Source: a virus (Duplodnaviria; Caudoviricetes). Taken from it: a DNA stretch of 52,129 nucleotides. Where the stretch lies: positions 1 through 52,129 of the IMG/VR virus record IMGVR_UViG_3300020469_000065; one strand, 5' to 3'. The position numbers and the translations under genes are program-made. The notes beneath the pieces are model-generated. The model did no database searches and was not told the DNA's origin. It was given only the letters and a program-made list of their open reading frames with translations. This document shows positions 1 to 52,129 of the stretch, piece by piece; within the stretch, counting starts at the first letter, position 1, and each line of letters opens with the position of its first letter.

Positions 1-114
1 ATAAAGGACTTGACGAGAGCAGAAAAAGAAGTTATAATAAAAGAGTTCAAACAAGACAAGGCTCTGATTATACAGCGCTTTGAAGAGACATACGGATTAA
101 GATATGTTGAATAG
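1..114 (+). CDS. 3' end of a hypothetical protein (partial, enters from left edge)
   Basis: Frame 1 is open from base 1 (IKDLTRAEKEVIIKEFKQDKALIIQRFEETYGLRYVE) to TAG at 112-114, overlapping the next start. Confidence 0.55.
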   Translation: MKDLTRAEKEVIIKEFKQDKALIIQRFEETYGLRYVE

Positions 115-514
115 CCTAATGTTGCTTGCTTTTCTCTCGACCGCGAGCGCCGAAGACTTCACAGTCCTCGCAGAAGACCAACCCGCCCCATTCGAGGGCG
201 TTTTGCTTAGCGTGCCTGCTGCCGCAGAAGTGTTGGCAAAGCACGAGGAAGCCAAGTTGAAATGTGATCTTGAAGTAGAGTTTCAACTTGACAAAGCAGC
301 CTCTCAATGCAAACTTGATAAGAAACTTCTTGAAGCACGTATAGCCACGCTTGACCAACAATACACCGAGGTCATAGCACAGAAAGACCTTGTGATTGAT
401 AAACAACAAGCAATTATCAAAAAGCAAGCACCACACCGCAAGTGGCTATGGTTCGCAGGTGGCGTTGTGCTTGGCGGCGCTACTTACTACGGCATCCAGC
501 AGGCGGTTAAATGA
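104..514 (+). CDS. Secreted/membrane protein: signal peptide, coiled coil, C-terminal TM helix
   Basis: N-terminal MLNSLMLLAFLSTASA signal-like sequence; C-terminal WLWFAGGVVLGGATYYGI hydrophobic helix. Confidence 0.6.
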   Translation: MLNSLMLLAFLSTASAEDFTVLAEDQPAPFEGVLLSVPAAAEVLAKHEEAKLKCDLEVEFQLDKAASQCKLDKKLLEARIATLDQQYTEVIAQKDLVIDKQQAIIKKQAPHRKWLWFAGGVVLGGATYYGIQQAVK

Positions 515-891
515 GCAAAGACCCAGACTACATTGTCAAAGTAGAGCAAGCCATCGCTAAGAAGTATGGCGAAGAGACAATCCAGAACCCCAAAGCAGAA
601 TGGGACGAGAACAAAGAGAAAGTCTATCTGGAACAGATGCGAGATCTCTACAAGAAACAAAAGAAAAACGACGAAGCCAACGATAAAGTAGAACTAAATG
701 GAATAAAGGTTTCAAGAAAACTACTTAATAGGGAATCCAAGACAGGTTGTCCTGTTTGTGGTGCCTTCTCGCATTCTACCCGTGATGACGTATCGCTCGT
801 AAAGTTTGACTGCTGCTACAAGTGTTATATCAAATGGGTCGAAGGAAGAGAGGAAAGATGGCAACAAGGATGGCGACCAAATGAAAGCTGA
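511..891 (+). CDS. Hypothetical protein with Zn-finger-like Cys motif
   Basis: CPVC...CCYKC; start overlaps the upstream stop. Confidence 0.65.
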   Translation: MSKDPDYIVKVEQAIAKKYGEETIQNPKAEWDENKEKVYLEQMRDLYKKQKKNDEANDKVELNGIKVSRKLLNRESKTGCPVCGAFSHSTRDDVSLVKFDCCYKCYIKWVEGREERWQQGWRPNES

Positions 892-1291
892 AGACTTAAG
901 AGAATTAATCAGAGAAGTTTTAAAAGAAGAGATAGGGCAAACAAGAACCAATGATGAGATTTATCAAGAGTTGGTTGATGAATTAAATAAGGTTAAAAAT
1001 GACCCCGGTGCGAAAGAACTTATGTTATCAACCTTGGATGCGCTAAAAGCTGAAAAGCAAGTGAGCGAAAGACAACACATGATGGGCGGTATAGAAGACG
1101 ATGGGCACGAAGTCCACATGGCGCTATCAGATTTACACAAACTTCAAAAATATGCGCCACAGGTGGCTGACTTGGCATCACAATACTCTGACCTACCCGG
1201 CTGGGTTCAATCAAAGATTACTCTAGCTGCTGACTATTTAGGGAAAGTTTACCACTATTTAGATGGCAAGCAACACAAAGGAATGGAATAA
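881..1291 (+). CDS. Hypothetical, probable head/internal virion protein
   Basis: ATG at 881 preferred over the 806 start; N-terminal LRELIREVLKEE leader; LPGWVQSKITLAADYL segment. Confidence 0.6.
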   Translation: MKAEDLRELIREVLKEEIGQTRTNDEIYQELVDELNKVKNDPGAKELMLSTLDALKAEKQVSERQHMMGGIEDDGHEVHMALSDLHKLQKYAPQVADLASQYSDLPGWVQSKITLAADYLGKVYHYLDGKQHKGME

Positions 1292-1839
1292 TGGCTACAG
1301 TTTACGAAATCGTTCAGGGCTTATCACAAGCCGCAGCAAACGCCTACGACGGCGCAATGACCGAAGATGGCGAGCCCATCAAGGCAGGTCTAAAGAGAGA
1401 AGAGGGTGATCCCCTTGTTGATAAGAGAGTTATGGATGGATTCAATGTCAAGTTTCATGGCAACATAATGCGCCTTTCTTACATGTCAGAGGTCACTCTT
1501 AAAGAAGTTTACGCTAATGGTTTCGAGTCTGATGTCGAATCACAGATGGCTGAGATTGTCAAGTTTCTTAAGAAGGAAGCCCGCAAGATTACTGGCTCCA
1601 CTGTCAAGCTTACTAAAGAGGGCGAGATTGACATCCGTGTCGAGAACTCCTCAAGAGTCCGCTCTTGGGTTACAGCCGTTATGGAATATAAAGTTGGTGG
1701 CATGGAAGAAGCTGCTATCGTTGGCGAAGCAACCGAAGACAAGCTTGCTGCTGGTTGGCAAAAGTTTATGTCGCAGGGTGGTTATGGTACTCGCCCACCT
1801 AACGATAAGAGACCAAAAAATTCAGGAGAAAAGAAATGA
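1291..1839 (+). CDS. Hypothetical protein
   Basis: 182-aa ORF translationally coupled at both ends. Confidence 0.7.
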   Translation: MATVYEIVQGLSQAAANAYDGAMTEDGEPIKAGLKREEGDPLVDKRVMDGFNVKFHGNIMRLSYMSEVTLKEVYANGFESDVESQMAEIVKFLKKEARKITGSTVKLTKEGEIDIRVENSSRVRSWVTAVMEYKVGGMEEAAIVGEATEDKLAAGWQKFMSQGGYGTRPPNDKRPKNSGEKK

Positions 1840-2150
1840 AAATAACAAAGGCTAGATTAAAGCAGATCATCAAAGAAGAATATGAAACAATGATGGGCTC
1901 TGATATTGAGAACATTTCAGATGAAGATGTCTTAGGTACAGACACCCCGCAGTATGAAACAGACGATCCAGTAATGAAATTAATGGATAAATTGGCTGCT
2001 AGAATTAAACTAGATAGGATGTCGCCAGAAGAACTGGATGCTCTTGCCGGTGGAGATATGGAGGTTAGAGCCCTTATTGATAAAATCATGGGCAGCGAGC
2101 TTTATAGCCCCCAAGCTGTTAATGATCTTGCGGCAATGTTCAAAAAGTGA
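1836..2150 (+). CDS. Small acidic hypothetical protein with LKQIIKEE leader
   Basis: AGGAG RBS, ATGA overlap, MKITKARLKQIIKEEY N-terminus. Confidence 0.65.
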   Translation: MKITKARLKQIIKEEYETMMGSDIENISDEDVLGTDTPQYETDDPVMKLMDKLAARIKLDRMSPEELDALAGGDMEVRALIDKIMGSELYSPQAVNDLAAMFKK

Positions 2151-2153
2151 TGA

Positions 2154-3734
2154 ATGCCAAGATTAACGAAAAAGCAAATACTCAAAGAAATTGTTAAGTG
2201 TGGTAAAGACCCCTCCTACTTTCTAAAAAACTATGCCCGTATCTCTCACCCGATGCACGGGCTTATGTTGTTTAAGACCTATGATTATCAGGATCAGTTA
2301 CTAAAAGACTTTAACGACTACCGCTTCAATGTTATCAACAAAGGTCGCCAGCTAGGCATCTCAACGATTACGGCTGGCTACATTGTCTGGATGATGCTGT
2401 TTCACCGCGACAAAGCCATTCTTGTTATGGCAACCAAGTTTGAAACAGCAGGCAACTTGGTCCGCAAAGTTAAAAACATTATGAAGAACCTTCCTGACTG
2501 GATCAGGATAGCAAGTATCACAACCGACAACCGCACATCTTTTGAGTTGTCCAATGGCTCTTCTATCAAAGCTGCTTCTACCTCTGGTGATGCTGGTCGT
2601 TCCGAAGCCCTGTCGCTACTTGTTCTTGACGAGGCTGCGCACATTGAGGGTCTTGAAGATCTTTGGACCGGTCTGTATCCAACGCTATCAACTGGTGGTC
2701 GTTGCATCGCCATCTCTACGCCAAACGGCGTCGGTAACTGGTTTCATAAAACCTGTACAGGTGCTGAGAGTAACGACAACAATTTTTACCTTACAACCCT
2801 TATGTGGGATGTTCACCCTGATAGGGACGAAGAGTGGTTTAAGAAAGAAACCAAAAACATGTCTCGCCGACAAATTGCCCAGGAATTGGAGTGCAACTTC
2901 AATACTTCTGGCGAGACTGTAATCGATCCAGACAATATGGAATGGATTATGTCTAACATCCGAGAACCAAAGCACAAGACAGGCTTTGACAGAAACTTCT
3001 GGATCTGGGAAGAGCACGACCCAAGTTGTAATTATCTTCTTGCGGCAGATGTGGCAAGAGGCGATGGTGCTGATAGTTCCACATTTCACATTCTTAAACT
3101 TGAAACAATGGAGATTGTGAGTGAATACATGGGTAAGCCAACACCAGATCTCTATGCCAATATGTTAAACCAAGTTGGAAGAGAATACGGCAACTGTATG
3201 ATGGTTATAGAAAATAACTCTATTGGATACACTGTCATTGATAAGCTTGTAGAGTATGCTTATCCAAATTTGTATTATTCAATTAAATCCACACATGAAT
3301 ACATAGACCAGCATCTAGGCGAGCATCGTACAGGCGCCATCGCCGGTTTCTCAACTACAAGCAAGACCAGACCCTTGATTGTTGCCAAGTTAGAAGAGTT
3401 TGTTCGCAACAAACTAGTTAAGACGTATTCTTCACGTTTGGCAAACGAATTTCGTACTTTTATTTGGTACAACGGAAAGCCACAAGCCATGAGAGGCTAC
3501 AACGATGACTTGGTGATGGCTCTTGCGATTTGTTGTTGGGTTCGTGACACAGCCCTACAAACAAGCGCCCGAGATTTAAACTATCAAAAAGCTTTCGTTG
3601 ATGCGATAATGACTTCCAGAACTACCCTAAATACACAGATAAAAGGACAAATTGGCTACACGGGTGAAGATAATACTAGTAAAATGAACGAAGCAAAAAA
3701 TCTATATTCACAATATATGTGGATAATTAAGTGA
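2154..3734 (+). CDS. terL: Terminase large subunit (T4 gp17-like)
   Basis: Walker A KGRQLGIST, Walker B LLVLDEAA, motif III ISTPNG, nuclease AADVARG..D and DDLVMALA. Confidence 0.95.
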   Translation: MPRLTKKQILKEIVKCGKDPSYFLKNYARISHPMHGLMLFKTYDYQDQLLKDFNDYRFNVINKGRQLGISTITAGYIVWMMLFHRDKAILVMATKFETAGNLVRKVKNIMKNLPDWIRIASITTDNRTSFELSNGSSIKAASTSGDAGRSEALSLLVLDEAAHIEGLEDLWTGLYPTLSTGGRCIAISTPNGVGNWFHKTCTGAESNDNNFYLTTLMWDVHPDRDEEWFKKETKNMSRRQIAQELECNFNTSGETVIDPDNMEWIMSNIREPKHKTGFDRNFWIWEEHDPSCNYLLAADVARGDGADSSTFHILKLETMEIVSEYMGKPTPDLYANMLNQVGREYGNCMMVIENNSIGYTVIDKLVEYAYPNLYYSIKSTHEYIDQHLGEHRTGAIAGFSTTSKTRPLIVAKLEEFVRNKLVKTYSSRLANEFRTFIWYNGKPQAMRGYNDDLVMALAICCWVRDTALQTSARDLNYQKAFVDAIMTSRTTLNTQIKGQIGYTGEDNTSKMNEAKNLYSQYMWIIK

Positions 3735-3741
3735 GAAAATA

Positions 3742-5769
3742 ATGGCACCCAAAAATCCAAAGCAAGGCAAAAACCCCGCAAATAGAGATTCGCAATTATT
3801 CCGCGCTCTTACGAGGTTGTTCTCTGGTCCAATTATCAGTTATCGATCTGAGTCTGGTCGTAAGATACGCAGACAGCATCTCGACAAGTATTCTACAAGA
3901 TTCAAGTCTGCGTCAGGGCAGCAATTTAAAAAGCAATCTTATAACCCGCTTGACACTATCGCAGCAAACGCAATTGCCAACCAACGTAGATCAGAGCGAT
4001 ACATTGACTTTGACCAGATGGAGTACATGCCAGAGTTAGCATCTGCGCTTGACATCTACGCAGACGAAATGACCACATTTTCTGCTCTCTCGCCAATGCT
4101 TAACATTAAGTGCCGCAACGATGAAATCAAGGCTGTCCTTAACATACTTTATCACAACGTTATGAATATAGAGCACAACCTCTTTGGTTGGTGCCGCACG
4201 ATGTGTAAATATGGTGACTTCATTCTTTATCTTGACATTGATGACGAGATGGGTGTCCAATCTACGATCGCAATTCCTCTACAAGAGATAGAGAGATTAG
4301 AAGGTCTTGACGCGACAAACCCTAATTATGTTCAGTATCAGTGGAACTCTGCTGGGATGACATTTGAGAACTGGCAGATTGCCCACTTCCGTATCCTCGG
4401 TAATGACAAGTATTCGCCATACGGCACCTCTGTTCTTGAACCTGCTCGTCGTATCTGGCGCCAGCTTACCCTAATGGAAGACGCAATGATGGCTTACCGC
4501 ATTGTTCGTTCATCCGAGAGAAAGGTATTCAAGATTGACGTTGGTGCTATTCCGCCCCAAGAAGTTGAACAGTACATGCAGAAGATTGTCACTCAATTGA
4601 AGCGTCACACAATTGTCGATAAAGATACTGGTCGTATCGATCTTCGTTATAACCCACTCTCCATCGAAGAGGATTACTACATTCCTGTTCGCGCTGGTTC
4701 TGTCACCGATATCCAGAATCTTGGTGCTGGGCAGAACACAACCGCAATTGATGACATTAAATACCTACGCGATAAGATGTTCTCTGCGATTAAAATTCCC
4801 CAAGCATACCTTACGATGGGCGAAGGCGCACAGGAAGACAAGACCACTCTTGCGACAAAAGATATTCGCTTTGCCCGTACTATTCAGCGACTCCAGCGCT
4901 CCATTCTTCATGAGTTGGAGAAGGTCGGCATCATTCACCTTTACACTCTTGGTTATAGAGGAGAAGATCTTATAAACTTCAAACTCTCTCTCAATAACCC
5001 AAGTAAGATTGCCGAACTTCAAGAACTTGAGCACTGGAAGAACAAGTTTGATATTGCTGCTTCGGCAACTGAGGGATACTTCTCTCGTCGCTGGGTTGCC
5101 GACAATATCTTTGGTATGTCTCATGAAGAGTTCCTTCGCAACCAACGAGAACAATTTTACGATCGCAAGCACGACACCGCTCTTGAAGGAGTTGCTGAAG
5201 CTGCTGCTGGTGAAGCCGCCGGCGGTGGTGGCGGACTTGATCTCGGCGGGGAAGACGGAGGGCTTGACCTCGGTGGTGAAGAGGGCGGCGGGGAACTCGA
5301 CCTTGGGGGTGACGAAGGCGGTGGTGGTGAACCTGCTGCTGGCGAAGGCGGCGGCGAAGAAAGCGCTCTCCTGGCAGCGCCTCCTGGCTCCCGCGATTCA
5401 CCACGGCTCGCCAAGTCTCTTGGTAAGCGCGCGAGGACTGGAAAAAAATATACCACGCGCGGTGCCAAAGGAAAAATTCACCAAAGGGTGGCGGTAGACG
5501 GACGCAAGAGCAAAGGACCCCGCTCTAGAAGTTATGCTCGCATCGCGACTCCCGAAATGAACACCTACAGAACAAACAACCTTGGGGGCTCAGAGTTAAG
5601 ATCTCTTTCAAGGGGAACTTCTTTGGCACGGGGTATTTATGAAGAACAAGACCCTATTTATCTAAGAGAAGAAGAGGAAGAGATTGCTCTTCTTGAGGTA
5701 AATAACTCTGTTAAGTTCTTGCTTGAATCACTAGAGACCAAAGTTACGGAGAACAATGATGAAGAATAA
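3742..5769 (+). CDS. Portal protein (T4 gp20-like) with long acidic Gly-rich C-terminal tail
   Basis: LMEDAMMAYRIVRSSERKVFKIDVG, EDYYIPVR, DDIKYLRDKMFSAIKIP, DIRFARTIQRLQ; follows terL. Confidence 0.93.
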   Translation: MAPKNPKQGKNPANRDSQLFRALTRLFSGPIISYRSESGRKIRRQHLDKYSTRFKSASGQQFKKQSYNPLDTIAANAIANQRRSERYIDFDQMEYMPELASALDIYADEMTTFSALSPMLNIKCRNDEIKAVLNILYHNVMNIEHNLFGWCRTMCKYGDFILYLDIDDEMGVQSTIAIPLQEIERLEGLDATNPNYVQYQWNSAGMTFENWQIAHFRILGNDKYSPYGTSVLEPARRIWRQLTLMEDAMMAYRIVRSSERKVFKIDVGAIPPQEVEQYMQKIVTQLKRHTIVDKDTGRIDLRYNPLSIEEDYYIPVRAGSVTDIQNLGAGQNTTAIDDIKYLRDKMFSAIKIPQAYLTMGEGAQEDKTTLATKDIRFARTIQRLQRSILHELEKVGIIHLYTLGYRGEDLINFKLSLNNPSKIAELQELEHWKNKFDIAASATEGYFSRRWVADNIFGMSHEEFLRNQREQFYDRKHDTALEGVAEAAAGEAAGGGGGLDLGGEDGGLDLGGEEGGGELDLGGDEGGGGEPAAGEGGGEESALLAAPPGSRDSPRLAKSLGKRARTGKKYTTRGAKGKIHQRVAVDGRKSKGPRSRSYARIATPEMNTYRTNNLGGSELRSLSRGTSLARGIYEEQDPIYLREEEEEIALLEVNNSVKFLLESLETKVTENNDEE

Positions 5770-6589
5770 GCACAATAAAAAGAGAAATACAGCGTTTGTA
5801 TTTGAAGCCCTTGCTCGTGAAGCAACTGTTGCTATCATTAAAGGTGACACAGAACGAAAAGCCAAAGTGATCTCTATTGTCCGCAAACATTTTACAGGAG
5901 ACTCACTACTCAAGAAAGACCTTGAATGCTACCGCTCTTTGTACGAAAATCAAAACCTAGACGAAACCACTAGCAAAAAAATTGTAGAGGCTGTGTTGGC
6001 TGCTAAGCGTCTTATTGACCCCGATGGATTGTTTAAGCAACAAACCGAAGTCATCAATGACATCAATAAAGAACTTAGCCCCCAGACCTTCAATAACTTT
6101 GTTCCAAACTATAAATCTCTTGCGACCATTGCAAAGATGTTTAACACTAACTCACCCAAGCAATCAGTAATGCTTGAGGGCAGGATTATTGAAGGGATGG
6201 TTAGTGACACTAAGACATCAAGCTTAGAACCAATGGATAGCATAACTTTTAGAACTTTTACCAAGAAGTTTAATCAAAAGTACAGCGATACATTAATGCA
6301 AGAACAAAAAGAATTATTAAACCAGTACATCTCTTCATTTTCAAACGAAGAGTTAGAATTAAAAATTTATCTCAACCGTGAACTCGGCAGATTGAAGGAA
6401 TCATTAGAGAAAGCAACAGAGGTAGAAGAGGTTGCCGGCGATGAAGAGATGATCAATAAAACGAAGTTAGTCAAGGAACGCCTTGAAAATCTGTCAAGTG
6501 AAACCACTCTAACAGAAACAACCCTCTTCACTATTTTAAAGACCCAAGAACTTGTAAAGGAAATCTACGACGATGGCAGTAACAGTTAG
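5756..6589 (+). CDS. Hypothetical protein in head module
   Basis: 277-aa ORF with GGAG RBS directly after portal. Confidence 0.75.
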   Translation: MMKNKHNKKRNTAFVFEALAREATVAIIKGDTERKAKVISIVRKHFTGDSLLKKDLECYRSLYENQNLDETTSKKIVEAVLAAKRLIDPDGLFKQQTEVINDINKELSPQTFNNFVPNYKSLATIAKMFNTNSPKQSVMLEGRIIEGMVSDTKTSSLEPMDSITFRTFTKKFNQKYSDTLMQEQKELLNQYISSFSNEELELKIYLNRELGRLKESLEKATEVEEVAGDEEMINKTKLVKERLENLSSETTLTETTLFTILKTQELVKEIYDDGSNS

Positions 6590-7145
6590 AATTGTTCCAG
6601 TACCAGAGCCAGTCAAGGTCACTATTAAGCCAAAGACTCCTCCTCCTACCGTAACTCTTGAACTAGACATTCGTAAGTCTCTAAGTGGCGATCTTATGAT
6701 CTTTGACCACGGAGACATTGACATAGTGCTTTCTGGGAAAGACAAGAAAGTTACTGCGTTTCCCAAGCAAACAATGACCGACTTCACATACGGCGCGCAG
6801 AACCGCCTGTTTAATCATCTTGCGCGCAAAGGCATCGTCATTCCTGAGTCTATCCAGGGCGCTTCATTCTACGGAGCGATGGAGGCGCAGTTACAGGAAT
6901 CTGCTGATGGTAAACTCAATGCAGCCAAGTTTGCGCTCGTGAGCATAGAAAAATTTATTAAAGAAGAAAAGCCATACTACGACAATGTTGAAGCAACTGT
7001 CGCTGGCGTTGAAGATGAATACACCAACCCAGACAAGACCGACTCTACAGAACTTGGCGAGGTCCCACAGAGGGACGAACAAGGCTCTATCCGAAAGGGC
7101 TATATAAGAGATCCCTATACCTTCTCTTACATGTATACAATTTAG
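6573..7145 (+). CDS. Hypothetical protein
   Basis: 190-aa ORF overlapping the upstream gene. Confidence 0.7.
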   Translation: MAVTVRIVPVPEPVKVTIKPKTPPPTVTLELDIRKSLSGDLMIFDHGDIDIVLSGKDKKVTAFPKQTMTDFTYGAQNRLFNHLARKGIVIPESIQGASFYGAMEAQLQESADGKLNAAKFALVSIEKFIKEEKPYYDNVEATVAGVEDEYTNPDKTDSTELGEVPQRDEQGSIRKGYIRDPYTFSYMYTI

Positions 7146-7153
7146 GAGAATAC

Positions 7154-7495
7154 ATGGAACTTATACTATTCGTCCTTATAGCCTACGGGCTAACACAAAT
7201 TTTAGTCTATAGCGACATGCCCATAATAAAAAAACTAAGACCTTACAAGGAGTCTTACCGGGGCTACGGCAAGGTTTTTCACTGCCCTATGTGTATGGGC
7301 TTTCATGTCGGCTGGTTTTTGGTCTTGCTTTCTCCTTGGACCGAACTATTTACGTTTGACCCAACTTTGGTTAATGCTTTTATACTTGGCTGTCTTTCAT
7401 CTGCGACCTCATATGTTCTCAATATGGTGTTTTCAGATGATGGAATTCAAATAAGGCACAACTATAAGTATGACAATACCATAGGAGAAGAGTGA
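7154..7495 (+). CDS. Small membrane protein with CxxC (DUF1360-like)
   Basis: AGGAG RBS; three hydrophobic segments; FHCPMCMGFHVG. Confidence 0.65.
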   Translation: MELILFVLIAYGLTQILVYSDMPIIKKLRPYKESYRGYGKVFHCPMCMGFHVGWFLVLLSPWTELFTFDPTLVNAFILGCLSSATSYVLNMVFSDDGIQIRHNYKYDNTIGEE

Positions 7496-7560
7496 TGAAC
7501 AACTATCTTACTAAGAAATGGGGCTTACAGCCAGTTCGTCTTTGTTGTAAAGGCTCCTAG
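7495..7560 (+). CDS. 21-aa micro-ORF MNNYLTKKWGLQPVRLCCKGS (not in ORF track)
   Basis: AGGAG RBS at 7483-7487 and TGATG stop/start overlap. Confidence 0.45.
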   Translation: MNNYLTKKWGLQPVRLCCKGS

Positions 7561-7602
7561 CTCACGCGGGTAGCGCCCGCTTCTATCTTTAAGAGAACCA
7601 AA

Positions 7603-8202
7603 ATGAAACTACTACGAGAATACTACGAACTATGCGATGGGGGAGTCTGCCAAGACCTTCTAACTGAAGATGAAAAGCGCTTTGTCGCAAGCGGTGGCAT
7701 GTATCTTTCCGGCAAACTACAACAAGCCAATACTAAAAATGGTAATGGTAGAGTTTATCCCTTTGAGATCCTTGTTCGCGAGGTCGAGAACTACAAGAAG
7801 TTGGTAAAAGAAAGCAGGGCGCTTGGAGAGTTGGATCACCCAGATGATTCAGTTATAAATCTCAAGAACGCCTCTCACCTTGTCACTTCTATTTGGATGG
7901 ACGGCGATACGGTCATGGGCAAGGTTAAAGTCCTTGACACTCCATCAGGCAAGGTTCTTAAATCTCTCGTAGAGTCAGGTGTTAAGCTTGGCATTTCTTC
8001 TCGTGGTATGGGTTCGGTAGAAAACAGAAATGGACAGACGGTTGTTCAAGATGACTTTCAGTTAATTTGTTTTGACTTCGTTTCGGAGCCTTCAACACCA
8101 GAAGCATTTATGGTGAAAGAAGGAAAAGAATACACTAACCAAGTATTTACCAAAGCTGATCGCATAAACAGATTATTAAATGAGGTATTAAAAGATGAAT
8201 AA
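7603..8202 (+). CDS. Prohead protease (T4 gp21-like)
   Basis: NGNGRVYP, LGELDHP, GISSRGMGS and DFVSEPS motifs. Confidence 0.92.
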   Translation: MKLLREYYELCDGGVCQDLLTEDEKRFVASGGMYLSGKLQQANTKNGNGRVYPFEILVREVENYKKLVKESRALGELDHPDDSVINLKNASHLVTSIWMDGDTVMGKVKVLDTPSGKVLKSLVESGVKLGISSRGMGSVENRNGQTVVQDDFQLICFDFVSEPSTPEAFMVKEGKEYTNQVFTKADRINRLLNEVLKDE

Positions 8203-8965
8203 ATCAACATTAGAAGAAATTCTTAAAGAAGAAATACAAGCAATTATTAACGAACGGGAGCTTGATGAGCAAGGCTTTGCTAGCAAAGTTGGTGGATTTT
8301 TAAAAGGCTTAAGAAGACCGGGAGATCTGGGTCGCTCAAGAAGAGCCAAAACTAGAGCCATGGATAGACAAGCAGATGCTAGTGATTTTAACAAGTCCAA
8401 GACTAGTTCAAAAAAATCCAAAGGTGTGCCAAGACCCGGTCGCCCTTTAGATAAATACGACAGCAGAAGAAAAGTAAAAAAAGTTTCTCTTCTGGATGAT
8501 ATCATACCAAGAGTAGAAAAAAAACTTGGTTATACTGGACCAACTTTTGAATATGATAAAGAAGAAAGACAAAAAAATGCAGCAGCATTAACAGACTTTG
8601 CTGAAAAATTCGGAGATAGTTTCCCAGATGGAATTAAATTTGGAGACAAAGAGCAACGTGCTGATAAAAATAAAATGATAGCCCACCAGCAAACCGCTAA
8701 AGCATTGGAAATGCAAATTAAAAGATTAGAAAAAGAAGTTAATAAAGCAAAAGAAAAAGCAAAATCAGAACAAGATAACGCTGCAATAAGTAAGAAATTT
8801 GCAATTAAACAACTAAGAACTTTATATAAAAAAGGAGAAGAAGGTTTAAATTCGCAAATTTTATCTATGATTATTGATGAATTACCAGAAGATGGTATTA
8901 TTGTGGAACATCTTTTAACTGAAGTCATATACGAAAACCTAAAAGGTAATAGAGTGGTTCTATGA
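8195..8965 (+). CDS. Lys-rich hypothetical protein, possible internal head protein
   Basis: LEEILKEEI leader; A-rich coding sequence. Confidence 0.65.
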   Translation: MNKSTLEEILKEEIQAIINERELDEQGFASKVGGFLKGLRRPGDLGRSRRAKTRAMDRQADASDFNKSKTSSKKSKGVPRPGRPLDKYDSRRKVKKVSLLDDIIPRVEKKLGYTGPTFEYDKEERQKNAAALTDFAEKFGDSFPDGIKFGDKEQRADKNKMIAHQQTAKALEMQIKRLEKEVNKAKEKAKSEQDNAAISKKFAIKQLRTLYKKGEEGLNSQILSMIIDELPEDGIIVEHLLTEVIYENLKGNRVVL

Positions 8966-9393
8966 ACAAGACACAACTCAAAAAACTAATCAAGCCAGTC
9001 GTAAAGGAATGTATTCAAGAAGTTCTTATAGAAGAGGGTTTGCTTACAGAGGTCGTCTCACAAGTAACTGCTGGCTTATCCAAGCAGCCGATTGTTGAGA
9101 ATAGACCAAAGAAAAGAAACGATAACCTATTTAATGAAGACTTGCAAATGAAGCGTAAGTCCCGTGAGGCGAACAAAAAACTACAAGAGCATCGTAGAAA
9201 GCTACTAGACTCAATTGGCGGTGATGCCTATAACGGAGTGGATCTTTTTGAGGGCACAGAGCCCCTAAGAAACACAGGATCTCCCGGTCAGGCGCACAAA
9301 TCAAGTGTCCTAGGTGATGATCCCAACGATGCAGGCGTAGATATAAGTTCAATCATGGGTAACTCAAGCAAGATTTGGCAAGCGATTAAATAG
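8962..9393 (+). CDS. Hypothetical protein
   Basis: ATGA overlap; LKKLIKPVVKECIQEVLIEE leader. Confidence 0.7.
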   Translation: MNKTQLKKLIKPVVKECIQEVLIEEGLLTEVVSQVTAGLSKQPIVENRPKKRNDNLFNEDLQMKRKSREANKKLQEHRRKLLDSIGGDAYNGVDLFEGTEPLRNTGSPGQAHKSSVLGDDPNDAGVDISSIMGNSSKIWQAIK

Positions 9394-9401
9394 GATTAAT
9401 A

Positions 9402-9650
9402 ATGAGTAGACGTAAGGGCGCGAATGTTGTGGTCACCGCAAGACAGTGTAGAGGTAATCACGAAAAGATGATCCGTAAGTTTATCAAGAAATGTAAGAAA
9501 GAAAAGATCATCGAACAGATAAGAGATAGAAGGTACTACAAGAAGCCTTCTGATGTTAGACGACATAAGAAGCAGGCTGCTATTCGTAGACACCGCAGAG
9601 ATCTAGAAAAACAAAAGAGACTGCAAGCCAAGCGTGAAAGAAGTAGTTGA
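9402..9650 (+). CDS. rpsU: Phage-encoded ribosomal protein bS21
   Basis: 82-aa basic protein; EKMIRKFIKKCKKEKIIEQIRDRRYYKKPSDVRRHKKQAAIRR matches the bS21 pattern (.RRF.K...K.GI....R.R..Y.KPS..R..K..AA.RR). Confidence 0.85.
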   Translation: MSRRKGANVVVTARQCRGNHEKMIRKFIKKCKKEKIIEQIRDRRYYKKPSDVRRHKKQAAIRRHRRDLEKQKRLQAKRERSS

Positions 9651-9651
9651 T

Positions 9652-9659
9652 ACTATTTA
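9652..9659 (+). promoter_or_regulatory. ACTATTTA putative late promoter element
   Basis: Recurrent intergenic octamer, here 30 nt before the 9690 start. Confidence 0.65.
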
Positions 9660-9689
9660 TTTACGACTATGTAAATACGGAGGATTCTT

Positions 9690-10148
9690 ATGTCTATTTA
9701 TAAAGCTACAAGCTGGGGTCGCACTAGAAGACCAAAACAAATGGTGGAGGACGTACCATCTTCAAGACAAGCAGCTACGTCTGTTACGCCAGTTGCTGCC
9801 GCAGCCCTTAGCAACACTCTCGCTGGCACCAACGCTGGCGAAAATGGATATATAACTGAAAATCAAAGATTTCTTCATTTACAGATTGAAAATGATGATA
9901 CAGACGATACCGTAACTGTTTATGGATACAACTACGCTTTTGGATCTTGGGCGGTTCTTTATATCCCTGTGGGTGTAAAAAGCGGTAGCGACACAACCGC
10001 CGAGCTAGCTTATGTAGAAGCCAAATTTACAACGATAAACGGAAAAAAAATGGTTACTATACCATTGCGTGGTGTAGATAGAGTAGCCTTTGTTCATGAT
10101 GGTGGTTTGGGTGATATGGTTCTGCGTGCCGCAATGAGCACTTTCTAA
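9690..10148 (+). CDS. Hypothetical virion protein
   Basis: GGAGG RBS; downstream of ACTATTTA; beta-rich composition. Confidence 0.7.
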   Translation: MSIYKATSWGRTRRPKQMVEDVPSSRQAATSVTPVAAAALSNTLAGTNAGENGYITENQRFLHLQIENDDTDDTVTVYGYNYAFGSWAVLYIPVGVKSGSDTTAELAYVEAKFTTINGKKMVTIPLRGVDRVAFVHDGGLGDMVLRAAMSTF

Positions 10149-10160
10149 AGGAGTTTTGTA

Positions 10161-10811
10161 ATGGCTCAATTTAGATGGGCATATGTTAATTGTACAGAAG
10201 AGCCGGCAGTTACTATTGCTGGACCAACTGGCTCACTTCAATTTTTATCTACCTCAAGTGGTTTGAGTGGTTCTCAGAATCTAATTTACAACACATCCAG
10301 TAACACCCTTTTTATTACAGGTACGTTATTGGTTTCTGGTACTATCAGTGCTAGCTCTTTTGTGGTAAATCAGACCGACACTATCTCTGGTTCTACAATT
10401 TTCGGTAACAGCAGTGATGATGTTCACCAGATAACAGGCAGCTTATTTGTAGGTAAGGCATCCGAAGCTTCAACATTTCAAGTTGTCCCAACTTTGAGCC
10501 AATCAATTACTTTCGGTATGAGGTATGCTTACAGAACCGTTGCTGCGTCCGGCTTGACATCATCAACTGGTGATTATATTATCGGCTTTGGTGGAAGCGG
10601 TAATTTAGAGTTTAGACTGCACTCTGCTTCGGTTCATAACTCGGGCGCAATTTTGGTTCTTAAAGATGAAAACTCCTCTAGGGGTGCGTCGGCTGTTACA
10701 ATTTCAGCATCTGCTCCAAATACTATCGATAACAACGGCGCTTACGTTCTTACTGGCTCTAATCCAGCTATTTCACTTTATTCTAATGGTGCCAACTGGT
10801 TCGTGTTCTAA
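10161..10811 (+). CDS. Fibre/decoration-like protein, paralog 1
   Basis: S/G/T-rich; C-terminal LKDE...I.I.AS..NTID...L....AISLYSNGANWFVF domain shared with three downstream ORFs. Confidence 0.65.
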   Translation: MAQFRWAYVNCTEEPAVTIAGPTGSLQFLSTSSGLSGSQNLIYNTSSNTLFITGTLLVSGTISASSFVVNQTDTISGSTIFGNSSDDVHQITGSLFVGKASEASTFQVVPTLSQSITFGMRYAYRTVAASGLTSSTGDYIIGFGGSGNLEFRLHSASVHNSGAILVLKDENSSRGASAVTISASAPNTIDNNGAYVLTGSNPAISLYSNGANWFVF

Positions 10812-10826
10812 CAAGGGGGTTATCTA

Positions 10827-11822
10827 ATGGCTTATAACCTTCTCTCTGGAACAGTTGTCGCAAACGAATCAGTCGTTTTCGAGCCGTCTACAAATGGCAG
10901 CGAGTTCACAAACGTAATTGTTGGTGAATTTAGAGGCGACGGGCAACAATTGCAAAATGTTGCCAGAGTAGTTGCTAATGGAACAACTGATTATCTTGTC
11001 TCTATTGGTTCAAACGCAGACAGTTTAGTTGGAGAACCAAACCTTAGATTTAATGGCTCTCGTTTGCTTGTTTTGGGAGCAGTTACTGCCTCCACAATGA
11101 ACCTATCTTCTATTAGTGCAGGTCAAGCACTGACCTCATCTTTTTTAGCACTTGATGATAATAACAATGTAGTCCTTACTTCTTCTGCTGGTGGTCCTGA
11201 CTTTGCAGTTGCCCAAGGTCCAATTAACTCTCTACAATTTCATTCAAGCCCAGGTGACATAAGTGGCTCCGATAATTTTACTCTTGTCGGCAGCACATTG
11301 TTTGTGACTGGAAACATAGTAGTTTCTGGAAATGTAGAGGCACACGGTTTTGACATTGTTCAAACAACCCTGGTAGAGATAAATCAATCTGGCTCAAGTG
11401 CCTTGGGCAATTCAAATGATGATACTCACCATTTCACAGGTTCTGTTTCTGTGTTCTCTTCTAGCACAGATCTATTTGCGATTGATGTAGAAAATAAAAA
11501 TACAAAAATAAAAACTGGTTTAGTATTCAATAGGACTTCGATTACTTCAAACTATTCTGTTCTGACATCAGATTATTATGTTGGTATTGACACAGCAACT
11601 CCTAGTTCTGTAATTACCGCAAGTTTGCCAGCAGCCGAATCTTTGCAATCAGGGCAAACTTTTGTTTTTAAAGATGAGGGTGGAAGTGCCCATCAATACA
11701 GCATTGTCATAGAACCATCTGGCTCTCAAAAAATTGACAATCAAAATAAAGTAATTTTAGAATCACCTCATGCATCTTTGACCATTTATACGGACGGCGC
11801 GTCAAAGTTCTTTATTACTTGA
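10827..11822 (+). CDS. Fibre/decoration-like protein, paralog 2
   Basis: GNSNDDTHHFTGS matches GNSSDDVHQITGS of paralog 1; C-terminal FKDEGG...ID...YTDGASKFFIT. Confidence 0.65.
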   Translation: MAYNLLSGTVVANESVVFEPSTNGSEFTNVIVGEFRGDGQQLQNVARVVANGTTDYLVSIGSNADSLVGEPNLRFNGSRLLVLGAVTASTMNLSSISAGQALTSSFLALDDNNNVVLTSSAGGPDFAVAQGPINSLQFHSSPGDISGSDNFTLVGSTLFVTGNIVVSGNVEAHGFDIVQTTLVEINQSGSSALGNSNDDTHHFTGSVSVFSSSTDLFAIDVENKNTKIKTGLVFNRTSITSNYSVLTSDYYVGIDTATPSSVITASLPAAESLQSGQTFVFKDEGGSAHQYSIVIEPSGSQKIDNQNKVILESPHASLTIYTDGASKFFIT

Positions 11823-11832
11823 TATAAAATAC

Positions 11833-11840
11833 ACTATTTA
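11833..11840 (+). promoter_or_regulatory. ACTATTTA putative late promoter element
   Basis: Intergenic copy upstream of the AGGAGG RBS of 11909. Confidence 0.65.
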
Positions 11841-11908
11841 AAAGCATAATGACGCTGTTGTTTTACATCAGTGCATTATCCATTTTTATCTTTAGGAGGA
11901 TTTTATAA

Positions 11909-14101
11909 ATGGCTTACAAATTTCAATTAGGTTCTGCTATTCTTAGTGGTTCCACAAAGTTCGAGGAAGAGGTTGACGCCGCTGGCGGTATTAAGGTCTC
12001 TGGTGTTAGTGACACCGCACTCGACGTTTCTGCTGATAGCTTCTTGTTCCGTGATGCTGACGGAACCATGAAGCGCGATACCATGGCTGATTACGCTACT
12101 GCAATCGCTGGTGACGGTCTTGCCGCTTCATCCGGTGTTCTTGCTGTCGGTGTTGATGATTCTACTGTTGAGCTTAACTCTGACGCTCTTCGCATCAAAG
12201 ACTCCGGTGTTACCGCTGCAAAGCTTAACACTGATGTCATCTCTGCGCAGGTTGAGTTGGCTCATGCTGACATTGCTGACGCTGATGAACTTATGATTTC
12301 TGATGGTGGAGTTCTTAAGAAGACTGGCGTTGATAGTCTCCGTGATCACTTCTTTGGTGTCGTGTCTGGCGATGCCACTGTTGCTGATGGCGGTGCCCTT
12401 ACCATTGCTGCTAACGCTGTTGAGGACTCCATGGTCAACGACAACGTTGCGACCGGTCTTGCTGGTGTTGGTCTCTCTGCCGCTTCTGGCGTCATGGCAC
12501 TAGATTTGAACGAACTTACCGCTGAAACACTTGCTTCTGGCGATTTTCTCGCTTTCGTTGACAGCACTGACAACGGTACCCACAAGGAAAGCGTTGATGA
12601 CCTTGCTACCCTTTTTGCTGGTAATGGTCTCGCTGCTGCTTCTGCCGTACTATCAGTTGATCTTAACGAGCTTGGCGCTGCTACCGTTAACGTTGGTGCT
12701 GACAGCATTGCTATTATTGACGCTGACGATTCAAACGGCTCTAAAAAGGAAAGCATTGCCGATCTTATGACCGCTGTTGCTGGTTCTGGTCTTAAGTCTG
12801 AAAATGGTGTTCTTGAGGTTCGAGTCTCTGGTTCAATTGTTCGCGACTCTGACAAGCTTGGTATCAGTGGCTCAATCGCTGGCGCCGGTCTTTCATTCAC
12901 AGGTGGTGATAACAGTATATCCAGCTTGGCTGTCGGTGAGATCACCAACGGTGGTATTACTGCTCTTCCTGATGGCGTAAAGCTAGACCTCGCTGGTCTC
13001 GCTGCTGCCTCTGTTGATGTCGCAAACGATAGTATCGCAATTCTTGATGCTGGTGATAGCTCCAGTAAGAAAGAAAGTGTTGCTGACCTTATGACTGCTG
13101 TTGCTGGTAACGGTCTCGCTGCTGCCTCTGGTGTCCTTTCACTTGATGCTTCCGAGGTCGCTTCTGCCGCTATAGCTTCCGGCGACCACTTTGTTTTCCA
13201 CGATGTCACTGACGATAGCACCAAAAAGGAAACTGTCGATGATCTTGCTAGCTTTATGGCTGGTGTTGGTCTCTCTGCCGCTTCTGGTGTTCTTACACTT
13301 GACATTGATGAATTTGGTGCTCTTGGTGGTGCTAGCGTTGATCAAGCTGATAACTTCTTGGTCTCTGATGGTGGCACTGAAAAGAAGGTTACTTTTTCTA
13401 ACCTTGAAGATACTATTTTTGGAAACGTTAGTGGTGATGCTACTATAGCTGCTGGTGGTGCTCTTACTATTGCTGCTGGTGCAGTTGAGCACGGTATGCT
13501 TGCTGAAGACATCATTTCTGGTCAGGCTGAATTGCTTCATGCAGAAATCAACGATGATGATGAAATGATGATTGATGATGCTGGCGAAGTTAAGAAGGTT
13601 GGCGTTGATAGTCTTCGCGACCACTTCTTCGGTGCTGTCTCTGGTGACGCTACTGTGGCTGACGGTGGTGCACTTACCATTGCTGCTGATGCTGTTGAAA
13701 GTGGAATGCTTAACGACAATGTCATCTCCGGTCAGACCGACATCGGCGCCGCAATTGCTGACACTGACGAGCTTCTTATCAGTGATGCTGGTAGCCTTAG
13801 AAGAACTGACGTTTCTAGACTTCGCGCTATGCCCGTTGCTGAGCGTGGCGATGGAGACACACTAGCTTCTGGTATGAACTTCTTTGGTGACCTCAGTTCC
13901 AACGCTACTGTCAGCCTCCCTGCTTCACCTGAAGTTGGCGATAAGGTTGTAGCGAAGGCTAAAGGTCTTACTGGTGCCAAGATCATTATCAACAGACAAG
14001 GCTCACACACTATTGATGGTGCAACCTCAGTAGAAATCGAGTCACCTTTTGGTGCTGTTACTTGTGTCTACGTTAACGCTAACGATTGGAGACTTATCTG
14101 A
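11909..14101 (+). CDS. Long repetitive Asp/Ala/Gly-rich fibre-like virion protein, paralog 3
   Basis: Internal repeats GVDSLRDHFFG.VSGDATVADGGALTIAA (x2), KKES.ADLMTAVAG (x2), GL.A.SGVL; same C-terminal domain (LPASP..GD...IDG...NANDWRLI). Confidence 0.75.
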   Translation: MAYKFQLGSAILSGSTKFEEEVDAAGGIKVSGVSDTALDVSADSFLFRDADGTMKRDTMADYATAIAGDGLAASSGVLAVGVDDSTVELNSDALRIKDSGVTAAKLNTDVISAQVELAHADIADADELMISDGGVLKKTGVDSLRDHFFGVVSGDATVADGGALTIAANAVEDSMVNDNVATGLAGVGLSAASGVMALDLNELTAETLASGDFLAFVDSTDNGTHKESVDDLATLFAGNGLAAASAVLSVDLNELGAATVNVGADSIAIIDADDSNGSKKESIADLMTAVAGSGLKSENGVLEVRVSGSIVRDSDKLGISGSIAGAGLSFTGGDNSISSLAVGEITNGGITALPDGVKLDLAGLAAASVDVANDSIAILDAGDSSSKKESVADLMTAVAGNGLAAASGVLSLDASEVASAAIASGDHFVFHDVTDDSTKKETVDDLASFMAGVGLSAASGVLTLDIDEFGALGGASVDQADNFLVSDGGTEKKVTFSNLEDTIFGNVSGDATIAAGGALTIAAGAVEHGMLAEDIISGQAELLHAEINDDDEMMIDDAGEVKKVGVDSLRDHFFGAVSGDATVADGGALTIAADAVESGMLNDNVISGQTDIGAAIADTDELLISDAGSLRRTDVSRLRAMPVAERGDGDTLASGMNFFGDLSSNATVSLPASPEVGDKVVAKAKGLTGAKIIINRQGSHTIDGATSVEIESPFGAVTCVYVNANDWRLI

Positions 14102-14133
14102 TTTAACCTTCTGGTTTTAATCAGATTTATCCT

Positions 14134-14165
14134 GGGTGCCCTCCTTCGTGGGGGCATCCTTTTTT
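14134..14165 (+). terminator. Intrinsic terminator
   Basis: GGGTGCCCTCC-TTCG-TGGGGGCATCC followed by T6. Confidence 0.8.
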
Positions 14166-14171
14166 CTTGCG

Positions 14172-14179
14172 ACTATTTA
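14172..14179 (+). promoter_or_regulatory. ACTATTTA putative late promoter element
   Basis: Immediately after the terminator, before 14212. Confidence 0.7.
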
Positions 14180-14211
14180 TTGAGAACATCAAATAAAAAA
14201 GGATTTTTTAT

Positions 14212-15399
14212 ATGGCTTATAATGTCCTAAAAGGCAACGTACAATTTATTAACTCTGATAGTGGTTCTATCGAGAGTATGGTTGATGACCACAGTAATCA
14301 GACAATTGCAGGAGTAAAAACATTTTCATCTCCAATTACTGCTAGTGCTTTTTTTAATTCTAGCGGCGGTGGGTCTCCAATTGTATCTTCTCCAATCAAC
14401 TCACTCTTTGGTTCTGGTGAAGATAGGGTTGCAATATTTAGTGGTTCAAACGACCTTACAGCAAGCACAGGACTGACTTATGATAGCATAGTTTTGGCAG
14501 TTACAGGAAATGTCTCTGCTTCACTAAACATATCAGGATCAGGTTTTTATGGCTCTGGCGTTGGGTTGACGAACTTGCCAGCCACAAGCTTAAACGGTCA
14601 GGTCGCTGCTGCAAATATAAACCTTGGAAACGGGTTAACAAACGTAGGTGGCGCAGTTACTGTTTCTGGTTCTGACACAAGCATTACAATTGCAGCGAAT
14701 GGAATCTCCATAAATGGTGCCGGTAACACCAGTGGTTTGAGAGTTGGTGGTAGTGGTTTAAGAGTAGATCCGAACCGAGGTACTAATAAAGCTTCACTAT
14801 CATCAACCGACGAAATTTTGATTTCTGATAGTGATGATTCTAATAATCTTAAAAAATCAAGTTTTAGCAGCCTACAGACATATATGCAAGAAAATTTAAA
14901 TTTTGGTGGAGCAGCGGGCTCAAACACTCAAATTCAATTTAATAGTTCTGGAGACTTTGCTGGCGACAACACATTTACATTTAATAACACAAGTAAAGTT
15001 GTTGCTGTAACTGGACTTAGTGCGTCATCGAATGTTTCAGCCTCTGCTTTTTATGGTAATGGAGCCAATTTAACTGGCTTAGCTACTAATGTTTATAATA
15101 GTTTTACAGCCAATTACACTGTGGCTACAACTCATGATTTAATGGGTATTGTCACAACTGGCTCAGCGATAACAGCCTCTTTAGCAGCAGCTAGTAGTTA
15201 TGGTTCTGGTCAAAGATTTACTTTTAAAGATGTGAGCGGAAGCTGTTCTGGGTCAAATCACATCGTAATTAGCGCCAGTTCACACCACACAGGTGATAGG
15301 ATTGATGGGCAAGGCATTGTAAAAATACAAGCTGGTTATGGTGCTATAACAATCGCATCTGATGGTGTAAATAGTTTTTATATAGTGAGTACAAGTTAA
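14212..15399 (+). CDS. Fibre/decoration-like protein, paralog 4
   Basis: MAYNVL start like 10827; GSNTQIQFN; C-terminal FKDVSG...IDG...SDGVNSFYIV. Confidence 0.7.
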   Translation: MAYNVLKGNVQFINSDSGSIESMVDDHSNQTIAGVKTFSSPITASAFFNSSGGGSPIVSSPINSLFGSGEDRVAIFSGSNDLTASTGLTYDSIVLAVTGNVSASLNISGSGFYGSGVGLTNLPATSLNGQVAAANINLGNGLTNVGGAVTVSGSDTSITIAANGISINGAGNTSGLRVGGSGLRVDPNRGTNKASLSSTDEILISDSDDSNNLKKSSFSSLQTYMQENLNFGGAAGSNTQIQFNSSGDFAGDNTFTFNNTSKVVAVTGLSASSNVSASAFYGNGANLTGLATNVYNSFTANYTVATTHDLMGIVTTGSAITASLAAASSYGSGQRFTFKDVSGSCSGSNHIVISASSHHTGDRIDGQGIVKIQAGYGAITIASDGVNSFYIVSTS

Positions 15400-16142
15400 T
15401 GCCTGATTTAATTGATGATAATGGAACATGGGTGTTGCAGCCCGATAAAGATTTGGCTGATTTAGAGATGAACATAATTGATGTGACTGATGGTAGTTGG
15501 TCCCACATTGATGTAAACAGTCAGCTTAAATCTTTTTCTTTTTCTGGAGAAGTAAATACAGTGAGCCTAAATGCTATATCTTCTGGAACTTCAACACAGT
15601 TTAGTAACAATGCTTATCAGGGCGCAAGATGGTACAAATTGTTAAAAGACTCAAAAGGCGTTCAAGTAAACACAGACGAACGATTTATTTTTGTTGCCAC
15701 AATACAAGCCCAATCATCTTCAAATCCGGCAGCCTTTGGTTTTGGATTCGGAACCTCGGTTGCTCCTTTGGCTACTGGCTCCGGTGGAACAGCAAGACAA
15801 AACTTTCAACATTTTGCTCTAGTTAACGAATTGGCTTCCGGCGCAGGGTTTAAACACGAATATGATAGATTGTTAAAATTGGGCGGCGGTGGCGCAGTTT
15901 CTAACCACTTGACTTCCAGTATATGCCAATTAATTCATAATTTCGGCGGCGACAGATCTGGTGGTAGTGTAGTAACGAATAATATAAACAATTGCACAAC
16001 CGCAGCAGGAACTAACACCTCTGGAACAGATCCGCTCTATCTTCAAGTCGGAATTGGCTCAAGATACAATACTGTTTCTGCACTAGAAGATGCAGAGCAC
16101 AAAGCAATAATGAAATACGTGGTTATAAGGTTGGATAACTAA
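15399..16142 (+). CDS. Hypothetical protein
   Basis: TAATG coupling; 247 aa. Confidence 0.65.
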   Translation: MPDLIDDNGTWVLQPDKDLADLEMNIIDVTDGSWSHIDVNSQLKSFSFSGEVNTVSLNAISSGTSTQFSNNAYQGARWYKLLKDSKGVQVNTDERFIFVATIQAQSSSNPAAFGFGFGTSVAPLATGSGGTARQNFQHFALVNELASGAGFKHEYDRLLKLGGGGAVSNHLTSSICQLIHNFGGDRSGGSVVTNNINNCTTAAGTNTSGTDPLYLQVGIGSRYNTVSALEDAEHKAIMKYVVIRLDN

Positions 16143-16348
16143 TGAAAAAAATAGATCAAATTGAAAATATGACAAAATTATATGAGGGAACAGAGATAAC
16201 AGGAACTAACATGCATCTTTGTATTTCCACTGAAGAGGTTAACGCTCTATTATCTGAGTATGATCCAGATGATTTCAACTCTCCAGACATAGTAACTTGT
16301 CGAGCCATAGCAAGACTGGTGCTAGATGCACTAAAGTCAGTGCAATAA
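16142..16348 (+). CDS. Hypothetical protein
   Basis: TAATG coupling; 68 aa. Confidence 0.55.
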   Translation: MKKIDQIENMTKLYEGTEITGTNMHLCISTEEVNALLSEYDPDDFNSPDIVTCRAIARLVLDALKSVQ

Positions 16349-16373
16349 ACATTTGCTTTTAGTTTAATTACAC

Positions 16374-16381
16374 ACTATTTA
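16374..16381 (+). promoter_or_regulatory. ACTATTTA putative late promoter element for scaffold/capsid operon
   Basis: Intergenic copy upstream of an AGGAG RBS. Confidence 0.7.
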
Positions 16382-16415
16382 AAATGAAAAACTAGTTTTA
16401 TAGGAGTTTTTGTTT

Positions 16416-17567
16416 ATGTCTTCACTATTAGAACAGGCGATTGTTGACGCGAAAGCCTTAAAAGAGGCTGCGCTCAAGAACGCAGAAGCAACAATCATCG
16501 ATAAGTATTCCGAGGAAGTTAAGTCAACCCTCAACCAGCTTTTAGAACAGGACGAGCTTGATGCTCTTCTTGGTGGAGGCGACGAAGGTGGTCTTGATCT
16601 CGGCGGTGAGGCACCTTCTCCCGACGCGGAAGCTACGATGGAAGAAGAAGTGGAGGCAGATGAAATTGCAGAGGGCGTCCCAGATGCTTTCTCGGAAGAT
16701 TCCGCCGAACTTAGTGATGTAAAAGAAGGCGAAAGTGCAGAGGTTACAATAGATTTTAAAGAACTTGCAGAAGCACTACAGCAACTTCGTGAAGGTGTCG
16801 AAGAAGAGGAAACTCTTGAAGAAGCTGAAGAAAATGAAGAAGAAGTAAAAGAAGAAGTAGACCTTGATGAAGAATCGATTGTAGAGATGGTAGAGGCAAT
16901 GCTCTCAGATCCCCCTGACGACAAAGACGACACTCTTGAAGAAGCCGACGAAGATGATGACGTTATGGAAGAGGGCGAAGAAGATGGAGAACTTTACGAA
17001 GAACTCTCTGATGCCCTCTTGGAAGCAATTATGGAAAAACTTACCGTAGACATGGGTGCTACGCTCTCTGGTTGGGCTGGTCGTTCCGAAGAATCAGTCA
17101 AGCACCAGATGGAGCTAGAGATGGCGCATCGCCGCAGCACCGAAGTCGCAGAAGAACTCGAAGCACTTAAAAAGGCTCAAGAAGAGCTAGTGTTCGAGAA
17201 CAAGAAACTTAAAAAGAATTTGGTCAACTACCAAGAAGTAGTTGATTCACTTAAGGAGAATGTGCAGGATGTAAATCTTAGTAATGCACGACTCCTTTAC
17301 ACCAACCGCACGCTGAGAAATACCTCCCTGAATGAGCGACAAAAAGAAAGAATTGTCGAAGCGATTTCTAAGGCTGGTTCGGTTGAGGAAGCAAAGACAA
17401 TCCACGAGACACTTCAAAGCACAGTGTCGTCCACTCACAAGAGAGGACCAAAATCACTAAGCGAAGCTATCAACCGTCCAACTTCCGTTATCCGTGCATC
17501 TCGTAAGGAAGAGCCAAAGGCTGATCCGTTTACCGCGAGAATGCGTAAACTAGCAGGTATCAATTAA
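16416..17567 (+). CDS. Prohead core/scaffold protein (T4 gp22-like)
   Basis: Very acidic coiled-coil protein directly before the capsid gene; ATG 16416 with AGGAG RBS. Confidence 0.75.
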   Translation: MSSLLEQAIVDAKALKEAALKNAEATIIDKYSEEVKSTLNQLLEQDELDALLGGGDEGGLDLGGEAPSPDAEATMEEEVEADEIAEGVPDAFSEDSAELSDVKEGESAEVTIDFKELAEALQQLREGVEEEETLEEAEENEEEVKEEVDLDEESIVEMVEAMLSDPPDDKDDTLEEADEDDDVMEEGEEDGELYEELSDALLEAIMEKLTVDMGATLSGWAGRSEESVKHQMELEMAHRRSTEVAEELEALKKAQEELVFENKKLKKNLVNYQEVVDSLKENVQDVNLSNARLLYTNRTLRNTSLNERQKERIVEAISKAGSVEEAKTIHETLQSTVSSTHKRGPKSLSEAINRPTSVIRASRKEEPKADPFTARMRKLAGIN

Positions 17568-17594
17568 ATCAAAATTTAAGGAGGATTTATAATT

Positions 17595-19454
17595 ATGTCT
17601 AGTATTGTTGAAAGATTGACCGAAGGCGTTGTCAATCGTGATATGCGTGCGGAGTCCCACGCACTTCTTTCCAAGTGGAAGAAGACCGGACTTCTAGAGG
17701 GCATTGAGACCGAGCGTAAGCAGAACTCAATGGCTCGCCTACTTGAAAACCAAGCCAAGGAGCTTCTCCGTGAGCAGACTACCCTAGGTGCAGGTTCCGT
17801 TGAAGGCTTCGCTGCTGTTGCTTTCCCAATCGTTCGCCGCGTTTTCGCTGGTCTTATCGCCAACGACCTCGTTAGCGTTCAGCCAATGAGCCTCCCCAGT
17901 GGTCTCATTTTCTTCCTTGACTTCACCTTCTCTAGTGATGCAGGTGGTAGTTCTGGTCTATTCCCACGTATGGGTAACGCATCTGGCGATTCCGTCTACG
18001 GTACCGACAAGGTTGGTGCTGGCGTCATTGATGGCGTGAGTTTGGTTAACGCAACTACCAAGGCTGCTGCTGGTAGTGGTCCACTTCGTGATGGTGGCAC
18101 TGGCTATGCTTACGCATCCCCAAGTGGCTCCCAAACCGATGCTGGTGGTGGTGTCGGTATTGCAACCGCAAACGCATCATATACCTCATTCACTTTGGAT
18201 GGCGCGGTAAGTGCGGCAAACCAGAAGCGCGTTCAGTTTGATCCAGATATTTTGTCTGTAACTGATAGCTCCCTCAGTGTTATCGTCTGTGATATCAAGA
18301 AGGCTAACGTCACAAGTGCTGATGGTGATCCCGATTTTGATAACCTTTCACCATTCCAGCTTGCTACCGCTAACCTCAACGCAGGTGGTGCCGGTGGTGC
18401 ATTCGCCGACGCGCTTGGTGGTGTTACAAGTGTAAAGCAGATTCGTCGTTTGACCGATAAGGTTGCGGCGGCAGACGCTTTGACCTCCGCAGAGTCTATT
18501 AGACTTGTCCTTACAGTTGCCTCTGGTGATTATACGTCAGATCAAGCTGCTGCTGCAATTGATAACACAATTAACGCTGCCGATCTTACTTTCCCAATCG
18601 CTGATAGGCTTGTAGCCTCTTCAACTCTCGGTGCTGTTGGTGGCGCACTTAACTTGTTCCCTCTTGAAGCAGAGACCGACATTCCTGAGATCGACATCAA
18701 GGTTGATTCAACCGCGATTACCGCTCAGACTAAGAAGCTCAAGGCTAAGTGGACCCCAGAGCTTGGTCAGGACCTTAATGCATACCACAACTTGGATGCA
18801 GAGGTTGAGCTTACCTCAATTCTCTCCGAGCAGATTGCTCTTGAGATTGACCGTGAGATCCTTGCTGACCTTGTAAACGGTGCTACCGCAGCTACCTACT
18901 ACTGGTCCCGCTCCCCAGGTCTCTTCGTCAACCGCGAGACTGGTGTTGAACTAGGCGCATCTTCTGCTGCTCCTGACTTCACCGGCACTGTCTCCGAGTG
19001 GTATGAAACCCTCGTTGAAACCATCAACGATGTCTCCGCACAGATTCACCGCAAGACTCTCCGTGGTGGTGCTAACTTCGTCGTCTGCGGACCCGAAGTT
19101 GCGAACATCCTTGAGTTCACCGCTGGCTTCCGTGCAAGTGTCACTCACGACGACGAGAAGGGTTCCATCGGCGCCCTCCGCGTTGGTTCACTAAGCAAGA
19201 AGTTTGATATCATTGTTGATCCTTACTTCCCACGTCAGGTGCTCCTCGTTGGTCGTCGTGGAGCTTCTTTCCTTGAAAGCGGTTATGTCTACGCACCTTA
19301 CGTGCCACTACAGACTACTCCCACAATCTTCGGACCAGAAGACTTCGTGCCACGCAAGGGTGTTATGACCCGCTACGCGAAGAAGATGGTTCGTCCAGAT
19401 ATGTATGGACTAGTCATCTGCCGTGGTTTACTCGGTGAAGAAGGCTCTAGCTGA
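17595..19454 (+). CDS. Major capsid protein (T4 gp23-like)
   Basis: AFPIVRRVF..L.A.DLVSVQPMSLPSGLIF, KKLKAKWTPE..QDLNAYH.LDAE.EL, EIDREI, GYVYAPYVPL, GVMTRYA. Confidence 0.95.
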   Translation: MSSIVERLTEGVVNRDMRAESHALLSKWKKTGLLEGIETERKQNSMARLLENQAKELLREQTTLGAGSVEGFAAVAFPIVRRVFAGLIANDLVSVQPMSLPSGLIFFLDFTFSSDAGGSSGLFPRMGNASGDSVYGTDKVGAGVIDGVSLVNATTKAAAGSGPLRDGGTGYAYASPSGSQTDAGGGVGIATANASYTSFTLDGAVSAANQKRVQFDPDILSVTDSSLSVIVCDIKKANVTSADGDPDFDNLSPFQLATANLNAGGAGGAFADALGGVTSVKQIRRLTDKVAAADALTSAESIRLVLTVASGDYTSDQAAAAIDNTINAADLTFPIADRLVASSTLGAVGGALNLFPLEAETDIPEIDIKVDSTAITAQTKKLKAKWTPELGQDLNAYHNLDAEVELTSILSEQIALEIDREILADLVNGATAATYYWSRSPGLFVNRETGVELGASSAAPDFTGTVSEWYETLVETINDVSAQIHRKTLRGGANFVVCGPEVANILEFTAGFRASVTHDDEKGSIGALRVGSLSKKFDIIVDPYFPRQVLLVGRRGASFLESGYVYAPYVPLQTTPTIFGPEDFVPRKGVMTRYAKKMVRPDMYGLVICRGLLGEEGSS

Positions 19455-19474
19455 TAGTTAAATATCACTAAACC

Positions 19475-19502
19475 AAGCCCCCTACTTCGGTAGGGGGTTT
19501 TT
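19475..19502 (+). terminator. Intrinsic terminator after capsid gene
   Basis: GCCCCCTAC-TTCG-GTAGGGGGT followed by a T-run. Confidence 0.85.
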
Positions 19503-19514
19503 GCTTTTAGAGAT

Positions 19515-19522
19515 ACTATTTA
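19515..19522 (+). promoter_or_regulatory. ACTATTTA putative late promoter element
   Basis: Follows the terminator and precedes the structured leader. Confidence 0.7.
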
Positions 19523-19526
19523 CAAC

Positions 19527-19618
19527 AACTTGAAATATTCTCCTCTGGGCGAGGCCACTGCCCTTAGAAAGTTTTGATTCCGAAGTGGCTGGAATTAATT
19601 CACTGAATAAAACAAGTT
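19527..19618 (+). ncRNA. Candidate structured RNA: three-way junction with two complementary 9-nt loops
   Basis: Closing stem AACTTG/CAAGTT plus TATTC/GAATA; hairpin GGGC-GAGGCCACT-GCCC; hairpin TTGATTCC-GAAGTGGCT-GGAATTAA; loops pair GGCCACT/AGTGGCT. Confidence 0.6.
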
Positions 19619-19652
19619 ATTGCAATAATATAATCATAAAGGAGAAAATATT

Positions 19653-20237
19653 ATGGGAAATAGAAGATTAGGAGCAAGACGCTTAGACGCCCTACTCCGT
19701 AGAGGAACAACCGGCAGAGATACATCTTATCAGGCTGGTGCAAGTATTTCACCTGCTGTTGTATCACACAGAATGTACAACGAAGGTGTTTTCGTTATCA
19801 CTGAGATCGTTTTAGATCTTGGAACAAGCGCGGCTGACATTAGATCATCTGCTGTTGATAAGCCTATCGGCACTCACAGTGCAACTACGGGCGCTCAGCT
19901 TATGCAGTGGGAAAATGACATTCACGGAAAGTGGATTTCAGGAGAAGTTTTTTGTGCAGAGGCGCTTACCGACGTAACCGCAGTCTCTTTAGCTGCTGGC
20001 ACCGCTGTTGAGGCAATTGGTGATACTATTGCTGATAGACAGGACATTGTTGCTGCTGTTGCCAGTAACAATGTTGGTGGCAACGGAGCTACTGCTGCTG
20101 GCGGAATGTCAACTCCTCTTGGTGATGGACACTACGTGTATTTGACTCCCGATAACAATGGTACCACTACTTATGATGCTGGTCAATTGGTTGTTCGCCT
20201 CATTGGCGTTAAAGCAGCAGACGTAAGCACTGACTGA
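19653..20237 (+). CDS. Hypothetical virion (possible capsid decoration) protein
   Basis: AAGGAG RBS; follows capsid gene. Confidence 0.7.
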   Translation: MGNRRLGARRLDALLRRGTTGRDTSYQAGASISPAVVSHRMYNEGVFVITEIVLDLGTSAADIRSSAVDKPIGTHSATTGAQLMQWENDIHGKWISGEVFCAEALTDVTAVSLAAGTAVEAIGDTIADRQDIVAAVASNNVGGNGATAAGGMSTPLGDGHYVYLTPDNNGTTTYDAGQLVVRLIGVKAADVSTD

Positions 20238-20261
20238 TTTTATTCACAATAAGGAAATAAC

Positions 20262-20447
20262 ATGATTAGATCATCTAGAATAAACACGAAAGAAGACGAA
20301 GCAAAGAGAGAGGCACCTGCCAAGGCACCTGCAAAGGCTCCCGCAAAGGCACCTGCAAAGGCTCCCGCAAAGGCACCTGCAAAGAAGAAGGCACCAGCCA
20401 AACCCCGCGCAAAAACTCCCGCAAAGAAGACTGCTAAGTCCGAGTAA
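20262..20447 (+). CDS. Small Lys/Ala/Pro-rich histone-H1-like protein
   Basis: AAGGA RBS; (APAK)6 followed by KKAPAKPRAKTPAKK. Confidence 0.65.
   Translation: MIRSSRINTKEDEAKREAPAKAPAKAPAKAPAKAPAKAPAKKKAPAKPRAKTPAKKTAKSE
20313..20384 (+). repeat. 12-bp tandem repeat x6 (GCWCCYGCMAAG) encoding APAK
   Basis: Directly visible tandem units. Confidence 0.9.
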
Positions 20448-20465
20448 TTCAAACTAATGTTTGTT

Positions 20466-20500
20466 GCCCCCTCATCTAACAAGGTGAGGGGGCTTTTGTT
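20466..20500 (+). terminator. Intrinsic terminator
   Basis: GCCCCCTCATCT-AACA-AGGTGAGGGGGC then TTTTGTT. Confidence 0.8.
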
Positions 20501-20509
20501 TATTCTTTC

Positions 20510-20517
20510 ACTATTTA
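20510..20517 (+). promoter_or_regulatory. ACTATTTA putative late promoter element
   Basis: After terminator, before the AGGAGG RBS of 20540. Confidence 0.7.
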
Positions 20518-20539
20518 CTACGAACAGGAGGCTCTATGA

Positions 20540-21817
20540 ATGCCCACAAACTTACAACCACTTTCAGAAACTAGTGCTATCATTCTTTCCTCAACCGGAT
20601 CTACCGGTGATGTAGCAGCAGCAGTGCCATTTGGAATGTACAATGGCTCTGACGAATTTATAACTGGTGCTGCAAGGCAAGTAAATTATGTATTCAAGAA
20701 GCTGGGCGGTGATGTTGTAGATATTGAATTGACAAATAACAATGTCTATTCTGCTTATGAAGAGGCAGTTCTGGAATACTCATATATTCTTAACATGCAC
20801 CAGGGAAAAAATGTCCTCTCCGATACGCTTGGTAAACTTACAGGCACCTTTGATCACAAAGGTGAGATTGTTAGTGGTCCTGCTAGCGCGAGTTTACAAT
20901 ACCCAAGAGTGACGCTCTCTTATGCCAATAAGATTGGCGATGGCGTTTCTACTATGGCAGGCGTTGGTGGAACAACTCGCATTTATTCTGCATCCTTTAC
21001 GACTGTTAAAAATCAACAAGATTATGACCTTCAATCTATTGTATCAGCAGCGTCTGACTCGGGGCTTGATGATGCAGGCGGTGCAGTTCCATACGCAGGA
21101 AAAATTGGTGATTCACGTATTATCATAGATAAAGTTTTTTATCGCTCCCCAATCGCCATGTGGCGCTTCTATGGCTACTATGGTGGCATGGGAGTTGTTG
21201 GTAATTATTCTACTTATGGTCAGTACGCTGATGACTCAACATTTGAAATTGTTCCCACTTGGCAAAACAAACTGCAAGCCATAATGTATGAAGATTCTCT
21301 CTACACAAGAGTCTCACATTATTCTTATGAAATTATTAACAATAGATTAAGACTGTATCCAAAGCCTAGAGGAGAAGATGGCTTTGCCGGCTATCTTGAT
21401 AGAGTTTGGTTTAGATTCAGAATTGCTGATAACTCATGGGGAGAAGACGACGGCACCAATACCGGAGTTCTTGGCGTTAATAACATTAACACGCTTCCAT
21501 TTGATAATATTCCATACGAGAACATTAACTCTATGGGCAAGCAATGGATTCGCAACTATGCTCTCGCACTTTGTAAAGAAATGCTTGGACAGATTCGCGG
21601 TAAGTTCCAAACTGTCCCAATCCCAGGTGAATCCGTCACCCTAAACTATTCTTCGCTTCTCTCCGAGGCTCAAAAAGAAAAAGATGATCTTCGCCAGGGG
21701 CTGACAGATATGCTGAAAGAGATTGAATACCCAGAATTGGCAAAGAAAGACCAAGAGAAGGTCACGGCAGCAGAAGAAACTCTTCGTCGCTCTCCGCTAC
21801 CAATCTTTGTAGGATAA
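20540..21817 (+). CDS. Neck/head-tail adaptor protein (T4 gp13-like)
   Basis: KKLGGDVVDIEL, WIRNYALALCKEMLGQIRGKF..PIPG..VTLN, C-terminal PLPIFVG; position after capsid. Confidence 0.8.
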   Translation: MPTNLQPLSETSAIILSSTGSTGDVAAAVPFGMYNGSDEFITGAARQVNYVFKKLGGDVVDIELTNNNVYSAYEEAVLEYSYILNMHQGKNVLSDTLGKLTGTFDHKGEIVSGPASASLQYPRVTLSYANKIGDGVSTMAGVGGTTRIYSASFTTVKNQQDYDLQSIVSAASDSGLDDAGGAVPYAGKIGDSRIIIDKVFYRSPIAMWRFYGYYGGMGVVGNYSTYGQYADDSTFEIVPTWQNKLQAIMYEDSLYTRVSHYSYEIINNRLRLYPKPRGEDGFAGYLDRVWFRFRIADNSWGEDDGTNTGVLGVNNINTLPFDNIPYENINSMGKQWIRNYALALCKEMLGQIRGKFQTVPIPGESVTLNYSSLLSEAQKEKDDLRQGLTDMLKEIEYPELAKKDQEKVTAAEETLRRSPLPIFVG

Positions 21818-21821
21818 TTAA

Positions 21822-22313
21822 ATGTCAGATAACGAATGGTCCAGACCAGCATCACCGCCCCCTCCGCTCTTTCTTGGAAAGAAAGAAAGAGATCTTGTTA
21901 AGCAGGTCAATGATGAGCTTGTAGAAAAGGTTATTGGACAGCAGATACTTTATTATCCTATTGACATGGAAACAACAAACTTTCACGACCTATACGGAGA
22001 GGCAATAGAAAAAACTTTCTTACCTCCTGTCAGAGTGTTTGCTCTTGTTAACTTTGATGAAGAGGGTTCATCATACCTTGACTCTGTGGGTATTGATGGC
22101 AGTTCGCAGATTACCGTACACTTCCACAAGCGCAGACTTACAGAAGATCAAAACCTTTTCGTTCGTGAAGGCGACTTTGTTCTTTATGGTGAGAGATATT
22201 ATGAGATTATAAAACTTTCTTCTTCAAGAAAGTTGTTTGGACAAGTAAACCAGACATTTGAAACCTCTGCTATTTGTAAGAGGGCACGCAAGGGACTATT
22301 CGATGCTACCTAA
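21822..22313 (+). CDS. Head completion/neck protein (T4 gp14-like)
   Basis: GQQILYY, LYGEA..K.F, EGDFV...YYEI; follows gp13-like gene. Confidence 0.7.
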   Translation: MSDNEWSRPASPPPPLFLGKKERDLVKQVNDELVEKVIGQQILYYPIDMETTNFHDLYGEAIEKTFLPPVRVFALVNFDEEGSSYLDSVGIDGSSQITVHFHKRRLTEDQNLFVREGDFVLYGERYYEIIKLSSSRKLFGQVNQTFETSAICKRARKGLFDAT

Positions 22314-23190
22314 AAACTTTGATTTCGCACAATTACCAGAAGAACAGAAAGATTTTAGCCTTAAAGAGATCGGGATGCTTGGCTCTCGCATTGAGGATAT
22401 CGACTATGCGATGGTATCTTGGTTAAAAAAAGATCTTGACCTCACAACGATCACTAATCAGGGCAACAAAAGGGTCCCCGTTCTGTGGCAAACTCCTGAG
22501 CGCGCATTTCAAATTAAAAACAACCATGATCTTCGGCATCCTGTAGATGATGGCGGTGGCGTCATTACTTTACCAGTTGTCTCTATTGAACGCACAGGCA
22601 TAGTTAAGGATCCAACACGCAAAGGAGGATTCCAGGCTCACCTTTATTCAGACAAGAAAAATGGGCGCACCGGAAGGATGGTCATTGCCAAGAGAATAAA
22701 ACAAGATAAGACCAGAAACTTTGCAGTTGTTGGTAATACTCGCACTAACTCGGATGGAACACGACAAAAGTTTTTTCCAAGAGTAAATAAGAAGGTTATT
22801 ATTGAAACCCTTTCAATTCCAATCCCAATTTATGTAAATGTTGATTATAAAATCATTGTTAAGACCGAATACCAACAGCAAATGAATGATTTAACCCAGC
22901 CCTTTATGACGAGAACAGGGCAAATTAATTCTTTTGTCATGCGCAGAAATGGACACCTTTACGAAGCATTTATTGATCAGGGCTTCAATCAAAGCAACAA
23001 TGTTGCAAACCTCGGAGAAGACGAACGACAGTTCACTAGCGAGATCAACATAAAGGTAATTGGCTATCTTATCGGCGAGGGCGATAATGACGATAGACCT
23101 ATCATTAGAAGAGAAGAAAACGCAGTAGAAATTGCCTTTCCAAGAGAAACAGTGGTTCCAGAAGGTAACGATGACTTTTTTATAGACTAG
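22303..23190 (+). CDS. Tail completion/terminator protein (T4 gp15-like)
   Basis: ATG 22303 preferred; VPVLW..PER, LPVVSIER; between neck and sheath. Confidence 0.6.
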   Translation: MLPKNFDFAQLPEEQKDFSLKEIGMLGSRIEDIDYAMVSWLKKDLDLTTITNQGNKRVPVLWQTPERAFQIKNNHDLRHPVDDGGGVITLPVVSIERTGIVKDPTRKGGFQAHLYSDKKNGRTGRMVIAKRIKQDKTRNFAVVGNTRTNSDGTRQKFFPRVNKKVIIETLSIPIPIYVNVDYKIIVKTEYQQQMNDLTQPFMTRTGQINSFVMRRNGHLYEAFIDQGFNQSNNVANLGEDERQFTSEINIKVIGYLIGEGDNDDRPIIRREENAVEIAFPRETVVPEGNDDFFID

Positions 23191-23222
23191 ACACTTCCTG
23201 AAGTCTGTTTGAGACACCTGCT

Positions 23223-23230
23223 ACTATTTA
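23223..23230 (+). promoter_or_regulatory. ACTATTTA putative late promoter element
   Basis: Intergenic, upstream of the sheath gene. Confidence 0.7.
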
Positions 23231-23283
23231 CATTGTGATTAAAGGTGCTGTTTAGCATTATTTTATAAAGAGAGGAACCCCTA

Positions 23284-26200
23284 ATGCCCGTAAAAAGTTT
23301 TAAATTTGTATCTCCTGGCGTGTTTATCAACGAGATTGATAATTCATTCAGACCCCGTAGACCAGAAGCAATTGGTCCGGTAGTCATAGGACGCTCTGTT
23401 AGAGGTCTTGCAATGCAACCAGTTAAGTTGGAATCGTTTTCTGACTTCCTGACCATGTATGGAGATACGGTCCCCGGTAACGCTGGCGGTGATGTTTATC
23501 GCGACGGCAACTACCAGTCCCCAATGTACGGCACCTACGCCGCCAAGGCATTCCTTAACGCCTCAGTCGCACCTGTGACCTACATGCGTCTTTTGGGATC
23601 AGAACACACCAATGCAACTGCCGCTGGTAAGGCTGGGTGGCAAACAACTGAGAATCCAGATGCGCAGACATTCGCAAAGTTAGTATTAAGCGCACATGAT
23701 GCCCTTGCTGCTGATGGTCAAAAAATAGCTTTGACCGCAAGTGGAGACCGTTTTTTGGTAACTTTTCAAGATGGCGTAACAAGTGCGACTTCATTTACAG
23801 CAGGAACTCCCAATACCGCTACTTTGAAGGCAAATCCTTCAATGGGTACTCCCGCAGATAGTGTTGCCGAACAAGTTAGAGAAATGGTGTTGCTCTTTAA
23901 TTCTATGGCTAACTACGATTCAGTTAGTAGTTCTGCCGAAGATGGCATTGTTATTCGCTCAAGAGTTGGCTTAAATCATGCTGATCACGATATTTTCACA
24001 GGTTCAGTAGAAACAAATGTATCACTAGTTGGAACTGCCACCGCTGGCGCAGGCACTCTAACCGACAACGGTGGAGCCTACGGTCTCTGGGTATTCCCAT
24101 CAAGTTCCAATGAAACTTGTGGAACTGGTGGAGATAACACAGACAACCTTGGCTCAGCAATGCTTGGTGCAGTCTGGTACATGGACGAAGACAGCCAAAT
24201 TCGTCTTTCCGGCTCTCTTGCTAACAGTGCGGTTAAAGCAGAAGGTATCGGCATGGTTATTGAGTCCGACGATAGCGGGCTGTTTACTGCCACTATCAAG
24301 GGCTCCAAGGCTTCAACTGAAGCCGACGAAAAGTTTGCTTTCAACTTTGACGACACTAACCAGCGTTTTGTTCGCAAGGTCTTTAACACTAACCCACAAC
24401 TTGTTAACGGCGGCGATTTTTATGCTACTTCTTTAGAGCGCAATTATTGGCTTGGTGAAACATTTGAGCAAGAACTACGCGAAGGACAGGACGGAGTTGG
24501 TTCTATTACTGGTAGCACCGGAGATGAAACCCAATCTAAGAAGATGTTTGGCGTTGTTCTTCCAATCAGAAATGGCTCCAGTGGTCCTAACTCTATGAGA
24601 CTTGGAACTCAGGAAGCAGAAACTGGCTGGGTTATTGGTCAGGACATTGGCGAAGCTGGCTCTTGGGTTCCAGAGCAAGCATACAAACTATTTAAACTCA
24701 AGGGTCGTGGTCATGGAGAATGGTTACATAAGAACGTTAAAGTTTCAATCGAGAAAGTTCGTTACTCTGGCACACAAACTAGTGACTTTGGAACTTTCTC
24801 TATTGTTCTCCGTTCTCTAACTGACGCAGATGCAAACCCTGTTGTTCTTGAAAGATTCGACAATGTAACTCTTGACCCCCGCTCTCCAAACTACATTTCA
24901 AGAGTGGTTGGTGACCAATACTACAAGTGGAACGAGACCGAAAGAAGACTAAGACTATATGGAGAATATCCAAACCAGTCTAAGTTTGTTTATGTTAGTG
25001 ATATCAACGAAGGCAACATTCAGAACGCGAACTCTCTTGTTCCGTTCGGTTACTACGGTCCTCCAAACTTTAGTTCAATTACTAACTGGAGTGGTTCTGC
25101 GAGTGATGATGCTGTGAGCAACAAATATATTGACGCCACTAATGATTTTGGTGCTGGTGTTGATGGACTGCTTTCTGGCTCAACCGGCAACTTCACTGGC
25201 TCACTGCTCTGGCCAGCAGTTAGACTACGTCACTCTGCCTCTGATGGCGGACTTCCTGACCAGACTGATGCTTACTTTGGTATGCAAACCACAAGAACTC
25301 GTGGTAGTAGCCGTGGCGACAGATCCGCCATCGATTACCACAGAAGATGGGTTGCAACCGAAGGCAACTGGGGTAGTGCAGGTGGAGCGGTAGAACAAGG
25401 GTACATCTTTACAATGGATGATATTGTAACAAGCAGTGTTGGTGCTTTCTATTCTTCTGGCTCAAGAAGATCAGAAGAAAGTTACACAGCCCAGTCCGGC
25501 AAAACTTATAAAAATCTTATCGATCTTGGTTATGACAGCTTTACAATGCCCATGTGGGGTGGTTTTGACGGCTTTGATATTACTAAGCCAGACCCAGTTT
25601 ACAACACTGGTATTGCTGACAACGCAACTGATACTACAAGTTATGTTTATAATACTTACAAGCGAGCAATTGATACTGTTGCTGATGCTGAATTTGTAGA
25701 CATGAATCTACTTACTGCCCCCGGTCTCACCAAAGACGGTCTTACTACGCACATGATTGATGTCTGCGAGGCTCGTGCCGATGCACTTGCGTTAATTGAT
25801 CTTCCTGGCGTATATTTACCAACACATGAAAAGTATTATTCTGATATCGCAGATCGTCAAACTAAGAGCCCAACAAACGCAGCAAACGATTTACGCCAGC
25901 GCCAGATTGATTCATCATATGGTGCCACTTTCTATCCTTGGGTGCAAACTGTGGATGAGGGTACTGGGCAGTCTCTCTGGATTCCTCCCACTGTTGCAAT
26001 GATGGGCGTCCTTGCAAGCTCTGAAAGATCTTCACAGGTGTGGTTTGCTCCCGCAGGCTTCAACCGTGGTGGTCTCTCAGACGGCGCCGCAGGAATTCCT
26101 GTCACTGGTGTCTCGCGTAGACTGACCTCCAAGGAGCGCGATGTTCTTTACGAAGCTCGCATTAACCCAATTGCTAGTTTCCCAAGCACCGGTATTGTTG

Positions 26201-26559
26201 TCTTCGGACAGAAAACCCTCCAAGAGCGTCCATCTGCTCTAGACCGCATTAATGTTCGCCGTCTAGTTATCTTCCTCAAGAAGCAGATTTCGATACTTTC
26301 CACTCAGATTCTTTTTGAACAGAATGTACAAGCAACTTGGAACCGCTTCAAGGGTCTTATTGAACCATTCCTTGCAAACGTCAAGACTCAGTTTGGTATC
26401 ACTGACTACCGCCTTATTCTAGACGAAACTACAACAACTCCTGACCTTATCGATCAGAATGTTGTTTACGCTAAGATTATGATTAAGCCAGCAAGAGCAA
26501 TCGAGTACATCGCTATCGACTTCATTGTTGCTTCAACCGGCGCATCATTTGATGACTGA
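23284..26559 (+). CDS. Contractile tail sheath protein
   Basis: FVSPGVFINEID N-terminus; WFAPAGFNRG, INPIASFP, VFGQKTLQ, LDRINVRRL, IKPARAIEYIAIDF. Confidence 0.95.
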   Translation: MPVKSFKFVSPGVFINEIDNSFRPRRPEAIGPVVIGRSVRGLAMQPVKLESFSDFLTMYGDTVPGNAGGDVYRDGNYQSPMYGTYAAKAFLNASVAPVTYMRLLGSEHTNATAAGKAGWQTTENPDAQTFAKLVLSAHDALAADGQKIALTASGDRFLVTFQDGVTSATSFTAGTPNTATLKANPSMGTPADSVAEQVREMVLLFNSMANYDSVSSSAEDGIVIRSRVGLNHADHDIFTGSVETNVSLVGTATAGAGTLTDNGGAYGLWVFPSSSNETCGTGGDNTDNLGSAMLGAVWYMDEDSQIRLSGSLANSAVKAEGIGMVIESDDSGLFTATIKGSKASTEADEKFAFNFDDTNQRFVRKVFNTNPQLVNGGDFYATSLERNYWLGETFEQELREGQDGVGSITGSTGDETQSKKMFGVVLPIRNGSSGPNSMRLGTQEAETGWVIGQDIGEAGSWVPEQAYKLFKLKGRGHGEWLHKNVKVSIEKVRYSGTQTSDFGTFSIVLRSLTDADANPVVLERFDNVTLDPRSPNYISRVVGDQYYKWNETERRLRLYGEYPNQSKFVYVSDINEGNIQNANSLVPFGYYGPPNFSSITNWSGSASDDAVSNKYIDATNDFGAGVDGLLSGSTGNFTGSLLWPAVRLRHSASDGGLPDQTDAYFGMQTTRTRGSSRGDRSAIDYHRRWVATEGNWGSAGGAVEQGYIFTMDDIVTSSVGAFYSSGSRRSEESYTAQSGKTYKNLIDLGYDSFTMPMWGGFDGFDITKPDPVYNTGIADNATDTTSYVYNTYKRAIDTVADAEFVDMNLLTAPGLTKDGLTTHMIDVCEARADALALIDLPGVYLPTHEKYYSDIADRQTKSPTNAANDLRQRQIDSSYGATFYPWVQTVDEGTGQSLWIPPTVAMMGVLASSERSSQVWFAPAGFNRGGLSDGAAGIPVTGVSRRLTSKERDVLYEARINPIASFPSTGIVVFGQKTLQERPSALDRINVRRLVIFLKKQISILSTQILFEQNVQATWNRFKGLIEPFLANVKTQFGITDYRLILDETTTTPDLIDQNVVYAKIMIKPARAIEYIAIDFIVASTGASFDD

Positions 26560-26585
26560 TAACCTGGGGGCTTTTGCCCCCGCCC

Positions 26586-26593
26586 ACTACTTA
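26586..26593 (+). promoter_or_regulatory. ACTACTTA variant late promoter element after a GGGGGC-TTTT-GCCCCC hairpin
   Basis: One mismatch to the consensus; upstream of the tube RBS. Confidence 0.5.
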
Positions 26594-26620
26594 CTTATGA
26601 ATTACAGGAGAACCTAACAA

Positions 26621-27208
26621 ATGCCATTCTGGTCAACTAACTTTGGTGAGGACACTACCCTCAAAGATCCAAAACGTAACTTTAGATTTATCGTTGAATT
26701 TAACGGTATCAACGCTACCCCCGGTGGTGCTCTTGCTTGGTATGCAAAGACTGCACAAAAGCCTTCATTCGCTGTAGCTAGCGCAGAGCACAAGTACCTC
26801 AATCATACCTTTTACTACCCAGGCTCAGTTACTTGGAATGCAATTTCCATCACTATGGTCGATCCTGTTGAGCCAGATATGACTGCTACATTCGCTGACA
26901 TCCTTGTTCAGAGTGGTTACTCACCACCAACTGATACTACCTCACTTGGCACTATCTCTAAGGCGAAGGCAGCAGGGGCACTTGGTACCGTTACCATTAC
27001 CCAGATTGATTCAGACGGCAATCCGCTTGAGACTTGGACTCTTTGGAACTCTTTTGTTGAAGATGTCAAGTTTGGTGATTCACTCTCATACGGTGATGAT
27101 GAGCTTACCGAAGTCTCTGTGACTCTCAAGTACGACTGGGCAAGAGTGGAAACTACCACAGACTCGGCAGCAGTTAGCGGCGGTGGTCGTGAGTTCTTCA
27201 ACATATAA
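26621..27208 (+). CDS. Tail tube protein (T4 gp19-like)
   Basis: DPKRNFRF, YYPGSVTW..I.IT..D, ETWTLWN, LSY.DDELTEVSVTLKYDWA; follows sheath. Confidence 0.85.
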   Translation: MPFWSTNFGEDTTLKDPKRNFRFIVEFNGINATPGGALAWYAKTAQKPSFAVASAEHKYLNHTFYYPGSVTWNAISITMVDPVEPDMTATFADILVQSGYSPPTDTTSLGTISKAKAAGALGTVTITQIDSDGNPLETWTLWNSFVEDVKFGDSLSYGDDELTEVSVTLKYDWARVETTTDSAAVSGGGREFFNI

Positions 27209-27237
27209 TTTAGACAATATAAGACGCGAGGTGTAAA

Positions 27238-28059
27238 TTGTCAAGAAATCAAGATCGTCTTGGTGGCGCACAGCAACAAGACACAAGCCCCCCAGCAGAC
27301 AATGGCGGTGGCTTTTCATTTGTGGTCCCAACAGAGTTTGTGGACCTTCCTTCACAGGGTCGCTTTTATCCACAGGGACACCCTCTACACAAAAAAGATA
27401 GTGTAGAGATAAAACAGATGACCGCAAAGGAAGAGGATATTCTTACTTCGAGATCTCTTTTAAAGAAAGGTGTTGCTCTCGACAGGCTAATTCAAAGCCT
27501 TATTGTTGATAAAACCATTGACCCTTCCACGCTTTTGGTAGGAGATCGTAACGCTATTATTGTAGCAGCGCGAGTATCAGGATATGGAAACGATTACACT
27601 ACAAAAATCTCTTGCCCTGCATGTGAAACAAAACAAACTTACACTTTCGATTTAAATACAGCAAGTATGCTCCGTGGTAAGATTAATTCAGAGTTACAAG
27701 TCTCAGATAATGGAGATGGAACATTTACCTGTATTCTACCAAAGACACAAGCAACTTTGGTCGTGAGATTGGTGACTGGCAAAGAAGAAAGAAAACTTCT
27801 TAACACTACCGGGGACCAAGGCTTAGTTTCCAGACAACTTGAATCTGTTATTGTGAGCGTTAATGGTGATTCATCGCCACAAGCAATTCAATACGCAGCG
27901 CACAACTTACCCTCTTTTGATTCGCGACATCTTCGTATGATTCTAAAAGATGCTACCCCAAACATCGATCTAACCCAGACATTTACCTGCACAAACTGTC
28001 AATATACGCAGGAAATGGAGGTGCCGTTGACAGCGGACTTTTTTTGGCCTGACCGATGA
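27238..28059 (+). CDS. Tail assembly chaperone / T4 gp26-like baseplate hub assembly protein
   Basis: TTG start with GAGG RBS; VDLPSQG.FY, MTAKEEDIL, two CxxC, C-terminal DFFWP; between tube and tape measure. Confidence 0.7.
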   Translation: MSRNQDRLGGAQQQDTSPPADNGGGFSFVVPTEFVDLPSQGRFYPQGHPLHKKDSVEIKQMTAKEEDILTSRSLLKKGVALDRLIQSLIVDKTIDPSTLLVGDRNAIIVAARVSGYGNDYTTKISCPACETKQTYTFDLNTASMLRGKINSELQVSDNGDGTFTCILPKTQATLVVRLVTGKEERKLLNTTGDQGLVSRQLESVIVSVNGDSSPQAIQYAAHNLPSFDSRHLRMILKDATPNIDLTQTFTCTNCQYTQEMEVPLTADFFWPDR

Positions 28060-28072
28060 TTATAACGAGGGT

Positions 28073-28285
28073 ATGTACGAGCAGATTTTCTTCTTAAAGT
28101 ATTCAGGTGGATGGAGTTTTGCTGAAGCGTACAGCCTCCCTGTGGGGCTTAGAAACTGGTTTGTTAAGCGTACCATCAAGCAGTTAGAAATGGAATCAGA
28201 AGCAATGAAGCAAGCTTCTAAGGGTGGTGGTAAATCACAAGAACTAACGCCCTTTAACCAACCACAGATACCTAAGACCTTTTAG
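28073..28285 (+). CDS. Small chaperone-associated ORF, probably the frameshifted extension of the upstream gene
   Basis: Frame is open back to 28031 through the T7 run; GAGG only 2 nt from the ATG. Confidence 0.6.
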   Translation: MYEQIFFLKYSGGWSFAEAYSLPVGLRNWFVKRTIKQLEMESEAMKQASKGGGKSQELTPFNQPQIPKTF

Positions 28286-28287
28286 AT

Positions 28288-28316
28288 AGAGCACCTTTTG
28301 AGGTGCTTTGCTTTTT
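28288..28316 (+). terminator. Probable intrinsic terminator
   Basis: AGAGCACCT-TTTG-AGGTGCTTT then GCTTTTT. Confidence 0.65.
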
Positions 28317-28325
28317 GGGGTGTAG

Positions 28326-28333
28326 GCTATTTA
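28326..28333 (+). promoter_or_regulatory. GCTATTTA variant late promoter element
   Basis: After terminator, before the tape measure RBS. Confidence 0.55.
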
Positions 28334-28352
28334 TAGGGAGAGGTGCTATTAG

Positions 28353-30524
28353 ATGGCTGATGAAAGAATAACTGATGCTGATGCACGGATACTTGCTGAT
28401 TATCTAAAAACATTGTCTAGTGTCCGAGATATCAGAAGAGAGACTGCTGAGTATTCAAAAGAAGAATTAGAACTCATAAAAGCTCATGCTGCTGCTGGCT
28501 CTACACTTGAAAATGCCATGAAGGAACAAAAAAAATCTATTGACGCCTCTATTGTATCTTCTGAGCGACAAGTGCGCATTTTGGAACAAGCAGCAGAAAG
28601 GGCAAAAGGTACATCACAAGAGTTAAGAAAACAAAATGAATTTCTTGAAGAATCAATTGAGTTAGAAAAAGAAAAGCTAAAAACAGTAAATGAAGGCTCA
28701 GATGAATACACAAAAAGTCTAAATAACATTGAAGATCTCAATAAAAAAATAGAACAAAACTCCAAAGCGATATCAAATAATTTTAAATCGGCAGCAGGGC
28801 ACATGGAAGATCTTGCTAAAGAAGGTGCCAAACTTGCCGGTAGTATGTTTAAGCTTGATAAGCCATTTGATGCAATTCAAGGAAATCTAAAAAGTATGGG
28901 CTCAAGCCTCATGCAAGCGGGAAAAGCAAAATTCCTTTCAAAATTTCCGCAACTTGCTAAATTTGCTGGACCTGTTGGTATTGTTGCTACTGCGGTAGCA
29001 CAGTTCGTTGGCTCTATTATAGAACTCGCCACCAGAATGGTAGACACATCTAACGCAATTCAGAAAGCCACAGGCGTAAACGCACAGTTTGCAGACTCAA
29101 TTACTATGGGCTACGAAGAAACACGACAGTTTGGTGGCACTCTTGAAGACTTAAAAACTGCCGCAGTCGATCTATCAAAGACTTTCACCGACTTCACCAT
29201 GCTTAACGGACAGATGGCTCAGTCTCTCGCAAGAACCGGCACACTATTGGGCAAGCTCGGAGTATCTTCACAAGACTTTGCAAAGGGTATTCAATTATCT
29301 ACCAAAGCGTTTGGCATGACTGTGAAAGAAGCAGAAGAAGCACAGTTGCGACTTGCTGCTCTAGCACAAGACATAGGTGTTGCACCATCACAGATGGCTG
29401 CTGACTTTGCCGCCGCAGGACCACAACTTGCTAAATTTGGTAGTAATGCAGAAGCCACCTTTAAGAGACTAGCCGTGACCGCAAAGTCAACCGGTATCGA
29501 AATTAACAGACTGTTGAGCATTACAGAAAAGTTTGATACATTTGAAGGTGCCGCAACTCAAGCAGGCAAACTAAATGCTGCTCTTGGCGGAAACTTTGTT
29601 AACGCGATGGAACTACTAACCGAGACTGATCCTACTGCTCGTTTCGATATGATGACCGATGCAATCAAGGATGCTGGCTTATCCTTTGATGAAATGTCCT
29701 ACTACCAGAAAAAGTTTTATGCAGAATCTATGGGACTTTCAGATGTAAACGAACTTGCTCTTGCACTTTCAGGCAACACAGATCTGCTATCACAAAACTT
29801 AGGTAAAACATCAGCAGACATAGAAGAGACTGCTAAACGCGCACAGCAGATGCAAAGCATTCAAGAACAATTAAATCTTCTCTTTGCCGACATGGTTCCT
29901 ATTATGAAGCCTGTTATCGCTGGTATGAGAGATTTTGTTGGATTCTTGTTGGAAAACAAAGAGGCAGTTCAGGCGTTTTTTGTAGGACTCACAATTGCCG
30001 CCACCGCTCTGGCTGTTTCAATGGCTCCTATAACTTTAGGAACTTTGGCTCTTTCGGCAGCACTAGGGGTTCTCGGCTATCTCTTGTTCAAACAAACATG
30101 GGCTTCTAAATTTCACCATGGTCTTCACAAAGTAGCCAACGGCTTTGGTTTAATAGGAAAAATTACTGGCATGGCGTCGGCAGACATAAAGAGCCTAACG
30201 GGAGACATGGACGATCTAGGTCAGTCTATGTTCAAGGGCAAGTCAATTAAGGTTGGTGCAGAGATGACATCAACAGCCCTTGAAGGTATGCAAGAATCAA
30301 CCATGGCTGCCGCCTCAACAACAAAAGCAGCCGCACCTGTTCTTGCAACTTCTAATGCAGTATCAAATGCAGTTAGCAATGCAAACACCACAAACAACAA
30401 CTACAAGGGTTCTACCGGAGAAACCAAAGTTAACATCAACTTTGCCAATAAGAGATTCAAAGACTTCTTTGATGTCGAGGTCGAAAACTCTATTGGCAGA
30501 GCAGCAAGAAAGGCGGTAATCTAA
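28353..30524 (+). CDS. Tape measure protein
   Basis: Helical Ala-rich 723-aa protein with a hydrophobic segment near the C-terminus; canonical position after tube and chaperone. Confidence 0.8.
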   Translation: MADERITDADARILADYLKTLSSVRDIRRETAEYSKEELELIKAHAAAGSTLENAMKEQKKSIDASIVSSERQVRILEQAAERAKGTSQELRKQNEFLEESIELEKEKLKTVNEGSDEYTKSLNNIEDLNKKIEQNSKAISNNFKSAAGHMEDLAKEGAKLAGSMFKLDKPFDAIQGNLKSMGSSLMQAGKAKFLSKFPQLAKFAGPVGIVATAVAQFVGSIIELATRMVDTSNAIQKATGVNAQFADSITMGYEETRQFGGTLEDLKTAAVDLSKTFTDFTMLNGQMAQSLARTGTLLGKLGVSSQDFAKGIQLSTKAFGMTVKEAEEAQLRLAALAQDIGVAPSQMAADFAAAGPQLAKFGSNAEATFKRLAVTAKSTGIEINRLLSITEKFDTFEGAATQAGKLNAALGGNFVNAMELLTETDPTARFDMMTDAIKDAGLSFDEMSYYQKKFYAESMGLSDVNELALALSGNTDLLSQNLGKTSADIEETAKRAQQMQSIQEQLNLLFADMVPIMKPVIAGMRDFVGFLLENKEAVQAFFVGLTIAATALAVSMAPITLGTLALSAALGVLGYLLFKQTWASKFHHGLHKVANGFGLIGKITGMASADIKSLTGDMDDLGQSMFKGKSIKVGAEMTSTALEGMQESTMAAASTTKAAAPVLATSNAVSNAVSNANTTNNNYKGSTGETKVNINFANKRFKDFFDVEVENSIGRAARKAVI

Positions 30525-30525
30525 A

Positions 30526-31551
30526 ATGGCTCTTGAATTTGACATAAGAAAGTACAACGCAGAAAAAAACACTCTTGTTGATGGATCTGATGCTCTCGCA
30601 AACCAGCGAGATCAGGTTATCTCTTTCCAAAACATACGCAATAAGGAGTCTGTATTCTTTAAGGCTTTTATCACAGCGTTCAGTGACACGTATTCTCCAA
30701 ACTTTAATAGCGTAGAAGTGTTCGGCAGAACTGACCCGATACAACAGTACAAGGGAACCAGCAGAAGTATCACGCTTGCTTTTAAGGTCCCTGCTGCTTC
30801 CGAAAGCGAAGCGTTTGAAAACCTTGGAAGAGCAGGAAAACTTATCCAAATGCTTTATCCCAGTTATGCAAGCGTCTCCAACGCCCTCACTCTTTCAGAG
30901 GCTCCACTTGTTCGTTTAAAAGTTATGAATTTGTTGAGTAAAGAACATCTTGATACCGATACCATGGAGAAGATTTTTGAATTATCTACTGGCGGTGGTA
31001 TTAGCTATGAACAATTTTATTCTTCATACAAGTCCACAGCAGCCCCAGATCTCGGTATTCTTGGCGTCATAACCTCTTGCACCGTAAACCATGGACTTGA
31101 AAGCGAAGGTGCATTTTCAAAAATTGAACCTACAAATACAATACTCCCAAAACTAATAGAAATAAATGTCAGTTTTACTCCGATACACGAAGATACCATT
31201 GGCTTTGTGGGTGATCAAAGTGAGTTGAATAACGCACCGTCATTCCCTTATGGCGTTTTGTTGAGAAAGAATACAACTGAAGGCAATATCCCCACTGTTG
31301 TGTCTAGTAATCAAGCGGAACAAGAAAAGACATTAGAAGAATTAAGGCAGGCTGCTGCAAGCGCTCAACAAGCGGAAGATTTAGCAAGAGCGCAATTAGA
31401 AAAAACAGCAAAAAAATTCACTAGAAGAGAAACGACAAAAAGAAAAGAAGCGCTAGTAGAAGCTGGGAACGCAGCGTCGGCGGCTGTGAGCGAAAGTACA
31501 GAAGCACAAAGACAATATGAAGAACTCGCAACAGAAATGGGATACTTATAG
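30526..31551 (+). CDS. Baseplate/tail tube initiator-like protein
   Basis: FKAFITAFSD.Y, VFGRTDPI..Y.GT.RSITL.F, LYPSY, PLVRL, LPK.IEINVSFTPIH. Confidence 0.6.
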   Translation: MALEFDIRKYNAEKNTLVDGSDALANQRDQVISFQNIRNKESVFFKAFITAFSDTYSPNFNSVEVFGRTDPIQQYKGTSRSITLAFKVPAASESEAFENLGRAGKLIQMLYPSYASVSNALTLSEAPLVRLKVMNLLSKEHLDTDTMEKIFELSTGGGISYEQFYSSYKSTAAPDLGILGVITSCTVNHGLESEGAFSKIEPTNTILPKLIEINVSFTPIHEDTIGFVGDQSELNNAPSFPYGVLLRKNTTEGNIPTVVSSNQAEQEKTLEELRQAAASAQQAEDLARAQLEKTAKKFTRRETTKRKEALVEAGNAASAAVSESTEAQRQYEELATEMGYL

Positions 31552-31560
31552 GATAAATAA

Positions 31561-31899
31561 ATGGCTAACGTAAGAAACAAAGAAAGAATAGTAGATAATG
31601 ATATAGACCACTACAAAGACCTTGTGGGTAAGAGAGGCAAGAAAAGTGTAAGGCATTACACAACGCCCATATTGCAGCATCCTACTATATCTGAGAGAGC
31701 AGGCACCCCAACCACCGCTCACCTATGGACTGCTGGAGATCGTTTCTACAAGCTAGCACATCAGTATTATGGCGATGTAGATTTTTGGTGGGTTATCGCT
31801 TGGTGGAATGGTTATCCAACCGAAGGACACATTAAAACTGGCAACTATATTGAGATACCTTTGGACCTACCTGCTGCTCTTGAAGCGCTAGGAATTTAA
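31561..31899 (+). CDS. LysM/Tail-X-like baseplate wedge protein
   Basis: GDRFYKLAHQYYGDVDFWWVIAWWN...G..IEIP. Confidence 0.75.
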   Translation: MANVRNKERIVDNDIDHYKDLVGKRGKKSVRHYTTPILQHPTISERAGTPTTAHLWTAGDRFYKLAHQYYGDVDFWWVIAWWNGYPTEGHIKTGNYIEIPLDLPAALEALGI

Positions 31900-31900
31900 A

Positions 31901-34900
31901 ATGGCTAAAATAGAAACACCTTGTTTTAAAAAAAGTGATCCTCTTTCTAAGATTGAAACTTATAGAGAAGATTTTGAGACTGCTCTTGGAACCGTTTACG
32001 ACATAATATATTCTGATGCAGAGTGGGCTTCTCTTATCGCTGATTACGATTTAGATTTATTGAATCTTCCCAAAGGTATTTTTGGAACTAGGCCAGACTG
32101 GGATACAATCTATAATTACAAGGCAGATAATGTTGATCCTTTTGGCGATTTTAGAAATGAATTAAACAGTGTTAGTCTTGGAGACAATACCGCCAGCAAG
32201 GGCACGTTAGTGCGCCTTGTCGCGCAATCCAAAGACGACTACCCAGATCACCCCACATCTCCAATAATTATAGAATTTGGAACATATATTGGTAAGCAAG
32301 AATTTCTAAAAGATAATATAGATACTTTTAATCAAAAACTACAAACCTTTAGACAAGACTTTATTTCAGCTAACGCACAACAAGATGTGTCAGTTATCCC
32401 CGCAGCCGGAACTCCGAGCGCAGATCTCACTAGTGCAGTAACCTCAGCCAGACCAGAATTTGAACGAGGGGTTTTTCAAGTTTTTGATAGCTTTGGATTT
32501 AATTTTGACACAGGCGTCAGCAAAGCACAAAAAGTCTGTCCCGACGACATTTATAAATTTGTTAAAGATGGGGTTATAAAACTGTTTAACGACGCTATTG
32601 AAAACCAAATTAAACAAGTGTTTGCTGAGAAAGCAAGTCGAGATTCACTGGCGGACATAGCATCGCGAGAGGAATACATCCCAAAGCCTATCTGTGAATC
32701 CGGTGGTACCAAAGATCTTTGTAAAAGACTGAAAAAACTTCGTGCCCTAAGAGAGAGCCTTAAAAGCACAATTGAATCATTTGCGGGCGACAACTTGGCA
32801 TACTCTGAACAATGCCTGTTGCTCACCTTTATTGATGAATTGATAGAAATTTCAGGAGAAAAAAAATCTTATCCCTATTTTTCAAATGCTTACAACAACC
32901 CAATAAAGATAGGTGGCAACCCTTTTGCGTTTACAAACAGTCTTGTCACCGACTCTAGCCAAAAAGAACTTTTTGAATTAAAGCAACAAGTTGTTTCTCA
33001 ATTGATGCCTTATATTAGATTGTCCAAAGTTGAAAAAAATTCCCAAGGTGTTGATCAGGAAATACCCATAACATTTGACACAAATATCTCTAATGATCTA
33101 AAAGGTGCAAAAAATACTTTACAAAGACAAAGAGGTTATGGCGTTGGTTTGCAAAATTTTACTTTTTCTTACGAAGGGACCGATCCGTTTTCTGCAAAAA
33201 AAGCCATAACTGCTAAATTAACTTTATTTTCCTCTACCTTTGATGACCTTTTAAAAGAAAGAGGTGGCTTTAGGTATGCCGATCTAGCTTTAAAAACTGG
33301 TGGTGTTGCAGCAAGTCAATTAAAGAATCTGACTAAGATTCAAAAAGAAAATGCTGATAAACTAAATTTTAGACTAAAAGCAGTTGTAGGATGGAATGTC
33401 CCAAGAGAAACTTTTGTTGGCTTAACACCAGAACAGAAAAAAGCAATATATAATTCTTATATAACAATTTACCTTACTCCGACAATTCACTCATTTGATT
33501 TTGATGAGACGGGAGCAGTTATTTTTAGTATTGAATATCTTGCTTACATAGAAGATGTATTTGCTCAATCTCAATTTAATATTTTTTCATCTCTTATAAA
33601 AGAAACAGAAATTAGAAATACGATTCTACAATTTCAAAAAGAAAAATCTTGTGGCGAGAACAAAGAAGAATATGAAAAATTGGTTAAATTTGATGAAAAA
33701 TTTGTCACAAAGTTAAACCTACGGGCATATTCAGATCTTGTTTCGGAGTTGGCTGCGAGAGATAAAATTTATTATCTAAACCTTTCCAACAACGATGTTG
33801 CTAAATTACTAGAAGATCCGTATACAGACGAGGTAAAGTTTCCCAAACCGTTTTCAAGCGCTGGTTTAAGTATTGAAAGAATAAAAGATATTAGAGATGC
33901 CCTGCAAACTAGCATGGCAGGCGAAGATAAAGCTGAACGTTCAATTCAAATGCTTAGCTCAATAGCTGCCTCGCAAGACAACAACTCTCTTGCTTTTTTC
34001 TATATTCAAGATATCGTTACTGTTGCAATGTATTTGATAGAACAAGAGCTAGAAAAAGCACAAAATTTAGAAGAAACAGAATATTATAAAGAAGCTGCAA
34101 AGTTTTTTACTTACGGCAGCGCCAAAGAGTTCAGGGCATTGCTGTCCGAAAAACAATTCAAGTTTAAAAATTCTTTACAACAATTTCAACAAATGAGAAT
34201 AATTCTCGGACCAGCAGAAATTTACTCTCCAGCTAAGGGATTTAAATCGACCTTTACAACGCTTGGCGATATACCAATTTCATTAAATTACTTTTTTGAA
34301 TTTTTATCTAAGAAAGTAATCTCAAAAGAGATTATAAATTATCCATTATCTAAGTTCGTAAAAGAACTTTGTAATGATTTGATTACAAATTTTCTAAATT
34401 CAGAAAGCTGCGGCAGGGTGAATACATCTCAAAGATTAAGCATTAATAGTACAAGCGTAATTGCCTACAATAGAGATTCAAATAGTAGGGGCAAGTGGTC
34501 ATCTGCAAATCCTCCGTTAGATGATTTAACTTACCAAACAGTTGTAAACAAATACATTAGAAAGGACGGAGAGCCGCTGCTCTTGCTTAGTGGCAAAAGA
34601 GGTGTGCCAATTACCAGTTTATCTTTGGAGAAAATGATAAATTATTATGTTTTTTCCATAGGAAAAAAAACAGCAGCAGACGATTTTGTTGGAGATAAAG
34701 ATAAAGATACCGCTAGGGGCGTTTTTCATTACGTCTTAGGTCGAGATAAAGGAATAATAAAAAATATAAGTCTTGAAAAAACAACTACGACTGGACTCAA
34801 AGAGGTCCGGTTTGAACAAGAAGGGTACGATGGTTTATCTCAGCTAAGAGAGGTCTACAATGTTACAGTCGATTCTTTTCTAAATGTTCAGACTTTTCCG

Positions 34901-35173
34901 GGTACCTATATTTATGTTGAACCAAGAGGTTTTTCTCCAAATACACAAGAAGATTTGACAAGATATGGAATAGGAGGATACTGCATGATAACAAAAACTA
35001 CTCATTCTATAAAACCGGGTGATGCTACAACAACCCTTAATGCTGCCTGGGTTTCAAGTAAAAAAGGAGCCCAAACTGATAAGGGAGCAACCAAAAGAAA
35101 GCCCGAAGCTTCTAGTGTTCAAAAATGCGTATCAACTCCAACTTTTAGAACAAATGCTAGGTGGGATATATAA
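31901..35173 (+). CDS. Large baseplate hub-like protein
   Basis: 1090 aa; C-terminal FPGTYIYV.P...GIGGYC.ITK..H.I..G...T.L hub-like motif; position. Confidence 0.55.
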   Translation: MAKIETPCFKKSDPLSKIETYREDFETALGTVYDIIYSDAEWASLIADYDLDLLNLPKGIFGTRPDWDTIYNYKADNVDPFGDFRNELNSVSLGDNTASKGTLVRLVAQSKDDYPDHPTSPIIIEFGTYIGKQEFLKDNIDTFNQKLQTFRQDFISANAQQDVSVIPAAGTPSADLTSAVTSARPEFERGVFQVFDSFGFNFDTGVSKAQKVCPDDIYKFVKDGVIKLFNDAIENQIKQVFAEKASRDSLADIASREEYIPKPICESGGTKDLCKRLKKLRALRESLKSTIESFAGDNLAYSEQCLLLTFIDELIEISGEKKSYPYFSNAYNNPIKIGGNPFAFTNSLVTDSSQKELFELKQQVVSQLMPYIRLSKVEKNSQGVDQEIPITFDTNISNDLKGAKNTLQRQRGYGVGLQNFTFSYEGTDPFSAKKAITAKLTLFSSTFDDLLKERGGFRYADLALKTGGVAASQLKNLTKIQKENADKLNFRLKAVVGWNVPRETFVGLTPEQKKAIYNSYITIYLTPTIHSFDFDETGAVIFSIEYLAYIEDVFAQSQFNIFSSLIKETEIRNTILQFQKEKSCGENKEEYEKLVKFDEKFVTKLNLRAYSDLVSELAARDKIYYLNLSNNDVAKLLEDPYTDEVKFPKPFSSAGLSIERIKDIRDALQTSMAGEDKAERSIQMLSSIAASQDNNSLAFFYIQDIVTVAMYLIEQELEKAQNLEETEYYKEAAKFFTYGSAKEFRALLSEKQFKFKNSLQQFQQMRIILGPAEIYSPAKGFKSTFTTLGDIPISLNYFFEFLSKKVISKEIINYPLSKFVKELCNDLITNFLNSESCGRVNTSQRLSINSTSVIAYNRDSNSRGKWSSANPPLDDLTYQTVVNKYIRKDGEPLLLLSGKRGVPITSLSLEKMINYYVFSIGKKTAADDFVGDKDKDTARGVFHYVLGRDKGIIKNISLEKTTTTGLKEVRFEQEGYDGLSQLREVYNVTVDSFLNVQTFPGTYIYVEPRGFSPNTQEDLTRYGIGGYCMITKTTHSIKPGDATTTLNAAWVSSKKGAQTDKGATKRKPEASSVQKCVSTPTFRTNARWDI

Positions 35174-36369
35174 TGGGTATTTTTTATAAAGAATCAAATT
35201 CTGAAAGCACTATAGATCTTTATGAAAAATCTATCATTTATAAATTAGATATTGTGGATTTTTATGAAAAATATTCTAATTTTGTAGATTTTAATTTAGG
35301 TGAAAAATATTTGTTTGGTAGGGTTAATAAAAACTTTGTAACTATACAGCCTGATCGATTGCTTACAACTTTTGCTAATATAGGAAACCAAAGAAGCACC
35401 GATTCAGTAAAAGTATTAAATTTTGTGGCTGACGGATTTCAAGAGTTATCCAGGCAGTTTAAAAAAGCTGCTCAAATTGGAAAAATTGATAGAAATGATG
35501 ACTACCTCACAAACCTTGTGGCATATGAGGGTTACAGAAGTCCTGATTCTTTATATAGAAACTATCTATCAGATTTAATTTCAGCTATTGGTGTAAAGTT
35601 TGAAGATGATAGCACCATAATTAAAGATTTTGATCAGTTTGTTCTTCATTTAATTACTTTTATGGGTGTAGTAGGGCAAACTTATCCAATTACAAAGACC
35701 GGATTTATTCGTAGCCGACATTGTTCTCCTTTGGTTAGCGGACTAAGTATTGAAATTGCAGATCTTACCTATACAAACGACCAGCAAAAAATTGAAGTGT
35801 TTAAAGAAAGTAGAAATTTTGAATATTATCTTAATGCTTGCAATAGTTTTGGTTTTATGGTGGATGCACATATTCCCTGGAGATTGACTTTAGATATTGG
35901 GCACGAAGATGTGATAGAAAATTTGTTAAAGCCAAGAGGTTACTCATCTGCTGATTCTCTCTTGCTTGTGGGTTATAAAAAATCACATATATCTTATTAT
36001 GCCTCCTTTAAGTCCCAGCTTTTACAAATGTATAACACCACCGTAAAGCAACAATATTTGGAATATGATGATTGTCTTAAAAAGACTAAAATTATGAACA
36101 GAACAGAATATACACTAGATAAGATTAATAATTTATATAATGAAGATTATTTTATTAAATTATATTGTATGTTTAGGTTTATAGAAGAAGAAAAGAAACA
36201 TTCAAAAGCAGAACAGGATCAGATTATAACCGACTTTATAAACTTGTCAAGAGTAAACGGCGTAAATTCTGCTTTAGGATCGTTTGAAAGATTTATCTCG
36301 CAACCATTTGACTACAGAGGATCCTTGAGTTATCTTATCAGAGAACAAGAAAAACGCGAGGACCAATGA
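35173..36369 (+). CDS. Hypothetical protein
   Basis: TAATG coupling at 35171-35175; AT-rich. Confidence 0.7.
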   Translation: MGIFYKESNSESTIDLYEKSIIYKLDIVDFYEKYSNFVDFNLGEKYLFGRVNKNFVTIQPDRLLTTFANIGNQRSTDSVKVLNFVADGFQELSRQFKKAAQIGKIDRNDDYLTNLVAYEGYRSPDSLYRNYLSDLISAIGVKFEDDSTIIKDFDQFVLHLITFMGVVGQTYPITKTGFIRSRHCSPLVSGLSIEIADLTYTNDQQKIEVFKESRNFEYYLNACNSFGFMVDAHIPWRLTLDIGHEDVIENLLKPRGYSSADSLLLVGYKKSHISYYASFKSQLLQMYNTTVKQQYLEYDDCLKKTKIMNRTEYTLDKINNLYNEDYFIKLYCMFRFIEEEKKHSKAEQDQIITDFINLSRVNGVNSALGSFERFISQPFDYRGSLSYLIREQEKREDQ

Positions 36370-37556
36370 TCTTCCAGACTCTAGACGACAAGTCAGAGTG
36401 TGTCGGCGTCTATGCCGATGGCAATCTACACTTTGACCACATTCCTGATGGATTAACGAAAACTTGGAAATACACAGGATCCGTCCAAGATCCTGATGTT
36501 GAGTTTGCTTGGTTGCATTGCGAAGGCAAAAAATTAGAAGAAGTGTGTCCAGAAGAAATAAAAGCGGAACTTATTGAGCTTCAAAAGACGTTTAAAGCGT
36601 ACCTTCTGTCGTTTTCGATAGGTAAGATCAACCTGCATGATAACTGTTTCTTTGATCTCGTGCCAAGCGATTTTCTGCTTCAGTTTTGCGAGGTCAGAAA
36701 CAAGATCACAGAACACGTTTTCGACAGCTACTCTCGCCCTGAAAACTATGATCACCTTGATCGCACTTACAAACTTCTCCACAAGATCAAATACCAGAAG
36801 CTGAACATCAATGTGGATGGGTGTCGTCACCTAATGACCACCACAAACGACCGAGAAGACATCAGAAAGCTTGTAAAAATTAAGTCCCATTACGTAGACT
36901 ATAATCTTTTTGGAACCGTCACAGGGCGCCTTACGACCAATAGGGGAAGTAATCCTATTCTTACAATGAAGTCAAAGTTTCGTTCATTAGTCAAGCCAAC
37001 AAATGACTGGCTTGTGTCATTTGATTATAACGGAGCAGAGGTAAGAACCTTCCTATCACTCTCGGGTGTTGAACAGCCAGAAGAAGACATTCACGAATGG
37101 AATATGAAACACCTATACGGAGATCACCCTATTGACAGAGAGGAAGCAAAGGTGAGGTTCTTTGCTTCGTTCTATAATCACGATGATAATTCTCTCAAAA
37201 ACTCTGTTTACAGCAGAGATCGTGTTATTGGCGACTACTTCTATGGTAATCGCGTGATGACACCGTTTAAGCGGACCATCGCAGTAAATGAGAGAAAGGC
37301 TTTCAATTATATTATTCAAAGCACAACGGCAGATCTTACAATTGATAGAGCAGTGGAGCTTGACAAGGTGCTTGAGAGCACAAAATCAAAAGTTGCTTTT
37401 ATAGTTCACGATGAAGTTGTGCTTGATATCCATGAAGAAGATAAGTATCTGTTACCAGAACTAAAGGAGGTGTTCCAGAATAACAAACTTGGCTCGTTTA
37501 GAGTAAATGTAAAAGCAGGCAAGAGCTATGGAGAGTTGAAGGAGTTGAAGTTATGA
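36366..37556 (+). CDS. Compact family-A DNA polymerase (polymerase domain)
   Basis: TVTGRLTT, motif A FDYNGAEVR, motif B REEAKVRFFASFY, AFNYIIQSTTAD, motif C VHDEVV. Confidence 0.85.
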   Translation: MIFQTLDDKSECVGVYADGNLHFDHIPDGLTKTWKYTGSVQDPDVEFAWLHCEGKKLEEVCPEEIKAELIELQKTFKAYLLSFSIGKINLHDNCFFDLVPSDFLLQFCEVRNKITEHVFDSYSRPENYDHLDRTYKLLHKIKYQKLNINVDGCRHLMTTTNDREDIRKLVKIKSHYVDYNLFGTVTGRLTTNRGSNPILTMKSKFRSLVKPTNDWLVSFDYNGAEVRTFLSLSGVEQPEEDIHEWNMKHLYGDHPIDREEAKVRFFASFYNHDDNSLKNSVYSRDRVIGDYFYGNRVMTPFKRTIAVNERKAFNYIIQSTTADLTIDRAVELDKVLESTKSKVAFIVHDEVVLDIHEEDKYLLPELKEVFQNNKLGSFRVNVKAGKSYGELKELKL

Positions 37557-38413
37557 TATCACTGATAGGCATAGGTGAAGCAGGTTGCAATGTGGTCTCA
37601 TTATTTCAAGATCACAAAGAATACAATTGTTTTTTATTTTCGGAGGGAAAAGATAATACAAAATATACAAGAGATCTACCAAAAGTAGAAAAACCAGAGG
37701 ATTGTGAAGGTAAAGCACCCAAGCTTTCATCCTATAAAACATTACAGGCAATTCAGAACAGAGCACAGGTGTTTGTTTGTGGGTCATCTTTCTCAGCAAA
37801 CTACACGTTGGCAATACTACAGCAGATGAGAGATAGAACAATAGACATCTTCTATATTAAACCTGATGTGGACCTTTTGATAGGTGATGTTAAGCTACAG
37901 GAAAGAGCAATCTTTGGGATCCTACAAGAATACGCAAGATCTGGGCTATTTAACAGTTTTACAATCCTGTCAAACCCAGAAATAGAGAAAACAATAGGCG
38001 AGATCCCAATAAAAAAATACTTTGAAGTAATCAATAAGAGCATTTATTATGCTGTTCATTATCTAAATGTTTTTGATCACACAGAGCCACTTGTGGGTAA
38101 TCTTTCAAAGCCTTCAGACGTACAGAGAATACGCTCTGTTGGCATTATTTCGGTAGATAAACTTTCTGAACAATGGTACTATGATTTAAAGGAAGATCGT
38201 GACGTAGCATACTACTTATGTATAGCAGAAAAGCGCCTTGAGACCGATGGAAAGCTTCATTCAAAGGTGGTCCAAAGTCTCAAAAGCAAGCCCCGAAATG
38301 CGTTTAAGAATGTGACTTATGCTATCTATGAGTCACCTTATGAGACTGATTTTGGATTCTGTGTAGCGCACACTAATTTTATTCAAGGTTTTCCGCTTGA
38401 CAGCACAGGCTGA
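37553..38413 (+). CDS. Divergent tubulin/FtsZ (PhuZ-like) protein
   Basis: N-terminal LIGIGEAGCNVV (T1 loop); YIKP and ILSN..I...Y...N pattern; the GGGTGSG signature is not conserved. Confidence 0.6.
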   Translation: MISLIGIGEAGCNVVSLFQDHKEYNCFLFSEGKDNTKYTRDLPKVEKPEDCEGKAPKLSSYKTLQAIQNRAQVFVCGSSFSANYTLAILQQMRDRTIDIFYIKPDVDLLIGDVKLQERAIFGILQEYARSGLFNSFTILSNPEIEKTIGEIPIKKYFEVINKSIYYAVHYLNVFDHTEPLVGNLSKPSDVQRIRSVGIISVDKLSEQWYYDLKEDRDVAYYLCIAEKRLETDGKLHSKVVQSLKSKPRNAFKNVTYAIYESPYETDFGFCVAHTNFIQGFPLDSTG

Positions 38414-38425
38414 GCAAGCTATAAT
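38397..38425 (+). promoter_or_regulatory. Sigma70-type promoter (perfect consensus)
   Basis: TTGACA-17-TATAAT. Confidence 0.85.
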
Positions 38426-38472
38426 AAAGATGAGCAAGGGAAAGCTCCAAACATCACCCAAAACAAATACGC

Positions 38473-38501
38473 TTGACAGGACTTGGATGGCGTGTTATTT
38501 T
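38473..38501 (+). promoter_or_regulatory. Second sigma70-type promoter upstream of SSB
   Basis: TTGACA-17-TATTTT with extended -10 TG. Confidence 0.7.
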
Positions 38502-38553
38502 AAGATGGCGAGGAACGCTCGTCATGCTATAGCCCAACAACAAGGAGATTATT

Positions 38554-39321
38554 ATGGGAATCAATATGGAACTTATGCGGAAGAAGCTTGCCGCACTCCG
38601 TGGAAACGGAAAGAGTGATAGAACAAGTGTCTGGTTTAAGCCAGAAGAGGGAGATACCGACGTACGTATTGTCCCGACAGCGGACGGAGATCCACTTAAG
38701 GAGGTCTTTTTCCACTACAACATTGAAGGACACCGACAAGGTGTTATGTGCCCCAAGCGCAACTTTGGAGAACATTGCCCAATCTGTGAGTTTGCATCAC
38801 AGTTATGGCGTGATGGCACCGAGAACAACGACGACGAAACCAAAAAGCTTGCTAAGTCTCTCTTTGTTCGCAATCGTTACTTCTCGCCTGTGATTGTTCG
38901 CGGTATGGAAAGTGAAGGTGTGAAGGTTTACGGCTACGGGAAGCAGGCTTATGAGCTTCTGCTTGGTTACATTCTTGACCCAGAGTATGGTGATATCACT
39001 GACCCCGAAGGCGGTACTGATATCACTATCACTTACACCAAGCCTACGACCCCTGGCGCATACCCCAAGACCAACATGAAGATGCGCCGCAATACTAGCG
39101 CTCTTCTGAAAGATAGGGACGAAATCCCTGGTCTACTTCAGAATATGCCTGACATCGATGCGCTATTTACCAAACACTCTACACAGGAAGTAGATGCGAT
39201 TTTGAATAATATGCTGTCGGGCGATAAGTCTGCCGAGTCTCGGTCTCGCGAGACCACACAATACAATAACAACAAGAAGTCAAGTGTTGATAAGGCGTTT
39301 GATGACTTGATGGCTGGATAG
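38554..39321 (+). CDS. Single-stranded DNA-binding protein (T4 gp32-like)
   Basis: WFKP..G...VRIVP, FHY, CPK..FGEHCPICE Zn site, acidic C-terminal tail FDDLMAG. Confidence 0.8.
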   Translation: MGINMELMRKKLAALRGNGKSDRTSVWFKPEEGDTDVRIVPTADGDPLKEVFFHYNIEGHRQGVMCPKRNFGEHCPICEFASQLWRDGTENNDDETKKLAKSLFVRNRYFSPVIVRGMESEGVKVYGYGKQAYELLLGYILDPEYGDITDPEGGTDITITYTKPTTPGAYPKTNMKMRRNTSALLKDRDEIPGLLQNMPDIDALFTKHSTQEVDAILNNMLSGDKSAESRSRETTQYNNNKKSSVDKAFDDLMAG

Positions 39322-39343
39322 TAAAAGCGTTCCTGCCCCAGTC

Positions 39344-39373
39344 GCCCCCACCTGTAAAAAGGTGGGGGTTTTT
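39344..39373 (+). terminator. Intrinsic terminator
   Basis: GCCCCCACCT-GTAAAA-AGGTGGGGGT then TTTT. Confidence 0.85.
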
Positions 39374-39375
39374 CG

Positions 39376-39404
39376 TTGCGTTTTTAGTTCTCCTGTGTTA
39401 TATT
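39376..39404 (+). promoter_or_regulatory. Sigma70-type promoter for recA
   Basis: TTGCGT-17-TATATT with TG extension; followed by a GAGC-TTCG-GCTC 5' hairpin. Confidence 0.65.
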
Positions 39405-39473
39405 TACTAACGAGCTTCGGCTCTAAATTAAAGAAAAATAAAGAAAAGAAAAGCTAAAAATAAGGAGAACTTA

Positions 39474-40595
39474 ATGGCTAAAAAGAAAGAAGTCAAAGCC
39501 GGTCGCGTAGACATGAGCGCGATGCGAGCAATGATAAACAAGAAGGCTGGGCGTAATGTGGCTCACGACCTGAGAGAAGATAATCCAACATCGGTAAAGC
39601 AGTGGATACCGACAGGATCACGCTGGCTTGATTCAATTGTTTGTAAGGGAAAGTATGCTGGCATCCCTGTCGGCAAGGTAACAGAGTTGGCTGGTCTGGA
39701 AGCAACAGGAAAGTCTTTCCTTGCTGCCCAGTGCGCAGCAAATGCACAGAAGATGGGCATTGGTGTAATCTACTTTGATTCGGAGTCTGCGATTGATCCG
39801 TCATTCTTAGAGAAGGCTGGGTGTGATCTTGGCTCAATGATGTATGTCCAGGCACAGTCGGTAGAATTTGTGCTTGAGACCATAGAAGAGTTGTTGGGAG
39901 CAACAGACGACCAACTATTATTTATTTGGGACTCTCTTGCATTCACCCCGTCAGTATCAGATGTGGCAGGGGATTTCAATCCACAATCGTCAGTGGCAAC
40001 CAAGGCTCGTATTCTCGCGAAGGCGATGTCAAAACTGGTTATTCCACTTGCAGATAAGAAGGCAACGTTCCTTGTCCTCAACCAGTTGAAGACCAACATT
40101 CCACAGGGACCAATGGCGCGACAGATTGCTATGACAACACCCTACATTACCCCAGGCGGAAAGGCTATGCATTATGCTTACTCTCTTCGCATTTGGCTTA
40201 CAGGTCGCAAGAGCAAGGCAGCCTATGTCCTTGATGATAATGGTTTCCGTATTGGCTCAGAAGTCAAGGTTAAGCTTGAAAAGTCTCGCTTTGGAACCCA
40301 GGGCAGAACTTGCACATTCCGTATTTTATGGGGAACTGATCCTATTGGCGTGCAAGATGAAGAGTCGTGGTTTGAGGCGCTTAAGGGCTTTATGACCGTT
40401 GCGGGCTCTTGGTATACGCTGGAGCATAATGGCTATACCAAGAGGTTTCAGCCAAGTAAGTGGGTTGGTCTTCTACAGAAAGATCCCGAGTTCAAGAAAC
40501 ATGTTATAGAATTTATGGATGAAGTGGTTGTTCAAAAGTTTGAAAAGCGCGAAGGCGAAGCATCAGACTTCTATGAGGTAGATAAAGCCTCTTGA
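39474..40595 (+). CDS. recA: RecA/UvsX recombinase
   Basis: IPTGS..LD, GIPVGKVTELAGLEATGKS Walker A, YFDSE.A.D, WDSLA, LNQLK, TPGGKA, KSRFG. Confidence 0.93.
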   Translation: MAKKKEVKAGRVDMSAMRAMINKKAGRNVAHDLREDNPTSVKQWIPTGSRWLDSIVCKGKYAGIPVGKVTELAGLEATGKSFLAAQCAANAQKMGIGVIYFDSESAIDPSFLEKAGCDLGSMMYVQAQSVEFVLETIEELLGATDDQLLFIWDSLAFTPSVSDVAGDFNPQSSVATKARILAKAMSKLVIPLADKKATFLVLNQLKTNIPQGPMARQIAMTTPYITPGGKAMHYAYSLRIWLTGRKSKAAYVLDDNGFRIGSEVKVKLEKSRFGTQGRTCTFRILWGTDPIGVQDEESWFEALKGFMTVAGSWYTLEHNGYTKRFQPSKWVGLLQKDPEFKKHVIEFMDEVVVQKFEKREGEASDFYEVDKAS

Positions 40596-40620
40596 CAGCA
40601 CGCCTCCACCCTGTTATGTT
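40592..40620 (+). promoter_or_regulatory. Sigma70-type promoter embedded in a 10-bp inverted repeat
   Basis: TTGACA-17-TATGTT with TG extension. Confidence 0.75.
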
Positions 40621-40638
40621 ATAGGGTGGAGGTAATCT

Positions 40639-41604
40639 ATGAAACGCGTACTCGTAATCGACGCCCTCAACATGTTTTTGAGGGCGTTTATTGTCGATCC
40701 CAGCCTGTCTAATCACGGGCAGCCAATCGGTGGTATCAAAGGATCTATGAAAATTTTACAAAAACTCGTAAGAATGACAAAACCAAACGAGATTGTAATT
40801 TGCTGGGATGGACCAAACGGATCTCAAAAGCGCAAGGCACTAAACTCTGGTTATAAAGAAGGTCGTAAACCACTGCGCCTTAATCGCTCCGTTCACAATC
40901 TAACCGAGAACGAAGAACTACAAAACAAAGTTTGGCAACAAATGCAGGTTATTAAATACTTGAATCAAATGCCAATCATTCAACTTATTCTTGAGAGGGT
41001 TGAAGCTGATGACATTATTTCTTATGTATGTAATTCTCGACACTATTCTGGTTGGCAGAAGGTAATTGTCTCAAACGACAAAGACTTCTTACAACTTTGC
41101 GATGACGAGACAGTAGTGTACCGACCAACCACAGACAAGATTGAGACCAAGAAGACTGTGATTGAGAGCCTTGGTATTCATCCAACAAACATGGCACTCG
41201 CTCGTGCTATGGATGGAGACGCCAGCGACAATCTTCCCGGTGTCAATCGTGTGGGGATGAAGACGATCGCTACTAAGCTTCCGTTTATGAAAGAAGAGCG
41301 AACTGTGACAATTGATGAGCTACTGAATTACTGCGAGAACATAGACTCAAAACTGAAAGTTTATAAAAACATTACAGAGTCAAAAGCACTTATCGAACAT
41401 AACTATCAGATGATGCAGTTGTATTCTCCTCTTATCTCAGTGCAAGGCAAGCAGACCATTGATTATGCACTTGAAAACTTTGAATGCGACTTTAACAAGA
41501 CCGAACTCCTGAAACTAATGATTGAAGACGGCTTTGGTGAGTTGAACTGGGAAGAATTAAAAACGTTCTTAAACAAGATTTCAAGGGAATGTAATGATAA
41601 GTGA
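40639..41604 (+). CDS. 5'-3' exonuclease / flap endonuclease (T4 RNase H, Pol I N-terminal family)
   Basis: LVIDALN, WDG, YKEGR, EADDII, IVSNDKDFLQL, GDASDNLPGV. Confidence 0.92.
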   Translation: MKRVLVIDALNMFLRAFIVDPSLSNHGQPIGGIKGSMKILQKLVRMTKPNEIVICWDGPNGSQKRKALNSGYKEGRKPLRLNRSVHNLTENEELQNKVWQQMQVIKYLNQMPIIQLILERVEADDIISYVCNSRHYSGWQKVIVSNDKDFLQLCDDETVVYRPTTDKIETKKTVIESLGIHPTNMALARAMDGDASDNLPGVNRVGMKTIATKLPFMKEERTVTIDELLNYCENIDSKLKVYKNITESKALIEHNYQMMQLYSPLISVQGKQTIDYALENFECDFNKTELLKLMIEDGFGELNWEELKTFLNKISRECNDK

Positions 41605-41605
41605 C

Positions 41606-41613
41606 ACTATTTA
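41606..41613 (+). promoter_or_regulatory. ACTATTTA putative late promoter inside the replication module
   Basis: Intergenic, before the GAGG RBS of 41631. Confidence 0.65.
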
Positions 41614-41630
41614 CTACCGAGGTGTAGTAA

Positions 41631-42395
41631 ATGGAAGAACTCTACGAAATTGATGAAGCCGTTCTTGAAGCAGTCATGGGTGCAAATAAAATTGCAAAAC
41701 TTGAAGCTGAATACGTCAACAATAGAAGCGCCGCCGCGTTACAGCAGCTTACCAAACTATCTAAGTTGGGTAAATACAATATGAAAAGCTTGCGCAAAGC
41801 GATGAAACGAGTCTCTGAATCAGAACAAATTGAGCTAGACGAGAAAAGGAAGAAGCGCAGAAAGCGTAAGAAGAAAAAGAAGAAGAGCGGCGGCAAGAAA
41901 GACGCCTGCTATCACAAGGTTAAGTCTCGTTACAAGGTTTGGCCATCTGCTTATGCTTCTGGTGCCCTCGTGAAGTGCCGCAAAGTCGGTGCTAAAAACT
42001 GGGGCAACAAATCCAAGAAGAACGAAGGCATAGAACTAGACGATCATCTTCTACAGATTATCAAAGAGGAATACGCAGCAGTCGTAGCCGAAAAAAAAAA
42101 GAAGCGCAAAGGCGGAAAGAAAGATGGAAAAGGGGCTAGCAGTAAGGGGTACACTCTAAGAAACTGGTTTGCAGGCGACGGCTGGGTTCAAACCGGCGGC
42201 AAGTACGACGGCAAGCCCTGCGCAAAGCAACCCGGACAAAAGACAAAGCCTTACTGCCGCGACCCTGATGATCGTGCAAAGATGAGCAAGAAAGAGCGCG
42301 ACAAGAGAGCAGCCAAAAAGCGCAAAGAAGATCCAAACCCCGATCGTCGTGGCAAAGCCAAGAACGTAAAGCAGAAAAAAGGAAAGAAAAAGTAA
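41631..42395 (+). CDS. Highly basic modular hypothetical protein
   Basis: Poly-Lys/Arg tracts; Cys/Trp modules DACYHKVKSRYKVWPSAYASGALVKCRK and LRNWF...WVQ...KPCA; internal LQIIKEEY. Confidence 0.75.
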   Translation: MEELYEIDEAVLEAVMGANKIAKLEAEYVNNRSAAALQQLTKLSKLGKYNMKSLRKAMKRVSESEQIELDEKRKKRRKRKKKKKKSGGKKDACYHKVKSRYKVWPSAYASGALVKCRKVGAKNWGNKSKKNEGIELDDHLLQIIKEEYAAVVAEKKKKRKGGKKDGKGASSKGYTLRNWFAGDGWVQTGGKYDGKPCAKQPGQKTKPYCRDPDDRAKMSKKERDKRAAKKRKEDPNPDRRGKAKNVKQKKGKKK

Positions 42396-42727
42396 TGGAA
42401 CTCACAGAATCATACGTCAGACAAGTAATCAAAGAAGAGTATCGGGCTGTTCTTGACGAAAAGAAAAAGAAGAAGAAGTCCGCCAAGGATAAGATGAAGT
42501 GTAATTCCCCTCGTCGTATTCGCGATGGCGAAGCAGGTCACGGCAAAAAGAAGTTTGTTGTTAAGGCATGCGACGGTGGCAAAGAAAGAATAATCCGTTA
42601 TGGAGACGCTGGCTTGAAGATCAAGCGCAAACAGAAGGGACGTAGAAAGAATTTCCGCGCTCGTCACAACTGCGATAACCCCGGATCCAAATTGAAAGCT
42701 CGCTACTGGTCCTGCAAGAACTGGTAG
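42395..42727 (+). CDS. Small basic hypothetical protein
   Basis: VRQVIKEEY leader; KKFVVKAC...RYGD...NFRARHNC...ARYWSCKNW. Confidence 0.75.
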   Translation: MELTESYVRQVIKEEYRAVLDEKKKKKKSAKDKMKCNSPRRIRDGEAGHGKKKFVVKACDGGKERIIRYGDAGLKIKRKQKGRRKNFRARHNCDNPGSKLKARYWSCKNW

Positions 42728-42773
42728 AAAAAAGTTAGGCAGCGTCAAGAGTAAAAAAAACTTCTAACTCGCG

Positions 42774-42801
42774 TTGACTTTTGAGTTAGGTGTGTTATAC
42801 T
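42774..42801 (+). promoter_or_regulatory. Sigma70-type promoter for helicase/RNR operon
   Basis: TTGACT-16-TATACT with TG extension; -35 flanked by the CTAACTC/GAGTTAG inverted repeat. Confidence 0.65.
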
Positions 42802-42826
42802 TAGTAGAGCGAGACCTAGGAGCGAC

Positions 42827-44224
42827 ATGCTTGCACACAAAGCAGACTTTGGAAGGTACGGTAAGTCCTTCCAAGAGGGGCTTGTTCAACTCATTTTTGA
42901 GGACAGACCCTTCGCAGACCAAATAACCGAAGTTCTAGACGTTGAGTTTCTAGAACTTGAATATCTTCGCACGTTTGTGGCGAAGATTGTTGAATACAGA
43001 GTAAAGTACGGAAAGCATCCATCCACAAATGCTATGATCTCCATACTTCGTACAGAGTTAGACCGAGAATCAGAAATCACACAACAACAAGTTCGTGACT
43101 ACTTTGCGAGAGTTCATACAAATGAATTAGCAGACGACATAGACTACATTAAAGAAACTTCTCTTGACTTCTGCCGAAAGCAAAAGTTAAAGGAAGCTAT
43201 GATGAGGTCTGTAAACCTTCTACAGACTTGCTCTTTTGATGAGATCTCGAAGGTAATTAATGATGCACTCAAATTAGGTTCAGAGAATAACTTTGGACAT
43301 GATTTCATTGCTGATTTTGAGGAAAGATATAAGCCAAAGTTCAGACTGCCAGTAACAACAGGGTGGAATGAAATTGATACTATCACAAGTGGCGGTCTTG
43401 GTAGAAATGAGCTTGGCGTCGTCATTGCTCCTACTGGCGCAGGAAAATCTATGGCGCTTGTCCATCTTGGTTCTCAAGCCATCAAAGACGGCAAGACTGT
43501 TGTTCACTATACCTTAGAACTACAAGATACAGTTGTTGCCTGTCGCTATGATTCTTGCATCACGGGATATCCGCTATCTGATTTGACCAATTTCAAAGAT
43601 GAAATCTTTGAGGAAATCAAGGGACTTGATGGGACACTGATCGTTAAAGAATACCCAACCAAGTCAGCTTCTACAAATACAATCAAGGCGCATCTATCCC
43701 GTTTAGTAAAGAGGGGTATAGAGCCCGGCATGATAATCGTAGATTACGCAGATTTGTTAAGACCTGTCGTAGTGCGGAAAGAAAAAAGAACGGAACTGGA
43801 GTCAATCTATGAGGAACTACGGGGGCTTTCTAATGAGTTTAACTGCCCTATTTGGACCGCTTCCCAGACCAACCGTTCTGGTCTAAACGCAGAAGTTGTG
43901 ACAATGGAACAGATTAGTGAAGCATTCAACAAGTGTTTCGTTGCTGATTTTATTTGCACACTCTCGCGTACTATTGAAGATAAACAAAACAATAGAGCAA
44001 AAATGTTCATTGCTAAGAATCGTAATGGACCGGATGGTATTGTTTATAATCTTTTCATGGATACATCAAATGTGTGCATTAAAATGTTGCCCAAGCCAGT
44101 TGTTCCTGCTGGTGTAGCGGCACAAGTCGCATCTAACCCAGTTGTTGTGACAGCCAAGGAACAAAAAGAAATATTAAAAAACAAGTATGATAAATTCAAA
44201 AAGCTAAGGAGTAAAGCAAAATGA
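42827..44224 (+). CDS. dnaB: Replicative DnaB-like helicase (T4 gp41-like)
   Basis: IAPTGAGKS Walker A, YTLE, IIVDYADLL, WTASQTNR, IAKNRNG. Confidence 0.92.
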   Translation: MLAHKADFGRYGKSFQEGLVQLIFEDRPFADQITEVLDVEFLELEYLRTFVAKIVEYRVKYGKHPSTNAMISILRTELDRESEITQQQVRDYFARVHTNELADDIDYIKETSLDFCRKQKLKEAMMRSVNLLQTCSFDEISKVINDALKLGSENNFGHDFIADFEERYKPKFRLPVTTGWNEIDTITSGGLGRNELGVVIAPTGAGKSMALVHLGSQAIKDGKTVVHYTLELQDTVVACRYDSCITGYPLSDLTNFKDEIFEEIKGLDGTLIVKEYPTKSASTNTIKAHLSRLVKRGIEPGMIIVDYADLLRPVVVRKEKRTELESIYEELRGLSNEFNCPIWTASQTNRSGLNAEVVTMEQISEAFNKCFVADFICTLSRTIEDKQNNRAKMFIAKNRNGPDGIVYNLFMDTSNVCIKMLPKPVVPAGVAAQVASNPVVVTAKEQKEILKNKYDKFKKLRSKAK

Positions 44225-46182
44225 GATCACACATTCGTAGATTTAAGTTATCAGATACATTTATAGAACAGTATAGGGATCGTGAGGTCCCTTGGGGACC
44301 TCTTGGTTATGTCACGTTTAAACGGACGTATGCCCGCCGCTTAAGTGAATTTGATGAAGAAGCAACTGGCACCGAAGAATGGCACCAGACATGCCGTCGT
44401 GTCATTGAGGGTATGTTCGACATGCAGAAACAGCATGTCTACAAGCTTGGTCTTGAGTGGAATGACCAGAAAGCACAGCGCACAGCAAAGGATGCGTTTG
44501 ATCGTCTCTTCAACCTTAAGTGGACGCCCCCCGGTCGTGGCTTATGGATGATGGGAACTAAGTTCGTTAACACCCGCACAGCAGCAGGTCTGTTCAATTG
44601 TGCGTTTCGTTCTACCCGAGAGCTTAACACCAAGGGTGGTTATCTGTTCGCTTGGATGATGGACGCGCTCATGCTTGGTATCGGTGTCGGCTTTGACACT
44701 CTTGGTGCTGACACAATCACTATTCAGGAGCCAGAATTCACAAATGAAACACACGTCATTCCAGACTCTCGTGAGGGATGGGTTGATTCTGTAAAGATCT
44801 TATTGAACGGTTTTCTGTTTGGCTCAAAGATTCCTACTTTTGACTATTCAGCAATACGTCCGTATGGTGCTCCTATTCGCGGCTTTGGTGGCACATCAAG
44901 CGGCTCCGGTCCTCTTGAGGAACTACATAAGGACTTGTCAGAACTTTACAATGCCAGGATTGGTGAGGAATTAACTTCTGTTGATATTGTAGATACGGAA
45001 AATTTGATTGGTCGTTGCGTTGTTGCTGGTAATGTTCGTAGGTCTGCTGCGCTAGCTCTTGGCAACCACGAAGACCGCGAATATCTTCAGATGAAGAATG
45101 ATTCTGAGAAACTTGCCCACCACCGTTGGGGTTCCAATAACTCCTTTCACGCACTTGTTGGTCAGGACTATACTTGGCACGCTGAACAATCACAGAAGAA
45201 CGGAGAGCCAGGATACATCTGGCTTGACAACGCAAGAACTCGTGGTCGCTTTGCTGATCCTCCGAGAGACGATGATAAAAATGTTATGGGCTTCAATCCC
45301 TGCGTGGAGCAACAGTTGGAAGATGCTGAGTTGTGCTGTCTTGTTGAGACTTTCCCAGCAAAGCACGAAACTTACGAAGATTACCTCGCAACTCTTAAGA
45401 TCGCATACCTTTATGGCAAGACTGTTACACTTGCCAACACACATTGGCCAGAAACTAATGCCAAAATGCTTAAGAACCGTCGTATCGGTCTTTCACAGTC
45501 TGGTGTTGTCCAGGCTTTCAACAAGTTCGGTCGCCGTGAGTTGCTACAATGGTGTGATAATGCCTACGAGCATGTAAAAGAGTTGGATGCAGAATACTCT
45601 GATTGGCTTTGTATTCCAAAGTCAGTAAGAATGACAAGCATCAAACCTTCTGGCACAGTTTCACTTCTCAATGGTTCTACCCCCGGCATCCATTACCCCG
45701 AGGATGAATACTACATTCGTCGTATTCGTTTTGCGGCTGACAGTGATATGCTACCTGCCCTCGCAGCAGCAGGATATAAGATTGAACCTGATCACTACTC
45801 TCCAAACACTATGTGTGTAGAGTTTCCTGTCCACGAAGAACACTTCATCAAGGGCAAGAGAGAAATTACAATGTGGGAGCAGCTAGAGATTGCAGCACAG
45901 TACCAGCATTATTGGGCAGACAACTCTGTTTCTATTACTGTGACTTTTAAACCCGAAGAAGCAGCAGACATTAAGACCGCTCTTGAGATGTACGAGACCA
46001 GACTAAAGGCTGTATCATTCTTGCGCTATGAAGAGACAGGTTATGTTCAGGCTCCTTACGAGCCAATAACCCGAGAACAATACGAAGAGATGAGTGAAGG
46101 CATTACCCCGGTTCAGCGTTTTAACACCGAAGAAGGTGGAGAAGGAACTAAGTTTTGCGATGGTGAATCATGTATAATGTGA
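44221..46182 (+). CDS. nrdJ: Class II (adenosylcobalamin-dependent) ribonucleotide reductase
   Basis: PPGRGLW, NCAF, VAGNVRRSA, NPCVEQ, IKPSGTVSLL, C-terminal FCDGESC. Confidence 0.92.
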   Translation: MRSHIRRFKLSDTFIEQYRDREVPWGPLGYVTFKRTYARRLSEFDEEATGTEEWHQTCRRVIEGMFDMQKQHVYKLGLEWNDQKAQRTAKDAFDRLFNLKWTPPGRGLWMMGTKFVNTRTAAGLFNCAFRSTRELNTKGGYLFAWMMDALMLGIGVGFDTLGADTITIQEPEFTNETHVIPDSREGWVDSVKILLNGFLFGSKIPTFDYSAIRPYGAPIRGFGGTSSGSGPLEELHKDLSELYNARIGEELTSVDIVDTENLIGRCVVAGNVRRSAALALGNHEDREYLQMKNDSEKLAHHRWGSNNSFHALVGQDYTWHAEQSQKNGEPGYIWLDNARTRGRFADPPRDDDKNVMGFNPCVEQQLEDAELCCLVETFPAKHETYEDYLATLKIAYLYGKTVTLANTHWPETNAKMLKNRRIGLSQSGVVQAFNKFGRRELLQWCDNAYEHVKELDAEYSDWLCIPKSVRMTSIKPSGTVSLLNGSTPGIHYPEDEYYIRRIRFAADSDMLPALAAAGYKIEPDHYSPNTMCVEFPVHEEHFIKGKREITMWEQLEIAAQYQHYWADNSVSITVTFKPEEAADIKTALEMYETRLKAVSFLRYEETGYVQAPYEPITREQYEEMSEGITPVQRFNTEEGGEGTKFCDGESCIM

Positions 46183-46192
46183 TGGGTGCGGC

Positions 46193-46432
46193 ATGAATTT
46201 TAATCATTTATTTATGGAAAGAGAACTGCGCCTTGCTAATAAAAGAGGCAAGTGTTCGTGTTGTCACTGGCTACCAGCATCTGAAGGGCAAGCTAGTGCA
46301 GCAAGAAATATGGTAGTCAAGATGTATTGTAAAAAATGTGATAACACAACAATGGTATTTATGCATGTTGACGAATATAAAATACACGAAAAAGTTATAA
46401 TTCAGGAGGTGAATCGTGTTAAGACCAGTTAA
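46193..46432 (+). CDS. Small Zn-ribbon-like hypothetical protein
   Basis: CSCCH...YCKKC. Confidence 0.55.
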   Translation: MNFNHLFMERELRLANKRGKCSCCHWLPASEGQASAARNMVVKMYCKKCDNTTMVFMHVDEYKIHEKVIIQEVNRVKTS

Positions 46433-46685
46433 TAGACATATTTTGGTAGGATACTCTCCACCACAGGAAAAGACAGACTCAGGAATTTTACTACCTGATG
46501 ACTACAAACCCCCTACAGAAGACTACTTAGTTGTAGATGTTTTGGCTGTAGCAGATGATGTCTCTATAAGTTGTAATACTGATGACAAAATTATTATCGA
46601 CAAAAAGATGTTACAGCAAATTAGTGTTCAACACTCTAATTACTATTTGATATTAGAGAATTATGTATTAGGAGTACTGCAATAA
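46416..46685 (+). CDS. groES: GroES/Cpn10-like co-chaperonin
   Basis: LRPVNRHILV, KTDSGILLP mobile loop, VLAV, YYLILENYVLGV; AGGAGG RBS with GTG start. Confidence 0.75.
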   Translation: MLRPVNRHILVGYSPPQEKTDSGILLPDDYKPPTEDYLVVDVLAVADDVSISCNTDDKIIIDKKMLQQISVQHSNYYLILENYVLGVLQ

Positions 46686-47579
46686 ATGGATAAAGACTTT
46701 TACAACAAATCATCGGCACAAAGCCTTGGCTGGGATCCAACTTGGTTTGGTGAAAAGTATTTTGATGATAAACTTGTAAGAGCCATTAAGCGTTTTCAAA
46801 AACGCTATGGTCTGGGTGCTGATGGCATGTGTGGACCAAACACATTCCGTTGCCTCTGGACCGAGCGCCAAGAAAACATTGACGACTACGAACCCACAGA
46901 CCCACATTACTCAAACTACATTGTTTACAATGGCAACTTTACACCAATAAAGTGGGACAAGTTTGTGTTGTGGTCTGAGCGCGGCGGGCTTATGGCACGT
47001 CCCGGCAACTACTATGACTACACAGCGAGACCTCAAAGAGATGTCAAGTTGTTTGTTAATCACTGGGACGCTTGCCTGTCTTCTACACAATGCCAAAAAG
47101 TTTTAGATAAGCGTGGCATAAGTGTTCACTTTCTTATCGATAATGACGGCACAATCTATCAGACTCTTGATATGCAGCACGCCGCCTTCCACGCAGGCAA
47201 GGTTAATCGCAAGTCTGTCGGTGTAGAGATCTCCAATGCTTTTTACACAAAGTATCAGGATACCTATGTCCGCAGAGGATTCGGGGAAAGACCATTAATT
47301 GACAATGCAAGAGTCCATTTCAGTGAAATACAGCCCTTCTTGGGTTTTTACCCAGTTCAGATTGAGGCGCTTAAGGCTTTGTGGTCGGCAGTACATAACG
47401 CATGTGATGTTCCACTAGAGACTCCACTAAACCAGTTTGGCAAAACCTCTACGGTTTATGAACAACAGTGGACCTATGGTAAAGAGCGCGGCTTCGTCAG
47501 TCACTACCACGTTGACAAGCGTAAGATAGACTGCGCAGGGCTAGACATAAAAACCTTGCTCTCTGAGCTTGACGACTGA
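46686..47579 (+). CDS. N-acetylmuramoyl-L-alanine amidase (endolysin-like) with N-terminal peptidoglycan-binding motif
   Basis: AIKRFQKRYGLGADGMCGPNT PG-binding; FVNHWD, SVHFLIDNDGTIYQ, AFHAG..N..SVGVE, SHY...KIDC. Confidence 0.85.
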   Translation: MDKDFYNKSSAQSLGWDPTWFGEKYFDDKLVRAIKRFQKRYGLGADGMCGPNTFRCLWTERQENIDDYEPTDPHYSNYIVYNGNFTPIKWDKFVLWSERGGLMARPGNYYDYTARPQRDVKLFVNHWDACLSSTQCQKVLDKRGISVHFLIDNDGTIYQTLDMQHAAFHAGKVNRKSVGVEISNAFYTKYQDTYVRRGFGERPLIDNARVHFSEIQPFLGFYPVQIEALKALWSAVHNACDVPLETPLNQFGKTSTVYEQQWTYGKERGFVSHYHVDKRKIDCAGLDIKTLLSELDD

Positions 47580-47597
47580 CCTGCGACCTGTTATGTT
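47569..47597 (+). promoter_or_regulatory. Sigma70-type promoter for thyX and the cassette array
   Basis: TTGACG-17-TATGTT with TG extension; shares CCTGTTATGTTATA with the 40592 promoter. Confidence 0.7.
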
Positions 47598-47617
47598 ATA
47601 AACATAACGGAGAACAG

Positions 47618-48325
47618 ATGACCAGCAAATCAATTGAATTATACGGCGACGGCATTGGTCGCGTCGATTATGTAAATCATATGGGTGACGACCTTACCGT
47701 CGTAAACTCTGCCCGAGTATCATTCGGAGTAGAAAAGGAGAATTTAGATGAACGTGATAAGAAGCTTATCAACTACCTCATCAAACACAAACATACCTCT
47801 ACTCTTGAGCATAATCTCATTACTTTCAGGTTTAGTGTTCCTATGTTCGTTCGGTCTCAGCACCATCGTCATAGAACATGGTCTTATAATGAGATTAGTA
47901 GACGCTACACTGATGTAAACATCAACTTCTACGAACCAAAAGAGTTCAGAACACAACACAAGAGCAACCGGCAGGCAAGCAACGCCGAAGAGTTGATTGA
48001 TCCAGATCTGTTTCTCGCAGGAACACACAAGGTTGCGGCTTCCGAAGCATTCCGAGGACACAATAAGATTTCTCTGGAATTGTTCAACAGCCTTATCGAA
48101 GCAGGCGTTTGCCGAGAACAGGCAAGAGGGGTTCTACCACAGAACCTCTACACCGAATACTACGGCACAGTCAATCTGTCTAACCTCTTGAAGTTCATTG
48201 ACCTTCGCACACACGAAGGGGCACAATGGGAGATCCAAAAGGTTGCCGAGGCTTGTTTGGAAATTGCTACGGATCTGTTCCCTGAAACTGTGGGTGCTTA
48301 TCGTAGGATTAGGAACGAAGAATGA
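47618..48325 (+). CDS. thyX: Flavin-dependent thymidylate synthase
   Basis: VNSARVS, H.S.LEH, RHRTWSYNEISRRY signature, EQARGVLP, AQWEI. Confidence 0.95.
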   Translation: MTSKSIELYGDGIGRVDYVNHMGDDLTVVNSARVSFGVEKENLDERDKKLINYLIKHKHTSTLEHNLITFRFSVPMFVRSQHHRHRTWSYNEISRRYTDVNINFYEPKEFRTQHKSNRQASNAEELIDPDLFLAGTHKVAASEAFRGHNKISLELFNSLIEAGVCREQARGVLPQNLYTEYYGTVNLSNLLKFIDLRTHEGAQWEIQKVAEACLEIATDLFPETVGAYRRIRNEE

Positions 48326-48594
48326 TTACAATAAAAAGCACATTTAACTTGACCTCACAGACGTTTAGCGAATACTTTAATTCAAATATAGATTTGGAAA
48401 TTAGAAAGTATCGTGGACGAAAACGCCTTAGAAAGAAAAGAGCGAAAGCTGCCCTTAGAGCACGATGGATGGCGGAAAGTTTTTTATCTACTATTTCTCG
48501 CAGAATTGATTATCATTCGATTTGTGATCAGTTTATGGAGATTGAAGATTTAAGAATTCTTTCTGCAATACCTTTTAAGGAGAACGAAGAATGA
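48322..48594 (+). CDS. Cassette 1: 90-aa protein with capsid-like motifs
   Basis: Starts in the thyX-end repeat; ends KENEE*. Confidence 0.7.
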   Translation: MITIKSTFNLTSQTFSEYFNSNIDLEIRKYRGRKRLRKKRAKAALRARWMAESFLSTISRRIDYHSICDQFMEIEDLRILSAIPFKENEE

Positions 48595-48740
48595 AAAAGC
48601 AAAATAGCTTTCCACTTTGGTTTATGTTGGTGTTTATTGCACCGTTTATTTTTGGATATGCTCTTTGGGGCGAGTTTATTTATGGTGATTGGAAGTGTGG
48701 GTTTGCTGAATGTCGTATACTCAAGGAAAACGAAGAATGA
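48591..48740 (+). CDS. Cassette 2: 49-aa membrane peptide (not in ORF track)
   Basis: MKKQNSFPLWFMLVFIAPFIFGYALWGEFIYGDWKCGFAECRILKENEE*; repeat to repeat in frame. Confidence 0.75.
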   Translation: MKKQNSFPLWFMLVFIAPFIFGYALWGEFIYGDWKCGFAECRILKENEE

Positions 48741-48961
48741 GTGACAAACCAAAGGTTAAAGGGGACTTTTGCCCCCGTTGCGATAAAAATGTGAAATGGT
48801 TTCCTGTTCCTGATTCACTGGCCTCTTTCTGTAAAGGGTGCGGTTTTGTAAGAGTAGGGTTTGGCGAGACAGATGAAAGTGGAATAAGACTTTATGATGT
48901 TGGAGCCACGATACAACAGTGGTTAGAAAATGTTTTTGGCACGAAGGAGAACGAAGAATGA
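48737..48961 (+). CDS. Cassette 3: 74-aa Zn-ribbon-like protein
   Basis: MSDKPK...CPRC...CKGC...KENEE*. Confidence 0.75.
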   Translation: MSDKPKVKGDFCPRCDKNVKWFPVPDSLASFCKGCGFVRVGFGETDESGIRLYDVGATIQQWLENVFGTKENEE

Positions 48962-49182
48962 AAGTTGGTGATAAAGTTCAGTATTGTGGCTACGACACCC
49001 TTGGCGCAACAGGCGAGATCATAAGAGAAAAAGAAAAAACTCTTTACTATAGTAAGTGGGAACGCGAAGGTGACGATAGGTATTGTATGTGTTATCTTGT
49101 AAGATACACAATGCCAAACGGCAAGACTATCAACAATGTTGCGAGAATAGAAGATCTAAAACTACTGGAGAACGAAGAATGA
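48958..49182 (+). CDS. Cassette 4: 74-aa MKVGD (KOW/SH3-like) protein
   Basis: MKVGDKVQY...GATGEII...YLVRY...DLKLLENEE*. Confidence 0.75.
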   Translation: MKVGDKVQYCGYDTLGATGEIIREKEKTLYYSKWEREGDDRYCMCYLVRYTMPNGKTINNVARIEDLKLLENEE

Positions 49183-49460
49183 GTGACAATGAAAAACGAC
49201 TGCTTAAATCCTTGATGGGCTTTTCAAATGCACACAGTATTTTGCTGGAAAGGTGCAGGAGATTAAAGAGAGATTTTGATTCTGCTATATCTTATGGTGA
49301 TATCGTTGATGATGGGATGGATACTGCTGCTGAACTACTTTCAAGATTTCTTGAGGATGTGTTCCTGTTGGAGAACGAAGAAGACACTGCTTATCTAAAA
49401 AAGAATCTTTTTGAATCACTTAAAGTGCCAAAAGAGTTTCTTAAGGAGAACGAAGAATGA
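49179..49460 (+). CDS. Cassette 5: 93-aa protein with portal-like C-terminal segment
   Basis: MSDNEK...LLENEE-DTAYLKKNLFESLKVPKEFL-KENEE*. Confidence 0.75.
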   Translation: MSDNEKRLLKSLMGFSNAHSILLERCRRLKRDFDSAISYGDIVDDGMDTAAELLSRFLEDVFLLENEEDTAYLKKNLFESLKVPKEFLKENEE

Positions 49461-49831
49461 AAGTCGGTGATCTGATAACTCCACAAGGAGACAACATCTT
49501 TGTTGTTTTCCAAAAGAAGTGGATTATGTCGCGCCCCCGTTATGCAAGTATGGGAGCACCACCAAGTGCTGATTTTTATCCACAAAGCACCACCGAGCAT
49601 CGTGTTGCAGAAGTTGCCGAGGACAATCAAATCTTGTTCCAAGGATTGACTTTGGGTGTTTGGCCAAGCGAAGAGTTTAAGGTTGCGATTTTCAATGAAG
49701 AAGAATACCGAGTCTATCTAAACGAGAACTACATTAAGTGCTTTTATTGTAGTTCTGTTTTCAGCATCAATCAATTTGATGACGATTACGCTATCTGCGG
49801 CAAGTGCCGAGATGAGGAGAACGAAGAATGA
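49457..49831 (+). CDS. Cassette 6: 124-aa MKVGD protein with C-terminal CxxC..CxxC
   Basis: MKVGDLI...CFYC...CGKCRDEENEE*. Confidence 0.75.
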   Translation: MKVGDLITPQGDNIFVVFQKKWIMSRPRYASMGAPPSADFYPQSTTEHRVAEVAEDNQILFQGLTLGVWPSEEFKVAIFNEEEYRVYLNENYIKCFYCSSVFSINQFDDDYAICGKCRDEENEE

Positions 49832-50034
49832 AAGTCGGTGATAAAGTTCGTCTTGCTCATTTCCACGGCTCTACCGGAGATCAAATCTTGGCTGAAAGCG
49901 GAGCCGCAGGAGTAATCAAGAGCATTGAAGAAGAACCTGAACCAAATGTTCTTACACGATGTGTAGAAGTTCAGTGGAACGACGGCATCAGTTGGCACTT
50001 TCGGCATACACTTATTTTGGAGAACGAAGAATGA
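49828..50034 (+). CDS. Cassette 7: 68-aa MKVGD (KOW/SH3-like) protein
   Basis: MKVGDKVRL...GVIKSI...VEVQWNDG...LILENEE*. Confidence 0.75.
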   Translation: MKVGDKVRLAHFHGSTGDQILAESGAAGVIKSIEEEPEPNVLTRCVEVQWNDGISWHFRHTLILENEE

Positions 50035-50132
50035 TTGAATACCACCAGTTTGCATATTTTATTGCAGTAATATGGACCACTTGTATGGTCACTTTCTTTT
50101 GGCTTATATCAAGGCTAGGACCAAAGAAGTGA
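50031..50132 (+). CDS. Terminal 33-aa hydrophobic peptide after the last repeat (not in ORF track)
   Basis: MIEYHQFAYFIAVIWTTCMVTFFWLISRLGPKK*; starts at the repeat ATG. Confidence 0.6.
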   Translation: MIEYHQFAYFIAVIWTTCMVTFFWLISRLGPKK

Positions 50133-50139
50133 CTATTTA
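50132..50139 (+). promoter_or_regulatory. ACTATTTA putative late promoter element
   Basis: Before the GGAG RBS of 50155. Confidence 0.65.
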
Positions 50140-50154
50140 TACTCGGAGAACCAA

Positions 50155-50823
50155 ATGAAAAAGATTATAAACGAATGGAATAGCTTTCTAAATGAAAGTT
50201 CAATTAGCCGCACTTACGAACACATACTCAATCACGACACAGCGTTTATCACAGCGTTCCGTGATGATCCCGGCGATCCTACTAAATGTAGAAAACCATC
50301 TAAACTAAAAAAGGTACAGGTCCCTGCCGCAAAACAGCGAAGCATGATTCAATCAAACAAAGAAAGAAACATGTTCTTAAAGGCTGCTCTATTGGAAAGA
50401 GGATACGGAGTCACTGATGTTGACGGTACCTACGTTGAAGACTTTGGAACTGATGCAGCGAAAGAAGTAAAAGAAGATTCATTCTTCGTTGTTAATTTGA
50501 ACGATGACCCTTCCTTTAAGGGATTTCTTAACGGGTTATCAGAACACTTCTGCCAGGACTCTTTCTTATATGTCAATCGTGGTGGGGAGAGTTCAGTGCT
50601 TATCGGCACCAATGACAGTGAATTCCCTGGTTTTGGAAATCAAGCGCCGATGGGCTCATTCTTGGGCGGCAAGGAAGGAGAATTCATGACTCGTGTTGGT
50701 AAGTCTAAGCGCCCTATTAAGTTTGCTGAAGGTCTTGATACAAAAAAGAAATCTCAGAACAACACCAAGTTTCTTATTTCTAAATTTTCTAAAGAATTGT
50801 TAAAAGAAATCAAGGGAGGATAA
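50155..50823 (+). CDS. Hypothetical protein, probably late/virion-associated
   Basis: MKKIINEWNSFLNE leader; ITAFR, G.YVE, E.SFFV, FCQDS. Confidence 0.75.
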   Translation: MKKIINEWNSFLNESSISRTYEHILNHDTAFITAFRDDPGDPTKCRKPSKLKKVQVPAAKQRSMIQSNKERNMFLKAALLERGYGVTDVDGTYVEDFGTDAAKEVKEDSFFVVNLNDDPSFKGFLNGLSEHFCQDSFLYVNRGGESSVLIGTNDSEFPGFGNQAPMGSFLGGKEGEFMTRVGKSKRPIKFAEGLDTKKKSQNNTKFLISKFSKELLKEIKGG

Positions 50824-51714
50824 TTGAACCCATACTACGACGAAATCGTAGTTGGTTCCTCGCTTCGCGCTCTACTCTTTGCCTCCTCACGGGGGCTTCC
50901 TGTATTTTTCAGCAAGCCAGAGAAGCCATTTGAGTTTGAACATTTTGGATTAACGATCAACTTGTCAAGTTGGGCTCTCCATAACGAACCTCAACAATGG
51001 ACAACACCGGAAGGAGTAGAACTAACAGGGCAACCAAAGATTGCCTTATGGGAACACCTTCGCTTTGTTCTGGGTTTGAAGGGGCTTACTCCGTTTTCTG
51101 ATCTCTGTTATTCACTTCGCCTTGACGACAATTCCTTGACAGGGCATTCAGAGTATGCTAAACTAAGGACAATAGAGTTTGGCGTGTGTCATTACTTTGA
51201 CGAGCGTGCCACCTACAACCTACTATCCTGCGAGAACAAACAAAAGACTTATCACGTTTATGATAGATTAGCATTTATACGAGGAGGAAAACACCACCTT
51301 GATCTGATAGAGGGCGATGACCTGTTTTGCAATAAGATATGGTTTTATCCTACCCCCAGAGTAGATGGCAGAAACCCGTTTAAAGACGCCTGCGTGCTTT
51401 CGATTTTATCAGACGACCAGATAGACGACTTTGATTTTTCAGAGACCATAGTGAGGCTCACAACCACCCAGAAAATGAAAGACTTAGGATTGAGAGGACC
51501 AAGAAATGGCTACCAATACGACGGATCGATACGATACAGAAGTTTCAAGGTTGAAGCAATCAATCGTAGCAAATTTGTATCAACTCCTCCGCTATGGCTG
51601 GAGACGGATACGATCAAAGTTCCCAAAGTTAGCGAAGAAGAACTCCTCTCGCAACTCCCAGAGATCGCAGAAAGAAACAAAAACATTTTAGAGCACCTAT
51701 GGCAAAACATTTAG
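50824..51714 (+). CDS. Hypothetical protein with degenerate Rossmann-like N-terminus
   Basis: TTG start with GGAGG RBS; YDEIVVGSSLRALLFA resembles D.IVVG.G..GL.AA. Confidence 0.6.
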   Translation: MNPYYDEIVVGSSLRALLFASSRGLPVFFSKPEKPFEFEHFGLTINLSSWALHNEPQQWTTPEGVELTGQPKIALWEHLRFVLGLKGLTPFSDLCYSLRLDDNSLTGHSEYAKLRTIEFGVCHYFDERATYNLLSCENKQKTYHVYDRLAFIRGGKHHLDLIEGDDLFCNKIWFYPTPRVDGRNPFKDACVLSILSDDQIDDFDFSETIVRLTTTQKMKDLGLRGPRNGYQYDGSIRYRSFKVEAINRSKFVSTPPLWLETDTIKVPKVSEEELLSQLPEIAERNKNILEHLWQNI

Positions 51715-52129
51715 CAGGCATTATACCACTGGCAAACTTTGACGACAACTACAAGTTGCCATACGATTCTTTTATGCTTCCCATTCAAAATGACTTCACC
51801 CTTATCCAGAAGTCAGTGTTTGAGTGTGCGATGGCAGGCTGCTCTACTATTTGGATTGTAGCCAACGATGATCTTGCTCCGTTGGTAAAGAAGCACATTG
51901 GTGAGTGGGTGTATGATCCTGTTTACTTTTGGGACAACTATGTAAACAACCACATTGTTCAGCGCAGGACACACATACCTATTTACTATGTCCCGATTCT
52001 ACCAAAGGACAGAGACAGACGTGATAGTTATGGCTGGTCTGCCTTGTTCGGTATGCATTCTGCGTGGTGGGTTTCTTTCAGGATCTCCAAGTGGGTCATC
52101 CCAAAGAAATACTTTGTGTCGTTTCCACA
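51699..52129 (+). CDS. Nucleotidyltransferase-like protein (partial, runs off right edge; not in ORF track)
   Basis: MAKHLAGIIPLAN...MLPI....TLIQKSVFECAMAGCSTIWIVAN resembles the N-terminus of sugar-phosphate nucleotidyltransferases; open to window end. Confidence 0.6.
   Translation, partial: MAKHLAGIIPLANFDDNYKLPYDSFMLPIQNDFTLIQKSVFECAMAGCSTIWIVANDDLAPLVKKHIGEWVYDPVYFWDNYVNNHIVQRRTHIPIYYVPILPKDRDRRDSYGWSALFGMHSAWWVSFRISKWVIPKKYFVSFP

Follow-up and report, generated by a model that had tools for sequence, protein, structure and literature searches.

A covarying three-way-junction RNA with kissing loops, a candidate translational leader for a probable capsid cement protein of uncultured marine gp23-type phages

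Sequence comparison establishes, downstream of the capsid gene of an uncultured marine phage, a + strand RNA made up of the helices P1a, P1b, P2 and P3 and a set of kissing pairs, at the positions given in Table 1. The element is about 90 bases in size with two hairpin loops, and it is a new, uncatalogued RNA family of an already known general kind, of which viral contigs supply at least 76 distinct members; the clade carrying it is one of uncultured marine gp23-type phages. We propose, with a probability of roughly 0.55, that it is a two-fold translational leader setting the yield of a probable cement protein encoded directly behind it. The element combines seven standard loop-loop pairs, formed most simply within one junction, with an apparent built-in switch based on a stretch complementary to the Shine-Dalgarno sequence (anti-SD and SD respectively). 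If this switch is real, a DNA phage would control through RNA how much of a capsid-accessory protein it makes, by means of either an MS2-like folding timer or an effector. The element also lends itself to probing, to riboswitch screens and to service as a compact regulatory part.

The window analysed here is the whole 52,129-nt stretch of a 52-kb IMG/VR viral contig, for which completeness is estimated at 29%. The phage gene set includes a gp23-type capsid protein, a T4-type large terminase, a portal and a tail sheath. The first-pass annotation had called the phage T4-like, which holds for the gp23-type capsid but is a loose label, as the nearest isolate by capsid protein, Flavobacterium phage immuto, is only 47% identical, followed by Microcystis phage Mel-JY01 and Rhodothermus phage RM378. 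The Pfam Gp23 match on the capsid protein covers residues 307-604 only, and the ~300 residues N-terminal to it match no family except through a weak PHROG hit at residues 30-102.

The same annotation had predicted, from the letters of the post-capsid spacer, a closing stem around two hairpins with complementary loops, and an exact check on the window found every stretch that it named in its place (Table 1).

Table 1. Positions on the window of the leader element, the flanking genes and signals, and the ACTATTTA sites.
Feature	Positions	Strand	Remark or basis
Capsid protein gene	17595-19454	+	619 aa
Intrinsic-terminator-like hairpin ending the capsid gene unit	19475-19500	+	11 pairs, then T run
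ACTATTTA promoter-like motif	19515-19522	+	Enrichment and conservation
P1a 5' strand, AACUUG	19527-19532	+	Pairs with 19613-19618; 98.9% of cells paired (76 sequences)
P1b 5' strand, UAUUC	19536-19540	+	Partner 19605-19609; anchor-based count
Anti-SD stretch, UUCUCCU (J1/2 and end of P1b)	19538-19544	+	Complementary to SD at 19640-19646
Hairpin P2, GGGC[GAGGCCACT]GCCC, 9-nt loop L2	19547-19563	+	98.4% paired
L2 bases of kissing helix, GGCCACU	19553-19559	+	Partner in L3, 19584-19590; 97-99.7% paired
J2/3, purine-rich UUAGAAAGUU	19564-19573	+	3' end may lengthen P3
Hairpin P3 (8 bp), TTGATTCC[GAAGTGGCT]GGAATTAA, 9-nt loop L3 GAAGUGGCU	19574-19598	+	94.1% paired
P1b 3' strand, GAAUA	19605-19609	+	Anchor-based count
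P1a 3' strand, CAAGUU	19613-19618	+	Covariation alignment, 76 sequences
P4 palindromic hairpin	19616-19629	+	5' arm GUU overlaps P1a 3' strand
SD region, AGGAGAA	19640-19646	+	Window sequence and relatives
194-aa ORF, starts MGNRRLG...	19653-20237	+	Arg-rich N-terminal helix and jelly-roll (model)
61-aa ORF, KAPA-repeat-rich	20262-20447	+	L082 counterpart 77% identical
Terminator-like hairpin closing the unit	20466-20493	+	Next ACTATTTA at 20510
ACTATTTA sites, + strand	1233, 1254, 7345, 9652, 11833, 14172, 16374, 19515, 20510, 23223, 24687, 41606, 50132	+	
ACTATTTA site, minus strand	15368-15375	-	

Relatives were collected from viral contigs by protein searches, from which 80 loci were kept for the capsid protein and 11 for the 194-aa protein. 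The spacer is 71-94% identical as DNA (15 loci), as compared with 56-72% for the capsid proteins. A covariance model, R1, built from 16 sequences including the window, matched 23 of 92 sources, namely the window (152.6 bits, though it is itself among the sequences used to build the model), 11 of the 80 capsid loci and all 11 downstream-protein loci; nine further weak R1 rows are short leaders that share just the motif and the SD. A pattern scan fixing part of J1/2, P2 and L2 gave 35 model hits among the 79 loci listed, and one fixing only GCTGG and the P4 core, blind to the anti-SD, gave 44 among the 75 loci listed. After removal of loci from contigs that were already represented and of one 5'-cut locus, 91 hits in viral contigs yielded 76 distinct sequences. 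Loci on the same contigs as included ones (L095, L105, L106, L108, L111, L112, L113, L159, L326 and L352) and L341, which is cut at its 5' end, were left out of alignment A5. A more degenerate pattern scan returned, among the 80 matches listed, L100 as the sole previously known element locus. Of the matches listed in pattern scans of other contigs, three of 80 from metagenomes and none of 80 from genomes fit the model, the latter being no census of cellular genomes. Searching the phage collection with the DNA of 19000-20300 gave no match, and parts of the element were not seen by eye in the short post-capsid spacers of Flavobacterium phage immuto and Microcystis phage Mel-JY01.

The fold is maintained by compensatory changes. 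With 16 relatives aligned by plain MAFFT, 93.0% of the cells pair, as compared with 30-49% when the partners are slid; the proportion is 95.2% for 43 distinct sequences and 94.6% for the 76, against 31-52% with slid partners. Within the set of 76, changes on both sides of a pair occur in 221 cells versus 67 +/- 6 in shuffles, and none of 500 shuffles, which ignore relatedness, matched the covariation score. Fitting to the model makes alignments A3 and A5 lean towards the structure, and most A5 loci were fetched by patterns that fix some bases. RNAalifold, unaided, predicted P1a, P2 and P3. Both-side changes are present in seven of the eight P3 pairs, the third pair of P2 is variously GC (54), UA (11), AU (5), GU (3), UG (2) or CG (1), and P1a changes through A-U/G-U/G-C and U-A/U-G series in the 76 sequences. 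The kissing helix, which in the window has six Watson-Crick pairs and one G-U, covaries as CG 64/GC 12 and AU 58/GC 15; its three 'other' cells come from the misaligned L084 class and are C-G when read by eye. The three-way junction, the two hairpins and the loop-loop pairing of the original prediction are thus each accompanied by compensatory changes in the sets of 16, 43 and 76 sequences.

P1b is the weaker helix, with 81% of cells paired in the model alignment. When counted from anchors, all five pairs are present in 44 of the 76 sequences and four in most of the others, with a central U-U or U-C in 20 sequences having four pairs. Its 3' strand varies as GRRUA, which is wobble-tolerant, and there is full compensation in L084, L002 and L052 (UGGUC/GACCA type). 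In a segment table of the relatives J2/3 is conserved as (U)UAGAAA or UUGAA, and P3 reaches 10-11 bp in many of them through a GA.../...UC extension. We draw no claim about additional tertiary pairs from an all-against-all covariation scan, in which a one-column alignment shift and clade structure acted as confounders.

The single sequence by itself does not establish the fold, and the comparative evidence is decisive. Positions 19515-19652 fold with z = -1.54, equalled by 13 of 200 shuffles, and the minimum-energy fold is an alternative SD-closing cloverleaf, not the three-way junction, which becomes the minimum-energy fold (-28.1 kcal/mol) when the transcript is begun at 19527. The minus strand of 19515-19652 has a folding z of -4.05, and this score arises from a 13-bp extension that, among 16 aligned sequences, the window shares with its closest relative, L082, alone. 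Across the helix alignment there are 275 G-U/U-G cells and 23 A-C/C-A cells, from which we conclude that the conserved structure is an RNA of the + strand and not a DNA palindrome. A minus-strand RNA and a DNA cruciform were both rejected on these grounds.

The element lies behind an octamer, ACTATTTA, that is likely to be a promoter motif of the phage's own, perhaps a late one, judging from its distribution. The window contains 14 copies where 2.15 would be expected; 13 are on the + strand, most are situated 20-76 nt ahead of a start codon and several come directly after terminators, in keeping with the promoter role given to it at the outset. In all 76 distinct relatives it is kept 3-7 nt upstream of P1a, and a GC-rich hairpin with a T run was recognised by eye within the 45 nt upstream of it in 38 of 43. 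The variants ACTAATTA and ACTACTTA are found in relatives. The 138-nt leader is the longest in the window, with no sigma-70 promoter on the + strand within it and no terminator between the fold and the 194-aa ORF.

Contigs from RNA libraries, which show neither starts nor strands, bear on the extent of the transcript. In one sample they extend over the capsid gene as far as 19455/6 and resume over 19529-20351, placing the element and the 194-aa ORF on one piece, and a second study has a piece at 19636-19861. The contig start at 19529, inside P1a, is a weak hint as to the 5' end; none of the contigs spans 19456-19529, the ends at 20351/20375 lie within the KAPA DNA repeat, and coverage gaps of this kind are not evidence. 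A regulatory leader for the gene at 19653, one of two functions initially suggested, fits both this piece and the order of terminator, motif, fold, SD and ORF. Between the 194-aa gene and the closing terminator lies the 61-aa KAPA ORF, a candidate gene with a weak SD, whose product is lysine-rich and basic.

For the 194-aa protein, whose N-terminus is MGNRRLGARRLDALLRRG, there are 70 marine homologues, all unnamed; it belongs to no Pfam or PHROG family, and one protein search with it gave no match. In its structural model (pLDDT 84.6) residues 7-17 form a helix apart from the jelly-roll, which follows it. Foldseek against the PDB returned nothing at E <= 0.001, and structure matches in BFVD are to uncharacterised phage proteins only. 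Phage capsid or cement chains take the top three places in VIA-align: the cyanophage Pam1 capsid unit (7eel_H; Z 8.0, rmsd 3.3, 114 aligned residues), the Ralstonia phage GP4 capsid (8h89_J; Z 8.0, rmsd 4.0, 138 aligned residues) and the trimeric cement protein of Helicobacter phage KHP40 (7dou_4; Z 7.9, rmsd 3.2, 112 aligned residues). From the modelled fold and the gene position it is probably a capsid cement or decoration protein, with the caution that Z values near 8 are common for such folds. An ORF beginning M(G/A/S)...RR, with an SD and a start codon, follows the element in all 43 distinct sequences, and in the relatives GGAG ends 6-10 nt upstream of the ATG.

The features that suggest a switch lie at the two edges of the junction. 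CUCC is kept in 75 of the 76 distinct sequences, including loci from the pattern that does not require it, and all of 43 sequences are predicted to form a UUCUCCU/AGGAGAA duplex, at -8.5 to -11.7 kcal/mol. Each strand hardly varies, so that this pairing is without usable covariation, and we infer it from complementarity; the few variants are mixed, with C-G in L085 and L086 and C-A in L334 and L339. Conservation of CUCC could alternatively reflect a tertiary fold of the junction, and a ligand pocket, too, would be compatible with the strong conservation of the junction bases. The first anti-SD bases belong to P1b, and the junction and the anti-SD:SD helix are therefore mutually exclusive. A similar conflict involves P4, whose 5' arm overlaps the 3' strand of P1a in all four P4 versions; GUU(A) is common to both, so that P4 excludes P1a. 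The P4 core is TTATTGCAATAA in 33 of 43 distinct sequences, and the three further versions, AAGTTATCGATAACTT, GGTTAACGTTAACC and GGTTACGTAACC, are all perfect palindromes. L075 has a P4 with one G-U, and P4 is absent from L084, L002 and L052, showing that it is not essential.

The two folds were compared in 43 sequences. Subtracting the energy of the SD-free fold from that of the SD-hidden one gives -0.58 +/- 2.4 kcal/mol, in a calculation that had no shuffled control and ignored the kissing helix, and the minimum-energy fold contains the anti-SD:SD pairing in 20 sequences, P1a in 18 and neither in five. When growing transcripts of the window were folded as prefixes, the junction had the lowest energy for 3' ends between 19620 and 19644, as soon as P1a was whole, and the alternative emerged only at 19650, with the SD transcribed. 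Even in the SD-free fold of the window, the loop of a weak AU hairpin contains the SD.

These observations lead us to the following model, in which we infer the switch and its timing. A short late message, composed of the leader, the 194-aa ORF and the 61-aa KAPA ORF, would start a few bases after ACTATTTA, at P1a. In a first fold (A), P1a and P1b would close P2 and P3, whose loops kiss, with UUCUCCU partly locked in P1b and the SD free. In a second (B), P1 would open, the 3' strand of P1a would pass into P4, and UUCUCCU would pair with AGGAGAA in a long-distance helix closing a P2/P3/P4 cloverleaf and hiding the ribosome-binding site. Fold A would form first because P1 is complete ~25 nt before the SD is transcribed; it would allow a burst of translation, and later refolding to fold B would cap the yield per message. 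Alternatively, a ligand or a protein would act as the trigger by shifting the balance between the two folds.

There are precedents for translational control of this general type. The T4 late genes for lysozyme (e) and soc have simple SD-hiding hairpins with a promoter-dependent effect. As in the proposed leader, structure in the message of a late or virion gene of a T4-type phage gates ribosome binding, whereas the element is wholly downstream of its promoter motif and far more elaborate. A closer parallel is the MS2/Levivirus maturation (A-protein) leader, in which the SD is bound by an upstream complement, with a cloverleaf between the two, and a metastable hairpin retards this pairing (PMC4615214). 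The likeness of the proposed leader consists of long-distance SD pairing that closes a cloverleaf of hairpins, an earlier local structure that holds the anti-SD and so permits brief translation, and control of a virion protein (PMC4615214). In the phage leader, too, the two complementary stretches enclose several hairpins, and it may work like that of MS2. The two are not homologues, however; this is a DNA phage, the MS2 leader has no kissing loops, and the early structure here would be a whole three-way junction.

Of the rival explanations, a true riboswitch, in which a junction preorganised by the kissing loops binds a small molecule or ion, stabilises P1 and opens (or closes) the SD, is possible though on balance improbable. 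The junction has the appropriate parts, with P1 closing two loop-docked hairpins, conserved junction strands (UCCUYU, UAGAAA/UUGAA and AUU/GU), an expression platform containing an anti-SD and a competing hairpin, and two near-isoenergetic folds. The regulated gene, however, encodes a virion protein and not a metabolic or transport function, and suggests no ligand. The first-pass annotation had likened the RNA to purine riboswitches and to phi29 prohead RNA, a comparison that survives for the architecture but not at the level of family, as no Rfam model matches. With the purine riboswitch RF00167, in its translational adenine type, the element shares a P1 with two loop-docked hairpins, conserved junction strands and a platform acting on the SD, and the covariation supports a P1-P2-P3 junction with L2-L3 docking in architecture only. 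It differs in having 9-nt loops with seven standard pairs, unlike the purine class, a P2 of 4-5 bp, a P3 of 8-11 bp, other junction sequences and a structural gene downstream, and the RF00167 profile gives no row at E <= 10 on the window or at E <= 1 on the relatives. Long kissing-loop contacts within one RNA occur in the lysine riboswitch (L2-L3) and elsewhere. These resemble the element in their loop-loop helix of ~6-7 standard pairs between two arms of one junction, but junction order, size and sequence differ and there is no Rfam match.

More broadly, Rfam 15 contains no family matching either the leader region of the window or the loci of the five relatives compared with it. At E <= 10 window positions 19300-19800 gave only terminator-driven chance rows (10.6-20.2 bits against gathering thresholds of 47-440), none spanning the P2-P3 core, and the loci of five relatives (29,721 bases) gave no matches at E <= 1, riboswitch models included. 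A hammerhead or other ribozyme was rejected, there being no such row. We found no description of the motif in the literature.

A protein-binding operator is a doubtful alternative. Here a phage protein would repress translation, the candidate being unassembled 194-aa product acting through its Arg-rich helix; such translational feedback is known for some phage proteins. The position of the predicted helix within an N-terminus beginning MGNRRLGARRLDALLRRG is suitable, and this N-terminus recurs in the products of the genes that the element precedes. Homologues that lack the element are also basic N-terminally (MGTKRVGLAR...), however, so the arm is more likely to serve in capsid binding.

The symmetry of P4 invites a more speculative reading. 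P4 is self-complementary through its centre in four versions with differing stem lengths, and a hairpin loop needs no such symmetry. Half-sites spaced by 2, 4 or 6 bp argue against a site for a dimeric DNA-binding protein, and the G-U variant in L075 argues for a role at the RNA level; a duplex of two message copies would explain the palindrome. The leader might then sense its own concentration, with L2-L3 kissing in trans and P4 dimerising messages and locking the SD-hidden fold, or it might represent a new riboswitch class whose junction reads a host metabolite. We hold this pair of ideas only tentatively and think them unlikely. If the first were true, message dimerisation would shut off translation of the cement protein as late messages accumulate, and if the second, a host metabolite would time capsid decoration.

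That the element is a static 5' structure, protecting the message or enhancing translation with no switching, appears quite unlikely. P1a is at or near the predicted 5' end, and the fold is compact and GC-rich within an AT-rich genome (GC of the element hits is 0.31-0.46), but a protective stem needs no covarying kissing loops, conserved junction strands, invariant anti-SD or hairpin competing with P1.

The phi29 prohead RNA (Phage_pRNA) is a separate RNA on the portal of phi29-like phages, and its loops pair between molecules. The element is likewise a phage three-way-junction RNA with two complementary, co-evolving loops, but it is part of a message in a phage with a T4-type terminase, and it matches no pRNA model. 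As a T4-type large terminase packages the DNA, the pRNA-like assembly RNA also suggested initially is left with no evident role, and a standalone RNA like that of phi29 is unlikely. A trans-acting RNA that multimerises through intermolecular L2-L3 pairing and serves in assembly is very improbable in general, for although the covariation fits intra- and intermolecular loop pairing alike and the perfect P4 palindromes are needed by a two-copy duplex and not by a hairpin, no terminator separates fold and ORF, the RNA-library contig runs from one into the other, the phage has its T4-type large terminase and portal, no Rfam pRNA model matches, and an SD and start codon always lie downstream of the element in the 43 distinct sequences.

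The slot after the capsid gene is variable in loci of capsid relatives (for example L008, L010, L017, L062 and L076). In many the small gene is absent and a 425-aa gene (MPTNL...; window 20540-21817) directly follows the capsid gene; in others a different small gene (MAKVGR... or MSKSGRYSADRKK...) occupies the slot. Sister lineages (L058:4904-4975, L037:1852-1924, L016:3057-3132 and L023:5323-5398) have a shorter leader of ~70 nt after the same promoter-like motif, with a different hairpin, ahead of homologues starting MGTKRVG(L/W)AR; elsewhere the gene is missing. Their leader forms a 7-bp hairpin, one pair of which is compensated; the 5' arm and loop of this hairpin contain the SD-like sequence GGAGAAA, and a conserved GTTAATTGACCTAAT comes after it.

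What the first reader, a model, noticed from the sequence alone, without database searches (positions are those of the whole stretch)
48310..50132. Integron-like array of small gene cassettes joined by one 16-bp RBS/stop/start repeat, anchored on the thyX 3' end
Seen: thyX and the next seven ORFs all end in (E/R)NEE* because each junction is the same DNA word, GGAGAACGAAGAATGA. It supplies the SD (GGAG), the upstream stop (TGA) and the downstream start (ATG). Six copies are perfect, with essentially no synonymous variation, so the constraint acts on DNA/RNA and not only on the peptide. Repeat-to-repeat units are 269, 146, 221, 221, 278, 371 and 203 bp, each carrying exactly one in-frame ORF (membrane peptides, Zn ribbons, KOW/SH3-like). 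Inference: these are exchangeable, self-expressing units. Recombination between two repeats would excise a gene as a circle whose junction recreates RBS+start, and insertion at any repeat preserves coupling and the upstream C-terminus. thyX and its promoter would act as platform and driver. No integrase is visible in the window, so RecA/microhomology-driven shuffling is plausible. I do not recognise this architecture as a described system.
Basis: partly seen in the sequence, partly recalled or inferred. Interest (0 to 1): 0.92.

Follow-up and report, generated by a model that had tools for sequence, protein, structure and literature searches.

The report
Phage gene cassettes joined by one linker
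In an uncultured marine phage, a run of small accessory genes after the thyX gene is stitched together by one identical 16-letter stop/ribosome-site/start word, and related phages carry different gene sets swapped at exactly that word.

Summary
GGAGAACGAAGAATGA occurs 6 times exactly in 48579-50034, with near-copies at 48725 and at the thyX stop (0.65 expected). thyX and the next seven ORFs end in NEE*.

The window is a 29%-complete marine myovirus record, all genes on the + strand. The word recurs in arrays in many related viral contigs: 39 of 119 and 32 of 106 scanned loci hold 2 or more copies, against 2 of 120 cellular-genome loci, those copies kilobases apart.

The constraint is on nucleic acid, not the ENEE peptide. 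Two alleles (A/G at position 6) sort by genome, 48 of 50 copies.

Relatives show 1 to 8 cassettes between thyX and a SAM-lyase-like gene. Clean indels and replacements are bounded by the word, and some cassettes are far more alike than the backbone.

No tyrosine or serine recombinase was found in near-complete relatives; a UvsX-like recombinase is present. So it is not an integron.

It works like PeSL modular shuffling, with a translational-coupling junction instead of a promoter/terminator. Caveat: the same interval turns over as fast in relatives lacking the word.

The parts
47618..48325 (+). thyX (flavin-dependent thymidylate synthase), the left anchor. Its last 16 nt form a degenerate copy of the junction word.
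   Evidence: Pfam PF02511, E 4e-49. ORF and ...IRNEE* end. 13 of 16 match at 48310-48325.
48310..48325 (+). Junction word copy 0 (TAGGAACGAAGAATGA). Holds the thyX stop and the start of cassette 1.
48322..48594 (+). Cassette 1, 90 aa. No family and no homologue in the 126 compared loci.
48579..48594 (+). Junction word, exact copy
48591..48740 (+). Cassette 2, 49 aa, one hydrophobic segment. No homologue in the compared loci.
48725..48740 (+). Junction word, 15 of 16 (GGAAAACGAAGAATGA)
48737..48961 (+). Cassette 3, 74 aa, CxxC...CxxC (zinc-ribbon-like). Shared with L082.
   Evidence: (weak Zn_ribbon hits only)
48946..48961 (+). Junction word, exact copy
48958..49182 (+). Cassette 4, 74 aa, MKVGDK... 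family. Seven members in seven loci (six sources after removing duplicate contigs), with five different left and six different right neighbours.
49167..49182 (+). Junction word, exact copy. Left edge of a 278-bp unit that is absent from L083.
49179..49460 (+). Cassette 5, 93 aa, a chimera. A unique 68-aa part is followed by a relic junction word (49370-49385) and a 25-aa tail like the C-end of another cassette family, which carries a portal-like segment.
49445..49460 (+). Junction word, exact copy. Right edge of the 278-bp unit.
49457..49831 (+). Cassette 6, 124 aa. The MKVGD... N-part (like the 83-aa cassette of L083) appears fused to a CxxC...CxxC C-part (like the 56-aa cassettes of L134 and L194).
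49816..49831 (+). Junction word, exact copy
49828..50034 (+). Cassette 7, 68 aa, MKVGDK... It is 99.1% nt identical to L132 from word to word, while thyX of the same pair is 81.7% identical.
50019..50034 (+). Junction word, exact copy, the last of the array
50031..50132 (+). Cassette 8, 33 aa hydrophobic peptide. Ends GPKK*, followed by a 22-nt spacer. Shared with L082.
50155..50823 (+). SAM-lyase-like gene, the right anchor. It is preceded by its own conserved AACTATTTATA..GGAGAAC..ATG leader.
   Evidence: Pfam PF23780, E 3.5e-9. Leader conserved in 8 of the 9 sources shown; L085 differs.
39474..40595 (+). UvsX-like recombinase, a candidate enzyme for homology-driven exchange (a role inferred, not shown)
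   Evidence: phrog_97, E 1.5e-58

Best explanation
The region is a hyperplastic accessory-gene array of an uncultured marine myovirus that is distantly T4-like. Each small gene is a cassette made of the 16-nt word plus one ORF.

The word supplies three things: a Shine-Dalgarno core (GGAG), a fixed 8-nt spacer, and an ATGA overlap of the downstream start with the upstream stop. The genes are therefore probably read as one transcript from upstream (thyX) and translated by termination-reinitiation coupling.

Because the word is identical at every junction, it is also a 16-bp direct repeat. General homology-driven or template-switch recombination can act at it, both within a genome and between co-infecting relatives. 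The phage carries a UvsX-like recombinase and no site-specific one. Any exchange inside the word deletes, inserts or replaces whole genes. It automatically restores stop, ribosome site and start, and it gives the upstream protein the by-product tail ENEE.

Repeated exchange, or selection on the RNA signal, keeps all copies in a genome alike.

In function this is the PeSL principle, in which regulatory cassettes act as recombination linkers, carried out with a translational junction.

Shown here: the anatomy, the nucleic-acid-level constraint, the confinement to arrays, the shuffled cassettes, and the word-bounded indels.

Inferred: co-transcription, coupling, that crossovers occur inside the word, and which enzyme acts.
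For: Anatomy:
- Searches give the copies, spacings and overlaps in the window.
- Across viral loci, 104 of 136 distinct word-to-word units have spacing equal to 2 mod 3. 102 of 136 are one open frame from the ATG of one copy to the TGA of the next (binomial p 9e-25).
- Promoter-like and terminator-like sites in 46000-52129 do not clearly exceed shuffles: 12 vs 12.7 (sd 3.5) and 8 vs 4.8 (sd 2.2).

The constraint is not on the peptide:
- Among 125 GGAG-N8-ATGA sites in loci chosen by thyX, 31 have the spacer AACGAAGA and 30 have AGCGAAGA (N to S). Synonymous spacers are not among the 25 commonest.
- In the G-allele clade, thyX reads the word in another frame (...RAKND*).
- In 32 of 193 copies the upstream ORF ends elsewhere; in 9 of these a TAA sits just before GGAG.

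The word is not a general ribosome site:
- G001 (163 kb, 90% complete) has 7 of 7 copies in the array after thyX.
- Cellular genomes give only scattered single copies.

Concerted alleles: 48 of 50 copies match their genome's majority allele, and 0 of 20000 permutations reach this.

Shuffling:
- Between thyX and the SAM-lyase-like gene there are 1 cassette (L058, L085) to 8 cassettes (window).
- 117 small-gene families are word-bounded in non-redundant loci, and 75 of them were seen once.
- Of the 18 families seen 3 or more times, 13 have at least 2 different neighbours on both sides, and 8 occur in at least 2 backbone contexts.

Breakpoints:
- 171 of 618 left ends and 187 of 660 right ends of internal homology lie within -10..+25 of a word, against 1.5% of random positions.
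- 140 of 167 word junctions carry a breakpoint, against 157 of 527 other gene starts.

Clean cases:
- Window vs L083: flanks are 95.5% and 96.3% identical and overlap by exactly the 16-nt word in L083. In the window they are 278 bp apart.
- Window 49815-50034 vs L132: 99.1% identical from word to word, against 81.7% for thyX.
- Window vs L082: three cassettes are replaced by one SdhB-like gene between two word positions.

Some cassettes are more alike than ThyX in the same genome pair, for example 96% vs 65% and 96% vs 69%.

Independent marine metagenomes hold contigs in which the thyX end is joined directly to the cassette of 48958, and loose ends pile up at word edges.

A UvsX-like recombinase is present.
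Against: - At matched ThyX identity, the gene content of the thyX-to-F7 interval turns over as fast in relatives without the word. Mean Jaccard is 0.01-0.16 for pairs without it and 0.01-0.10 for pairs with it. The word is therefore not needed for plasticity, and its causal role is not shown.
- Phage mosaic breakpoints fall at gene boundaries anyway. The 84% vs 30% contrast compares small accessory genes with mostly core genes, and the loci are related and partly chosen for the word.
- Across whole cassette families, including members in lineages without the word, junction 16-mers are no more conserved than gene bodies. The word belongs to the lineage or array, not to the gene.
- 16 bp is short for recombinase-dependent homologous exchange (recalled knowledge, not tested here).
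- Most 'joints' between copies have sides of about 20 nt, which is the word itself, and may be mapping artefacts.
- Predicted accessibility of the junctions does not differ from other starts (0.58 vs 0.52, p 0.34).
- No raw reads were available, so no circles, tandem junctions or transcript ends could be seen.
Confidence: 0.6

Rival explanations
1. The word is first of all a cis-acting RNA signal read by a trans-acting factor. Candidates are a RegB/S1-type endoribonuclease site, a RegA-type translational repressor site, or an S1-dependent enhancer. It would mark one class of accessory genes for common post-transcriptional control. On this view the coincidence with recombination breakpoints is incidental, because genes are the units of exchange.
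For: - The T4 RegB/S1 target consensus is GGAGRAYARAA (PMC1702504, passages read). The word's first 11 nt, GGAGAACGAAG, fit 9 of 11 positions by my own comparison.
- The whole 8-nt spacer is fixed with no synonymous drift, which simple SD spacing does not explain.
- Clade-wide A/G alleles would fit co-evolution with a factor.
- The word is confined to one or two arrays per genome.
- Turnover is equally fast without the word.
- The word tracks lineage, not gene family.
- The start-associated sequences of Cluster K phages are a precedent for conserved, SD-containing words of unknown function at the starts of non-structural genes (PMC3203893).
Against: - No RegB (PF10715) or RegA (PF01818) match was found in G000-G003. 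The controls were silent too, so this is inconclusive.
- Positions 8 and 11, which are strongly A in T4 sites, are G here.
- A binding-site model does not by itself explain why the site must include the ATGA overlap. It also does not explain why arrays with the word are larger: mean 8.1 genes vs 2.9, Mann-Whitney p 4e-4, not corrected for phylogeny.
- The word-bounded indels between near-identical flanks remain.
- The two explanations are not exclusive.
Confidence: 0.25
2. It is a true integron-like system. A dedicated site-specific recombinase, encoded elsewhere in the genome, excises cassettes as circles and inserts them at the word.
For: The layout is an array of promoterless single-ORF cassettes in one orientation behind a fixed anchor, with one repeat per cassette. 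The window is only 29% of the genome, so a recombinase gene could lie outside it.
Against: - No tyrosine recombinase (PF00589) or serine recombinase (PF00239) was found in the window record or in relatives that are 90% and 100% complete and carry arrays. The controls rang in 14 and 12 of 14 genomes.
- The word has no dyad symmetry, and nothing is conserved beyond its 16 nt (below 0.35 bit outside it, 172 copies). There is thus no attC-like hairpin.
- No endonuclease or recombinase was found among the larger cargo genes (10 proteins scanned).
Confidence: 0.04
3. The selected feature is the shared C-terminal peptide ENEE, acting as a tag, degron or docking tail. The DNA repeat is its shadow.
For: 142 of 193 copies end an upstream ORF of at least 30 codons at the TGA of the word, giving (E/S)NEE-type tails. 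thyX and seven ORFs in the window share the tail.
Against: - The non-synonymous AGC allele is as common as AAC, while synonymous variants are essentially absent.
- thyX of one clade crosses the word in another frame.
- The word is intact where the upstream ORF stops before it.
- Homologues of the same cassettes lack the tail in other lineages.
Confidence: 0.03
4. The array arose by tandem duplication of one ancestral small gene, with the junctions kept by descent.
For: Three window cassettes start MKVGD and may be distant paralogues. L132 has two adjacent members of one family.
Against: - The word-bounded genes fall into 117 unrelated families, including enzymes such as a PP-loop ATPase, a GNAT, a 2OG oxygenase and an SdhB-like protein.
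- Bodies are unalignable while junctions are identical.
- The same cassette occurs with different neighbours and in different genomic contexts.
Confidence: 0.03

Closest known systems
PeSL (promoter-early stem-loop) cassettes of T4-type phages (Arbiol et al. 2010, PMC2839356, passages read; Comeau et al. 2014, PMC4122927, abstract read)
   Same: Both are short conserved regulatory words that flank small ORFans in hyperplastic regions of large myoviruses. Indels and replacements between relatives are bounded by the word. Both have a proposed homology-driven exchange without a dedicated recombinase, and exchange preserves expression of the moved gene. In that work, crossovers were mapped between the SD/ATG and the -10 box.
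   Different: PeSLs are composite sigma-70-type promoters plus terminator stem-loops in intergenic space. Here there is no promoter or stem-loop signal, no intergenic space, and only 16 nt that overlap two coding frames. Expression would be by translational coupling within one transcript. Mini-circles were shown for PeSLs by inverse PCR and could not be tested here. The phage is only distantly related to T4: TerL is 32% identical to T4-like cyanophages, and 42% to the nearest cultured phages.
Start-associated sequences (SAS) of Cluster K mycobacteriophages (Pope et al. 2011, PMC3203893, passages read)
   Same: Both are asymmetric conserved words of 13-16 nt containing an SD core. Both lie in one orientation, immediately upstream of ATG starts of non-structural genes of different families, and sometimes contain the upstream stop. 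In both, positions that cannot pair with 16S rRNA are conserved too, the word is rare outside the phage group, and the function is unknown.
   Different: The sequence differs (GGGATAGGAGCCC). SAS copies are scattered over half the genome rather than forming tandem one-gene arrays. They lie 3-7 bp from the start without a fixed ATGA overlap. No role in shuffling was described in the passages I read.
Integrons (features recalled from general knowledge, not from a call)
   Same: Both are one-orientation arrays of promoterless single-gene cassettes behind a fixed platform, with one repeat per cassette and a large, mostly unknown cassette pool.
   Different: There is no IntI recombinase, no attC hairpin and no attI. 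The repeat lies inside coding sequence and carries the translation signals. The host is a lytic-type phage genome.
T4 RegB/S1 cleavage sites in early-gene ribosome binding sites (Durand et al. 2006, PMC1702504, passages read)
   Same: Both have GGAG followed by a purine/A-rich 7-nt tail at the translation start regions of small early-type genes. 9 of 11 positions fit GGAGRAYARAA.
   Different: T4 sites are degenerate, whereas this word is near-invariant over 16 nt. No RegB homologue was found, though that search is inconclusive. Cleavage is untested.

Membership tests
Integron | Adjacent IntI-type tyrosine recombinase gene | tested here: not met
   PF00589 gave 0 matches in G000-G003, including relatives that are 90% and 100% complete and carry arrays. 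The control rang in 14 of 14 genomes. PF00239 also gave 0.
Integron | attC sites: imperfect inverted repeats able to fold as hairpins at each cassette end (feature recalled) | tested here: not met
   The repeat is 16 nt and non-palindromic. Information content falls below 0.35 bit immediately outside it in 172 copies. No junction-associated inverted repeats were found.
Integron | Promoterless single-ORF cassettes in one orientation, expressed from a platform promoter | tested here: inconclusive
   One ORF per unit in 102 of 136 units. No excess of promoter-like sites inside the array. Transcription from the thyX side is inferred only.
PeSL cassettes (T4-type phages) | Composite early promoter plus stem-loop terminator | tested here: not met
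   Promoter-like and terminator-like sites do not clearly exceed shuffles: 12 vs 12.7 (sd 3.5) and 8 vs 4.8 (sd 2.2). Nothing is conserved beyond the 16 nt.
PeSL cassettes (T4-type phages) | Flank ORFans in hyperplastic regions; indels and replacements between relatives bounded by the motif | tested here: met
   For example, a 278-bp unit is present in the window and absent from L083, with the flanks overlapping by exactly the word.
PeSL cassettes (T4-type phages) | Mini-circles formed by recombination between flanking motifs | not testable with these tools
   All runs served were assembled contigs. Raw reads or inverse PCR are needed.
Start-associated sequences (Cluster K) | Consensus GGGATAGGAGCCC | tested here: not met
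   The word here is GGAGA(A/G)CGAAGAATGA. Only the GGAG core is shared.
Start-associated sequences (Cluster K) | Asymmetric SD-containing word just upstream of ATG starts of non-structural genes, in one orientation | tested here: met
   All array copies are on the + strand at starts. 0 GGAG-N8-ATGA sites occur on the reverse strand of 81 loci. Copies are absent from the structural-gene part of the window.
RegB/S1 target site | GGAG plus a 7-nt A-rich tail fitting GGAGRAYARAA | tested here: inconclusive
   9 of 11 positions fit. Positions 8 and 11 are G instead of A. This is my comparison with the consensus quoted.
RegB/S1 target site | RegB endoribonuclease encoded by the phage | tested here: inconclusive
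   PF10715 gave 0 matches in G000-G003, but the control set also gave none, so the search was not validated.
Translationally coupled overlapping genes (ATGA) | Start codon overlapping the upstream stop, with an SD inside the upstream ORF | tested here: met
   Seen directly in the sequence at all 8 window junctions. Functional coupling is not testable here.

The most novel reading that the evidence does not exclude
The word may be the core site of a dedicated, self-propagating gene-capture platform of marine myoviruses, a 'translational integron'. An as yet unrecognised phage factor (protein or RNA) would recognise the 16 nt and direct cassette excision and insertion, possibly through small circles, while the same word makes every captured ORF immediately translatable. 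The clade-specific A/G alleles would then reflect co-evolution of site and factor. The larger arrays in word-bearing lineages would reflect active capture.
Probability: 0.12. Interest if true: 0.85.

Novelty: new variant of a known kind. Interest (0 to 1): 0.62.

Why it matters
Hyperplastic regions full of small unknown genes are where large phages adapt to hosts and defences. How such genes are gained, lost and kept expressed is documented for few systems.

This one has an unusually clean rule. One 16-nt word serves at once as stop, ribosome site, start and recombination linker. It is shared by at least 71 viral loci holding two or more copies and by more than 100 gene families. It shows genome-wide concerted alleles.

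This gives three practical openings:
- A sequence tag for mining accessory-gene cassettes from marine viromes.
- A natural design for plug-in, self-expressing gene modules.
- A tractable test of whether short regulatory words drive phage mosaicism or merely mark it.

The finding that equal turnover occurs without the word makes that last question sharp.

Tried and rejected
- DNA similarity search of the array against cultured phages found no match. tblastn of the 74-aa cassette also found none.
- Pfam and PHROGs on the eight cassettes gave no family. The only hit was a weak portal hit on the 93-aa ORF, later explained.
- RegB and RegA family searches found nothing, but their controls were silent, so they are no evidence of absence.
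- Predicted RNA accessibility of the junctions did not differ from other starts.
- An AlphaFold model of the 68-aa cassette, from a 7-sequence alignment, reached mean pLDDT 62 and pTM 0.43. That is too poor for a fold search, so none was run. 'SH3-like' therefore stays a lead.
- Read laying:
  - Joints between word copies with sides of about 20 nt were set aside as likely mapping artefacts of the repeat.
  - Only the joint 48325 to 48959 (side 67) and the loose ends were used.
  - Parts of the stretch without cover in some runs were not interpreted.
  - RNA-library contigs 100% identical to 48452-48685, 48926-49188 and three further pieces do not prove transcription.
- I tested whether junction words are conserved with the cassette family across all lineages. 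They are not.
- I tested whether word-bearing pairs turn over faster than pairs without the word. They do not.
- Literature:
  - Two full-text searches for a described equivalent and one for the literal words found nothing alike.
  - The library lacks most subscription journals, and supplements were closed, so 'not in print' is limited to these searches.
  - The passages read of PMC4503421 say that PeSLs are unlikely to explain a cyanophage ORFanage.

Full report
OBSERVATION

The word GGAGAACGAAGAATGA is present exactly six times, at 48579, 48946, 49167, 49445, 49816 and 50019. It occurs once with one mismatch (48725). The thyX stop carries a 13-of-16 copy (48310).

In all there are 11 matches at up to 3 mismatches. 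Shuffles give a mean of 0.65, and 0 of 100 shuffles reach 11.

Spacings are 269, 146, 221, 221, 278, 371 and 203.

thyX and the next seven ORFs end in NEE*. Each start overlaps the previous stop as ATGA. The eighth ORF (50031-50132) starts in the last copy and ends GPKK*. The word is the most repeated 10- to 12-mer of the window.

WHAT THE WINDOW IS

The window is a whole IMG/VR record, which CheckV rates 29% complete. All 57 ORFs I called lie on the + strand.

It encodes the following:
- large terminase, portal, major head protein, tail sheath and tape measure
- a UvsX-like recombinase (39474-40595) and a DnaB-like helicase
- ThyX
- a SAM-lyase-like protein (50155-50823)

The nearest cultured phages share only 42% TerL identity (a Flavobacterium phage and a Microcystis phage). 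T4-like cyanophages share 32%. The stretch is held by marine metagenomes of several studies.

THE WORD ELSEWHERE

The G-allele word GGAGAGCGAAGAATGA gave 114 stretches.

| Scan | Loci | With 2+ same-strand copies (up to 1 mismatch) | With 3+ copies |
|---|---|---|---|
| Viral, A-allele | 119 | 39 | 18 |
| Viral, G-allele (new loci only) | 106 | 32 | 23 (up to 9 copies) |
| Cellular genomes, same 16-mer | 120 | 2 (copies kilobases apart) | 0 |

Arrays are therefore a viral feature, and single hits are largely chance.

Across the viral loci and the window there are 136 distinct word-to-word units of up to 700 nt, with a median of 230 nt. Of these, 104 have spacing equal to 2 mod 3. 102 are one open frame from the ATG of one copy to the TGA of the next.

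THE CONSTRAINT IS ON NUCLEIC ACID

I took loci chosen by ThyX similarity, not by the word: 593 relatives were found and the best 80 kept. These hold 125 GGAG-N8-ATGA sites on the + strand and none on the - strand.
- 31 have the spacer AACGAAGA and 30 have AGCGAAGA.
- The synonymous alternatives are not among the 25 commonest spacers, a list that already reaches single occurrences.
- AGC changes Asn to Ser.

In the G-allele clade, thyX runs through the word in another frame (...RAKND*...RAKNE*).

Of 193 copies at up to 1 mismatch:
- 142 end an upstream ORF of at least 30 codons at the word's TGA.
- 19 have no such ORF.
- 32 have the upstream ORF ending elsewhere, 9 of them at a TAA directly before GGAG. 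The word is intact in these too.

Outside the 16 nt, information content drops below 0.35 bit in 172 copies. No larger hidden element is present.

IT IS NOT A GENERAL RIBOSOME SITE

GGAGAAC alone occurs at other starts in the window, for example thyX and 50155. The full word does not.
- G001 (163 kb, 90% complete): 7 of 7 copies lie in the array that begins at the thyX 3' end.
- G002 (191 kb, 100% complete): 4 copies at two places.

CONCERTED ALLELES

Among 13 ThyX-selected sources with 2 or more exact copies, 48 of 50 copies carry their genome's majority allele. 0 of 20000 permutations reach this. L195 and L197 are near-duplicates.
- A-allele genomes are those with ThyX 80-85% identical to the window (L207, at 73%, is an exception).
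- G-allele genomes have ThyX 69-75% identical.

SHUFFLING

The backbone is RNR, small genes, amidase, thyX, a variable interval, then F7 and F5.

Among the closest relatives, the number of cassettes between thyX and the SAM-lyase-like gene varies widely:

| Source | Cassettes |
|---|---|
| L058, L085 | 1 |
| L134, L135 | 2 |
| L082 | 5 |
| L130 | 8 (only the first six joined by the word) |
| Window | 8 |

After removing near-identical loci (126 loci reduced to 103 groups), 117 small-gene families are word-bounded, and 75 of them were seen once. Of the 18 families seen 3 or more times:
- 13 have at least 2 different neighbours on each side.
- 8 occur behind at least 2 different backbone genes.

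A rough classification of the 41 pattern-scan loci with 3 or more copies gives 15 thyX-adjacent, 22 in other contexts and 4 unknown.

Larger cargo genes include a PP-loop ATPase, a GNAT, DUF4385, a 2OG-Fe(II) oxygenase, an Rv2179c-like exoribonuclease and an SdhB-like Fe-S protein. None of the 10 scanned is an endonuclease or a recombinase.

BREAKPOINTS

I examined 1278 unique internal ends of pairwise homology (at least 75% identity, at least 100 nt) among 66 loci.
- 171 of 618 left ends lie within -10..+25 of a word start, piling up at -4..0.
- 187 of 660 right ends lie in the same range, piling up at +15..+21.
- Random positions fall there 1.5% of the time.

140 of 167 word junctions carry a breakpoint, against 157 of 527 other gene starts (odds ratio 12; the loci are not independent).

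Concrete cases:
- Window 48959-49182 and 49445-49684 match L083 293-516 and 501-740 at 95.5% and 96.3%. In L083 the two blocks share one word. In the window they are separated by one 278-bp unit flanked by two words.
- Window 49815-50034 matches L132 at 99.1%, exactly from word to word. thyX of the same pair is 81.7% identical.
- Window 48723-49186 matches L082 at 97.4%, and homology resumes at 50019. In between, the window has three cassettes and L082 has one SdhB-like gene.

Protein identities are discordant with the backbone in some pairs. Cassettes reach 96% vs ThyX 65%, 96% vs 69%, 98% vs 81% and 95% vs 80%. The neighbouring backbone genes F7 and F5 are usually far less conserved than ThyX. 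Other cassette pairs in the same output are less alike than ThyX, for example 37% vs 77% and 34% vs 73%.

In metagenome contigs of other studies:
- The thyX stop is joined to the cassette of 48958 (X4, side 67).
- The thyX tail directly precedes the core of that cassette's word (X7).
- Loose ends lie at word edges: 48325, 48576, 48944, 48949, 49182, 49831, 49835-6 and 50036.

SCARS

The 93-aa ORF 49179-49460 holds a 13-of-16 relic word at 49370. Its tail after that point is homologous to the C-end of another cassette family (94% over 63 nt with L013). The join lies where that family has the word-like GAGCAAGAAGA.

The 124-aa ORF looks like a fusion of two cassette types.

NO DEDICATED RECOMBINASE

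PF00589 and PF00239 gave no match in G000-G003, with working controls. Promoter-like and terminator-like sites in 46000-52129 do not clearly exceed shuffles.

EVIDENCE THAT LIMITS THE CLAIM

- At matched ThyX identity, the interval's gene content overlaps as little in pairs without the word (Jaccard 0.01, 0.03, 0.16) as in pairs with it (0.01, 0.06, 0.10). The word is thus not required for plasticity.
- Word-bearing intervals are larger: mean 8.1 genes (n=8) against 2.9 (n=22), Mann-Whitney p 4e-4, uncorrected for relatedness.
- Junctions in lineages without the word are heterogeneous, with gaps from -17 to +170 within the interval, leaving aside the larger gaps before the F7/F5 anchor.
- Across whole families, junction 16-mers are no better conserved than gene bodies. 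The word belongs to a lineage's array, not to the gene.
- Junction accessibility is not distinctive.

INTERPRETATION

I read the word as a translational-coupling junction that doubles as a 16-bp recombination linker. An exchange within it moves whole genes and always restores stop, SD and start. ENEE is a by-product.

This is the PeSL principle (PMC2839356; PMC4122927) with a translational rather than a transcriptional cassette. It resembles the start-associated sequences of Cluster K phages in position and in its unexplained conservation (PMC3203893).

A trans-acting RNA-level reader remains a serious and non-exclusive rival. The word fits 9 of 11 positions of the T4 RegB/S1 consensus (PMC1702504). 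A strict integron reading fails two defining features.

I found no paper describing this word or this architecture in three searches. The library is incomplete, and supplements were closed.

VERDICT

This is a new variant of a known kind. Confidence in the main explanation is 0.6.

Noticed in passing
window 49381-49460; L111, L207 and L013 cassettes; window portal gene 3742-5769: One cassette family carries a segment like the phage's own portal protein. The L111 99-aa cassette aligns with window portal residues 294-361 at 37% identity (pairwise E 2e-10). The last 25 aa of the window's 93-aa ORF align with portal residues 337-361. It may be a small portal mimic; its role is unknown.
   Followed up: partly
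window 49370-49385: A relic junction word (GGAGAACGAAGAAGAC, 13 of 16) lies inside an ORF, at the join between a unique N-part and a tail borrowed from another cassette family.
   Followed up: partly
window 40906-40917: The 12-mer GAGAACGAAGAA also occurs once inside the FEN/RNase H-like gene, where it encodes T-ENEE-L. This could be chance or a seed of the word.
   Followed up: no
window 50133-50154, and the same place in L037, L058, L082, L083, L130, L134 and L135: A leader of the form (A)ACTATTTATA(C/G)..GGAGAAC..ATG is conserved before the SAM-lyase-like gene at the right edge of the array. L085 has a different leader. It may be a promoter-like element. A different shared word, TTATGTTATA, precedes thyX (47592) and the gene at 40639.
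   Followed up: no
L024, L026, L051, L062 (about 55% G+C): A higher-G+C viral lineage carries collinear arrays with degenerate variants of the word (GGAGGACGAGGAATGA, GGAGAAAGAGGAATGA, GGACTACGAAGAATGA).
   Followed up: no
L082 11074-11841 (- strand of the locus): A 255-aa SdhB-like protein (Fer2_3 plus a 4Fe-4S dicluster domain) sits as a word-started cassette in the array after thyX.
   Followed up: partly
window 41631-42727: Two adjacent ORFs (254 and 110 aa) are extremely lysine-rich, with runs of K and KKKRK, and share an N-terminal motif. Their function is unknown.
   Followed up: no
window 48452-48685, 48926-49188, 49208-49365, 50144-50310, 50410-50671: Contigs from a marine metatranscriptome library (X11) are 100% identical to these pieces of the array. 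Two of them bridge junction words. DNA carry-over is not excluded.
   Followed up: partly
window 20322-20381 and 12626-13125: Short in-frame direct repeats lie in the structural-gene part of the window: AAGGCACCTGCA three times at 24-nt spacing, and GGTCTCGCTGCTGC three times.
   Followed up: no

Follow-up and report, generated by a model that had tools for sequence, protein, structure and literature searches.

The window analyzed here is the whole stretch of 52,129 bases, a virus record of a marine T4-like phage with a completeness estimate of 29%. It encodes a large terminase (2154-3734), a ribonucleotide reductase (44221-46182), thyX (47618-48325), and its own T4-type portal protein (3742..5769, + strand; 675 aa). 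The portal gene is intact and intein-free, and its product matches Pfam PF07230 over profile positions 2-428 of 433 (E 2e-75) and T4 gp20 structures (E 1e-25). Past the Pfam domain, the portal carries a long C-terminal extension (5200-5769, residues ~490-675) with a Gly/Glu-rich low-complexity run followed by a basic stretch and an acidic end. A cassette array of eight small ORFs chained by the repeat GGAGAACGAAGAATGA begins at the end of thyX (48311..50132, + strand). In this 16-nt repeat, a Shine-Dalgarno sequence, the ..ENEE codons, a stop codon, and the next ATG overlap. The window contains 7 copies at 2 mismatches or fewer compared to 0.09 expected, and a weaker copy with 3 mismatches lies at the thyX end. 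Relatives show the same repeat between other cassettes, and the same cassettes are found flanked by the repeat in other orders and combinations in the window, L029, L045, L065, L066, and other loci. A blastn search of the array against cultured phages gave no match.

Cassettes 4, 6, and 7 (starts at 48958, 49457, and 49828) all begin with MKVGD(K/L), so that their common sequence extends beyond the 16-nt repeat into the coding start. Starts of this type also occur in many cassettes of related loci, and the longer homology across them probably helps recombination. Cassette 6 (49457-49831) is an in-frame chimera of an 83-aa cassette and a zinc-ribbon module. Its first 83 residues form a separate cassette ending in ENEE in L029, L045, and L066, and its last ~40 residues (..YLNENYIKCFYCSSVF..CGKCRDEENEE) form the zinc-ribbon module, which stands alone in L053 and behind the portal mini-gene described below in L005, L032, L034, L035, L051, L052, and L054.

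Cassette 5 (49179..49460, + strand; 93 aa) consists of a 68-aa helical protein, to which no function is assigned, and a 21-aa tail with the sequence EDTAYLKKNLFESLKVPKEFL (49380..49442, + strand). The two parts are joined at an internal partial repeat, GGAGAACGAAGAAGAC (49370..49385, + strand), which follows the repeat up to GAAGAA and then reads GAC. Here GGAGAACGAAGAA (49370-49382) continues as GAC instead of TGA, and the joint is read as ..LLENEE-D.. with no stop. A full repeat (49445..49460, + strand) then supplies both the end of cassette 5 (KENEE and the stop) and the start of cassette 6. The partial repeat lacking a stop, the segment behind it, and their coordinates had been described in an earlier, sequence-only reading of this DNA, and all are confirmed from the sequence. 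That reading had also suggested looking for homologues of cassette 5 that lack the tail, and these turned out to be the rule. A search with cassette 5 yields 27 clusters, 17 of which are homologues of its first 68 residues and 10 of which are unrelated proteins with the tail. All of the other cassette-5 clusters (17/17) are 67-69 aa long, have an ENEE-type C-terminus, and carry no tail, and the copy of cassette 5 in L066 is likewise tail-less.

The junction is bridged by contigs from two further DNA runs, X4 (49117-49417, 0 differences) and X5 (49174-49422, 2 differences), neither of which was marked as a potential source of the window, so the fusion is not an assembly artefact of the record; contig joints with sides of only 20-23 letters at the shared repeat were left out of this comparison. 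Two metatranscriptomic libraries, both made from one sample, yielded the contigs X11 and X16, which span 48824-49366 and 49208-49365 and agree with cassettes 3-5 at every position. Both end at the internal repeat, so that the tail is absent from them, and they are no proof of transcription. A pattern search of viral contigs with the N-terminal part of cassette 5 gave 11 pattern matches, none of which was confirmed, and the tail written as a degenerate DNA pattern gave 0 matches in viral contigs. In the ESM Atlas, cassette 5 had only one lead, at 0.75, and no family.

The sequence-only reading had aligned the tail to a segment of the phage's own portal, and this likeness proves to be real. The portal counterpart, DDIKYLRDKMFSAIKIPQAYL, lies at 4750-4812 and corresponds to portal residues 337-357. 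The ungapped alignment gives 7 of 21 identical residues, as had been reported, and a BLOSUM62 score of 51. The portal segment is the best match of the tail in a six-frame translation of the whole window, where the runner-up scores 27, and tail shuffles reach 51 anywhere in the window in 3 of 2000 cases. In Pfam, Portal_T4 is the sole match of the tail alone (E 0.0026) and is in register (profile positions 284-304 of 433), with 17 bits, short of the family's gathering score (22.9). Cassette 5 matches a single PHROG, number 213, 'portal protein' (E 0.0061), and the mini-gene P0021 matches it at E 8.5e-6. We also scored the tail on a portal-region profile made from the corresponding segment of the 150 best portal representatives. 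It reaches 17.9 bits, a score attained by 0 of 3000 shuffles (maximum 5.8) and by 0 of 2718 natural 21-mers taken from the window's remaining long ORFs (maximum 3.6); on the same profile, full mini-genes reach 21-35 bits. The tail is identical to the portal-profile consensus at 10 of 21 positions compared to 7 of 21 for its own portal.

The segment had been called one of the well-conserved stretches of portals, in agreement with D338 and P353, which are invariant in 28 aligned portals. With a portal-conserved column defined as one in which a single residue is present at 60% or more, the tail spans 16 such columns, and the family consensus is identical to the portals in 8 of them, similar in 5, and different in 3. 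Neither of the outcomes that the sequence-only reading had named as refuting, a profile score no better than that of shuffles or homologues conserving other residues than portals do, was observed. A chance likeness of two amphipathic helices, which might be suspected from just 7 of 21 identities to the own portal, is refuted by the shuffle and 21-mer controls, by the portal being the only match in both Pfam and PHROGs, and by longer relatives in which the match runs on to YNPLSIDEDFY with the right order and spacing. Sequence comparison shows homology between the tail and stem helix alpha7 of T4-type portals. The architecture of a portal, with wing, stem, clip, and crown in a dodecameric ring, is not found in these fragments, as the window tail covers profile positions 284-304 and the mini-genes cover about 250-307. 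By this comparison, the tail comes from a portal without itself being one.

The tail belongs to a larger family. Three of the 10 tail-sharing clusters are 61-62 aa long, read MSNKKNVDYNPLSIDEDFYITPRE..EDIAYLKKNLFESLKVPKEFLKENEE, and match portal residues 303-357 (YNPLSIEEDYYIPVR..DDIKYLRDKMFSAIKIPQAYL; 4648..4812, + strand), which is the stretch copied by the mini-gene family. These mini-genes, of about 61 residues, occur in related marine phages, within cassette arrays that have the ENEE repeat. The tail motif is present in 52 distinct ORFs, comprising 40 with the whole clip part, 4 with a partial clip part, and 8 with the tail only. The module stands alone in 13 ORFs; in others, it is placed behind a helical, Cys-rich, or MKVGDL-type domain or before a zinc-ribbon module. 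The window tail fits the family motif, D(I/T)AYLxKxxFE(S/A)LK(V/I)PKE(F/Y)L followed by the repeat-encoded KENEE end, and it has the same sequence as the L066 tail and 88-100% identity to those of P0019-P0024. In a search of the window's record with P0021, the matches are confined to the tail (E 2.7e-13, residues 30-61 at 49362-49457) and the portal (E 2.8e-7). The clip-strand part upstream of the tail, YNPLSIDEDFYITPRE, is absent in the window, which contains just the helix half; this half lacks a separate start codon and is read as an extension of cassette 5. The window copy is one of the 8 tail-only forms among the 52 ORFs, and this alignment shows that the window holds just half of a longer module derived from a portal.

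The 8 tail-only forms are attached to 7 different N-terminal partners, 6 of which are also found tail-less, and they recur, with as many as 22 member sequences in a cluster, on 7 contigs. The L065 tail is attached to a homologue of the window's cassette 7. L066 comes from a 98-kb contig that carries homologues of cassettes 7 and 5 near-identical to those of the window, and its tail is attached to another cassette immediately upstream of the tail-less cassette 5. A broken member of the family was found in L046 (850-1119), where the frame exits the tail after ..EYIAYLKKNLF into unrelated residues; this copy looks decayed. A tblastn search with P0021 against a cultured-phage collection of 50,697 records found no match. 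We also looked among short proteins for further portal-fragment families; the 10 examined of 73 matches are pieces of real portals that are frame-shifted or cut, with 54-93% identity, and do not form families apart. A full-text literature search covering main articles retrieved no paper on a portal fragment, mimic, paralogue, or decoy or on a truncated or dominant-negative portal gene, and within that literature we found no previous description of a family of portal-fragment mini-genes.

The mini-gene is ~38% identical to the window portal in protein sequence, and its DNA is identical to that of the window portal at 28-31 of 45 and 34 of 63 positions. The low DNA identity indicates that the copy is old and has been kept at the protein level. 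Because the identity of the mini-gene to the window's own portal is low, the donor portal cannot be named from these sequences.

The portals of the relatives frequently carry inteins. Of the 150 closest portal representatives (P0029-P0178), 95 have one or more insertions that measure at least 100 aa. The mapped insertions include 48 at window-portal residue 306/307 (RYNPL/S..EDY) and 6 at 330/331 (GGQ/NTG, in the channel loop), with a scatter at 357-372. Four of 4 insertions checked combine intein splicing domains with homing endonuclease domains of the HNH, LAGLIDADG, or Hom_end type. The mini-gene runs unbroken across the main intein site. The hot spot at YNPL/S suggested the idea that the mini-gene mimics a homing site at the DNA level, which we rejected, as just 28-31 of 45 DNA positions are identical and synonymous sites vary freely.

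By alignment, window portal residues 303-357 correspond to about residues 325-380 of T4 gp20, and the tail corresponds to about 360-380. In the sections of the T4 portal structure paper cited here (PMC4493910), the clip domain comprises gp20 residues 279-358 and the channel loop 350-359, and the stem helix alpha7 (359-377) and the tunnel loop (374-398) follow. The same source describes an inter-subunit three-stranded sheet in the clip, with one strand supplied by one subunit and the other two by its neighbour, and stem helices that pack around the ring (PMC4493910). The alignment shows that the mini-gene covers the last clip strand and alpha7, whereas the window tail covers alpha7. In the mini-genes, the channel-loop columns are replaced, the portal TLxGG becoming EFSQE, which forms a short acidic linker where a portal has the loop that contacts DNA. 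In the AlphaFold2 model of the P0021 monomer, residues 32-48 form a helix, with a block pLDDT of about 79-86, and the strand part is coil. A predicted complex of two copies of portal residues 75-480 with P0021, based on the family alignment and run with no controls, scored under the mark and so speaks neither for nor against binding.

The joints between the tail and its partners point to how the fusions arose. In the repeat, the joint reads GGAGAACGAAGAA/TGA; in the linker of the mini-gene, it reads GAGCAAGAAGAA/GAC; and in the window and L065, it reads GGAGAACGAAGAA/GAC. The joint of L066, GGAGAACCAAGAAGAC, is a different breakpoint. A crossover between the repeat and the look-alike linker inside the mini-gene would produce such a fusion and would remove the clip half, leaving a start-less mini-cassette between a partial and a full repeat. 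The joint would then have stayed in use as a crossover point, which would have attached the same tail to many different cassettes. The joint sequences lead us to infer fusion by recombination between repeat and linker, with two or more breakpoints. The proposal that the tail was appended as a mini-cassette by repeat-mediated fusion had already been made in the sequence-only reading; the tail is start-less and lies at a repeat, and the joints and the tail-less homologues agree with it.

We estimated selection on the module from 20 unique 49-codon modules representing 34 loci, with one 48-codon module and the broken L046 copy excluded. The pooled NG86 dN/dS is 0.29 for the whole module (column bootstrap 0.16-0.46), 0.11 for the clip part (0.03-0.29), 0.36 for the linker (0.12-0.95), and 0.48 for the tail (0.24-0.97), these figures being indicative because the pairs are non-independent and come from a recombining family. 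The ratio-of-means estimates are 0.26 for the module, 0.11 for the clip part, 0.98 for the linker, and 0.43 for the tail; the linker value is unstable, as it shifts from 0.36 to 0.98 between the two estimates. As a yardstick, a fused partner domain has a dN/dS of 0.15. The dS of the clip part is 0.58, and 0 of 2000 bootstraps reach a dN/dS of 1 for the family. These values show purifying selection on the full module at the sequence level, indicating that it encodes a working protein. The most strongly constrained part is the clip half (YNPLSIDEDFYITPRE), which is the half missing from the window, and the estimated constraint on the tail is moderate, with an upper bootstrap bound of 0.97. As the tail-only copies are near-identical, the dN/dS values refer to full modules and not to tail-only forms.

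Over 32 portal-conserved columns, the consensus of the family keeps the portal residue in 16, has a similar one in 5, and differs in 11, with 4 of the differences located in the channel loop. Three differences affect the helix, at columns 60 (K to N), 63 (A to E), and 70 (A to E), and they have the spacing of one helical face, the hydrophobic face being kept. The replacements remain within the portal repertoire. The portal residues kept by the tail and the mini-genes are D338, Y341, L342, L346/F347, L350, K351, P353, and L357 (window portal numbering), and R302, which is invariant in portals, is not kept in the family. The sequences show that the full module encodes a protein under constraint, which combines two portal elements involved in subunit packing.

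We compared the locus with known systems. Relative to T4-type gp20 (PF07230, PHROG 213; structures 3JA7 and 6UZC), the tail and the mini-genes are in register with the last clip strand and alpha7. However, they comprise only a 21-residue (window) or about 55-residue (family) fragment without the wing, crown, clip tip, or channel and tunnel loops, and therefore cannot form a portal; moreover, the fragment lies among small accessory ORFs and not in the head module. MicroProteins are dominant-negative fragments of larger proteins. The mini-genes resemble them in that a small protein is derived from a multi-domain parent, with an interaction element kept and the working parts lost: the clip strand and alpha7 are retained, and the channel-loop columns are replaced.

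The array resembles the PeSL cassettes of T4-type phages, in which, as described in the passages cited, short repeats between accessory genes act as crossovers that shuffle, delete, and swap ORFs (PMC2839356, PMC4122927). PeSLs are described in the same passages as promoter and terminator stem-loops between genes (PMC2839356, PMC4122927), whereas the repeat in the window is a translational-coupling signal of 16 nt in which a ribosome-binding site, a stop, and a start overlap and part of which is coding (..ENEE). As in PeSL cassettes, small ORFs are shuffled here among related phages by way of the repeat, but a sigma-70-type early promoter and a terminator stem-loop are not found at each junction in the window. 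Our scan gave 20 promoter-like sites compared to 15.6 +/- 3.8 in shuffles and 11 terminator-like sites compared to 6.6 +/- 2.6 in shuffles; neither number is above the shuffles, and none of the sites of either kind is at a junction. Because the repeat is partly coding, crossovers at it can fuse reading frames and make chimeric proteins. The ENEE repeat is a shuffling device like PeSLs in its effect, and it yields new chimeric proteins in addition to new gene orders.

The account that we favour for the module combines a family of portal-derived mini-genes, fusion mediated by the repeat, and mimicry of the unassembled portal, and we consider this account as a whole to be fairly probable. The mini-protein would mimic a surface of clip and stem that only unassembled portal monomers expose, and it would compete for the binders of that surface, which may be a host portal sensor or portal protomers. 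For mimicry of some kind, judged from the sequences, we see about an even chance.

The alternative with the best prospects is that the window tail, and perhaps the whole family, is a functionless by-product, that is, portal DNA captured at a recombination hot spot and kept by in-frame junctions that allow the downstream cassettes to be translated. This is a real possibility, if not the one on which we would settle. The array yields many other in-frame chimeras, such as cassette 6; the L046 copy is clearly broken; all 17 of the other cassette-5 clusters lack the tail; and the constraint on the tail is moderate. For the family as a whole, however, such a view is at odds with the dN/dS of 0.11 for the clip part and 0.29 overall, with no bootstrap out of 2000 at 1, and with replacements that stay within the portal repertoire, and the recurrence of the tail-only forms argues against it more generally. 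The window copy has to be judged separately. Its tail may retain mimic activity rather than ride along in frame, a suggestion that we can make only tentatively. As the clip half is missing and the other cassette-5 clusters are without exception tail-less, a passenger role for this copy is somewhat more likely than an active one. As a passenger, the in-frame tail would preserve the stop/start overlap for cassette 6, and in-frame fusions could survive by keeping translational coupling to the next cassette.

If the mini-protein is a mimic, one target could be a bacterial immune receptor. In the excerpts of the literature consulted, portals are reported to be sensed by several such receptors, the known portal sensors are reported to contact this part of the portal, and SpbK is reported to dock on portal clip domains. 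An immune decoy, as proposed in the sequence-only reading, would be a peptide made before the real portal, occupying a STAND sensor of the Avs4 or Avs11 type or a TIR sensor of the SpbK type without triggering it, and we regard this as rather unlikely. The location of the gene in a variable array of small ORFs and its being present, truncated, or absent in close relatives fit host-specific accessory functions, and the module keeps portal-conserved residues. The known anti-Avs proteins ORF55 and ORF83 are also products of small accessory phage genes that counter sensors of conserved proteins, and in the part of the source cited, they are ligase-like and nucleotide-binding proteins, not trigger mimics (10.1101/2025.06.06.658234). 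A trigger-derived decoy would differ from them in mechanism, and since none of the anti-Avs proteins listed in that part of the source is a trigger mimic, such a niche would be open (10.1101/2025.06.06.658234). Against a decoy, Avs proteins are described in the cited passages as recognising folds via extended interfaces (PMC13581612), of which 21-55 residues modelled with helices only would cover little. A mimic might equally trigger the sensor, and the promoter scan, which does not exceed the shuffles, also speaks against it.

The other target could be the portal itself. A portal-binding microprotein would dock on protomers at the place where the clip strand and alpha7 of the neighbour fit, and it would poison or time ring assembly, either in co-infecting rivals or in the phage itself, or bring the fused domains to the portal vertex; this, too, has a small probability in our estimation. 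The inter-subunit sheet of the T4 clip and the stem helices packed round the ring, as presented in the cited sections (PMC4493910), would offer such a place. The retention of the strand and of the hydrophobic face of alpha7, together with two Ala to Glu changes elsewhere and the loss of the channel loop, is what would be expected of a one-sided cap, and the module tolerates many N- and C-terminal fusions. There is also a precedent, in that a 24-residue gp20 peptide (288-311) binds gp17 and inhibits DNA packaging, according to the cited sections (PMC4493910). However, that peptide is a synthetic one taken from another region of the clip (PMC4493910), and its partner is a different one. R302 is lost in the family, and a phage making such a protein would risk poisoning its own assembly.

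In its most specific form, the decoy proposal holds that the family is a trigger-derived anti-defence decoy, copied from the clip and stem surface of the monomer and produced earlier than the portal itself, that saturates an Avs4-like sensor of unassembled portal without activating it and that is passed around and grafted onto other proteins via the ENEE repeat. We consider it distinctly unlikely that all of this applies. If a decoy role is true, the family would be the first phage countermeasure that works by imitating a structural protein of the phage itself that the host senses. Portals rank with the most conserved proteins of phages, and a swappable accessory copy of part of one, kept under selection, is a natural candidate for a decoy or for an inhibitor of portal assembly between competing phages, neither of which has yet been described. 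Both ideas can be tested directly with the 61-residue protein.
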